Positions 1 to 32,000 are shown, numbered from the stretch's first letter. The stretch is 32,000 bases of DNA from Nitrosococcus oceani ATCC 19707 (GCF_000012805.1 NC_007484.1:420001-452000), one strand, 5' to 3'. Numbers and translations: made by a program. The notes: generated from the sequence alone by a model not told the origin.

Positions 1-1213
1 GGTGCTGATAAGTCTTATGGCTGGACTCTGCGGAATACATTCCGATACCAATCCCCTTATTGAGCCGCTCCCGAGGTTTCAAACCATGGCGGCGCTTGCG
101 TTCAATATCCGAACGTAAACGAATGGTACCGAAGCGTTCAATGAGGGGCTGGCTCAAGGTGGTTTTGCCGCTACCAGAGAGACCATGGGTAATGAGCAAA
201 AAAGATCTGGCCGGTTGGATATAATGTAAGGCCAGATTCAGATAATCACGGCAGCGTTCTTTGATAGCCTGGGTTTCTGGGGGCGTTTGTCCTAGGCGGA
301 TAGCAGTGACTTTGGCTCGGACCAGGGCGCGATAAACCTGGTAGTAAGCAAGCACCGCCAAGCCTGGATAGTCGCCACTGTGCTCCAGATAACTATTCAA
401 ACAACGGTGGGCTAAATCCGGGCGACCCCGATTCTCCAGATCCATGATCAGGAAGGCGAGCTCGCTCATGACATCGATCCAGCGCAGGTTCTCATTAAAC
501 TCAATCCCATCAAAGATGATGAATTTACCCTCTCTTAAGGCGATATTCCCCAGATGTAAATCGCCGTGACATTCTCGTACAAAGCCCGCCTTTTTACGAC
601 CGGTAAATTCTGCTTGCAGTTGCTGCCATTTTTTCTCCGTCCAGTGCCGGAGGCGAGCCAATTTTTTTTGATCCTCCGCTTCTTTAAGGAAGATTTCCAT
701 CTGTTGAAAGTTTTCCAGGGCTGGCTGTCCTATGGTTTTGGGCGCACCATAGGGGCTGTCCTGGGGAGCGATTGCAACATTTTGATGAAATGCAGCGACT
801 TTACCAGCTAAGTCTTCCACCTGCTTCGGGGATAAGTCACCCCGCTGCAAACAGTAGTCCAAGCGGGTCTGCTGGGGAAATTGGATCATTTTGACCGCGT
901 ATTCTATCGGGATACCGGTTCCCCCGAGATGGGGTTGGGCCGTACTACCGGTGATAGGCACTACCTCCAGGTAAATTTCGGGAGCAAGCCGGCGGTTGAT
1001 TCGCAGCTCCTCATCACAATAGTGACGGCGCTTGTCCAGGGTAGAAAAATCAAGAAAACCTAGATCAAGGGGTTTTTTAATTTTGTAGGCATAGGGTCCA
1101 GTAAGCACTACCCAGGAAATGTGGGTCTCAATCATGGTCAGATTTTCCACAGCATGATGGTAAATCCCAGGCTGCTGCAAGTGCTCAATCAGTGTGTCTA
1201 TCTGTCCAGCCAT
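1..1213 (-). CDS. Bifunctional kinase-like protein: N-terminal aminoglycoside-phosphotransferase-type kinase fold plus C-terminal P-loop ATP-binding domain. The 3' end runs off the window.
   Basis: Absent from the ORF track because there is no stop in the window. My own minus-strand translation from ATG 1213..1211 stays open to position 1 (MAGQIDTLIEHLQQPGIYHH...). It contains the kinase catalytic-loop-like 'CHGDLHLGN' and the Walker A motif 'GLSGSGKTT'. Confidence 0.7.
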   Translation of the reverse strand, partial: MAGQIDTLIEHLQQPGIYHHAVENLTMIETHISWVVLTGPYAYKIKKPLDLGFLDFSTLDKRRHYCDEELRINRRLAPEIYLEVVPITGSTAQPHLGGTGIPIEYAVKMIQFPQQTRLDYCLQRGDLSPKQVEDLAGKVAAFHQNVAIAPQDSPYGAPKTIGQPALENFQQMEIFLKEAEDQKKLARLRHWTEKKWQQLQAEFTGRKKAGFVRECHGDLHLGNIALREGKFIIFDGIEFNENLRWIDVMSELAFLIMDLENRGRPDLAHRCLNSYLEHSGDYPGLAVLAYYQVYRALVRAKVTAIRLGQTPPETQAIKERCRDYLNLALHYIQPARSFLLITHGLSGSGKTTLSQPLIERFGTIRLRSDIERKRRHGLKPRERLNKGIGIGMYSAESSHKTYQH

Positions 1214-1261
1214 CGCTTGTTTCCTTGTAGGGTTGCCAAACCAGTCGCTTCCGGGCTGTTT

Positions 1262-2377
1262 TTATGCATCCTCCTGGATAATAGGCGTCCAACCATCACC
1301 CCACACTTGGAAAGCCGCCCAATGGTAGGGCTGCGCGAAAGGCCGTTGGTCAAGTTCCCCTTCGTCTCCAAGCTTATCGGATGCATTTAGAACTGCCTGC
1401 TCCTCCAGCTCCTCACGAATCTGCTTCCAGGTCGCGGTTCGCGTATCCGCTTGCGCTTGTTGCAAGGCCCTATCGGGCGGGTGCGCTTGGCAGAGCAAGT
1501 GGTAATAAAACCGGCTCATTAAAAACGCTGTGGAGAGATCCGCCACACTCCACAGGGACGCCACCACGGTTGGCACCCCCGCTCCCAAAAGGCCGCCCGG
1601 TAGCCCAACGGCTTCCTCGGCCTGCTCCCTGACCTCGGTGATGCCGGTTTGGCAGGCGCTCAGTGTCACCAGCCGCGCCCCGGTGAAATCGACCTTGCCT
1701 TGATAGAGATGCAACAGGGTCAAATGACCCGGCTCGCCTCCCTCAACCGTGGGCTCCCCCTCGGCCGGATGAAGTTCCAGCGCGGATAACAGGGGGCTAC
1801 CCCAGTGATATCGGCCGTGGCATGAAAAGTGATTGAAGGTAGCTCCAGCCAGATTCTCTGCCAGGGCCGGGAGGGTAGCTTCTTTGCCCCGTAGCCGCGT
1901 GGTCCGCTCAGCGCCGGCATAATGGGCAATGCGGGCCACTTCAAGGGACGTGTATGGGAGCTGAGGATCGTTGCGGGGGTTCTCTAAAGCCACCAGCCTC
2001 CAAGATTGTTCGGACCCCCTCGCGTGTTGGCGATTCTCCGCTAAGAATACCGCACTCGGGGTGACTGAGACGGCCATCCGCTCACTCAAGGTAGTCATTG
2101 CCCCGTTCCCGGCTGGAAAAGGTGCCGCCTCCAAGGGTAGCAGATGGAGTCCGCCATGGGTGACAAGGAGAAGGCGCTTTGCCTCGCCGAGGTGTTCCGC
2201 CACGGGGGCGAGCAACTCTTTACCTACACGCCTCAGTAGATGTTGCATCGCATAACCATGACGCCACACCTCCGGGTCCACTACCCCCGCAAACCAACCG
2301 CCGATGATTTCTCCCGAAGGCTCATCCGTTCTCAAGAGCCACTCCTCCCAGAGCCGCTCTTCGGTCACGCTCTCCAT
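1262..2377 (-). CDS. CHAT (caspase-like protease) domain; C-terminal portion of a TPR-CHAT protein
   Basis: ORF track, 371 aa. His/Cys dyad contexts 'FSCHGRY' and 'LSACQTG' are typical of CHAT/caspase folds. It overlaps the upstream TPR ORF by 13 nt in a different frame. Confidence 0.8.
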   Translation of the reverse strand: MESVTEERLWEEWLLRTDEPSGEIIGGWFAGVVDPEVWRHGYAMQHLLRRVGKELLAPVAEHLGEAKRLLLVTHGGLHLLPLEAAPFPAGNGAMTTLSERMAVSVTPSAVFLAENRQHARGSEQSWRLVALENPRNDPQLPYTSLEVARIAHYAGAERTTRLRGKEATLPALAENLAGATFNHFSCHGRYHWGSPLLSALELHPAEGEPTVEGGEPGHLTLLHLYQGKVDFTGARLVTLSACQTGITEVREQAEEAVGLPGGLLGAGVPTVVASLWSVADLSTAFLMSRFYYHLLCQAHPPDRALQQAQADTRTATWKQIREELEEQAVLNASDKLGDEGELDQRPFAQPYHWAAFQVWGDGWTPIIQEDA

Positions 2378-3687
2378 CCAGACCGCTTCAACGCCCCTTG
2401 CCCCGCCGGCAGCACCAGGGCGAGGGTGCCCGCCTCGGTGACTGCAAATTCCACCAGGGCGGCGTCTTGGCCGGGAAGCACCGCGCGAATGTCATGGAGA
2501 TCCACGGACGCGCGCAGAAAATTCGGCTTTAACACGCGGATTTGTTGCGCTTCCTGCTCCAGACCCTGGCGGGCCTGGCGCGTTTTATCCGCTAGATCGG
2601 CCGGGCGTTCCTCCTCGGGCCGCCGCCATTCCGCTTCTAAATCGCGGACCCGCTGCGCGGCTTGCAAAAAAGCGGCCCTTCTCTGCTCTGGAAGGTCTTC
2701 CAGATCGGCCCGATCCCGGCCTGCCCGGTAACGCAGCTCCCGGGCCCGGCCTTCTTCTAGAATCGCCAGCGCCTTATCAGGTCTGCCCAGTTGCGCCTGG
2801 GCAAACGCGCAGTGGGCATATAACATTTCCGATGTGCCAATCTCCCGTTCCCGAACTTCCGGATCATGTAAGCTAATATCAAACAAGATCCGGGAAGCCG
2901 CAAGCCCTTCCTCACTCGCATCCAGGGCCGCCTGCCACCGGCCTGCCTTAAGTAAAGCTGCGCTTTGACCGAGTCGAACCTGACGCGCCGCTTCAGGATT
3001 CGTATCGGTCGTGTAAATGCGAGCGGCCTCGCCATAGGCTTCAAGGGCCCGCTCCAAGTTCTCCGCCCCCGCGCTCCGAATGCGATCTCGATAGGCGTTG
3101 CCCAGACTATGCTGGGTCATAGCCCAGTCCTCGGGGAAAGCATCGCGGGTGTAGATTGTAAGGGCGGCCTCATAAGCTTCAAGGGCCCGCTCCAGATTCT
3201 CCGCCTGCGCACCCCGGATGCGCTTGCCATAGGCGTTGCCCAGGTTATGCTGGGTCATGGCCCACTGCTCGGGGAAATCGTTTCGGGTCCGGATCTCAAG
3301 GGCGGCCTGATAAGCCTGGATGGCTTTTTCCAGGTTCTCCGCCCCCACGCCCCGAATGCGCTTGCCATAGGCGTTGCCCAGGTTATGCTGGGTCGTGGCC
3401 CACTGCTCGGGGAAATCGTTTCGGGTCCGGATCTCAAGGGCAGCCTGATAAGCCTGGATGGCTTGCTCAAGATTATAGGCCCGGGAGGAGCCCATCGATG
3501 ATGTTGCCAACGCATTGCCTAATTCGCCTTGCAAGGAGGCAACCAACTCAGGCTTCTCGTCCTTGAGCTGCCGCAACACATCTTCGAGCGCCTGGATACG
3601 GGTAAGCTGTAATGGGACGGCTTCTGAAGGCATCGATTGCAAAAACTGCCACGCGCAGGCGGCGCGCAAGCTAAGCGGTGCCAACAA
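2365..3687 (-). CDS. Tetratricopeptide-repeat region; N-terminal portion of the same TPR-CHAT protein
   Basis: ORF track, 440 aa. It has near-identical tandem TPR units ('...AIQAYQAALEIRTRNDFPEQWA.TQHNLGNAYGKRIRG...', about 3 copies plus variants). Its C-terminal 'DAALVEFAVTEAGTLALVLPAGQG' looks like the usual start of a CHAT domain. The frame stays open upstream as far as an in-frame TGA at 3802..3804. Confidence 0.75.
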   Translation of the reverse strand: MLAPLSLRAACAWQFLQSMPSEAVPLQLTRIQALEDVLRQLKDEKPELVASLQGELGNALATSSMGSSRAYNLEQAIQAYQAALEIRTRNDFPEQWATTQHNLGNAYGKRIRGVGAENLEKAIQAYQAALEIRTRNDFPEQWAMTQHNLGNAYGKRIRGAQAENLERALEAYEAALTIYTRDAFPEDWAMTQHSLGNAYRDRIRSAGAENLERALEAYGEAARIYTTDTNPEAARQVRLGQSAALLKAGRWQAALDASEEGLAASRILFDISLHDPEVREREIGTSEMLYAHCAFAQAQLGRPDKALAILEEGRARELRYRAGRDRADLEDLPEQRRAAFLQAAQRVRDLEAEWRRPEEERPADLADKTRQARQGLEQEAQQIRVLKPNFLRASVDLHDIRAVLPGQDAALVEFAVTEAGTLALVLPAGQGALKRSGWRA

Positions 3688-3972
3688 ATTGATGGCATGG
3701 TAATTTATCCATGCCGCCAGGAAGATTTCCTCGGAGCTTTTACCAGCCTTGCGCCAGTGTTCAATCTCATCATTAAAGGCGTTAATCTCATGGGTCTGGA
3801 GTCAGCCTGCCTGGATAGCTTCTTCTAGCTGTGCGAAAATCTCCTCTACGGGGAGAGTGCCGGCAAGTACTGCCTTATAAAGTTCCCTTAATTTACTCAT
3901 AGACGCCCCTCAGCGCGGATACAATTAATCGTTGATAGGAGAAGGCGCTTTGTCATCCAGCAGAGAAGGGCC

Positions 3973-5256
3973 TCAATAGATAATTTGCGCCAGCCACCCT
4001 GGCCCCCATTGTAAGACCCCGGCGAGGGCCACCGCCATCACGACCACACCGATAAGCAGTCCCAAGGCGGCCCGTTCCCCCCACTTGCTGAGGGCGTAGT
4101 AGGTGGCGAAAACGGCCGCACCGCTGACCCCCAGGCCCCACAACAGCTTCCCGAGCGGATGAATGCTTTGCTGAGAATGCTTGCCAATCACCAGCCCCCA
4201 GGCCGCGAGCACATAGTAGAGCACCACGACAAATTCCACCGTGTGCGCGGCCGCCAGTAGCATTTCCGAGCGCCGTGCGGTTTCAAGCTGCATTTCCCGT
4301 TGGGCCTGCTGGGTCATGCGCTCCAGCTCAGCCGTTCTTTCTCGCAAAATGCCTGCTTCCGCATCAAGAATTTCCTCGAAACCAAGCAGGCTGTTTTTCA
4401 TTTCCGCGATAAGGCCCTGATCGGATCTAAAGACCCCCGCTAAGGCGCGCTGCAGATTCAATCGCGCCTTTTTAAGATTGATGCTTGCCAAGGAAACGGG
4501 TTTGAGCAGCCCATTAAGCGCCCGACCGGCTCTGGTGAGCGCGGGCAGGAGCGGCTGATGAGAGGAAGTGGCAGCAGCATAGGCTTGCCCGATGTCGCGC
4601 TCCAACTGCTGCTCCAACTGCGCCAGTGCCTTTCGGTGCCGTTGGTAGTCCTGCCATTGGTCCATGCCTTTGGTGAGGTGATAGAGCGCGTGCGCGAAAA
4701 TTTCCCAGGAGATAAATTGCTCCCCGGCCTGTAAACACTCGGCCTTGAGGGCCAGTAAAAAGGGGCCTTCTATTTTCGGCGCCCACAGACTTCCCCAGGG
4801 TGCCTGGGCGGAAAGTGTGAGCGCAGAGGCTAACGTGTGCTCGGCCTGGGGCATTAACCGCTCGGCCTCGCCCAGTCCGATGAGGACGTGGGCTTTACCC
4901 TGAAGATGCTCTGGCGCGATAGACTCCAGCAAGGGCGCGATGGTTGCCAGCGCCTCATCCCAAACAGCCTTAGCCGTCGTAAAATCGGGTGGGCGGTCTA
5001 AGGTGAGAATAACAATCTCGGCCTCGTGGGCCTCAATCCAGACCAATTCGTGGCCGGCGTGGTCATTGTACTTATGGGCTCTAAACCCCGAATCACGGGT
5101 TGTATCCAGCCCGAGGGCGGCGCTCGCCTGGGTTACGAATGCCTTGGCGGACTGGTAGCCTGGGCTTTTTTCCTCACGCGCCTGGTCTTGATCCGCTAAA
5201 AAGAAAACATACTGGACAAGGGCGCCGGGATTGCTGGCTCGAGTGGCGGCCGTCAT
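3973..5256 (-). CDS. Hypothetical protein: N-terminal soluble domain, central coiled-coil, three C-terminal transmembrane helices. Possible CHAT/TPR-associated (CATRA-like) partner.
   Basis: ORF track, 427 aa. Hydrophobic stretches 'VEFVVVLYYVLAAWGLVIG', 'LLWGLGVSGAAVFATYYAL' and 'LGLLIGVVVMAVALAGVL' sit at the C-terminus. The start overlaps the stop of the upstream gene (ATGA at 5253..5256). It lies directly upstream of the TPR-CHAT gene. Confidence 0.7.
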   Translation of the reverse strand: MTAATRASNPGALVQYVFFLADQDQAREEKSPGYQSAKAFVTQASAALGLDTTRDSGFRAHKYNDHAGHELVWIEAHEAEIVILTLDRPPDFTTAKAVWDEALATIAPLLESIAPEHLQGKAHVLIGLGEAERLMPQAEHTLASALTLSAQAPWGSLWAPKIEGPFLLALKAECLQAGEQFISWEIFAHALYHLTKGMDQWQDYQRHRKALAQLEQQLERDIGQAYAAATSSHQPLLPALTRAGRALNGLLKPVSLASINLKKARLNLQRALAGVFRSDQGLIAEMKNSLLGFEEILDAEAGILRERTAELERMTQQAQREMQLETARRSEMLLAAAHTVEFVVVLYYVLAAWGLVIGKHSQQSIHPLGKLLWGLGVSGAAVFATYYALSKWGERAALGLLIGVVVMAVALAGVLQWGPGWLAQIIY

Positions 5257-5639
5257 TTTTTATGCTCATGCTTATTTTCTTTCTTATCCGCAAGACATGC
5301 CTTCGCCTTCTGCACCACCTCGGCAAACCGTATTCGTCTATTTTCGGGAAAATTCTTTGGATCGCTGGGCGGCGTGTCGGTTATCCTAACCGGCGTGTGC
5401 ACCGGGTTAGGGCGGGGCATATCAAACCCTAGCTGGCGCGCCTCCTGGCCGATGATATCTAATACCTTTTCGGATACCTGTACCGCGGCCTCAAAGCGCA
5501 AGTCTCGCCCCGCACCGGCATCTTCCAACACCCGACGCAAGCGGGCACGCTGTTCTACCGAAAGGTTGTTAATAATTTCCTCTAGGTCGGCTTTCTGTAA
5601 CCCTATCAACCAGAAGAAAACGGGCGTAGCTTCATTCAT
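5253..5639 (-). CDS. Small hypothetical protein, first gene of the TPR-CHAT operon
   Basis: ORF track, 128 aa. It is translationally coupled to the next gene by a 4-nt overlap. I recognise no motif. Confidence 0.55.
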   Translation of the reverse strand: MNEATPVFFWLIGLQKADLEEIINNLSVEQRARLRRVLEDAGAGRDLRFEAAVQVSEKVLDIIGQEARQLGFDMPRPNPVHTPVRITDTPPSDPKNFPENRRIRFAEVVQKAKACLADKKENKHEHKK

Positions 5640-5945
5640 TCTTATCCTCAGTCATCCGATGCCCTCTAATAACCGCCGCGCCTTGATAGGGGCAGGGTCG
5701 GTAGGGCTAATAAACGAGGCCGGAGCGGCTTATTGGCCCCGTGTGCCGCCAGCCATTACCCCCATACATAAGCCTGAGTAGCCGTCCCCGGTTCCGGTTA
5801 ATGATAGCCCCAGAAGCGCAGCGTATCACTTTTTAACCCTTAATGGGCAGCCCCCATGCTTTTGGCGCGCTGCGCCAAATCAAGTGGCGCGCCAATTCGG
5901 CCCGTCCCTCATCTCATACAGAAACGGGATAAACATCCGTGTGTA

Positions 5946-6236
5946 ATGATCCGCGCCACGCTGGATCAATACTTGGAAGAAGACAGGGTATCGGCCAAGA
6001 CGCTTCACGATGAAGCTAAGCAGCGCCACGGCGATGACTACCGCACGCCGGGTTATTACTTGCGCCTGTATCGTCACCGTGCCGAACGGACCCAAGCCGA
6101 GCTAGCCGAGAAGACCGGCCTCCGCCAGCACCATCTCTCCGAGATGGAACACCACAAGGGCGTGATCGGCAACGCCAACGCCAACGCGAAGAAACTGGCA
6201 CCGATCCTGGACTGCGATTACCGAAAGCTGCTGTAG
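5946..6236 (+). CDS. XRE-family helix-turn-helix transcriptional regulator
   Basis: The ORF track frame is 5856..6236. I prefer the ATG at 5946 (MIRATLDQYLEE...). The HTH signature is 'RTQAELAEKTGLRQHHLSEMEHHK'. It is divergent from the TPR-CHAT operon. Confidence 0.6.
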   Translation: MIRATLDQYLEEDRVSAKTLHDEAKQRHGDDYRTPGYYLRLYRHRAERTQAELAEKTGLRQHHLSEMEHHKGVIGNANANAKKLAPILDCDYRKLL

Positions 6237-6266
6237 CGCCGGACTGATGTGGCAAGTGTTTTTGGT

Positions 6267-6416
6267 ATGGCCGAAGTTAATAAAGATATACTTAACCAAG
6301 TATGGAACGGTGATATTGACTTTGCCGAGTATGTTCAACGCCACCAAAAATCTAGTGAAGAAGAAGCGGGAGGTACCAAGACATTGGCCGCCTACTTTGC
6401 CAAGGAAAGCAAATGA
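6267..6416 (+). CDS. Possible 49-aa small ORF (MAEVNKDILNQVWNGDIDFAEYVQRHQKSSEEEAGGTKTLAAYFAKESK)
   Basis: My own reading, below the ORF-track size cutoff. It is followed by the hairpin GGTGTTT-atc-AAACACC. No homology recognised. Confidence 0.2.
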   Translation: MAEVNKDILNQVWNGDIDFAEYVQRHQKSSEEEAGGTKTLAAYFAKESK

Positions 6417-6787
6417 AATAGGTGTTTATCAAACACCACCCCGCGATATCCCACTCACCGGTCCTATCACCGGTAGATGGCCTAGAAAGGGCGTATGTCC
6501 TGAAACGGCTTTAACGGCCGCTGGTGACGTTTTTGGTCAGAGAGCAGTAGAGTGTGTCCCTTTTATCCGCTCTACGGGCCATACAGCGCCTCTGAGGCGT
6601 ATTCATCCCTCGCTTGCTCGGGAAGAGGCAGCTTTATGGCCGACCCTATCCTCCTAGGACGCCTTCCCGTTTTAAGTTCCCGTTAAAACCCAACACGCTT
6701 TACCAGCTTGTGGGGTTGAACCCCCCTTTTCAATGCCCGGCTTGGGAGAAAAAACCAGCGCCCGCGGGTTTATAGCTAAATCTATAA

Positions 6788-7312
6788 TTACTGATACGCT
6801 GCAACGATATTCTCAAGGGTTTCGTGTTCGTTGTATTCTCTGATTTTTTTGATATTTCCGAAGTCTTTTTCTATGGGGTTAAAGTCAGGGGAATAAGGGG
6901 GGAGGAATAAAATTCCCGCCCCTGTTTTTTTGATGATTTCACGTGAAGAAACGGCTTTGTGGAACGGAACATTATCCATGATGACAATGTGGTTGCTGTT
7001 GAGCAAGGGGCAAAGCTCTTTTTCCAGCCATGCATTGAACACAGCCGTGTTACAGGTTCCCTCAAATAGAAACGGCGCTTCAAAGCCTTCATCCATACGG
7101 GCGGCCAATAAAGAGGTTCGCGGTCTGCGATGACCGGAGATCAGACCATAAACACGCCGCCCCTTTGGAGCGTAAGCGTAACGACGGGAAACCTCCGGCT
7201 CAAAACCGCTTTCATCAAGATAGACAAATCTTTTGCCGCGGCGGCGATAGCGTTCACGAAGGCGAAGAAAGCTCTTTCTTTTCATATTACAGCGCTGCGT
7301 GTACCCCGTCAT
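6788..7312 (-). CDS. IS630-family transposase, DDE catalytic part
   Basis: ORF track, 174 aa. DDE contexts: 'VYLDESGF', 'IVIMDNVPFHK', 'YSPDFNPIEKDF'. Confidence 0.8.
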   Translation of the reverse strand: MTGYTQRCNMKRKSFLRLRERYRRRGKRFVYLDESGFEPEVSRRYAYAPKGRRVYGLISGHRRPRTSLLAARMDEGFEAPFLFEGTCNTAVFNAWLEKELCPLLNSNHIVIMDNVPFHKAVSSREIIKKTGAGILFLPPYSPDFNPIEKDFGNIKKIREYNEHETLENIVAAYQ

Positions 7313-7622
7313 TTTTTTTACGGGTTAACCCCATTTTGTGCATCGCATGCCAAATACAGTAATACGAAACGCCAAAATGCCGGGCGCGTTCTTTATAGGT
7401 GAGAGCAGCCTTGTCTTCCACATGGACCCGTAAAGCCTCCCAGTCCAGCTTGTGTGAACGGCGAGGGCCGGGACGCTCGTAACACAGCGCATCATCCTGC
7501 GACAACCAGCGATAAATGCTCGCGCGGCCTACCTGAAATCTCCGGGCCGCTTCCGCCTTGCTTCCACCGCCCCTTACAAAATCGATTACTCGTTTGCGCA
7601 AATCAATTGAACATCTCATCAC
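7287..7622 (-). CDS. IS630-family transposase, N-terminal HTH part (upstream frame of a probable programmed frameshift)
   Basis: ORF track, 111 aa; 'GGSKAEAARRFQVGRASIYRW' HTH. The frame ends at an A-run (minus-strand 'AAAAAAAA', + coordinates about 7312..7319), where the DDE frame takes over. Confidence 0.75.
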   Translation of the reverse strand: MMRCSIDLRKRVIDFVRGGGSKAEAARRFQVGRASIYRWLSQDDALCYERPGPRRSHKLDWEALRVHVEDKAALTYKERARHFGVSYYCIWHAMHKMGLTRKKNDGVHAAL

Positions 7623-7760
7623 AACAGTATGAATGAATATAACACAAATGTCTCAATATTTATAAATTTAGATATAATTGAGCGCGGGGACTGCCTGCTT
7701 TAGCTGGCAGCGGAAGCGCTCACCTCCTGTAGTGAAGTTATTGAAGTAAGTTTCTGGCGA

Positions 7761-8171
7761 ATGCATCATAGCCAGATGAGTAGATACGCCAAAAATGCCG
7801 GGGCGGTTTTTAGTCTTAAATTGCACCTTGTGTGGTGCCCCAAATATCGCCGCGGGGTTCTTGTGGGTGAGATTGCCGAACGCCTTTGTGCCTTGCTCCA
7901 CAAGAAGGCGGATGAACTTGAAATGACAATTCATGCTTTGGAAGTTATGCCGGATCATGTCCACCTGTTCGTTGAGTTTGATCCTCGTTGGGGTGTGGCG
8001 GAAATGGTTAACAGGTTCAAAGGCTCCACGAGCAAGGAATTGCGAAAAGAATTTCCTATCCTCCGATCCAGGCTTCCCACACTTTGGAATCGTAGTTACT
8101 ACGCCGGGACCGTAGGCCACGTATCCGAAAGCACTGTTCGCGCTTACATCGAAAACCAGAAAGGCAAGTAG
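7761..8171 (+). CDS. tnpA: IS200/IS605-family Y1 (HUH) transposase TnpA
   Basis: ORF track, 136 aa; 'LHLVWCPKYRR', 'MPDHVHLFV' (HUH) and 'SYYAGTVG' (catalytic Tyr region). Confidence 0.85.
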   Translation: MHHSQMSRYAKNAGAVFSLKLHLVWCPKYRRGVLVGEIAERLCALLHKKADELEMTIHALEVMPDHVHLFVEFDPRWGVAEMVNRFKGSTSKELRKEFPILRSRLPTLWNRSYYAGTVGHVSESTVRAYIENQKGK

Positions 8172-9293
8172 ATGATCAATGCCTTCAAATACCGTCTTTA
8201 TCCGAATGCCCATCAGGCGCGCGAGCTTGAAACCATGCTCGAAACGCATCGACGCTTGTATAATGAATGCCTGGCTCAGCGAAAAGAGCGTTACGAAATT
8301 GCCCAGAAAAGCGTGAAGTACACGCAGCAATCGGCTTGGTTTAAATCCGAACGGGGTGTAAATGAGTGGTACGCTCGGCTTAATTTCTCGTCTGCTCAAG
8401 CCACCATGCGCCGTTTGGATAAAGCGTTCCAAGCGTTCTTCCGGCGCATTAAGGCCGGTGAAAAGCCCGGTTATCCACGCTTCAAGGCCCGTGGCCGATT
8501 CGATAGTTGGACGTATCCGGCGCACGGTGACGGCGCCCGGCTGCTTGATGGTCAACTGCGCCTTCAGCATGTGGGCCTGGTCAAAGTACGCCAGCATCGT
8601 CCTGTAGAAGGGGCGGTCAAAACCGTGCAAGTCAAAAATGAAGCCGGGAAGTGGTTTGTCATCGCTAGTTGCAATATCGGCGATGGGCCAGCCCCCCGCG
8701 CCGAGGATACCTCGGTGGGCCTGGATGTTGGGTTGGCATATTTTCTGTCCACCGATCAAGGCGAGCACGTCGATAATCCGCGTTACCAAAAAGAAGCGTT
8801 GCGCCAGTTGAGGATTGCTGGGCGCGCGGTTTCGCGTAAGAGAAAGGGTGGCCGGAACCGAGCTAAAGCGGTTGCCAGATTGCGCGCGATACATGCGCGC
8901 GTAGCCAACAAAAGACGGGACTACCACCACAAGGTGGCCCGCGATTTGGTGAGTCGATACGCCTTCATCGCGGCGGAGAGCCTGACCGTGAGCAACATGG
9001 TCAGGAACCGCCGGTTGAGTCGGTCGATTTCGGATGCTGGCTGGCGCCAGTTTCTGAACATACTCCGCGCCAAGGCTGAAAGCGCCGGGTCGGTGTGGGT
9101 TGAAGTGCCTCCGCAGGGCACCTCGCAAGCGTGCTCTGGGTGCGACACACTTGTGCGAAAGTCGCTTTCCGTGCGGCAGCACCACTGCCCCGAATGCGGC
9201 TTGCGCCTGCAAAGAGATGTCAACGCTGCTAGGAATATCCTGGCGCGTGGCCAGGCTCGGATGGAGCCTGTGCGGCTTAACGTGGCGCAGTAG
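8172..9293 (+). CDS. tnpB: IS605 OrfB-type RNA-guided endonuclease TnpB
   Basis: ORF track, 373 aa. N-terminal 'FKYRLYPN..Q...L', a RuvC-like region and the zinc finger 'CSGCDTLV...HHCPECGLRLQRDVNAARNI'. Confidence 0.85.
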   Translation: MINAFKYRLYPNAHQARELETMLETHRRLYNECLAQRKERYEIAQKSVKYTQQSAWFKSERGVNEWYARLNFSSAQATMRRLDKAFQAFFRRIKAGEKPGYPRFKARGRFDSWTYPAHGDGARLLDGQLRLQHVGLVKVRQHRPVEGAVKTVQVKNEAGKWFVIASCNIGDGPAPRAEDTSVGLDVGLAYFLSTDQGEHVDNPRYQKEALRQLRIAGRAVSRKRKGGRNRAKAVARLRAIHARVANKRRDYHHKVARDLVSRYAFIAAESLTVSNMVRNRRLSRSISDAGWRQFLNILRAKAESAGSVWVEVPPQGTSQACSGCDTLVRKSLSVRQHHCPECGLRLQRDVNAARNILARGQARMEPVRLNVAQ

Positions 9294-9380
9294 CGCGTGC
9301 GTGCCGCAAGAAGCCGTCTGCTTTAGCTGACGGTTCATCACGTATTTCTCCTTGCTAGACAAGCCTGAATTCTTATTGAA

Positions 9381-10601
9381 CTAACCTCGTTCAGTGTGAA
9401 CGGCTTGCTTTATGGCTTTTATTCGCTGTTGCTGGAGTTGCTCTGCAATCGCCTCTCCTCGCAAACCGGCCGCCACCAGAGGACGGGCTGTTACCGCAGC
9501 CGCCGCGCGAAAGGCTAATCGAAGCTGGTTAGCCTGGGGATAGGGCCGGTTTTCTAGTCCAGACCGGCCCCGGGCATCCGCTTCACAGGCCAGCAAAAAC
9601 TGTTCGAATCGGGAAGGCCGCCGGAAGGCGTCGACTCTATTGAGCAGTTTAAGGATTGTACCAGGACGCAATTCCTGGGCTTGGTGAACCAGATTATGGT
9701 AACGGGCCACCTGGACCGCGAGGGCTTGATAGGCCTTAGGGACTCGCAAGCGTTGGCACAGAGTAAGGACCAGCGCGACCCCTCGCTCTCCATGGCCGTA
9801 GTGATGGGGCCATTCATGGGAGGGCGTTTGTCCCTTGCCCAGGTCGTGGGTTAAAGCAGCGAAACGGACTTGGGTATCCGAACTCAAGTGAGCGGCTATC
9901 TCTAACACTTTCAGCGTGTGGATGCCGGTGTCGATTTCCGGGTGATAGCGCCGGGGTTGGGGGACGCCGAATAGACATTCAATTTCAGGGAAAATCCGCG
10001 CCAGAGCTCCACAAGCTCTGAGAATCTCAAAAAAACGTCGGGGATAGGATTCACCGAGGGCCCGTTCTAATTCCCTCCACACCCTTTCGGGCACTAAGTG
10101 ATCAGCCTCGCCAGCGGTCACCATTGCTTCCATGAGGGCCAAGGTTTCGGGGGCCACCTTAAAATTAAAACGGGCGGCAAAGCGGGCCGCCCGGAGGATA
10201 CGAACCGGATCTTCTGCAAAAGCCGGCGAGACATGACGCAAAATCCCCCGCGCTAAATCTTGTTGCCCTCCAAAGGGATCTAAAAGGCTGCCGTCGGCAG
10301 CCTCGGCAATGGCATTTATTGTTAGATCCCGGCGTTGCAGATCTTCCTCTAGGGTAACATCAGGGGCGGCATCCACCTCGAAGCCCTTATAGCCCGGCCC
10401 GGTCTTGCGTTCGGTCCGGGCCAGAGCGTATTCCTCTTGGGTTTGGGGGTGAAGGAATACTGGAAAATCTTTTCCTACCGGACGGTAGCCCTGGGCGAGC
10501 AGGTTAGCTGGGGTGGTTCCCACGACCACATAGTCCCGCTCCTTGACGGGACGTCCTAGGAGCTTGTCACGAACGGCGCCGCCCACCAGATAAACTTCCA
10601 T
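9381..10601 (-). CDS. cca: Multifunctional CCA-adding tRNA nucleotidyltransferase with HD phosphohydrolase domain
   Basis: ORF track, 406 aa; '[16 protein letters not shown]', 'RRDLTINA' and HD domain 'ALTHDLGK'. Confidence 0.9.
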
Positions 10602-10927
10602 AGAGGTGACCTTCTAGGCCCGAACTAGCTTTTGGAGTTTCGCCATGACTGATTTTAGTTTTGTTCCTACAAAACCTCATCAGCCTGGAGAATTCGCGCT
10701 TCAATGGGTGCCCTTAGCTGGCCACGACTTAGCGCGCAAGGCTAAGAGTTTGGTATCACCCTCCACGCGCATCACTTCTCCTCCTCCCGAAGATAGGTCG
10801 CGCTTGTGGCAACGGGAAAATCATAGCGCGACTTCATGGCAAAAGGCAAGTAACCTGGCCCTCGCGCTCGATGCGCCGTTTCACTTCGGACTCTCGCTAG
10901 GGGGTCGTCATACATCCCTGTATTCCT

Positions 10928-11890
10928 TCAACGCTGGGCATGCCGCCGTAGCTCAAGATACTGGGATCTTTGGCTAACTTGGCCTAGGTACCCAGGGACG
11001 ATGGCATCAATAGCCGTGGGCTCGATCCCCAGCTCATGCAGTCCATTTCGGTGGCAAATACTGGGTACCTGTAAGGAGGCATAATTATCCTTGGAAAAAG
11101 GCTTTCCTGGCACATACTCAAAGATGCTGGCCTGAATACGGCTAAGTTTATCGGAAAGCCCGATGACTCGCCGTTTGAGTTCCAGCACCTTAGCCGTATA
11201 TTCAACCAGTTGTTTGAGAGTGTAAATTTTGGGGCCGCACAATTCATAGCTCTGGCTAAAATCTTCTTTATCCGAGAGGGCGCGGGCAAAGGCTCGTGCT
11301 ACATCTCCCACGTAGACGGGAGTAAGGCGAGCCTCTGGACAGGCTAAGGGAAAGATAAAGGGTGAAAGTTTGAGCAAGCTACCGAAACGGTTAAAAAAGC
11401 TGTCCCCGGGGCCAAAAATAACAGAAGGTTGGAAGATCGTCACTTCAAGCCCCTGCCTCGCTAAGGCTAGAACGCGGTTTTCCCCTTCCCCTTTGCTACG
11501 CAGATAATAACTAGCGCCCTGGTTAGCGTCGGCATTGAGCGCGCTCATGTGCAGCAACCGCTTGATGCCCGTATCTAGACAAATCTGGGCCACTTTTTCC
11601 GGGAGATCTGCGTGAACCTGGCGAAAGCCATGGCCGTTACGTCCTTTTTCATTGAGGATGCCAATCAAGTTAATGACGCTCTGGCAGCCATTAAATTGAG
11701 CCGCAAGTTGGGCCGGATCGTAAACGTCGGTTTCCATAAGCCGCAAGCCCGGCAGGACGAGTAGATCACGGTGCCGCTGCCAGTGCCGGGTAAGTACCCG
11801 CACCTTATAGCCCTGCTCCACCAAGTGGGAGCTTAGCCACCGGCCCACGAAACCTGTGCCTCCCAGGATGCAGACGGTCTGTATGTTCAT
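10928..11890 (-). CDS. NAD(P)-binding atypical SDR (NDUFA9-like / NAD-dependent epimerase-dehydratase family)
   Basis: ORF track, 320 aa; N-terminal Rossmann motif 'ILGGTGFVGRWL'. Confidence 0.8.
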   Translation of the reverse strand: MNIQTVCILGGTGFVGRWLSSHLVEQGYKVRVLTRHWQRHRDLLVLPGLRLMETDVYDPAQLAAQFNGCQSVINLIGILNEKGRNGHGFRQVHADLPEKVAQICLDTGIKRLLHMSALNADANQGASYYLRSKGEGENRVLALARQGLEVTIFQPSVIFGPGDSFFNRFGSLLKLSPFIFPLACPEARLTPVYVGDVARAFARALSDKEDFSQSYELCGPKIYTLKQLVEYTAKVLELKRRVIGLSDKLSRIQASIFEYVPGKPFSKDNYASLQVPSICHRNGLHELGIEPTAIDAIVPGYLGQVSQRSQYLELRRHAQR

Positions 11891-12094
11891 CAGTATAGTT
11901 GTGCTCCGTTACGCTGAGTTCAAGATTAAAGTCAGGATGGGCTCAATTATAACGCCATTACTTTATATCATCTAAAGATTACCCTGCTATTCAGTATGTT
12001 GCGACCATGAACCCTATTTCCTTTCAGCCAGGCGGCGGTCTAGCCTTCTATACTGATAAATTGGATTGATTTTTCGCCCTAAGGAGAACTCAGT

Positions 12095-13459
12095 ATGGCT
12101 TTTGAATCCGTTAATCCCGCCACCGGCCAATCCCTCAAAACCTTTGATGCTTGGGATCAGAATGCCATTGATGGCGTCCTTCAGCAGGTCCAAGAGGCGA
12201 GTCCCCTCTGGGCTGCTCGCGATCTTTCGGAGCGTTGCCGTTTATTACGGGCGGCAGCCCAGCAGTTGCGAGAGCGCAAGGAGGACTTGGCCCGCCTTAT
12301 TACCCTGGAGATGGGCAAGCTGCTCGGCGAGGCCCGGGCAGAGATCGAAAAATGCGCCTGGGTCTGTGAGTATTACGAGGAGCATGCCCCCCGCTTTCTC
12401 GCCGATGAAGTGATCGAAAGCGATGCCCGCCGCAGCTATGTTGCGCTCCAGCCGTTAGGTACTGTATTGGCGATTATGCCCTGGAATTTTCCTTTTTGGC
12501 AGGTCTTTCGTTTTTGCGCGCCTGCTCTAGTGGCTGGAAATACGGCGGTGCTGAAACATGCTGCTAATGTTCCCCAGTGTGGGCTTGCCATTGAGCAGAC
12601 CTTACTTGAGGCGGGTTTTCCCCCAGGGGTGTTTCGTACCTTACTGGTGAGTTCATCCCAGACGGCAAAGGTAATTGCTGATCCGAGAGTCCAGGGTGTA
12701 ACCCTCACAGGTAGCGAGGCAGCCGGGCGTAAAGTGGCCGAGTGCGCCGGCCGGCATTTGAAAAAAACAGTACTGGAGCTGGGAGGCGCAGATCCTTTTA
12801 TTGTGCTGGCTGATGCCGATCTAGAGCAGGCGGTTCCCGTAGCGGTGCAATCCCGTTTTATCAATGGAGGGCAAAGCTGCATTGCCGCTAAACGCTTTAT
12901 CGTTATGGAGGAAATAGCGGATGAGTTTATTGCCCGCTTTCAAGCTGATTTAGAAGCACTGCAGCCTGGTGATCCGCTGGATGAACAGACTACCCTGGCG
13001 CCATTGGCCCGATTGGATCTGCGGGCGGGGCTTCATCAGCAGGTGACGGCGAGCATTCAGCAGGGAGCAGTGGCGGTTGCCGGATGCCAGCCATTGCCAG
13101 GGACGGGAACCTACTATGCCCCTTCTATCCTAGACCGGGTTCAGCCAGGCATGCCAGCCTTTGATGAGGAACTTTTCGGCCCCGTGGCCGCCATTATTCG
13201 CGTAGCGAACGAAGCAGAAGCGGTGGCGATGGCCAATGCTTCCCGTTACGGCCTTGGAGGCAGTGTCTGGAGCCAAAATACTTCCCGGGCTGAGCGCCTG
13301 GCCCTGGAGCTGCGATGCGGAGCGGCTTTCGTCAACGGGCTGGTAAAAAGCGATCCTCGCTTGCCCTTTGGCGGGATCAAGTGTTCCGGTTATGGACGGG
13401 AACTGTCTTGGCATGGGATGCGGGAGTTTACTAACCAGAAGACCCTATGGATCAAGTGA
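12095..13459 (+). CDS. NAD(P)-dependent aldehyde dehydrogenase, succinate-semialdehyde dehydrogenase-like
   Basis: ORF track, 454 aa. ALDH catalytic contexts are 'VLELGGADP' (Glu) and 'NGGQSCIAAKR' (Cys). The C-terminus 'GGIKCSGYGRE' also fits. Confidence 0.85.
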   Translation: MAFESVNPATGQSLKTFDAWDQNAIDGVLQQVQEASPLWAARDLSERCRLLRAAAQQLRERKEDLARLITLEMGKLLGEARAEIEKCAWVCEYYEEHAPRFLADEVIESDARRSYVALQPLGTVLAIMPWNFPFWQVFRFCAPALVAGNTAVLKHAANVPQCGLAIEQTLLEAGFPPGVFRTLLVSSSQTAKVIADPRVQGVTLTGSEAAGRKVAECAGRHLKKTVLELGGADPFIVLADADLEQAVPVAVQSRFINGGQSCIAAKRFIVMEEIADEFIARFQADLEALQPGDPLDEQTTLAPLARLDLRAGLHQQVTASIQQGAVAVAGCQPLPGTGTYYAPSILDRVQPGMPAFDEELFGPVAAIIRVANEAEAVAMANASRYGLGGSVWSQNTSRAERLALELRCGAAFVNGLVKSDPRLPFGGIKCSGYGRELSWHGMREFTNQKTLWIK

Positions 13460-13620
13460 TGGGAAGGGAAAACCATTTTTTCTATTAAAATTTTTAGAAC
13501 GGGCTCACGTTTTATATCTCAAGCCTGGAGTCGCCGGTCCGATAGTAAACCTTGAGAATTTAATTTAAAAATTTCTGTCACTGGTCTCTCTACCCATGAG
13601 AAAAGGAAGGATGCAAGTTT

Positions 13621-14676
13621 ATGGCTTTACATACCGCCTTAGTTGTTGATGACTCCAAGGTTGCCCGGCTCGCCATGTCCAAATTACTCAAAAGCCGCGA
13701 TTTTGATGTGGATGATGCCGCCTCTGGCGAGGAGGCTTTGGAATACTTGGAACATCATCGGCCTGATATCGTTTTTATGGATGTCATGATGCCTGGTATG
13801 GGTGGGTTGGAAGCAACTCGTACTATTTTGTCGCGGGAAGCCACGCGTTCATTGCCCGTTGTTATGTGTACTGGGAAGGAAGGAGCGGCAGATCGAAGCG
13901 CTGCCCTAGAAATCGGTGCAAGAGATGTACTGGCAAAACCGACAGGGGAAGAAAACCTGGACCGGGTGCTTAAGGAGATGATAGCCGAAGCTAACCCAGA
14001 AACCACAATCAGCGCTAGTGGGGTGCTTGATACCTCTATTCAAGAGAAGGCGTCTGCGATGATGGAAACTGATGCTGAGAGAAGCGCCGCTACGCTGGCT
14101 ACGCAAGAGGTTGTGGAACAGGCTGTCGCTGAAGCTTCCGCAGCTGCACAAACAATGGCAGAGCGTATTGCGCGGGAAACGGCGGATCAAGTAAGCCGTC
14201 AACTCATTGAAGAATTGGTTACCGAGTTGGCCGAACGGATTGCAAGGGAAACCGCCGAAGCTGTTTCCCAGGGTATCGCTGATAGAGTGCTAGAGGTTGC
14301 GCAGGAACGGACCGAGAAAAAAGCCCTGGCGATTACTGAGACAGCTACTTTGAAGGCTAACCAGGAAATGGCAAGTAAGGCTGAAGAGACAATCAAAACC
14401 ATGCGTTCCGTCAGCGCCCAGACTGTAGCGGCTTTCCTGGAACAGCAGCAGGCTCAATTCCATGCATCCTTGCAAATGACCGTTGAACAAGGCGTAGCCG
14501 CCGCCGCCGAAAAACAAATGGCTGCCCATTTCTCTCATTATATGCAAGCACAGGGCCGGGCCGCGATCCAAGGGATCATGGATGAGATAATACAGGAGGA
14601 AGATGCCGCATACGCCGCAGAGCAAGCTCAGAAAGCTCGATCAGGTTTTTGGAAATGGCCCTGGGGAAGAGCCTAG
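13621..14676 (+). CDS. Response regulator: CheY-like receiver with a long Ala/Glu-rich coiled-coil C-terminal extension
   Basis: ORF track, 351 aa; receiver motifs 'LVVDDSKVAR', 'DIVFMDVMMPGMGG', 'DVLAKP'. The C-terminal part contains the internal repeat 'AERIARETA(D/E).VS'. Confidence 0.8.
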   Translation: MALHTALVVDDSKVARLAMSKLLKSRDFDVDDAASGEEALEYLEHHRPDIVFMDVMMPGMGGLEATRTILSREATRSLPVVMCTGKEGAADRSAALEIGARDVLAKPTGEENLDRVLKEMIAEANPETTISASGVLDTSIQEKASAMMETDAERSAATLATQEVVEQAVAEASAAAQTMAERIARETADQVSRQLIEELVTELAERIARETAEAVSQGIADRVLEVAQERTEKKALAITETATLKANQEMASKAEETIKTMRSVSAQTVAAFLEQQQAQFHASLQMTVEQGVAAAAEKQMAAHFSHYMQAQGRAAIQGIMDEIIQEEDAAYAAEQAQKARSGFWKWPWGRA

Positions 14677-14782
14677 GCTACGGGGACATTAGGAAGAGCA
14701 CTGCCATTTGATTTACCGATAAAAAAGCGTTCGGATGGGTAATAGAAGATCTGTCCGGACGTTTTCCATGGTAGAAAAAAAA

Positions 14783-14805
14783 GGCTCCAGACTGGAGCCT
14801 TTTAA
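14783..14805 (+). terminator. Rho-independent terminator candidate downstream of the response regulator
   Basis: GGCTCC-agact-GGAGCC hairpin followed by TTTTAA and preceded by an A-run, so it could act in both directions. Confidence 0.55.
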
Positions 14806-15123
14806 TAGGTCTTGAACCTCTCTCTCTACATTATTATTTTTATAAATAGTAATCTTAAATGCTTTGCCAATACTATGGTTAGGCTAGAGTTTAGGCTTTT
14901 TTGGGAGAGGAAAAAGCTAGCTGGAAGGGAGTGAACTGCAAGAGTGTGAGAATTCATGCCTTTCCCCGCCGATTGCTAGAGAAAAGAAGCGAAATCTCAG
15001 TTATTAGGATAAGGTTTACCACTACTGGATCATCCGTTAGCTGACTTGGCGTATAATATAAGCAGTCATTTCATAGAATGCAACCCCTAAATTAAATTTA
15101 GGACCATTTTTTAATAGATAAGT

Positions 15124-15981
15124 TTGGTTGTGACGCTTAATTTTTCAATAGCCGAGGCAATTGAATTCGCCGGAAATCGCTTAGTTTCCGGGGATGGCGG
15201 ACGTTTAGAGGCTGAGAGGCTGCTAGCTTACCTGCTCAAGGTAGAACGGAGTTATCTTTATGCTTGGTCCGATAGGCGGTTGACGCCAACCCAATGGGTC
15301 AGCTTCCAACGGCTATTGCAGCGCCGGGCCAAGGGTGAACCTTTGGCTTATATTCGCGGCTGGCAGGAGTTTTGGTCTCTTAACTTGCAAGTCACGGAGG
15401 CCACGTTGATTCCGCGTCCGGAAACGGAACAAGTAGTGGAATTGGCCCTCCAGCGGCTAGATTTAGAGCGGGCGCTTAACGTTGCCGATTTGGGAACGGG
15501 TAGCGGCGCTATCGCGCTTGCCATGGGGAGCGAGCGGCCTCGGGCGCGGGTAATTGCAACCGACGTTTCGGCAGAGACTTTGGAGGTGGCTAGGGAAAAT
15601 GGGCGGCGCCTTGGGCTATGCAATGTAACCTTCCGGTTAGGCGATTGGTTCGTCCCGTTAGTGGGGGAACGCTTCCACCTCATTGCCAGCAACCCTCCCT
15701 ATATTGCCGAAGGGGACCCTCATCTAACCCAGAATGGTTTAGCCTTTGAGCCTGATATCGCCTTGATCGCAAAAGATAAAGGTTTAGGGGCGGCACGCCA
15801 TATTGCCATGACTGCCCGAGAGCACCTCCTTGATGGAGGGTGGTTATTGCTGGAGCATGGCTATGAGCAGGGACCGTCCCTGTTAGCCCTATTTACCCAG
15901 TTAGGCTACCAGCAAGTAGCTGATTTTTGTGATTTGGCCGGTTTGCCCCGCGTGGTGGCTGGGCAGTGGCGGGCTTGCTAA
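15124..15981 (+). CDS. prmC: Release-factor glutamine N5-methyltransferase PrmC (HemK)
   Basis: ORF track, 285 aa; SAM motif 'DLGTGSGAIA' and catalytic 'NPPY' ('IASNPPYI'). The exact start is uncertain (TTG 15124 or GTG 15130). Confidence 0.9.
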   Translation: MVVTLNFSIAEAIEFAGNRLVSGDGGRLEAERLLAYLLKVERSYLYAWSDRRLTPTQWVSFQRLLQRRAKGEPLAYIRGWQEFWSLNLQVTEATLIPRPETEQVVELALQRLDLERALNVADLGTGSGAIALAMGSERPRARVIATDVSAETLEVARENGRRLGLCNVTFRLGDWFVPLVGERFHLIASNPPYIAEGDPHLTQNGLAFEPDIALIAKDKGLGAARHIAMTAREHLLDGGWLLLEHGYEQGPSLLALFTQLGYQQVADFCDLAGLPRVVAGQWRAC

Positions 15982-16046
15982 GCTTAAGGAAAATATCGCC
16001 CGTCTGGGTAGTTTCGATTTGATCCCTAGTTTAACAAAGGACACCC

Positions 16047-17045
16047 ATGGACCCTCTTTCTGCCAGGGGCGAAATTCCGCCCTCCCTCTCTTCCCCCGAA
16101 ATTCCCCGTCTACGCCTTGCCATAAGCAGTTGCTTGTTGGGAGAGAGAGTTCGCTTTGATGGTGGCCATAAGCGGGATACCTACATCACCGAAGCGCTGA
16201 ATGCCTACTTTGACTTTGTTCCCGTTTGCCCGGAGGTGGCGATTGGCATGGGAACGCCACGGGAACCCATTCGGATAGTCAAAACCAGCCAGGGGCTACG
16301 GGCCAGGGGCGTCCGGCATTCGGAGCTGGATGTTACCGACCCCTTGCGCCAGTTTGGGGAAGTCATGGCCGAAGAACTGGGAGATATTGACGGCTATATA
16401 TTAAAAAAAGACTCCCCCAGCTGCGGGATGGAACGGGTGCGCGTTCACGGCACCGGCGGCGCCCCCTCCCGGACGGGCACCGGCCTCTATGCCCAGGTTT
16501 TCATGGCGCGGCGGCCGTGGCTGCCGGTAGAAGAGGAGGGGCGTTTGAACGATCCGGTGCTGCGGGAGAACTTCTTTGAGCGGGTTTTCGTGCATTATCG
16601 TTGGCGGCAAATAGGGGCGGCGGGGATAACGCCCGCCGCCCTGGTTGAATTCCACAGCCGGCATAAATTTATGGTCATGGCTCATAGTCAGGCAGCATAT
16701 CGGCGTTTGGGACGTTTAGTGGCGAAAGCGGGCAGTGAGTCCCTGGAAACATTAGCGCCGACCTATGAGGCAGAATTAATGAGCGCCTTGAGACGGCGCG
16801 CTACCCGCAAGGGCCATACCAATGTACTGATGCACCTGCTAGGCTTTTTACGCGCCCAGCTAGATAAAGCGGATCGGGCGGAACTACTCGAGTCCATGGA
16901 AAGCTACCGCTTGGGTTTAGTGCCTTTAATTGTGCCAATGACGTTGCTCAAGCATCACTTCCGCCGTCACCCCAACCCCTACGTCAACCAACAATATTAT
17001 TTGAACCCCCATCCTCCCGAGTTGATGCTGCGGAATTTGATTTAA
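16047..17045 (+). CDS. DUF523 (TudS-like) + DUF1722 fusion protein, YbgA family
   Basis: ORF track, 332 aa. N-terminal 'SSCLLGERVRFDGGHK' is typical of DUF523. The C-terminal half resembles YbgA/DUF1722. Confidence 0.7.
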   Translation: MDPLSARGEIPPSLSSPEIPRLRLAISSCLLGERVRFDGGHKRDTYITEALNAYFDFVPVCPEVAIGMGTPREPIRIVKTSQGLRARGVRHSELDVTDPLRQFGEVMAEELGDIDGYILKKDSPSCGMERVRVHGTGGAPSRTGTGLYAQVFMARRPWLPVEEEGRLNDPVLRENFFERVFVHYRWRQIGAAGITPAALVEFHSRHKFMVMAHSQAAYRRLGRLVAKAGSESLETLAPTYEAELMSALRRRATRKGHTNVLMHLLGFLRAQLDKADRAELLESMESYRLGLVPLIVPMTLLKHHFRRHPNPYVNQQYYLNPHPPELMLRNLI

Positions 17046-17194
17046 CTCCCCGGTTTCCCTCAACTCACTCTGCTTCTTCTTTCCTTAAGGTTGCTTCTGC
17101 CCTGGATAAAAAATCCACAGGTAGATTCCGTATTGTTATTTTCAACGGGCTGTCATCGGTCATGATGACCGATAAGCCGCCGCGATAGGTTCTT

Positions 17195-17292
17195 TCCCCA
17201 GGACGGTTAAAGTTTGCTGGTAAAGAGACGAAGGATATTTAGTGGATGATTTTCCAAACAATGTGCAGGCGCATTTGCCTGGGAATAAATTG
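17195..17292 (+). pseudogene. Deletion remnant of the 72-aa first-cassette ORF that is intact at 28074..28292
   Basis: 17199..17236 aligns with 28070..28107. 17234..17281 aligns with 28131..28179. 17282..17292 aligns with 28292..28302. The two intervening blocks are missing. Residual peptide similarity: VDDFPNNVQAHLPG versus VDNILTNIQANLPE. Confidence 0.45.
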
Positions 17293-17452
17293 TTCGCGCC
17301 GCTGTGCGGCGCGAATCGGGGAGTTGACTACGCCAAACGGTTGCCTGCGCCGCTTCGCGTCGCGAACAACCGTTCGACTGGCAGAACCTCCTGCATCATC
17401 AGATGCCGTGCGCCTATGTATGCAGGAGAACCCGCCTGTCAACTCCCCGATT
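17293..17452 (+). repeat. Cassette 5' leader element, copy 1 (full)
   Basis: Begins at the TT of 'GTTCGCG'. Contains a 10-bp GC hairpin (TTCGCGCCGC-tgt-GCGGCGCGAA) and 15-bp terminal inverted repeats: AATCGGGGAGTTGAC at 17314..17328 and GTCAACTCCCCGATT at 17438..17452. Two internal hairpins are AACGGTTG/CAACCGTT and CTCCTGCAT/ATGCAGGAG. Ends 17 nt before ATG 17470. Confidence 0.9.
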
Positions 17453-17469
17453 AACTGTCAGGAGACACC

Positions 17470-17808
17470 ATGAAGCATTGGGTATTTGTATTAATCTTTT
17501 TAGTTGCACCATTAGCTCATGCTGACCTAATGGTGTCTTTTATAGACGAATCGAGACTGCCGTACGATTTTTCTCCAAGTAACTACGATAATTCTTCAAG
17601 CAACTATGACAACTCTGTCAGCAACTACGATAACTCACCAAGCAATTACGACAATAGTTTTTCGAATTATGATAATGGTGCCAATGGCGAGAATCGCCTT
17701 TTGATGAAAGAAGGCTCAAAACTCTATCGAGTTGGTTATTACGTCAGAGCAGACAATGGCGTTACAAACTTTTTTCCATATCGGGCAAGCGTGCTTTCTA
17801 CAATCTAA
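17470..17808 (+). CDS. Secreted protein with five tandem heptad repeats (SNYDNSx); apparently frameshifted at a T6 run
   Basis: ORF track, 112 aa. Signal peptide 'MKHWVFVLIFLVAPLAHA' and 21-nt tandem repeats encoding SNYDNS(S/V/P/F). A second frame continues from 17772 to TAA 17931..17933, right at the next attC. Confidence 0.7.
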   Translation: MKHWVFVLIFLVAPLAHADLMVSFIDESRLPYDFSPSNYDNSSSNYDNSVSNYDNSPSNYDNSFSNYDNGANGENRLLMKEGSKLYRVGYYVRADNGVTNFFPYRASVLSTI

Positions 17809-17940
17809 AGAAAGGTCTCGGAGTGTTTTATGGTAAAGAGGGATTTTTCTATGGTGTCTTAGCCCGTGTAGAGAACGAGTATCAATTAGTCCTTACCGAG
17901 GTGGGGCAAAAAACACTATTTATGGCTCAGTAATGAAAAC

Positions 17941-18025
17941 AGTTAACAAGGCCATCAAATTCGCTCCCTACGGTCGCCGGACGCTCGCAAGCTTGCGCCG
18001 TTTATGGCGGCATTACGTGTTTGGC
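17941..18025 (+). other. attC-like recombination site (array A, site 1)
   Basis: Left box AGTTAAC at 17941..17947 and GTT-containing right box at 18019..18025. The internal 'attcgctccctacggtcgcc' is homologous to the core of the site at 19915..19980. Confidence 0.5.
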
Positions 18026-18317
18026 ACTGAAGTATCGCTGCCAATCAAAAGTCGCCACTTTGCAACGACAGGTCTGGCGTCATCGCCGTTGTCTCGGATG
18101 TTTGAGAGTCGAAACCATCATTGATTCGGCGAGCGCAGCTGAACGTGGTCCTATCAACAGTATTGGCAAGGCAGCTCGGCCAGGTTGTGCCGGGTTCGTT
18201 GGGTGGTAAGCATGGCGTTGTCACGCCGCTGAGGCGGAAATAAAGTTGGTGGTTGCTTCGCAGAAATTTGTTTTGGATTGAGTCATCAGAGAAAGTGCAC
18301 TTTGTCTAATTTTTTTC

Positions 18318-18347
18318 ACGTAACAAGGCAGGGCTGCGGACGCGCTA
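18318..18347 (+). other. Truncated attC-like site ending an ORF-less cassette (18020..18347)
   Basis: Left box ACGTAAC plus left arm 'aaggcagggctgcggac', related to the 'gttgcagcggac' arms at 29747 and 31024. There is no matching right arm. It is joined directly to leader copy 2. Confidence 0.4.
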
Positions 18348-18507
18348 TCGCGCGCCGCTGCGCGGCGCGAATCGGGGAGTTGACTACGCCAAACGGTTGC
18401 CTGCGCCGCTACGCGTCGCGAACAACCGTTCGACTGGCAGAACCTCCTGCATAATCAAATGCCGCACATCTATCATCCAGGAGAACCCGCCCGTCAACTC
18501 CCCGATT
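18348..18507 (+). repeat. Cassette 5' leader element, copy 2 (full)
   Basis: Same architecture as copy 1. TIRs at 18370..18384 and 18493..18507. Ends 31 nt before ATG 18539. Confidence 0.9.
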
Positions 18508-18538
18508 ATGTGAAGAAATGGAGTAAACAAGGAATATC

Positions 18539-19903
18539 ATGAGAAATAGATTAATTACCATAGGGACTTTAATTGTAGTCTTATCAGGTTGTATGGCAAA
18601 TCAACCTAAAGTAAGCGGTACCCCAACTAAGAAAATACAATCGCAAAATCAAATCGAACCAGCACAACCAGAGATAGAAACAAAAAGAACTTATAATGAT
18701 GATGGCAGTGTAAAAAATATACAATATTCAAAAAATGGGAAGGAAATTGAAAAATTCACATTTAGTTATTACCCATCAGGGGCAATAAAAATAAAGCTTA
18801 GAACCGTTAATGATATTTTAAATGGACAATCAGAAGCATACTTTGAAGATGGGACAGTGTCAGAAAATGCAAACTATGTGAATGGCTTGCATTACGGAAA
18901 GTTTGAGAATTTTCATGAAAACGGGAAGCTCAGAAAGTCTGGAACTTACAAAAATGACAAGTTGAATGGAACTGTTAAAACGTACAACAAGCTAGGAAAC
19001 ATACTGTCTCGGGTTATTTATACAGATGGAGTTGAAGGAATATCAATCTATTATGGATATAAAGATAACAACTTAGAGTGGGAAAAAAAATACAAGAATA
19101 AAACCCTGGTGCAAAGTAAAAAATATTATCTAAATGGGAATGTAGAACTCAAAGCAGGCATCAAAAATGGTGAAATAAATGGATTTTTGGAAGAATATTA
19201 TAACAACGGAAATATTAAGAAGAAAACAACCTACAAAGATGGTAAGAAAACAGGTCTAGAACTAGGCTATTTTAAAAATGGCGAACTATCGTGGGAAACT
19301 AATCTTATCGAAGGAAGAATAGATGGCATTTATAAAGAGTATTATGAAAATGGTGCTCTTAAGCTTATACAAAACTACACTAAGGATGAGCCAAATGGAC
19401 TAAAAAAAAGGTATTTTGATAATGGAAAGCCTGAATATGAGGCAGTAATAAAAAATGGGAAGGTAAACGGTGTTTATAAAGAATATTTTGAGTCTGGTGG
19501 TATTAAGTTTACAAAGAACTATAAAAATGGAGAGATGGTTGGGGAAGGGAAAGGTTATTATCAAAATGGCAATCTAAATTGGTTAGTAACTTATAAAAAC
19601 GGAAAACTTTTCACTGATAAATCTTATACAAAAACAGGTAAAATAAGTGCAGACCTAACCTACAAAGATGGAAAGAAGACTGGCATTGAAAGAGATTATT
19701 TTGAAAAGGGAAATTTAAGCTGGGAAACATGGTTCAAAAATGGGAAAAGAACAAAAGCTAAACAATATTACCAAGGCGGTAATTTAGCTAAAGAAATAGA
19801 TTTCAAGGATGGTAAGGCAATCAAAGGTTTTCAGTACACGTATGAAGGTAAGAAAACAGAAATGACTAATGCCCATTTCCATAATTTAGGATATGAGTAT
19901 TAG
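18539..19903 (+). CDS. Lipoprotein built of MORN-variant (YwqK-like) repeats
   Basis: ORF track, 454 aa. Lipobox 'VVLSGC'. At least 15 repeats of the type 'Y..NGxLK.E..YKNGK.NG..K.YY.NG'. Visibly very AT-rich relative to its flanks. Confidence 0.85.
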   Translation: MRNRLITIGTLIVVLSGCMANQPKVSGTPTKKIQSQNQIEPAQPEIETKRTYNDDGSVKNIQYSKNGKEIEKFTFSYYPSGAIKIKLRTVNDILNGQSEAYFEDGTVSENANYVNGLHYGKFENFHENGKLRKSGTYKNDKLNGTVKTYNKLGNILSRVIYTDGVEGISIYYGYKDNNLEWEKKYKNKTLVQSKKYYLNGNVELKAGIKNGEINGFLEEYYNNGNIKKKTTYKDGKKTGLELGYFKNGELSWETNLIEGRIDGIYKEYYENGALKLIQNYTKDEPNGLKKRYFDNGKPEYEAVIKNGKVNGVYKEYFESGGIKFTKNYKNGEMVGEGKGYYQNGNLNWLVTYKNGKLFTDKSYTKTGKISADLTYKDGKKTGIERDYFEKGNLSWETWFKNGKRTKAKQYYQGGNLAKEIDFKDGKAIKGFQYTYEGKKTEMTNAHFHNLGYEY

Positions 19904-19914
19904 TGCAATTAATC

Positions 19915-19980
19915 ACATAACAATCAGCTGCACAGGATTCACTCCCTTCGGTCGCTCCCCTGTGAGCTTGGGCGTTCGCG
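19915..19980 (+). other. attC-like recombination site (array A)
   Basis: Left box ACATAAC. Arms AATCAGCTGCACAGG and CCTGTG-AGCTTGG with one extrahelical base. Right box GCG|TTCGCG. Starts 12 nt after the MORN gene stop. Confidence 0.7.
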
Positions 19981-20051
19981 CCGCTGCGCGGCGCGAATCG
20001 GGGAGTTGACTGCGCCAAACGATTGCCTGCGCCGCTACGCGTCGCAAACAA
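19975..20051 (+). repeat. Cassette 5' leader element, copy 3 (5' half only)
   Basis: Matches the other copies from TTCGCGCC through '...gcgtcgcaaacaa'. It then diverges into an attC-like tail. Confidence 0.8.
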
Positions 20052-20112
20052 GTGAATCAAGCCGACCGTCAAACCGCTACGCGGGCTGCCGCTCAACGTC
20101 AACCTGTTAGAA
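20044..20112 (+). other. attC-like site fused to the half leader (ORF-less mini-cassette)
   Basis: Starts at the leader-internal 'GCAAAC AAG..' box. It contains 'tcaagccgac', as in classical attC left arms, and ends in GTTAGAA at 20106..20112. Confidence 0.4.
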
Positions 20113-20143
20113 TTTAGCCGGAAAAGGAGAATATGCGTTTGCG

Positions 20144-20548
20144 ATGAATAAAATAATTGTAACTGCAATGATTATAATTGCCGGATGGTACGGTAGCTTG
20201 CTCTATAGGCAAGGTGAATTGACAGTTATACGAGAATTTGCAAACGGATTCGGATCTAATGAGCCAGTAAAGTGCATGACGAAAGATGGCCGAGTTTTAT
20301 ATGGCGACATTCCACAAGGCATTATATGTGAGAAAGTAGAGCCGGTTGAGGGCTCATTGACAGTTCAAAAATTTTCTACTCTTAAAAGAGATGACCATAA
20401 AGCTTCAGGGTTTAGATGCGATGGACGGCAATACTGCAGTCAGATGAAGTCAAGAGCTGAGGCAGAATTTTTTGCTAGGAATTGTTCAAATACTAAAATG
20501 GATGGAGATCACGATGGCGTTCCATGTGAGAATGATTCCCAGTTTTAA
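20144..20548 (+). CDS. Membrane-anchored Excalibur (calcium-binding) domain protein
   Basis: ORF track, 134 aa. N-terminal TM 'IIVTAMIIIAGWYGSLL'. C-terminal 'CSQMKSRAEAEFFARNCSNTKMDGDHDGVPCEN' matches the Excalibur pattern. Confidence 0.75.
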   Translation: MNKIIVTAMIIIAGWYGSLLYRQGELTVIREFANGFGSNEPVKCMTKDGRVLYGDIPQGIICEKVEPVEGSLTVQKFSTLKRDDHKASGFRCDGRQYCSQMKSRAEAEFFARNCSNTKMDGDHDGVPCENDSQF

Positions 20549-20580
20549 GCCGGCATGGTGTGCTTACATTCTAACATTGG

Positions 20581-20631
20581 CACTAACAGAGGCCGGCTTT
20601 TCCGCTACGATCCAAAGCCGTCCCGTTATGC
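20581..20631 (+). other. Short attC-like recombination site
   Basis: Left box CACTAAC, central stem CGGCTTT/AAAGCCG and right box GTTATGC at 20625..20631. Confidence 0.55.
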
Positions 20632-20638
20632 TGACCGC

Positions 20639-20713
20639 TCGCGCCGCTCGGCCTGCATCATCAGATGCCGCACATCTATTATCCAGGAGAACCCGCACGT
20701 CAACTCCCCGATT
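20639..20713 (+). repeat. Cassette 5' leader element, copy 4 (internally deleted)
   Basis: Retains 'tcgcgccgct', joined to the 3' part '(c)ctgcatcatcagatgccgcacatctattatccaggagaacccgcacGTCAACTCCCCGATT'. The left TIR is missing. Confidence 0.8.
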
Positions 20714-20763
20714 AGTCTGGTAAATACACTTTTCAGCTATAAAAAAATATACTGGAGAATAAT

Positions 20764-21813
20764 ATGAGCAATAAGAGCTATGTCATGTGGAACAATAAAG
20801 GCGGCGTTGGAAAAAGTACAATTACTTTCCATATTGCCTCTGTTTACGCTGAAAATAACCCTGATAGGGATGTTGTCGTTATTGATATGTGTCCTCAAGC
20901 TAATTCATCATCAATGCTTATGGGCGGTGGAAAAGATAGTGAATTAAAATTGCAGCAATTGATTTCGATGAATGAGCCTCAAACTATAGTTGGTTATATT
21001 ACTGAAGCAACACTTAATGGAGATGCCGATATTGCAAAATACTCCACGAAATTAAGAGAAGTTAACCCCAACCTCTCGAACAACATGTATCTTATATCTG
21101 GTGATGGGAATTTAGAATTGATTGCTCCCCTGCTTTCTGAAAGAGCAGAAGCAACACCACTATCTGCCGCAGATAACCCCTGGATTAAGATTCATTCAAT
21201 CGTAAGATTTTTAACTAAAAAGCCAATTAATTCCGAACGACCCTGTACATTTTTTATAGATACTAATCCTAGCTTTTCAATTTACACTCAGCTTGCGATA
21301 GTTGGCGGAGAAAAACTATTAGTTCCCATTAACGCCGATGATTCATCGATATTTGCGATCACTGGTTTATTTAACTTAATATGGGGTACCGCAATAATTC
21401 ATCCTGTTTATGGAAAATATACATTTGCCTCTAAGGCTAAAAGCCATGGGTTAGTGCTACCAAAGATATCATTCCTTTTGGGTAACCGCTTTACACAAAA
21501 AAAGGGTGCTGCCCACGCTTTTAAAGCGCTTTCAAATGAAGCTATTGATAAAATGTATTCTGAATACAAAAAGAATCCAGATAAATTTGAAGATCCTGTT
21601 GAGCATATAAATAACCTTCAAGATTTCGAATCCGCATATAGTATTGAGTTAAGAGACTTTAATAGTGCGGGAGTAGTAGCGGCGAATCAAGGTCTTCCGC
21701 TTAGCAAGATGGATAAGCATACATATGAGGTCTATGGTGAAAGGATTCAAGTAGCAAAAGAGCAGAGGGAAAAATGCAGGGAAGCAATTGAATTGTTGGT
21801 TACAAAGCTTTGA
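20764..21813 (+). CDS. Orphan ParA/MinD-superfamily P-loop ATPase with long C-terminal extension
   Basis: ORF track, 349 aa. Deviant Walker A 'NNKGGVGKSTI' and 'VIDMCPQANSS'. No ParB-like partner is present. Confidence 0.8.
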   Translation: MSNKSYVMWNNKGGVGKSTITFHIASVYAENNPDRDVVVIDMCPQANSSSMLMGGGKDSELKLQQLISMNEPQTIVGYITEATLNGDADIAKYSTKLREVNPNLSNNMYLISGDGNLELIAPLLSERAEATPLSAADNPWIKIHSIVRFLTKKPINSERPCTFFIDTNPSFSIYTQLAIVGGEKLLVPINADDSSIFAITGLFNLIWGTAIIHPVYGKYTFASKAKSHGLVLPKISFLLGNRFTQKKGAAHAFKALSNEAIDKMYSEYKKNPDKFEDPVEHINNLQDFESAYSIELRDFNSAGVVAANQGLPLSKMDKHTYEVYGERIQVAKEQREKCREAIELLVTKL

Positions 21814-21817
21814 ACTG

Positions 21818-21848
21818 GCATAACAAACGGCTCCACGCAGACGCCCTA
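21818..21848 (+). other. Truncated attC-like site (left half only)
   Basis: Left box GCATAAC plus the left arm, then an abrupt junction with the last ~41 nt of a leader element. Confidence 0.45.
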
Positions 21849-21889
21849 CGCCTATGTATGCAGGAGAACCCGCCTGTCAGTTCCCCGAT
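21849..21889 (+). repeat. Cassette 5' leader element, copy 5 (3' remnant)
   Basis: 'cgcctatgtatgcaggagaacccgcctgtcagttccccgat' matches the 3' end of copy 1. Confidence 0.75.
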
Positions 21890-21898
21890 GACAACTTA

Positions 21899-22186
21899 CT
21901 AGCGCTGTTTGATATTGCGATAAAAATTTTCGTGTGAGCTTAGGGCCATCAATTCGAGAACGAGAGCACCATCATCAAAGCTGTATCCAAGCAAAATCAG
22001 GTGCTTGTTCATTTTAAATTTGTATCCACGTAAGAATGAGAGGTCTCCCTTTTTTTGCTCCCCAAGAGCGGGATCGGCCATCAGATCCTTGACGGCTGTG
22101 TCGAGATCTTTTTTCTGGTTAGCTTTAAGCTTTTTTACTGCTTTCTTAAACGTTGGGGACTGTAAGACACGGGTGGCTTTAGCCAA
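21899..22186 (-). CDS. RelE/ParE-family type II toxin
   Basis: ORF track, 95 aa. N-terminal 'F.KAVKKL...QKK.L...V..L..DP' and overall size fit RelE/ParE-type toxins. It overlaps the upstream antitoxin gene by 8 nt. Confidence 0.7.
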   Translation of the reverse strand: MAKATRVLQSPTFKKAVKKLKANQKKDLDTAVKDLMADPALGEQKKGDLSFLRGYKFKMNKHLILLGYSFDDGALVLELMALSSHENFYRNIKQR

Positions 22187-22400
22187 AATCGTAGGTCTCT
22201 AGCTTCCCGGCTTCTCGTTCTGCTTTTGCAATAATAGCCTGCTTGACAAACTCATAGGGCAAATCGGGATTGTCTTCCATCATTTCACCGATTTTTGCCC
22301 AATGCTCAATTTGTTTGGGAGGCGTGCGATTAAGCGCTTTGGCTATAATGGTTGCTCTTTCAATAAGATGTTGATCTAAGCGTATGCTATTAGTGGCCAT
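22179..22400 (-). CDS. ParD-like type II antitoxin
   Basis: ORF track, 73 aa. '...RTPPKQIEHWAKIGEMMEDNPDLPYEF' resembles the ParD_like antitoxin family. It sits upstream of and overlaps the toxin gene. Confidence 0.65.
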   Translation of the reverse strand: MATNSIRLDQHLIERATIIAKALNRTPPKQIEHWAKIGEMMEDNPDLPYEFVKQAIIAKAEREAGKLETYDFG

Positions 22401-22449
22401 TTTGATGCCCTCCTAAGGATTTTCTTAATTGTAGCAAAACGCCACAAAT

Positions 22450-22505
22450 GAGGCAAATTGCAGCGGGACGCTAGATTGCAATCGTAGAAAAGCGGATGTC
22501 CCTTT
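22450..22505 (+). other. Degenerate attC-like site at the right edge of array A
   Basis: 'aaattgcagcgggac' at 22455..22469 is homologous to the left arms 'aaatcgttgcagcggac' at 29747 and 31021. Only 'gtccc' of the right arm is recognisable. Confidence 0.35.
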
Positions 22506-22511
22506 TTTATA

Positions 22512-23507
22512 TCAGACTAGGTTTGGCAGGGCGAAGGAGTCGGAAACCGGTTCAATCTGGAAGATTCGGTTCGGTAGGTGGGTTTTGAACGTCTTTTCCT
22601 CGCCGTCCGCGGAGCGTTCGCGCAGCCGGAAAGTGTTGCAATCCGCGATTAGGTGGGTTCCAAAAGGCGTTTCAATGGCATCCTGCACCCATTTGATCGG
22701 AAAGTACTGGTTGGTTGCCTGAATAGTTTTCCTGGACTTGAAGTTCCGATCGAAAAGGATGACCTGGCCTTTGCGTGAATTGGAGATTATGTAGCCCTTT
22801 GAATGGGGCCGGATATGATGGGGGCCGCTGAGTCCCTCGGCGACCACCTCGGTTTTCAATGTTTCGCGGTCGATGCGCGCGAGTGCGCCCTGGTAAAACA
22901 GCACGGTGATGATCTTCGCGGGATCGTAGGGATCGATGATCGCCGAATTCATATGCGTCGTCTGCAAGCGTCCAGGGTAGCACTTCAGACGGTGATCGAT
23001 CGTTTTGTCGATGACCCGCATGCCGCCGCCGTGCGCATGATCGTATCCGTGCTCAGTGGCCCACCAGGACCACAGGATGTTCCCCTGAAAATCGACTTCC
23101 AGAATTGCATCGACGCCGCTCGAGGTGACCAGCAAACCGTTTTCGGTGCGCCGGATCGAGCGTAGTTGCGAGAACAACGGGCTGCGAATTTCGAGGTCAA
23201 TCTGGCCCTGCTCGTTCAGCCGGACGATGTGCTCGTTACCTGGAGTCCCGTCCTCGGGACAAGGCAGTCCGGTAAGAAAATACAGGCCTTCGCCTTCGAC
23301 GAATTGGCTCCCGAAAGGTTTGTCGCAATAGATTTCACCGATCGAGCGGATTCCACCGAAGCTTCCGTCGTGTTCGAGCAACTGGATCTTTCCGCCCATC
23401 GACCCCTTAAAAACATCGTTGGAGCGGTCCTCCCCGCGGATAATCCGGCTTAGCCTGAATTTTACGTAGTCCCAATTAGTTTGCGGATAAGAAACGACAA
23501 ATTTCAT
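22512..23507 (-). CDS. Hypothetical protein, possibly a beta-propeller/arylsulfotransferase-like fold
   Basis: The ORF track frame is 22512..23552. I prefer the ATG at 23507 (MKFVVSYPQ...). It is a long clean ORF with host-like GC. The family assignment rests on weak recollection only. Confidence 0.55.
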   Translation of the reverse strand: MKFVVSYPQTNWDYVKFRLSRIIRGEDRSNDVFKGSMGGKIQLLEHDGSFGGIRSIGEIYCDKPFGSQFVEGEGLYFLTGLPCPEDGTPGNEHIVRLNEQGQIDLEIRSPLFSQLRSIRRTENGLLVTSSGVDAILEVDFQGNILWSWWATEHGYDHAHGGGMRVIDKTIDHRLKCYPGRLQTTHMNSAIIDPYDPAKIITVLFYQGALARIDRETLKTEVVAEGLSGPHHIRPHSKGYIISNSRKGQVILFDRNFKSRKTIQATNQYFPIKWVQDAIETPFGTHLIADCNTFRLRERSADGEEKTFKTHLPNRIFQIEPVSDSFALPNLV

Positions 23508-24151
23508 TTTCAAGTATATCCTGTGGTGAAGATAGGTGGCTATGATAGCCAAGTAGTTTTTTGTTTAGCGCAAAGCAGCTGCTGGCTTTCAGCGACTCTT
23601 TGGCAGGGTATGCCGCCGCTCCTAGGGGCGAAGGTTTTTGCCATAAATCTTAGTTAATTCTTTGCTAAAATTATTGCATAGCATGCCACCCTCAGAGGGC
23701 TTATCTTTAAATAAGAGCCTCTAATATTCATATATTCGGCTAAATTTGTAGCTTTTCCCCGGCGCGGTTTAATGGGAAGGCGAGCAGAATAGCGGAAATT
23801 TTGGGAGAGGGTGTTCGTTCAGGGAGTGTCAGCGGTATTGTGTCTGCCGGATTTTGTGCTATCCAGCAGGTACTTAAGTATGTAGAAGAGGTTCGGTGGG
23901 GAGAAAGGTTCCCAACCTTCTTTTTCCAAAGATGTTCCCTCTGAAGGGGTAGAAGCCGATGATGTGCGCGGCCAAGATGTTGGGGAACACTGTCTATACT
24001 AAATTTCCTTGGATTGAGGATATGGAACCCATGATAGCAAAGAATGGGGAGCGGGCGACTAACCGTACCCGGCATCCGGCGATTTCCCTAGTAGGGCATG
24101 AAGCTGTTAAGTAAAATCCAAGATAATCTACGAAAATTGGAATGTAAGAGC

Positions 24152-25306
24152 ATGTTACTGGCACATAAGATTGAACTAAGGCCCAAAGCAAGCCAAGCCG
24201 AATATCTGAACAAGTCTTGCGGTTCAAGGCGGCACTGCTATAACCAACTACTGGAGCACTTCTCCAAGCCGGATAATAAGTGGAGCAAGGCGGCGGCCTA
24301 CCAGTACTATATAAAAGTCATCCGTCCTGCGTATCCCTGGTATAACGAAGTTTCCAGTCGCGTGACCCGCAACGCCATTGATGACCTGGATGATGCTTTC
24401 AAGCACTTTTTTCGGCGGGTGAAAAAGGGAGGGAAGCCCGGTTTTCCAAAGTTTAAGAAAAAAGACATCAACGATAGCTTCGCCCTACGTGAGAAAACCA
24501 AGTTTGAGGTCAAGGGCCGCAAGCTGAGGATTGAAAAACTCAAAACACTTATCCCCATGCGCCAGCGGCTGCGCTTCGAGGGAACGCCCAAGCAAGTGGC
24601 GATGAGTAAGCAAGCCGGTAAGTATTTCGCCTCCGTTCTGGTAGATACGACAGACTATAAGGACTATAGCCAAAACCGATCCCCCTCCGTAGGCGTGGAT
24701 TTTGGCGTCAAGTCGCTGGCCGTGACTTCTGACAATGAAGTGATTCCTTCCAACAACAAGTTAAAAAAGAGCCTAAAGAAACTCAAGCATTTAAGTAGAA
24801 GTCTATCCAGAAAGCGCAAAGGCTCCAACCGTCGAGCGATAGCCAAGCAGCGGTTAGCCAAATTGCACTATCGGATAGCTCAACAAAGGAAAGCCGTGCT
24901 CCATGAACTGAGCCATAGTTTAACGGCAAACTATGATCGAATCGCCATAGAAGATCTCAATGTTAAAGGGATGGTTCGGAACCGTACACTAGCCCGGTCC
25001 ATCGCCGATGCGGGCTTCGGGATGCTGCGCCAGTTGATTGAATACAAAGCCTTTCTTCGTGGCTGCACGGTTGAGCTGGTAGATAGGTTCTTCCCCTCTA
25101 GCCGGATGTGTTCAGGCTGTGGACAGCTTCACGACATCACGCTCGCGGATAGAGCATTGGCCTGTGATTGTGGATTAACCATAGACCGCGATCTCAATGC
25201 CGCGATTAATTTAAACCGGTATCGTCGGGACACGCTCAAGCCAGACGTAAAACGCACGCAAGAGCCAAGTAAGACCGCGCTAGCGGCATCGGTGTGGACG
25301 GTGTGA
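24152..25306 (+). CDS. tnpB: IS605 OrfB/IS1341-type TnpB (solo, no adjacent tnpA)
   Basis: The ORF track frame is 24098..25306. The likely start is ATG 24152 (MLLAHKIELRPKASQAEYL...). Zinc finger: 'CSGCGQLHDITLADRALACDCGLTIDRDLNAAINL'. Confidence 0.85.
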   Translation: MLLAHKIELRPKASQAEYLNKSCGSRRHCYNQLLEHFSKPDNKWSKAAAYQYYIKVIRPAYPWYNEVSSRVTRNAIDDLDDAFKHFFRRVKKGGKPGFPKFKKKDINDSFALREKTKFEVKGRKLRIEKLKTLIPMRQRLRFEGTPKQVAMSKQAGKYFASVLVDTTDYKDYSQNRSPSVGVDFGVKSLAVTSDNEVIPSNNKLKKSLKKLKHLSRSLSRKRKGSNRRAIAKQRLAKLHYRIAQQRKAVLHELSHSLTANYDRIAIEDLNVKGMVRNRTLARSIADAGFGMLRQLIEYKAFLRGCTVELVDRFFPSSRMCSGCGQLHDITLADRALACDCGLTIDRDLNAAINLNRYRRDTLKPDVKRTQEPSKTALAASVWTV

Positions 25307-26892
25307 ATAAGCCTAGGTTTTCAGAGATCATCCTAGGCTTTTATGAGCGGCGAGTAAGCTTCGCTTTATGGCTACTAGCTGCCGCACTGCTTAGCGCCTG
25401 TGCGATTAATCCGGTAACAGGCGAGCGGGAGCTGTCGCTGGTCTCCGAAACCCAGGAAATTCAGATGGGGGAGGAGAATTATTTGACGATGCGGCAGATG
25501 CAGGGAGGGGATTATACGGCTGACCCCGCACTCACAGCCTATGTGAGCCAGGTGGGTCAGCGTCTGGCGGCCGTGAGTGATCGTTCGCTGCCCTATGAGT
25601 TCTCGGTTATTAACGATTCCACCCCTAATGCGTGGGCCCTGCCGGGTGGTAAAATTGCTCTCAACCGGGGTTTATTGACGGAGCTAAACAATGAAGCTGA
25701 GCTGGCGGCGGTGCTAGGCCATGAGATCGTCCATGCCGCAGCCGGTCATAGCGCCCAAGGCATGGAGCGTGATTTATTATTGAAGGGGGCGGTGTTAGGT
25801 TCAGTGCTGGCAACGGGAGTGAGTGAATACACGCCCCTGGTGTTGGGCGGGGCGCAAGCGGCGGCGCAACTGGTCAATCGGAAATATAGCCGCGATGCGG
25901 AGCGGGAAGCGGATCTTTATGGCATGCGCTATATGTCCCGCGCCGGCTATGATCCTTGGGCAGCGGTGAGCTTGCAGGAAACTTTCGTTCGTCTCTCCGA
26001 GGGACAGCAGGAAAATTGGCTTTCGGGGTTATTGGCAAGCCATCCTCCTTCCCTGGAACGGGTGGAGGCCAATGAGATGACTGCCCGTACTTTGCCTGCC
26101 GGAGGTGAGTTAGGGGCGGAACGCTACCAAGCCAAGCTTGCTCCCCTGAGGCAGGTAGAAACGGCCTATGCTGCTTATGATCAAGGCCGTAAAGCACTTC
26201 AAGAGGGCAACCTGGAGCAGGCGCTGAGTTTAGCGGAGCGGGCCATTACTGAAGAGCCCCGGGAAGCCCTGTTCTATGGCTTGCGCGGTGATGTCTATCT
26301 GGCAAGGAAACGCTATCAGGAAGCTCTGGCCGATTATAATCGGGCTATTAAGCGCAATGATCATTTTTTTTATTTTTATAATCAGCGGGGTTTGGTAAAC
26401 AAAGCATTAGGCCATTCAGAAAAGGCGCGTCAAGATCTGCAGCAGAGTATAGCCCTTTTACCCACGGAAAGCGCTAATAAAGCCTTAGGTGATTTAGCCT
26501 TGACGCAAGGAGATCGGCAAGGCGCCATGACCTACTACCAAAAGGCAGCCGCCTCCCAAACCCCTTTGGGCCTTGAAGCAAGACGCGCCTTGGTTTACCT
26601 GGATTTGCCTAATAATCCCCAAAAATATCTAGCGGCTCAGGTCAAGTTAAATCGGCGTGGCTATCTCGTTGTCCGGGTGACTAATCAGGCACCGCTCCCC
26701 GTCCGCGATATTGGCATTGAAGTGCGTTATCTGGATTCCCAGGGGCACGTCCAGTCCCATAAGCAAGCGTTTCAAGGAATTCTTGCCGCAGGTCAGACCG
26801 CGCGCCTCAAGACGAATCTGGGGCCGCTTTCAGATCCACGTGCGCTCGAACGGATCGAGGCTAAGGTGATCCAGGCCCGAATTGCCAATTAA
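25294..26892 (+). CDS. M48-family zinc metalloprotease lipoprotein with C-terminal TPR domain (BepA-like)
   Basis: ORF track, 532 aa. Lipobox 'LLSAC', zinc motif 'HEIVHAAAGH' and TPR-like repeats after residue ~290. The only in-frame canonical starts (GTG 25294 and 25303) lie inside the last codons of tnpB. Confidence 0.8.
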   Translation: MDGVNKPRFSEIILGFYERRVSFALWLLAAALLSACAINPVTGERELSLVSETQEIQMGEENYLTMRQMQGGDYTADPALTAYVSQVGQRLAAVSDRSLPYEFSVINDSTPNAWALPGGKIALNRGLLTELNNEAELAAVLGHEIVHAAAGHSAQGMERDLLLKGAVLGSVLATGVSEYTPLVLGGAQAAAQLVNRKYSRDAEREADLYGMRYMSRAGYDPWAAVSLQETFVRLSEGQQENWLSGLLASHPPSLERVEANEMTARTLPAGGELGAERYQAKLAPLRQVETAYAAYDQGRKALQEGNLEQALSLAERAITEEPREALFYGLRGDVYLARKRYQEALADYNRAIKRNDHFFYFYNQRGLVNKALGHSEKARQDLQQSIALLPTESANKALGDLALTQGDRQGAMTYYQKAAASQTPLGLEARRALVYLDLPNNPQKYLAAQVKLNRRGYLVVRVTNQAPLPVRDIGIEVRYLDSQGHVQSHKQAFQGILAAGQTARLKTNLGPLSDPRALERIEAKVIQARIAN

Positions 26893-26916
26893 CCATCATA
26901 CTTAATTAAGCGATTA

Positions 26917-27942
26917 ATGATGAAACAAACAACGTATGAATATGCTGCTTCCGCCGGGAGGGCAGAGGCACAGGAGGCGGAGGAGACTTCACCTCTGGAT
27001 CAGGAACTCCTGGCTTTAAAACAACTTGAACAGCGCGTTGGCGCCTTCCACTTTAAGCGGCGCCTGGGCACCGAAGGGAACTATAAAACCCATGCCTCTT
27101 CCCAGGAGCAGGATTCCTTTCATATCGAGAATTGGTATTCCATTCATTTCTTTATTCGCACCACCTTGCGATGTTTGGCGCTCCACGGGCGAGGTAAACG
27201 CAATGCCTTGGCCCTTCGGGTCCGCCATAATGATATTCCTATAAAGGGTCTGTCACCCTCTTTTGAGGGATATACGCTATTACATTTAAGCGATCTCCAC
27301 CTGGACATGAACGGGCAGCTTCCCCAGGTGCTGATTGAGCAAGTTCAGAAGGTAAAATATGATATATGTGTCATCACCGGGGATTTACGGGCGAAGACAT
27401 ACGGGCCTTATCAGCCAGCCATAGAGGCCATGGCGCAGCTGCGGACTCATCTTGAAGCACCAGTCTACGGCGTGCTTGGTAACCATGATAGCCTTCGCAT
27501 GGTCCCTGGGCTGGAAGCCATGGGCGTGCGGATGCTGCTTAACGAAGCGGTACCTATCGAGCGGGATGGTGAGGTCGGTTTCTATCTCGCCGGGGTTGAC
27601 GATCCTCATTATTATCGTGCGGATAATCCGGAAAAAGCCTGCGCGCAAATTCCGGAATCCGTTCCCCGAATTCTGCTAGCCCATTCCCCGGAAATCTATA
27701 AACGTGCCGCCCATTGTGACTTTGATGTCATGTTCTGTGGGCACACCCATGGTGGCCAGATCTGCTTGCCGGGGGGTATCCCCGTCATGGTCAATGCTCG
27801 CTGCCCCCGCCGGATCTGCGCCGGGCCTTGGCGGTACCGCCAGATGCAAGGCTACACATCGGTGGGATCGGGGGTTTCTATTGTCGATGTCCGTTTCAAC
27901 TGCCCACCTGAGATCACCCTGCATCGGCTTCGCTGCACCTGA
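26917..27942 (+). CDS. Calcineurin-like metallophosphoesterase (YkuE-type)
   Basis: ORF track, 341 aa; motifs 'LHLSDLHLD', 'ITGDL', 'GNHD', 'GHTHGGQ'. Confidence 0.85.
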   Translation: MMKQTTYEYAASAGRAEAQEAEETSPLDQELLALKQLEQRVGAFHFKRRLGTEGNYKTHASSQEQDSFHIENWYSIHFFIRTTLRCLALHGRGKRNALALRVRHNDIPIKGLSPSFEGYTLLHLSDLHLDMNGQLPQVLIEQVQKVKYDICVITGDLRAKTYGPYQPAIEAMAQLRTHLEAPVYGVLGNHDSLRMVPGLEAMGVRMLLNEAVPIERDGEVGFYLAGVDDPHYYRADNPEKACAQIPESVPRILLAHSPEIYKRAAHCDFDVMFCGHTHGGQICLPGGIPVMVNARCPRRICAGPWRYRQMQGYTSVGSGVSIVDVRFNCPPEITLHRLRCT

Positions 27943-28073
27943 AAAGCCGTTAAAAATCCCCCTTCGAGTCAAACTCCGAAGTACCTGCTTATCCAATCTC
28001 TGCGTCAAACATGCCTCGTTGCCATTCCCCTTAATTTTCTTTAATCCGCTTCTGTTCTTTTTCTTTTCTCAGG

Positions 28074-28292
28074 ATGATTAAAGTTTGCCAGCAAGAAGAC
28101 GAACTTACTGAAAGCTGGTCTACTGTTTTTGATATCTCTGTGGATAATATTCTAACGAATATACAGGCGAACTTGCCTGAATTTATAGCTAATATCAGGT
28201 TATCAAGGCTAATACATGTTTTGGGTATTATCAGGGCAAAAGTGCCTGAAAAAGCCGGCAATATCAATTTATCAGGGCGCGTATTTACTTGA
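28074..28292 (+). CDS. Hypothetical 72-aa protein, first unit of array B
   Basis: ORF track. A deleted paralogue at 17195..17292 shows conservative amino-acid substitutions. The stop lies inside the following attC-like palindrome. Confidence 0.4.
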   Translation: MIKVCQQEDELTESWSTVFDISVDNILTNIQANLPEFIANIRLSRLIHVLGIIRAKVPEKAGNINLSGRVFT

Positions 28293-28308
28293 GAATAAAT
28301 TGTTCGCG
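28258..28308 (+). other. attC-like palindrome preceding leader copy 6
   Basis: CAATTTAT...ATAAATTG arms followed by G|TTCGCG. The left box is poor. Confidence 0.4.
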
Positions 28309-28461
28309 CCGCTGCGCGGCGCGAATCGGGGAGTTGACTGCGCCAAACGGCCGCCCGCGCCGCTACGCGTTGCGAACAACCGTTCGACTGGCAGAACCCC
28401 CTGCATCATCAGATGCCCCACATCTATTACCCAGGAGAACCCGCCCGTCAACTCCCCGATT
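28303..28461 (+). repeat. Cassette 5' leader element, copy 6 (full)
   Basis: TIRs at 28324..28338 and 28447..28461. Ends 14 nt before ATG 28476. I count about 6 differences from copy 7 by eye. Confidence 0.9.
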
Positions 28462-28475
28462 ATAAGGCTTAAAAA

Positions 28476-29093
28476 ATGCAGTTGCCAGATTTTATAAAAG
28501 ATGTCGTGCTGCTCCTGCTAGGTGGAGTCGGGACTGCTGTGTGGTTTTTCTGGCGTCGCAGGACAGAACAAGCGCCAGTATTTGAAAACATCCACAAAGC
28601 CGAAAAACTTCTCTCGCTTCGAAAAGAACTCGACAACACCAACTACACCTTTGAGGATCTAAAGAGCCTTGAAGATGCGCTGATGGAGCGGGCAGATGTT
28701 GCGAAAGTACTAAGCATCAGCTACGAAGAAGAGGCTAAACAAGTTCGTGAAATTGAGATGAGTACTGCGATGACACAGGCAGAAATGAATATTGTTGCCG
28801 GAAATGCCTATCAAAGCGCCGAGCGTAAACTTGATGCAATACTAGAACAAATCAAGGAGTTCTTGTCTCCTGAAGAATCTGCTCTGTTAGATGAAGCTAA
28901 TCAAGCCTGGCGTACCTACCAGAAAAGCCATGCTGACTTCTCAGCCTCACAATACGAGGGGGGCAGTATTCAGCCGCTCATTTATGCCTCAACAATGGAG
29001 ACGGTCACCGTTGCACGAATAGTTGAATTGGAAGCAGAGCTTAAGTTCATGAAAGACACGCGGGTGCCAAATGCCGAGCAAGACGCCTTATAA
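28476..29093 (+). CDS. Membrane-anchored DUF1311 (LprI-like) domain protein
   Basis: ORF track, 205 aa. N-terminal TM 'VVLLLLGGVGTAVWFFW'. C-terminal 'ANQAWRTYQKSHADFSASQYEGGSIQPLIYASTMETVTVARIVELE' fits the DUF1311 pattern. Confidence 0.7.
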   Translation: MQLPDFIKDVVLLLLGGVGTAVWFFWRRRTEQAPVFENIHKAEKLLSLRKELDNTNYTFEDLKSLEDALMERADVAKVLSISYEEEAKQVREIEMSTAMTQAEMNIVAGNAYQSAERKLDAILEQIKEFLSPEESALLDEANQAWRTYQKSHADFSASQYEGGSIQPLIYASTMETVTVARIVELEAELKFMKDTRVPNAEQDAL

Positions 29094-29162
29094 CAAGTCA
29101 CTCCTGCTGACCGTCTCACTCGCTGGCGCTCGTTCGACGGTAGCAGAGTTCAATCGTTGGGC
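29088..29162 (+). other. attC recombination site
   Basis: The left box TTATAAC contains the stop codon. Arms are CTGCTGACCGTC and GACGGTAGCAG with an extrahelical G. The right box GTTGGGC is a perfect GTTRRRY. Confidence 0.8.
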
Positions 29163-29180
29163 GTCACTGGGAGCTATTCG

Positions 29181-29738
29181 GTGAATGAATCGAAGTCGAC
29201 AACCGAGGTTGCTATTTCCGCATTCATACATGAGCTTTCGCGAATGCCCGCGACTCTTTCGGGAGAAGATTCATCGCTAGATTCAGTTTGGGAAGAGATC
29301 AAAGCTCAGGTTCAGAATGAAGAATCGATCTATTGGGATGCTTATGTCGAAACGATGTCCGTCTTGGTTGAGGCTTATGTCGAAGGTCTGAGCGCCGATG
29401 TGTTGGAAAATCTCCGCGATGAATTGTATCTCGACGATGACGGCGACGTTGGCGAGGGATTGTTCGAGGCGTTACTCGATAGGGCCGGGGAAGAGGACGT
29501 TGCATACGAACCATTCGATTTCGAGTTTTTCTACTACGATGTGATGGGGACCACAACATACGGCCAGGTTCTAAAGCGAACCAGCATTTGGACAGCGCAA
29601 GTTCGCGTTTGGAGTCAAGTCTTACCAAAAGGTGGCGAAATTGGGTTGATATCTACTTCTGCCATTGAGTGTGAAATTTCAGAAGATGTGTTCAATTTTG
29701 CAAAGAGGGCTGCATGGCCCAAGCTTTCTGCGAAGTGA
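29181..29738 (+). CDS. Highly acidic hypothetical protein
   Basis: The ORF track frame is 29157..29738. The TTG at 29157 lies in the attC right box, so GTG 29181 or ATG 29244 is more plausible. Asp/Glu-rich ('LYLDDDGDVGEGLFEALLDRAGEEDVAYEPFDFEFFYYD'). Confidence 0.6.
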   Translation: MNESKSTTEVAISAFIHELSRMPATLSGEDSSLDSVWEEIKAQVQNEESIYWDAYVETMSVLVEAYVEGLSADVLENLRDELYLDDDGDVGEGLFEALLDRAGEEDVAYEPFDFEFFYYDVMGTTTYGQVLKRTSIWTAQVRVWSQVLPKGGEIGLISTSAIECEISEDVFNFAKRAAWPKLSAK

Positions 29739-29739
29739 C

Positions 29740-29836
29740 GCTCAACAAATCGTTGCAGCGGACGTTTGGCCCACCACCTGCTTTGCTGCCGCAAAGCAGG
29801 CGTCGCCTCAAACGCCGCTGAACTCAGGCGTTCGCG
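29740..29836 (+). other. attC recombination site
   Basis: Left box GCTCAAC, arms AAATCGTTGCAGCGGAC and GCCGCTGAACTCAGG, right box GCG|TTCGCG. The overall layout resembles classical attC sites such as aadA-type. Confidence 0.75.
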
Positions 29837-29989
29837 CCGCTGCGCGGCGCGAATCGGGGAGTTAACTGCGCCAAACGGCTGCCCGCGCCGCTACGCGTCG
29901 CGAACAACCGTTCGACTGGCAGAACCTCCTGCATAATCAGATGCCCCACATCTATTATCCAGGAGAACCCGCCCGTCAACTCCCCGATT
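29831..29989 (+). repeat. Cassette 5' leader element, copy 7 (full)
   Basis: TIRs at 29852..29866 (one mismatch, TTAAC) and 29975..29989. Ends 25 nt before ATG 30015. Confidence 0.9.
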
Positions 29990-30014
29990 ATGTCTCTCGG
30001 CTAGTGGAGGTGGG

Positions 30015-31019
30015 ATGACTGGAGTCCGGATTGATGATGCCCTTGCCGATTGGGGAAATTTGGCTAAGGAGAATTGGCAGTCTCTGCTGCTTGGTAATGG
30101 ATTCAGTATTAACGTATGGAGTGGTTTCAACTACGACAGCCTTCTTCAGGTTGCACGACAAGATGACCTTGAGCATCAGCTAAACGAAGAATCCGTGACT
30201 CTATTTGATCATGTCGGAAGTTCAAATTTCGAGGACGTCTTGCGAATACTTTTCCACGCCAGGATGGTTGACGAGCAACTCGGGAGACCTCAAGGGGATG
30301 AAATTGAAGCGATTTATCAGAACACGAAACGTGCTTTGGCAGATGCCGTCAATTACTCTCATGTCGCATACGGTCAGTTCAACGCTGCGGCGATAAACGA
30401 ACAGTTGGGTGGCTACGATGATGTGTTCACGACCAACTACGACTTGATCCCATATTGGTCAATAATGCACGAAGGTGTGGATCGGTTTCGGGACTTTTTT
30501 TGGGGTGCTGACGGGGTTTTTGAGTTATGCAACACTGAGGTATTCCCTAGGCGTACAAAGATTCATTACCTCCATGGGGCCATTCACTTAGTTGAACTTC
30601 CGGATGGTCGCACGAAGAAGCTGGCGACAAATCAAAACGGCAATTTGCTCGAATTGTTTGATCTTAATGCGAGGGATCAATTCCCTCTCTTTATTTCTGA
30701 GGGACATTGGCAACAGAAATTGTCTCGAATATGTAAAAATGACTATCTACGGTTCTGCTTTTCGAATCTGAGCGGTCTAGAAGGTAATGCTGTAATTATT
30801 GGGCACTCCCTGCATCGCGACTACGATCAACATATCATCGATGCGATTTCTCAAAGCTCAGTGGACAGATTGGCTATTGGTGTTTGGCCGCACCAGCGCG
30901 CTGAGGTCATCCTGGATTTCAAGGCTCGAATCATAGAGCAGTTGCATCAGAAGTCATTGGACTTTTTCGATTCTGAATCTCACCCCCTGGGATCTGAGGT
31001 TTTACGTGTCGAGAAATAA
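30015..31019 (+). CDS. SIR2-like (SIR2_2/DUF4917-type) protein, candidate NADase defence effector
   Basis: ORF track, 334 aa. Three motifs in the order typical of SIR2_2-like proteins: 'LLLGNGFS', 'VFTTNYDLI' and 'IHYLHGAIHL'. Confidence 0.65.
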   Translation: MTGVRIDDALADWGNLAKENWQSLLLGNGFSINVWSGFNYDSLLQVARQDDLEHQLNEESVTLFDHVGSSNFEDVLRILFHARMVDEQLGRPQGDEIEAIYQNTKRALADAVNYSHVAYGQFNAAAINEQLGGYDDVFTTNYDLIPYWSIMHEGVDRFRDFFWGADGVFELCNTEVFPRRTKIHYLHGAIHLVELPDGRTKKLATNQNGNLLELFDLNARDQFPLFISEGHWQQKLSRICKNDYLRFCFSNLSGLEGNAVIIGHSLHRDYDQHIIDAISQSSVDRLAIGVWPHQRAEVILDFKARIIEQLHQKSLDFFDSESHPLGSEVLRVEK

Positions 31020-31061
31020 CAAATCGTTGCAGCGGACAAGCCGCTGAATGCGGCGTTAGAG
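31014..31061 (+). other. Short attC recombination site
   Basis: The left box AAATAAC contains the stop codon. Arms are AAATCGTTGCAGCGGAC and GCCGCTGAATGCGG. The right box is GTTAGAG. Confidence 0.7.
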
Positions 31062-31069
31062 AAGTGAAT

Positions 31070-31612
31070 ATGTCACAAGCAAAGAGCTCGTTTGAGCATG
31101 GAATAAAAGACGCAGAAGAGCTGCTTGCTCATTTCGATGCGATCAACTGCAATCCGCCTCCAGCAAATGCTGAGGTGCTAAAGCGAGCTGGTTTGGTCAT
31201 GGCTCTGACAGCGTGGGAAACATACGTTGAAGACCGTATCACAGAGGCCATGGATAAACGTCTCAATGTCGTCTCGGGTAGCTACGTTGGGGAGTTTATA
31301 CAGAAAAAACTCCAACAAGAGCTGAAGCAGTTCCATAACCCAACCTCAGACAAGACCAAAAAGATCTTTCAGGATTATCTTGGATTAGACGTTACTTCAG
31401 CATGGTTTTGGGCGAACGTAACCCCGGAAAAGGCTCGAAAATCCCTAAATCAGTGGATTTCAAAGCGCGGAGACGCCGTTCATCGTTCGAAGCCAATCAA
31501 TAATGGATCGTCGGCCGCCCATTTGATTAAGAAAGATGAGTTGGAGAAGGTAATCAGATTCCTACGGGAGTTGGTTCGTGCAACGGATGATTATCTTGAG
31601 CAAAATCTCTAA
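31070..31612 (+). CDS. HEPN-superfamily protein (RiboL-PSP-HEPN-like), candidate RNase
   Basis: The ORF track frame is 31064..31612. The ATG at 31070 has 'GAGAAG' upstream. The Rx4H motif 'RGDAVHR' lies in the C-terminal third of an all-helical-looking protein. Confidence 0.55.
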   Translation: MSQAKSSFEHGIKDAEELLAHFDAINCNPPPANAEVLKRAGLVMALTAWETYVEDRITEAMDKRLNVVSGSYVGEFIQKKLQQELKQFHNPTSDKTKKIFQDYLGLDVTSAWFWANVTPEKARKSLNQWISKRGDAVHRSKPINNGSSAAHLIKKDELEKVIRFLRELVRATDDYLEQNL

Positions 31613-31684
31613 CAATTCGCATCAGTACGCTGTCTTCGGACGCCAGACGTCCCTGACGGGCCGCCGCTGTGCTCCGCGTTATAT
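31607..31684 (+). other. attC recombination site
   Basis: The left box CTCTAAC contains the stop codon. The right box is GTTATAT at 31678..31684. A GC-rich imperfect palindrome lies between them. Confidence 0.6.
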
Positions 31685-31695
31685 ATGATAGAACC

Positions 31696-32000
31696 ATGAA
31701 AGCTTTGTCTATCGAAGAAATTGAGTCGGCTCGTGCAAAGCTGTTGAGTAACGCAGAGAGTCTATTTGCGGAATCTCAGCTCTTATATAAACACGGTTTC
31801 TTTCCACGAGCCTACTGTTTGGCGCATTTGTGTTGCGAGGAATTAGCAAAAATACCAATGTTGGTTGGTGCGGGCTTGGATCTTGTTAACGGCGAAGAAG
31901 TTGACTGGGAAAAGCTGCATCACCGCTTGAAGAGGCACCAGGATAAGATCAACGCAATGCACGTTCATGATTATTTTCAAAGCGAAATTAGAGCTGATGA
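31696..32000 (+). CDS. AbiV-family (HEPN) abortive-infection protein, 5' part; runs off the window
   Basis: My own translation from ATG 31696: MKALSIEEIESARAKLLSNAESLFAESQLLYKHGFFPRAYCLAHLCCEELAKIPML... This matches the AbiV N-terminal pattern (A..L...g.y..A..L..L..EE..K). Confidence 0.6.
   Translation, partial: MKALSIEEIESARAKLLSNAESLFAESQLLYKHGFFPRAYCLAHLCCEELAKIPMLVGAGLDLVNGEEVDWEKLHHRLKRHQDKINAMHVHDYFQSEIRAD

Follow-up and report, generated by a model that had tools for sequence, protein, structure and literature searches.

A short repeat unit in the cassette arrays of Nitrosococcus oceani, here called E, is likely to be a gene-less integron cassette that is separate from the cassettes downstream of it and is moved by integron-type recombination. 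E is a paralogous cassette and probably a selfish one. Gene-less cassettes are already known from Vibrio, and E is an unusual variant of them. Its anatomy, its exact junctions, its restriction to arrays in the sequence sampled and the differences between strains are observed directly.

E is 157-158 nt long, runs from TTCGCG to CCCCGA and is placed precisely at the G|TT crossover, which bears out the initial annotation of a discrete unit starting at the integron crossover. The window, namely the whole stretch of 32,000 nt from N. oceani ATCC 19707 that was analysed, holds seven of the at least 19 copies and remnants found over four cassette arrays of the species. Three others lie just past the end of the window and nine in two further arrays, and the divergent strain L018 carries additional copies. 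All 19 copies lie within arrays and share the orientation of the cassettes (19/19 in both respects), and a profile search found no E outside arrays in the ~100 kb examined. E occupies about one slot in three, and many copies are truncated. The copies in the window are as follows.

17293-17450, + strand: E copy c1, full, 158 nt (TTCGCG-to-CCCCGA limits), first unit of array A
18348-18505, + strand: E copy c2, near full, 5' end fused to a truncated upstream attC, first 2-3 nt altered
19975-20051, + strand: E copy c3, the 5' 77 nt of E
20639-20711, + strand: E copy c4, 5'-hairpin remnant joined to the 3' 60 nt by an internal deletion
21805-21889, + strand: E copy c5, 3' remnant directly after the ParA-like ORF (nhmmer profile match)
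28303-28459, + strand: E copy c6, full, 157 nt, first unit of array B
29831-29987, + strand: E copy c7, full, 157 nt

All seven copies claimed in the initial annotation are present to within 2 nt, but two final T residues that it counted as E are part of the next cassette, and the c5 remnant, given there as 21849-21889, extends further in the profile search. The family as a whole is larger than these seven and includes the other arrays and L018. The rule of insertion at a crossover does not extend to c4, which lies 13 nt within the cassette starting at 20626, away from any crossover. The contrast in base composition is real (63-66% GC in E versus 32-48% in the ORFs after E), and these ORFs have no relation to E, as had been stated. 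Copies c1 and c6 belong to different sequence subtypes. The variants d2 and e3 lack the left inverted repeat and keep the attC-like part; they have one deletion and a G>A change in common, yet their flanking cassettes differ.

Nine E copies begin at G|TT after a complete attC or a leader, and the 3' junction reads ...CCCCGA|TT wherever the 3' end is intact. The crossover had been assigned to the attC right box; this is correct for c3 and c7, which follow an attC, but c1 and c6 are preceded by a conserved attI-like leader ending GAATAAATTG|TT. The flanks of E copies have only (C)G|TT(A) in common, which fits recognition of the target as a structure rather than as a sequence. The leaders and sites next to E in the window are listed below.

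17046-17292, + strand: leader A, attI-like, start of array A, homologous to leaders B and C; ends GAATAAATTG, crossover after G17292
17938-17947, + strand: inverse core (R'') in the attC of the cassette starting at 17451; AACAGTTAAC matches the reverse complement of G+TTAACTGT(C) at 9/10 positions
19912-19974, + strand: canonical attC of the MORN cassette, R'' ATCACATAAC; ends at G19974, directly before c3
20052-20106, + strand: right half of an attC that belonged to a lost AAA_13 cassette; identity with the attC that follows AAA_13 in L018 is 89.6%; ends at G20106
27943-28302, + strand: leader B, attI-like, start of array B
29737-29830, + strand: canonical attC of the 193-aa cassette, R'' GACGCTCAAC (9/10 pairing to the start of its cassette, 29157); last base G29830, immediately followed by c7

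Leader A carries TTATCARGGC repeats, leader C is the leader of the third array, and a 72-codon ORF in leader B (28074-28292) has no homologue outside N. oceani. No integron integrase gene was found in the window or at any other N. oceani locus examined.

The cassettes that follow E are intact. Of the 15 E copies whose 3' end is intact, 10 are followed by 9 nt that match, at 9-10 of 10 positions, the reverse complement of the inverse core in the next ORF's attC, over distances of 367-1698 nt. The background at other [GA]TT positions is 12%, and the probability of at least 10 of 15 is 1.2e-6. After c1 these 9 nt are TTAACTGTC, with 9/10 pairing to the inverse core 17938-17947; TTATGTGAA after c2 pairs 9/10 with R'' at 19912-19921, TTATAAGGC after c6 10/10 with R'' at 29085-29094 and TTATGTCTC after c7 9/10 with R'' at 31011-31020. 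The Excalibur cassette starts at 20107, and TTAGAATTT pairs 9/10 with R'' at 20566. Because its first 9 nt match its own inverse core, a cassette after E is complete without E. The downstream cassettes thus keep complete 5' ends right after E, and the term cassette-leader module does not apply.

E could nevertheless be kept as a cis-acting portable leader on the mRNA of the next cassette, serving as a promoter or in transcript stability or translation tuning, whatever enzyme moves it. E is always in ORF orientation with a start codon 7-50 nt downstream, its plus-strand RNA is still strongly structured, its ORF-proximal 3' part survives in 16 of the 19 copies, and gene-less cassettes of Vibrio often have promoters (PMC11014356). 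However, orientation and position are automatic consequences of cassette insertion, and the copies decay by deletion, three of them (c3, d5 and e4) having lost the 3' part. The first cassette of array B in L018 has no E. A consensus scan detected no sigma-70-type promoter inside any E copy on either strand, and promoter-like sites across the region number 20 versus 20.6 in shuffles. The lack of such promoters and the systematically better pairing of the antisense strand count against the expression leader proposed earlier, and a cis-acting role appears quite improbable.

Comparison with L018 reveals turnover of cassettes. The cassette content of L018 differs from that of the window, whereas the flanks are 96.7-98.5% identical. 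Homology runs precisely as far as the c1 orthologue's 3' end, beyond which the cassettes are different ones. Coding cassettes of L018, too, have ends of the form ...CCCGA|TT. The L018 orthologue of c3 is a full E followed by an AAA_13 cassette, and therefore the window carries a deletion at this site. The orthologue of c5 starts G|TTCGAC, which is the L'' box of E. Among clonal strains, no E copy differs in presence or absence. Judged from the sequences, the turnover of cassettes between strains implies that a recombinase has been active recently.

The same comparison bears on the idea that E is part of the integron platform, a right-hand attI whose internal copies would be relics of platform duplication. 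E comes first after leaders A, B and C, and array A of L018 contains a fourth leader and a DUF1722 gene fragment upstream of an E, as such duplication would leave behind. However, the end of leader B in L018 is joined straight to a normal cassette, most E copies follow the ordinary attC of unrelated cassettes, and c1 and c6 are of different subtypes. A platform origin is therefore extremely unlikely.

The layout of E resembles that of a recombination site. The 3' ~95 nt of E (positions ~65-157) together with its own first 7 nt constitute an attC-like site in the order R'' CGCGAAC, unpaired spacer AACC, L'' GTT(C)GAC with one bulged base, a hairpin that is the variable part of the site, L' GTCAAC, spacer TCCCCG and R' A|TTCGCG. 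This site spans ~93-100 nt between R'' and the crossover, attC sites in general ranging from ~57 to 141 nt, and its spacing agrees with the canonical attC sites in those arrays. The corresponding parts of c7 are given here.

29831-29853, + strand: 5' hairpin TTCGCGCCGC-TGC-GCGGCGCGAA (module 1), in which what remains of E's own R' pairs to a copy resembling R''
29897-29916, + strand: left half of the attC-like site, with R'' GTCGCGAAC, spacer AACC and L'' GTTCGAC; R'' pairs 9/10 with E's first bases
29975-29987, + strand: right half of the attC-like site, with L' GTCAAC, spacer TCCCCG and the A before the crossover; it is also the right terminal inverted repeat

E thereby obeys the cassette rule itself: in c1, c7 and c9 its own start, G+TTCGCGCCG, pairs 9/10 with CGTCGCGAAC 65 nt downstream. 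R'' ends GCGAAC, of which AAC is invariant in 15/15 aligned copies and the adjacent bases are variable. The RYYY part of the R'' consensus RYYYAAC is unmatched in E (CGCG), and E departs from the R' consensus GTTRRRY with crossover G|TT in that the base 5' of the crossover is A, not the conserved G. A|TT also ends the attC of four coding cassettes, which read ...CAAC followed by T(C/T)CCCG or TTCGACCCG and then A|TT, and among the A|TT-type sites there is one case in which the start of the next cassette shows 9/10 pairing to its own R''. A|TT thus looks like a local, native site type of N. oceani.

The predicted bottom-strand DNA fold of the permuted segment (c1, c7 and c9) consists of an R box of 6-7 bp, a 7/5 nt unpaired spacer, an L box in which GTTGAC pairs with GTC(G)AAC, one G being bulged, and the hairpin. 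The other ~56 nt of E (positions 8-63) are complementary to both halves of the site, and therefore a single strand has an alternative, more stable fold with a terminal hairpin and a three-way junction. The initial annotation described this architecture; its 10-bp GC hairpin and two internal hairpins are confirmed, and its 15-bp terminal inverted repeats are perfect in c1, c2 and c6 but have one mismatch in c7. The attC-like site has its R and L boxes buried in this most stable predicted fold, whose advantage with DNA parameters is ~35 kcal/mol.

E folds well past chance, with z = -6.9 for plus-strand RNA, -9.8 for minus-strand RNA and -10.9 for minus-strand DNA. RNA folding energies are -92 to -109 kcal/mol on the minus strand versus -74 to -87 on the plus strand, and the DNA values are -48 to -59 versus -44 to -52. 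In the alignment, 95.1% of cells are paired, and four pairs are changed on both sides. The minus strand has 130 G.U cells versus 23 would-be G.U cells on the plus strand, and at least eight wobble positions are fixed on the minus strand and none on the plus strand. The pairing of E favours the bottom (antisense) strand over the mRNA strand.

This wobble asymmetry could equally point to an antisense RNA, in which case E would encode a small minus-strand transcript with the three-way junction as the product, silencing, for example, all E-tagged cassette transcripts. The stability of the minus-strand RNA agrees with this, and that strand has a terminator-like site in c1 and c6, where CAATTTATTC comes after the terminal GC hairpin. 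However, the scan found no promoter-like site on the minus strand inside any copy, the T-rich tail occurs only where E adjoins a leader, and Rfam gave no match. Wobble pairs are tolerated in folded single-stranded DNA too, and it is the bottom strand that integrons use. An antisense RNA is very unlikely.

In database searches, no Rfam family, IS end or intron matched E. Over the whole window, Rfam yielded no match at gathering scores and only chance-level matches at permissive settings (best E-value 0.49). Exact-pattern scans of 185,579 species genomes, JGI metagenomes, viral contigs and plasmids found neither a further E copy nor a parent element, and a transposase-bearing parent was found neither by these scans nor by blastn against plasmids. 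Group IIC-attC introns are ~2 kb long, encode a reverse transcriptase, have a GUGYG 5' end and insert in attC; E has only 157 nt, no ORF and no intron ends on either strand, and this class was rejected.

E might instead be a non-autonomous transposable element, either a MITE or a solo RNA module of IS110/IS1111 type, with the transposase supplied in trans and the attC or attI crossover as the target; TT on each side would then be the core dinucleotide or a target duplication. The 15-bp inverted repeats and the better structure of one strand, as expected of an RNA, are in line with this. There are also precedents. ISKpn4, ISPst6 and ISPa25 are IS1111-attC elements, mobile DNA that like E lands specifically in attC structures, and they target one attC end via a structured seekRNA (PMC11187229). 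The solo ssr9 module of ISPpu9 is, like E, a small structured non-coding unit that spreads alone, with an IS110 transposase and REP targets (PMC12288879). IS110-family transposase genes are reported in strain AFC132 only, not in the strains carrying these copies (PMC7285500).

The ends and targets of E argue against a transposable element. IS1111-family elements encode a DEDD transposase, have subterminal repeats extended by 7 bp and 3 bp and use a seek or bridge RNA to read a conserved target (PMC11187229), and both they and ssr9 need the transposase and an RNA matching a conserved target. In contrast, the window contains no such transposase gene near E, the inverted repeats are set back from the two ends by ~21 and 0-2 nt, and the targets are variable in sequence, the shared (C)G|TT(A) being too little for an RNA-guided match. 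As for a MITE, the left repeat lies 21 nt inside, the TT duplication is ambiguous, and neither a parent in the databases scanned nor copies outside arrays in the ~100 kb examined came to light. The variants without the left repeat keep precise junctions at two different loci, and the layout of E is that of an attC; it is also placed after attI-like leaders. We regard a transposable element as distinctly unlikely and return to E as a gene-less cassette.

The VCR of Vibrio cholerae is an attC of ~129 bp with a structured variable part that is recombined as a folded bottom strand. The site in E resembles it in being long, in having R and L boxes, an unpaired spacer and an extrahelical base, and in the high similarity of copies within the species. 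Unlike VCRs, which follow genes, the E site stands alone with a masking complement and has ATT in place of GTT. The view that nothing comparable had been described does not hold. Paralogous non-coding cassettes of Vibrio, debated as selfish or regulatory, reach up to 45 copies in V. vulnificus and are lineage-restricted and conserved (Boucher et al. 2006, PMC1382264). E is likewise gene-free, multicopy within arrays, confined to one lineage and well conserved. E differs from those cassettes in its far smaller total size of 157 nt, in a "cargo" that consists solely of an antisense version of its recombination site and in crossing over at A|TT rather than G|TT; its arrays, moreover, lie without an adjacent integrase in a chemolithotrophic gammaproteobacterium. 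E also resembles the gene-less cassettes studied in Vibrionaceae superintegrons in being ORF-less, in lying between gene cassettes and in its possible effects on neighbours, but differs from the promoter-active ones in having no promoter-like site in the consensus scan (Blanco et al. 2024, PMC11014356). When cassettes insert at non-att sites in a genome, the reported core is GWT and G is kept (Loot et al., bioRxiv 10.1101/2022.09.11.507474). The N. oceani arrays resemble CALIN/SALIN arrays in lying beside housekeeping genes with no integrase nearby, and integrases tolerate a minimal core. However, three to four N. oceani arrays start with one homologous leader, not at random genome sites.

The enzyme, the strand exchange, the mobility of E and its selfish rather than useful nature are what we infer. 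An integron-type tyrosine recombinase would cut the folded bottom strand of E after 5'-..GCGCGAA and exchange it with the bottom strand of an attI-like leader or a resident attC, cut after 5'-..AA before C. Replication would resolve the product and place E exactly between G and TT, with G|TTCGCG as the left and CCCCGA|TT as the right junction. Either rounds of excision and reinsertion or copying may then have brought E into about one slot in three, with later deletions eroding many copies. Against this reading stand the absence of an integrase gene from the loci examined, the A on the 5' side of the crossover, the buried R and L boxes of the most stable fold, the constancy of E copies among the clonal strains, the many truncated copies, the off-crossover position of c4 and the wobble asymmetry, which an antisense RNA would explain equally well. 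Downstream cassettes and E alike follow the cassette rule, and the location and orientation of E follow automatically from cassette insertion. Of the earlier hypotheses, a single-stranded DNA hairpin element targeting the crossover and a recombination site both pointed in the right direction.

A further reading, which we put forward tentatively and consider rather doubtful, is that E is a self-masking "naked attC", a selfish minicircle containing nothing but a recombination site and an antisense copy of that site. The three-way junction of the bottom strand would be a conformational switch between a hidden and an exposed site, thereby setting the rate of movement, and E would be a natural donor of attC sites to ORFs. 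The site of E ends up serving neighbouring ORFs in copies c8, c10, d1 and d4, and the short ...CCCGA|TT sites of coding cassettes are a further example of an E-type site serving ORFs. If this reading is true, E would provide a concrete route by which genes gain or replace the recombination site that makes them cassettes.

The 157-158-nt repeat TTCGCG...CCCCGA (E) is most likely a gene-less integron cassette mobilised by an integron-type recombinase. A repeat search of the window finds four full and several partial copies (c1 to c7) where the initial annotation had placed them. Reading of the sequence and alignment of the copies bear out the architecture described there, which consists of a GC hairpin (TTCGCGCCGC-TGC-GCGGCGCGAA), 15-bp inverted repeats (AATCGGGGAGTTGAC and GTCAACTCCCCGATT) and two internal hairpins, and the hairpin and three-way junction are indeed the most stable predicted fold of E. 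Compared with shuffled sequence, a full copy folds as RNA with z = -6.9 on the plus strand and -9.8 on the minus strand, and the minus strand folds as DNA with z = -10.9. As had also been noted, E is GC-rich (63-66% GC in the copies versus 32-48% in the ORFs downstream); its open frames are by-products of this GC richness and are rejected as genes. E occupies roughly one in three cassette slots.

The window contains two cassette arrays, each headed by a homologous non-coding leader with TTATCARGGC repeats and the end GAATAAATTG|TT, where the bar marks the crossover point. These leaders appear to be attI-like. The arrays and the leaders, including those of two other N. oceani loci (L012, which holds array C, and L018, from a divergent strain), are as follows.

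Window, from 17293: array A, after the DUF1722 gene
Window, from 28303: array B, after the metallophosphatase gene, extending 10 kb beyond the window end
Window 17046-17292: attI-like leader
Window 27943-28302: attI-like leader
L012 19402-19740: attI-like leader
L018 about 14360-14810: attI-like leader

The three to four homologous leaders each carry the TTATCARGGC repeats and small hairpins, and none adjoins an integrase gene. No integrase is found in the window or near any array. One leader copy of L018 lies within array A, next to a 3' fragment duplicated from the DUF1722 gene. The 72-codon ORF of leader B has no homologue.

Because gene callers sometimes place a false ORF across E, its translation was used as a query against protein collections. 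Of the five proteins obtained, three are from named N. oceani, and unnamed Logan assemblies and a metagenome set supply one each. Two more arrays, C and D, were reached through such false-ORF proteins and contain nine additional copies of E, and three further copies lie in array B just past the window end. The window proteins are identically encoded in several assemblies, whose accessions a genome paper ties to N. oceani (PMC7285500). A profile search finds no E outside the arrays in the window or in the other loci, and no E at all on a 12-kb contig from a related Nitrosococcus. Exact-pattern scans for the two inverted repeats separated by a gap, and for the left end, the middle and the right end of E, gave 0 matches in genome, metagenome and viral contig collections. 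Because N. oceani itself is absent or masked in the genome collection, these scans exclude exact matches in other species only and are uninformative on the genome-wide copy number of E in N. oceani. E has no blastn match among plasmids, and Rfam gives nothing at gathering scores over the whole window or with permissive settings over window 28200-30100.

The right part of E has the anatomy of an attC site. The first bases of E pair at 9 of 10 positions with CGTCGCGAAC, 65 nt downstream, with R'' (..GCGAAC), AACC, L'' GTTCGAC, a long hairpin, L' GTCAAC, TCCCCG and A|TT following in this order from that point. Order and spacing are those of an ordinary attC of the same arrays, such as ..CAAC AAATC GTTGCAGCGGAC ... 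GCCGCTGAAC TCAGGC G|TT. When the attC-like segment of c1, c7 and c9 (the last a copy past the window end) is taken alone, the predicted fold of bottom-strand DNA has an R box of 6-7 bp, an unpaired spacer and an L box with one bulged G, followed by the hairpin. The AAC of R'' is invariant in 15 of 15 aligned copies. E departs clearly from attC only once, in that A instead of G precedes the crossover, which gives a G.T pair on the bottom strand. Four protein-coding cassettes of N. oceani have a short attC that ends in ...CAAC, T(C/T)CCCG or TTCGACCCG, and A|TT, with the crossovers at these positions.

L018 2892: A|TT crossover of a coding cassette
L018 205: A|TT crossover of a coding cassette
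L018 15635: A|TT crossover of a coding cassette
L016 (another N. oceani locus) 975: A|TT crossover of a coding cassette

After one of them, the start of the next cassette pairs at 9 of 10 positions with its own inverse core. Judging from these four sequences, A|TT appears to be a native site type in N. oceani.

By an established rule, an integron cassette begins with bases (TTRRRY...) that can pair with the inverse core of its own attC (R'', ...RYYYAAC), since both come together in the circle. A search for attC sites that required complementarity of R'' and R' within the array found none, and an own-inverse-core test was used instead, in which the 9 nt after ...CCCCGA were taken and a reverse complement ending in AAC was sought downstream. 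For 10 of 15 E copies the best match is 9/10 or 10/10, top-scoring in each case and 367-1698 nt downstream, and those matches that were compared with ORF coordinates lie at the end of the next ORF. In one 10/10 pair the cassette start after E is TTATAAGGC and R'' is GCCTTATAAC; in a second they are TTAGGTTCA and TGAACCTAAC. Since 12% of the other [GA]TT positions of the window match likewise, the probability of at least 10 of 15 is 1.2e-6. The cassettes downstream of E are therefore complete, and E is an independent insertion placed precisely at the crossover point. On the left side, the junction G|TT is intact in nine copies, after a complete attC or a leader. The earlier suggestion of a cassette-leader module is thus not supported, because these cassettes have complete 5' ends without it.

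The left part of E is complementary to its own site. Positions 8-63 can pair with both halves of the attC-like site: GCGGCGCGAA with the first ten bases of E, AATCGGGGAGTTGAC with L', the spacer and the final A, and the stretch after AATCGGGGAGTTGAC with R'', the spacer and L''. With DNA parameters, the bottom strand of the whole E reaches about -58 kcal/mol, and its attC-like segment by itself about -22. RNA folding energies range from -92 to -109 kcal/mol for the minus strand and from -74 to -87 for the plus strand. G.U pairs account for 130 cells over 17 copies when the minus strand is read, whereas the plus strand would have 23, and the fixed wobble positions number at least 8 for the minus strand and 0 for the plus strand. 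In an alignment of 15 copies, 95.1% of cells are paired and four pairs are altered on both sides; the covariation score is reached by only 1 of 500 shuffles. If mutation acted alone, the plus-strand G>C skew would predict the opposite pairing bias. The strand-biased pairing fits folded bottom-strand DNA and antisense RNA alike. It is possible that E gives rise to an antisense RNA, but a promoter scan lists no promoter-like site within E on either strand. The same lack of a promoter, together with the complete 5' ends of the cassettes that follow, the antisense bias of the pairing and the decay of the copies, weakens the view that E is a leader acting in cis on the next cassette.

The L018 contig (GCA_000740735.1), whose flanking genes are 96.7-98.5% identical to those of the window, presumably represents strain AFC132, as judged from this identity. 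It has the same two platforms as the window and an almost completely different cassette content. Homology between the two spans the DUF1722 gene, leader A and an orthologue of c1 with an identical unusual TGT loop, and ends exactly at the 3' end of this orthologue, where a different cassette comes next. The orthologue lacks 51 nt between two GCGCGAA repeats, and the cassette that is left consists of attC only. Leader B of L018 abuts an ordinary cassette directly, ..ATCAATAG|TTATGTGTC, without E. This joint indicates that the leader end is a real crossover, and it contradicts the view that E is part of the integron platform. L018 also has a full E followed by an AAA_13 cassette, and the right half of the attC of this cassette corresponds to window 20052-20106. 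The half copy c3 is thus explained by a deletion in the window between an L018-type full E and the AAA_13 attC.

Copies in other arrays indicate which parts of E are needed. Both d2 and e3 lack the 5' hairpin (module 1) and the left inverted repeat, and have one deletion and a G>A change in common. Their neighbouring cassettes differ, and the left junction is a precise G|TT in both; at the right end d2 retains CCCCGA|TT and e3 is one T short. These variants imply that the inverted repeat is dispensable, with the attC-like part being retained. In six to eight copies (c2, c8, c10, d1, d4, e4), the 5' part of E is missing, and so is the right half of the attC upstream; in c8, c10, d1 and d4 the site of E now comes after the upstream ORF.

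The cassettes of the arrays (window 17451-32000, L001, L012, L016 and L018) are mostly of toxin-antitoxin and defence types, including ParDE, BrnTA, HicAB, VapBC, HigBA, two HEPN proteins, DUF4917, GmrSD, SEFIR/TIR, AAA_13, HNH-WYL and RelA_SpoT. The last cassette of array C (L012 7922-9880, minus strand) has genes for a 110-aa protein, a 361-aa RVT_1 reverse transcriptase and a 135-aa protein, with about 200 nt of GC-rich non-coding sequence upstream, and may serve defence as a retron-like or another RT-based system. This cassette follows copy d1, but many unrelated cassettes follow E elsewhere, and a retron reading of E is rejected. The plus strand of the window shows G>C skew across most of the sequence from about 12 kb onward, by which the top strand of the cassettes would be leading and the bottom strands of the attC sites would be located on the template of the leading strand; in large chromosomal integrons, attC bottom strands are reported on this template. 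Window 1213-9405, with CHAT/TPR genes, a DDE_3 fragment and an IS200/IS605 element (TnpA and TnpB, 7761-9293), has no counterpart in the related Nitrosococcus contig, where the flanking genes are adjacent, and is probably an island. Within it, three tandem 138-nt units of 74-78% identity (3034-3481) lie inside a 440-codon minus-strand ORF (2365-3687). A TnpB-only IS605-type element (window 24098-25306) lies between arrays A and B in both strains. The DUF1722/2-thiouracil desulfurase gene of AFC27 has about 505 bp extra (L006 14526-15032), absent from the window and the other clonal strains, so that the window represents a member of the clonal group other than AFC27.

Mobilisation of E as a cassette accords with its junctions, its anatomy and the differences between strains. 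An integron-type recombinase would exchange the bottom strand of E after ..GCGCGAA, and E would enter at leaders and attC sites. E may then have multiplied selfishly to about one slot in three, with decay afterwards. Integrases can act on arrays without an adjoining intI, and cassettes can be inserted at minimal GWT sites (bioRxiv 10.1101/2022.09.11.507474). There are precedents for a transposase-driven mini-element of the IS1111-attC or IS110 type (PMC11187229; PMC12288879), but this reading fits badly, because the flanks of the E copies have just (C)G|TT(A) in common, the end geometry differs, the searches described above reveal no parent element and IS110 transposases are reported in AFC132 only. 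E is also rejected as an IS200/IS605 end: repeat and E-profile searches find no similarity to it in the two such elements of the window, and paired subterminal hairpins of one kind are missing in E.

Vibrio arrays contain paralogous, lineage-restricted non-coding cassettes in up to 45 copies, proposed to be selfish or regulatory (Boucher et al., PMC1382264), and promoter-bearing gene-less cassettes have been tested (PMC11014356). E is alike in kind to the Vibrio cassettes, and its lineage is new. Unusual in E are its minimal size, a cargo comprising nothing but the complement to its recombination site, the A|TT crossover and wobble pairing specific to the bottom strand. In annotation, repeats of this type risk being taken for cassette leaders or MITEs. 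As test material, E offers a substrate of 157 nt and natural deletion variants that either keep or lack the mask, and the two strains add arrays that differ from each other. E bears on two questions of integron biology, the origin of cassettes and the spread of attC sites. With a recombination site only and about a third of the slots, it would be a clean natural case of an integron parasite. It appears that a crossover in which A replaces the conserved G is used in nature, and E suggests that a recombination site can carry its own masking sequence.

Follow-up and report, generated by a model that had tools for sequence, protein, structure and literature searches.

The 3' end of the window (the whole 32,000-nucleotide stretch of Nitrosococcus oceani DNA that was analyzed) carries three genes on the plus strand, which code in order for a DUF4917/SIR2-like protein, a HEPN protein of the RiboL-PSP family and a member of the AbiV family. 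As judged from the sequence of their boundaries, the three genes lie head to tail on attC-bounded cassettes, the first of which is preceded by a repeated unit, here called the leader. The features are as follows:

29740-29836, plus strand: attC of the preceding cassette, which has a 193-aa ORF; R'' GCTCAAC at 29740-29746, R' GTTCGCG at 29830-29836, crossover between G29830 and T29831
29831-29987, plus strand: leader, an ORF-less repeat unit of ~157 nt sitting at the attC crossover point
29941-30018, plus strand: uORF (MPHIYYPGEPARQLPDYVSRLVEVG) of 25 codons, starting inside the leader and overlapping the DUF4917 start in ATGA
29988-31055, plus strand: DUF4917 cassette proper, 1068 bp, with the Shine-Dalgarno sequence GGAGG at 30007-30011
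30015-31019, plus strand: DUF4917/PDC-S21 SIR2-like gene, ATG start, 334 aa; putative catalytic residues N141 and H187
31014-31061, plus strand: attC of the DUF4917 cassette, 48 bp, crossover between G31055 and T31056
31056-31678, plus strand: HEPN cassette, 623 bp, with a 5' UTR of 14 nt
31070-31612, plus strand: RiboL-PSP-type HEPN gene, 180 aa from the ATG; Rx4H motif R133-H138
31607-31684, plus strand: attC of the HEPN cassette, 78 bp; R'' CTCTAAC at 31607-31613, R' GTTATAT at 31678-31684
31696-32000 in the window, ending at 32286 in extended coordinates, plus strand: AbiV-family gene, ATG start, 101 codons in the window, 196 aa in full

Cassette boundaries and the array

The attC consensus applied was R'' RYYYAAC and R' GTTRRRY with an internal L''/L' stem, and complementarity of a cassette's 5' end (TTRRRY) to its own R'' was taken as the signature of the circular intermediate. 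The site of the preceding cassette, delimited as 29738-29832, folds on the bottom strand at -32 kcal/mol (z = -5.7 versus shuffles) and shares AACAAATCGTTGCAGCGGAC with the attC at 31018. The DUF4917 and HEPN genes are 50 nt apart (31020-31069) with a 48-bp attC-like site between them, just as the preliminary description had it. The R'' half of this site consists of R'' AAATAAC, the spacer AAATCG, L'' TTGCAGCGG and the loop ACAAG, and the R' half of L' CCGCTGAA, the spacer TGCGGC and R' GTTAGAG, with one bulged base in L''/L'; the last 6 nt (TTAGAG) are part of the HEPN cassette. Its bottom-strand fold is weakly better than shuffles (z -1.9), and that of the HEPN attC no better (z -0.2), though at its R'' end the latter can be aligned with the attC that the HEPN cassette has in Pseudomonas neustonica. 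The core sites of both are one to three positions off the consensus. The 5' end of the HEPN cassette, TTAGAG plus G, is complementary to its own R'' CTCTAAC at 7 of 7 positions; with the leader set aside, that of the DUF4917 cassette, TTATGTCTCT, pairs with its own R'' region GAGAAATAAC with 2 mismatches of 11, and across the seven leader-bearing cassettes of the array the corresponding figure is 0-2 of 11. The attC of the AbiV-family gene has been lost.

Both of the complete cassettes have counterparts elsewhere. The 5' boundary of the HEPN cassette, G/TTAGAGA (CGTTAGAGA), is the same in four arrays that are unrelated and differ in the DNA preceding it, and the cassette sits in five other neighborhoods, all without DUF4917. 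The 17 closest DUF4917 genes include about 10 with a TAAC...GTTA attC downstream, and in the loci L024 and L010 an intI gene adjoins the DUF4917 gene, placing the cassette within a few hundred bases of intI. A phmmer search of all ORFs in 79 DUF4917 loci of other species, with the HEPN and AbiV proteins of the window as queries, detected no HEPN or AbiV neighbor; clustering of the neighbors among close relatives gave no conserved partner, and no Pfam family was shared by more than 3 of 108 neighboring ORFs. The trio itself was found in two assemblies and several read-set assemblies, and since these are 100% identical DNA copies from one lineage, its arrangement carries no evolutionary information. 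The preliminary description had left open whether the first two genes were independent cassettes or a two-cassette functional pair and had asked for their co-occurrence to be examined. With the HEPN junction recurring in four arrays, DUF4917 genes having attC sites of their own and the two families never occurring together (0 of 79 DUF4917 loci), DUF4917 and HEPN are independent single-gene cassettes, each mobile alone.

The array is an attC cluster without an integrase, at least locally: tblastn with the IntI of L024, L010 and L089 found none in 41 kb, and no large ORF matched Phage_integrase. A 346-aa ORF on the minus strand (22512-23552) was considered as a candidate intI and set aside, having no Pfam or PADLOC match. 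A TnpB element and what look like ordinary non-cassette genes break into the array, which further downstream holds toxin-antitoxin cassettes (BrnT, HicA, VapBC, HigB and ParDE). A crude consensus scan of the plus strand between 27900 and 32000 returned no sigma-70-like promoter. The 5' UTRs of the DUF4917 and HEPN cassettes, at 27 and 14 nt, are too short for promoters, from which read-through transcription from upstream would follow; given the lack of an integrase and of a plus-strand promoter-like site, the cassettes may also be silent. Our search of the integron literature found no study linking it to Nitrosococcus oceani.

The leader, a repeated unit at the crossover point

The DUF4917 gene had earlier been described as being driven through a leader and a uORF. 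The repeat of ~165 nt (28302-28463 versus 29830-29991, 96% identical), the uORF and the ATGA overlap are all present; the role assigned to them needs revision, since the cassette begins at 29988 with a GGAGG of its own and the leader is an inserted unit. Upstream it is joined as G/TTCGCGCC and downstream as ...CTCCCCGA/TT. These junctions place the leader as a separate unit inserted exactly at the attC crossover, outside the DUF4917 cassette, whose true 5' end lies behind it. Copies of the unit, full or partial and 88-96% identical, number at least 10 in the array, and the 10 nt 3' of the leader show complementarity to the R'' of the attC that follows in 7 of 8 copies. The leader RNA is predicted to fold with z = -3.45. 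A search for known RNA families, at the Rfam gathering threshold over the whole window and at E <= 5 over 29700-32000, gave chance-level matches only, and two metagenome scans for the leader outside the Nitrosococcus oceani lineage yielded 0 matches and one unrelated palindrome (in L100).

Two ready identities for the unit were considered. A promoter role found no support, there being no sigma-70-like site on the plus strand over 27900-32000, and the unit is not a canonical attC, as its cores are ATT/AAT and its strong palindrome has the polarity 5'-GTT...AAC-3'; an attC-like reading is possible for the outer stem only. Nor is the uORF supported as a conserved coding leader. A peptide core is common to five leader copies, but the frame or the start differs in variant copies, and the ATG, with no Shine-Dalgarno sequence before it, is base-paired within a predicted hairpin stem. 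The uORF is probably incidental.

The closest parallels are ORF-less integron cassettes and the IS1111 family elements ISKpn4 and ISPst6, which target one end of attC sites (PMC11187229). Like these, the leader has a fixed insertion position at one attC end and a single orientation, and its ends, if joined, would likewise form a palindromic junction. Unlike them, it is only ~157 nt long and has no transposase, lies exactly at the IntI crossover (G/TT) and has an ATT/AAT core rather than GTT/AAC. For integron biology, the leader may prove more interesting than the three genes downstream.

A bare SIR2 fold and two HEPN proteins

The 334-aa protein is matched by Pfam DUF4917 (PF16263; 4.6e-46, 158.1 bits against a cut-off of 28) over residues 24-322 and by the PADLOC model PDC-S21 (PDLC04961; 2.4e-99, 330.8 bits) over its full length, residues 8-330 corresponding to model positions 11-332 of 336. 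Pfam SIR2_2 reaches only 0.11, below threshold, in the protein itself; the DUF4917 homolog P0100 does carry a SIR2_2 match. The motifs noticed earlier, GNGFS (27-31), TTNYD (139-143) and LHG (186-188), are confirmed and vary little or not at all among 24 homologs, with N141 and H187 invariant in all 24 sequences. An AlphaFold model (pLDDT 84.5) searched with Foldseek against the PDB retrieved 17 matches at E <= 1e-3, all 17 of them defense SIR2 proteins, headed by the SIR2 of SIR2-HerA (8.5e-10, TM 0.50-0.56) and followed by KomC and ThsA; SirTM, DSR2 and classical sirtuins come lower, at E 1e-3 to 2e-2. In a profile-to-PDB alignment, TTNYD and LHG fall on the same motifs of 8w9l. The profile matches and the fold together bear out the earlier placement of 30015-31019 in the SIR2/DHS-like clan.

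The C-terminal region of ~130 aa had been put forward as the one place where a sensor might reside. This is not upheld: residues 24-322 are taken up by the Pfam model, the full length of the AlphaFold model can be aligned to the SIR2 subunit of SIR2-HerA, and the β-α-β Rossmann units of the model run on to residue ~319. As modeled, the protein amounts to a single, complete SIR2-fold domain; it carries no fused sensor and has no conserved partner. Since only three cysteines are present, with no CxxC pairs, it also lacks the sirtuin zinc module. Defense SIR2 proteins are coupled to partners or sensors: a HerA ATPase, a SLOG domain with the TIR protein ThsB, the large C-terminal sensor of DSR2, or KomAB. 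With the SIR2 domain taking up all 334 aa and no conserved neighbor in 79 loci, the DUF4917 protein is not a member of the Thoeris, SIR2-HerA or DSR systems, but it may work like their effector module. It resembles the SIR2 proteins of SIR2-HerA, ThsA, DSR2 and KomC in the SIR2 Rossmann fold, the Asn of TTNYD, the His of LHG and the missing zinc module, and it differs from them in consisting of the SIR2 domain alone and in having no conserved neighbor; identity to the defense SIR2 NADases is only 12-17% and TM only 0.4-0.56.

The second gene, correctly called a HEPN gene in the preliminary description, codes for 180 aa from the ATG. The ORF is as described, and the length of 181 aa given for its product had included the stop codon; an alternative start, GTG at 31064, would give 182 aa. 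Pfam HEPN_RiboL-PSP (PF18735) matches residues 14-178 at 4.1e-30 (105.6 bits, cut-off 28.4). The RGDAVH motif occupies residues 133-138, of which R133 and H138 do not vary among 18 homologs; across genera the family is 70-97% identical. The AlphaFold model is all-α (pLDDT 77.9), and a structure search with it reached HEPN toxins only at non-significant values (E 0.4-3; TM normalized to the target 0.42-0.47). A PDB sequence search with the HEPN profile gave no match, and neither did comparison of the protein with the PADLOC and NCBIfam models. In the window and in five other contexts, no antitoxin gene, MNT or other, adjoins the HEPN gene, and we rejected a HEPN-MNT toxin-antitoxin identity, as an MNT nucleotidyltransferase gene is adjacent in none of the six. 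The protein is like HepT of HepT-MntA in being small and α-helical with an Rx4-6H motif, HepT being a recurring but non-significant fold match; it is unlike it in having no adjacent antitoxin in the six contexts and in belonging to a different Pfam family (RiboL-PSP). In the literature we found RiboL-PSP only in an unrelated context.

The third gene was rightly taken for an AbiV-like HEPN gene: Pfam HEPN_AbiV (PF18728) matches the first 101 aa at 3.7e-24 (86.1 bits, cut-off 27.1), and NCBIfam TIGR04498 (AbiV_defense) the full-length 196-aa protein at 5e-38 (130.6 bits, cut-off 27). It is similar in size to AbiV of Lactococcus lactis and shares the TIGR04498 and HEPN_AbiV matches, and it is set apart by its gammaproteobacterial host, its place in a cassette array and a weak match of the full-length protein to the PADLOC AbiV model (4.7e-07).

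Proposed function and alternatives

From sequence and family membership we infer a defense role for all three genes. Calling them defense-type genes, as had been done, is reasonable in view of the PDC-S21 match, the AbiV family model and the distant DUF4917 homologs that sit within type I and type III-like R-M loci. We consider it probable that they are three independent promoterless single-gene cassettes, each a stand-alone effector of the abortive-infection type, in an integrase-less chromosomal array. Upon infection, the DUF4917 protein would oligomerize, with the cue acting on the protein directly, and the activated form would hydrolyze NAD+ by means of N141/H187, starving the infected cell and the phage. 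The HEPN protein would dimerize into a composite, metal-independent Rx4H RNase site (R133/H138) and cut cellular or phage RNA, so that growth stops. The AbiV-family protein may act like AbiV of Lactococcus, a HEPN protein that is triggered by an early phage protein and shuts down translation.

Several observations sit uneasily with this interpretation. The HEPN protein has neither a PADLOC or NCBIfam match nor a significant structural one (HEPN toxins at E 0.4-3), and its 70-97% identity across genera is unusually high for an immune gene. A HEPN RNase that lacks an antitoxin and an NADase that lacks a sensor would need some restraint, and the cassettes may be silent, there being no integrase and no plus-strand sigma-70-like promoter. 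Further, the only characterized DUF4917 protein, SliP of Campylobacter jejuni, which has a SIR2-like fold modeled on ThsA, is reported as a deacetylase rather than an NADase: it is described as being secreted through the flagellum and deacetylating histones and proteins in host cells (PMC10421069). The present protein is like SliP by Pfam family and SIR2-like fold.

The reported sirtuin deacetylase activity of SliP also speaks for an alternative in which the three genes do not serve immunity: the DUF4917 protein would act as a protein deacylase or ADP-ribosyltransferase, like SliP or SirTM, and the HEPN protein an RNase of stress response, RNA turnover or array-stabilizing addiction. SirTM and classical sirtuins do appear among the fold matches, although the best are all defense NADases and the classical sirtuins are far lower (E > 1e-3), and the protein lacks zinc-binding cysteines. 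The wider DUF4917 family occurs in R-M loci and forms the basis of PDC-S21. For the HEPN protein, the high conservation, the missing PADLOC model and an array rich in toxin-antitoxin cassettes (BrnT, HicA, VapBC, HigB and ParDE) are in keeping with such a role, but no antitoxin gene stands beside it in any context seen. We regard this alternative as unlikely.

It is improbable, too, that the cassettes are no more than stored, unexpressed cargo of a decaying integrase-less array with no current function in the host. That the array has no IntI within 41 kb and no promoter-like site on the plus strand over 27900-32000, that a TnpB element and ordinary genes break it up and that the attC of the AbiV gene is gone all agree with decay; however, all three reading frames are uninterrupted, their catalytic residues are conserved, the DUF4917 start is preceded by a good Shine-Dalgarno sequence, and the consensus promoter scan was crude. 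Chromosomal integrons normally hold their cassettes stored and silent, so silence fits the main explanation as well. Finally, that DUF4917 and HEPN form a two-gene system joined by shuffling and co-transcribed across the 48-bp attC, with one sensing or restraining the other, is very improbable: the genes share a strand 50 nt apart, the HEPN cassette with its 14-nt 5' UTR must be co-transcribed with upstream DNA and the arrangement recurs in two assemblies and several read-set assemblies, but these are 100% identical DNA of one lineage, a putatively functional attC with a crossover point (fold z -1.9) lies between the genes, and the pairing is largely refuted by the two families not co-occurring (HEPN in five other contexts without DUF4917, DUF4917 in 79 loci without HEPN).

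Under the preferred reading of three stand-alone effectors, the locus fits the known integron-borne abortive-infection genes rather than representing a new kind of system. Small, "streamlined" systems of abortive infection, mostly of one gene each, have been described as attC-bounded integron cassettes (Darracq et al., Kieffer et al., Science 2025; 10.1101/2024.07.02.601686; 10.1101/2024.07.02.601719). In the same two preprints, AbiV is among the most frequent defense systems of chromosomal integrons, with an AbiV cassette (brcN) in mobile integrons, and the HEPN-only cassette protein Esos is reported as protective; by description, the HEPN cassette here is likened to Esos as another HEPN-only cassette protein. 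The published anti-phage cassettes come from Vibrio and mobile integrons, with no mention of SIR2 or DUF4917, whereas the present ones lie in an integrase-less array. The PDC systems are candidates proposed from their embedding in BREX, DISARM and type I R-M loci (Payne et al., 10.1101/2024.01.29.577857). PDC-S21 is a single-gene candidate matched here in full length, but in an integron cassette and not within an R-M locus; we found no mention of it in the literature. The genes are suitably annotated as DUF4917/SIR2-like (PDC-S21 candidate), HEPN (RiboL-PSP family) and AbiV family, and the locus as such is ordinary.

Integron arrays are recognized stores of compact anti-phage genes, to which this locus adds two candidates that are cheap to assay: a SIR2 protein without a sensor (PDC-S21), which is found repeatedly in cassettes, and an antitoxin-less HEPN protein that is very widespread and very conserved and is not represented among the PADLOC models searched. 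If either protects, the question becomes how a bare NADase or RNase domain is silenced until infection. A bolder version, which we put forward only tentatively, takes the DUF4917 protein as a self-sufficient sensing SIR2 NADase, the HEPN protein as a second, unrecognized defense system and the leader as a new ORF-less mobile unit. If it is true, a bare 334-aa DUF4917 NADase that senses infection would be the smallest SIR2 defense system, the 180-aa HEPN cassette would be a single-gene defense spread widely among Proteobacteria by integrons, and the leader would use or mimic the integron crossover with an ATT/AAT core, having multiplied between cassettes.

Proteins encoded by the three genes

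The three plus-strand ORFs of the preliminary description are present in the sequence:

30015-31019, + strand: gene 1, DUF4917 protein, 334 aa
31070-31612, + strand: gene 2, HEPN protein, 180 aa from the ATG, 182 aa if the GTG at 31064 is used
ATG 31696 to beyond the window end, + strand: gene 3, AbiV-family protein, 196 aa in a 1.3-Mb scaffold

Part of that scaffold (GCA_000155655.1 / DS995301.1) is identical to the window. An identical copy of the DUF4917 protein occurs on one further contig. All other copies of the locus are 100% identical DNA; they come from one more assembly and from several assemblies of read sets, which break off at the repeats on either side.

The gene 1 product matches Pfam DUF4917 (4.6e-46, residues 24-322) and, over its full length, the PADLOC single-gene phage defence candidate PDC-S21 (2.4e-99); its match to Pfam SIR2_2 is sub-threshold (0.11). 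With an AlphaFold model built from 24 homologues (pLDDT 84.5, pTM 0.84), all 17 Foldseek matches in the PDB at E <= 1e-3 are defence-type SIR2 proteins, headed by the SIR2 subunit of SIR2-HerA (8.5e-10, TM 0.50-0.56) and then KomC and ThsA, with SirTM, DSR2 and classical sirtuins ranking lower (E 1e-3 to 2e-2). The motifs GNGFS, TTNYD (N141) and YLHG (H187) are invariant or nearly so among homologues, and in a profile-to-PDB search TTNYD and LHG fall on the equivalent motifs of the solved SIR2-like protein 8w9l. These matches uphold the SIR2-like/DUF4917 assignment. The zinc module of deacetylase sirtuins is absent, since the protein has only three cysteines and no CxxC pairs. Its C-terminal ~130 residues had been noted as the one region that might hold a sensor; however, the Rossmann β-α units of the model run on to residue ~319 and structural alignments cover the whole chain, so that this region belongs to the SIR2 domain and is not a sensor.

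Gene 2 is recognized by Pfam HEPN_RiboL-PSP (4.1e-30, residues 14-178), and its KRGDAVHRSK motif is invariant across 18 homologues, in agreement with its description as a HEPN protein. No PADLOC or NCBIfam model matched it, and a PDB sequence search found no solved relative. The predicted structure is an all-α bundle (pLDDT 77.9) for which HepT-type HEPN toxins recur at E 0.4-3; as no structural match is significant, HEPN membership rests on the profile and motif. Gene 3 is likewise the AbiV-like HEPN protein originally suggested, matching NCBIfam TIGR04498 AbiV_defense (5e-38) and Pfam HEPN_AbiV, and weakly the PADLOC AbiV model (4.7e-07).

Cassette boundaries and independence of the cassettes

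The following attC sites delimit the cassettes:

29740-29836: attC of the preceding cassette, strong fold (z = -5.7)
31014-31061 (48 bp): attC of the DUF4917 cassette; R'' AAATAAC (overlaps the stop codon), L'' TTGCAGCGG, L' CCGCTGAA (one base bulged), loop 5 nt, R' GTTAGAG
31607-31684 (78 bp): attC of the HEPN cassette; R'' CTCTAAC, R' GTTATAT

Neither of the two short sites folds clearly better than its shuffled versions, so that the decisive evidence for cassettes is comparative. The G|TTAGAGA junction of the HEPN cassette recurs in Pseudomonas neustonica, Pseudomonas sp. SG20056 and one metagenomic array, with unrelated DNA on its 5' side from array to array. Its first six bases plus the G are complementary to its own R'' at 7/7 positions, as expected of a circularizing cassette. 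An attC (TAAC...GTTA) directly follows about 10 of the 17 closest DUF4917 genes of other genera, two of which have an integron integrase gene within a few hundred bases. Mainly the shared junction and these attC sites bear out the reading of the genes as integron cassettes. No integrase was found within the 41 kb examined, making this locally an attC cluster without an integrase.

Downstream of the AbiV stop codon no attC is present (12273-12380 of L001, the extended version of this locus, equivalent to 32287-32394), and directly 3' lies a repeat-unit copy truncated at its 5' side; the AbiV attC thus seems to have been lost in a deletion that joined AbiV to the next cassette. The ORF of the latter was called from 32359 but probably begins near 32411, with R'' at about 32760. 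Past the window end the array extends for another ~7 kb, which holds toxin-antitoxin cassettes of the BrnT, HicA, VapBC and HigB types. Upstream of DUF4917 are cassettes for a 205-aa protein that has an LprI (lysozyme inhibitor) domain (3.4e-18) and a hydrophobic segment at its N-terminus (28476-29093) and for an acidic 193-aa protein without a family match (29157-29738). In mid-array (23950-27942), TnpB (IS605 OrfB/Cas12f-like), M48 peptidase-TPR and metallophosphoesterase genes are flanked by ParDE and unknown cassettes and by a second array start, which suggests that the array was split by rearrangement or insertion. A minus-strand ORF of 331-346 aa (22512-23552), with the ParDE cassette on one side and the TnpB element on the other, has no Pfam or PADLOC match and holds an attC-like 20-mer at 23410-23429.

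That DUF4917 and HEPN form a two-cassette functional pair finds no support in either direction. HEPN or AbiV homologues of the window occur within 6 kb in 0/79 DUF4917-relative loci from other species, and the five different neighborhoods of HEPN homologues (73-96% identity) all lack DUF4917. Close DUF4917 relatives (53-61% identity) have no conserved neighbor; across 108 neighboring ORFs each Pfam family is found three times at most, the commonest being the integrase family. Hence, these are independent single-gene cassettes, which cassette shuffling has brought side by side within one lineage. Co-transcription of the two is nevertheless likely because their 5' UTRs are only 27 nt (DUF4917 cassette proper) and 14 nt (HEPN cassette). 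In P. neustonica (L089/L090, loci around HEPN homologues, 4655-6070), the HEPN cassette belongs to an array beside a truncated intI. Next after it comes a 471-aa ApeA_NTD1 + HEPN_Apea protein, and two cassettes upstream of the HEPN cassette is one for an Mrr-like nuclease. This array is another run of defence-type cassettes.

The repeat unit upstream of DUF4917

The DUF4917 gene was thought to be driven through a leader and uORF. This leader (29831-29987) belongs to a repeat unit of ~157-165 nt, without an ORF and in one orientation in every copy, of which at least 10 full or partial copies lie across the array (88-96% identity overall, 91-96% among long copies):

Copies in the window: 17292-17453, 18351-18511, 19971-20051, 20652-20714, 21861-21889, 28302-28463, 29826-30014
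Copies beyond the window (L001 coordinate + 20014): 32293-32399, 32883-33046, 36957-37078

Each copy starts with the TT of the preceding R' or of an attI-like GAATAAATTG|TT and ends in ...CTCCCCGA. In 7/8 copies, the ten bases that follow the unit are reverse-complementary to the R'' region of the next downstream attC (0-2/11 mismatches); for DUF4917, G+TTATGTCTCT pairs with the R'' region CGAGAAATAAC. The genuine cassette 5' ends therefore lie behind the unit. The unit is a discrete insertion at the integron G|TT crossover point. Its ends, if joined, would form a 23-bp perfect palindrome, and its ATTCGCG end is complementary at 7/7 positions to a CGCGAAT within the unit. One possible identity is an ORF-less mini-cassette whose core reads ATT/AAT; others are a MITE that targets attC or a transposase-less relative of those IS1111 elements that target one end of attC sites (PMC11187229). 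No Rfam family matched the unit, two metagenome scans did not find it outside the lineage, and its plus strand has no consensus promoter; its RNA fold is good (z = -3.45).

The uORF (29941-30018) and its ATGA overlap onto the DUF4917 start do exist. However, the uORF has no Shine-Dalgarno, its ATG lies inside a stem and its frame varies in variant copies, whereas DUF4917 has its own GGAGG (30007-30011); hence, the overlap reads as incidental. Translational coupling to the next gene may nonetheless occur, since the uORF stop lies <=5 nt from the next start in four copies.

Two copies (upstream DNA 17190-17291 and 28060-28301) are preceded by sequences homologous to each other, with the pattern TTCTTT..CAGGA.G.TTAAAGTTTGC...GAATAAATTG|TT and a ~100-nt insert in the second. 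Judged by this pattern, these sequences look like a duplicated attI-like array start; neither has an integrase gene beside it.

Functional implications

PDC systems are candidate genes defined by their location inside BREX, DISARM and type I R-M loci (10.1101/2024.01.29.577857). The more remote DUF4917 homologues in the sample (26-34% identity), which come from phyla as diverse as Bacteroidota and Spirochaetota, lie in or beside R-M loci (L044, L059, L064, L065, L070 and L074, extended loci around homologues, near position 6000), either between HsdM/HsdS/HsdR of type I systems or beside type III-like Res and Eco57I-like enzymes, a setting consistent with that definition. The main caveat to a defence NADase is that the only studied DUF4917 protein, SliP of Campylobacter jejuni, reportedly acts as a deacetylase that is secreted (PMC10421069). 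The second is that conservation of the HEPN family is unusually high for an immune gene: members from Nitrosococcus, Pseudomonas, Limnohabitans and Massilia (homologues P0121-P0240) share 70-97% identity, mean column identity is 80% and DNA differences fall largely at third codon positions. The family is also abundant, with 1588 cluster representatives at E <= 1e-3.

Outside the cassette array, a minus-strand gene for a 371-aa CHAT-domain protein overlaps by 13 nt with an upstream gene for a 440-aa TPR protein (1262-3687), a putative pairing of caspase-like protease and sensor, as in some conflict systems.

Integrons, both chromosomal and mobile, are documented to store abortive-infection systems that are small and in most cases consist of one gene; AbiV is among the commonest, and a HEPN-only integron protein is reported to be protective (10.1101/2024.07.02.601686; 10.1101/2024.07.02.601719; 10.64898/2026.03.17.712381). 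The three genes are most likely putative stand-alone abortive-infection effectors, namely a SIR2 NADase, a HEPN RNase and an AbiV protein. The locus thus belongs to the already known class of integron-borne defence-type cassettes, and the inserted repeat unit is a less expected feature of it than the three genes.
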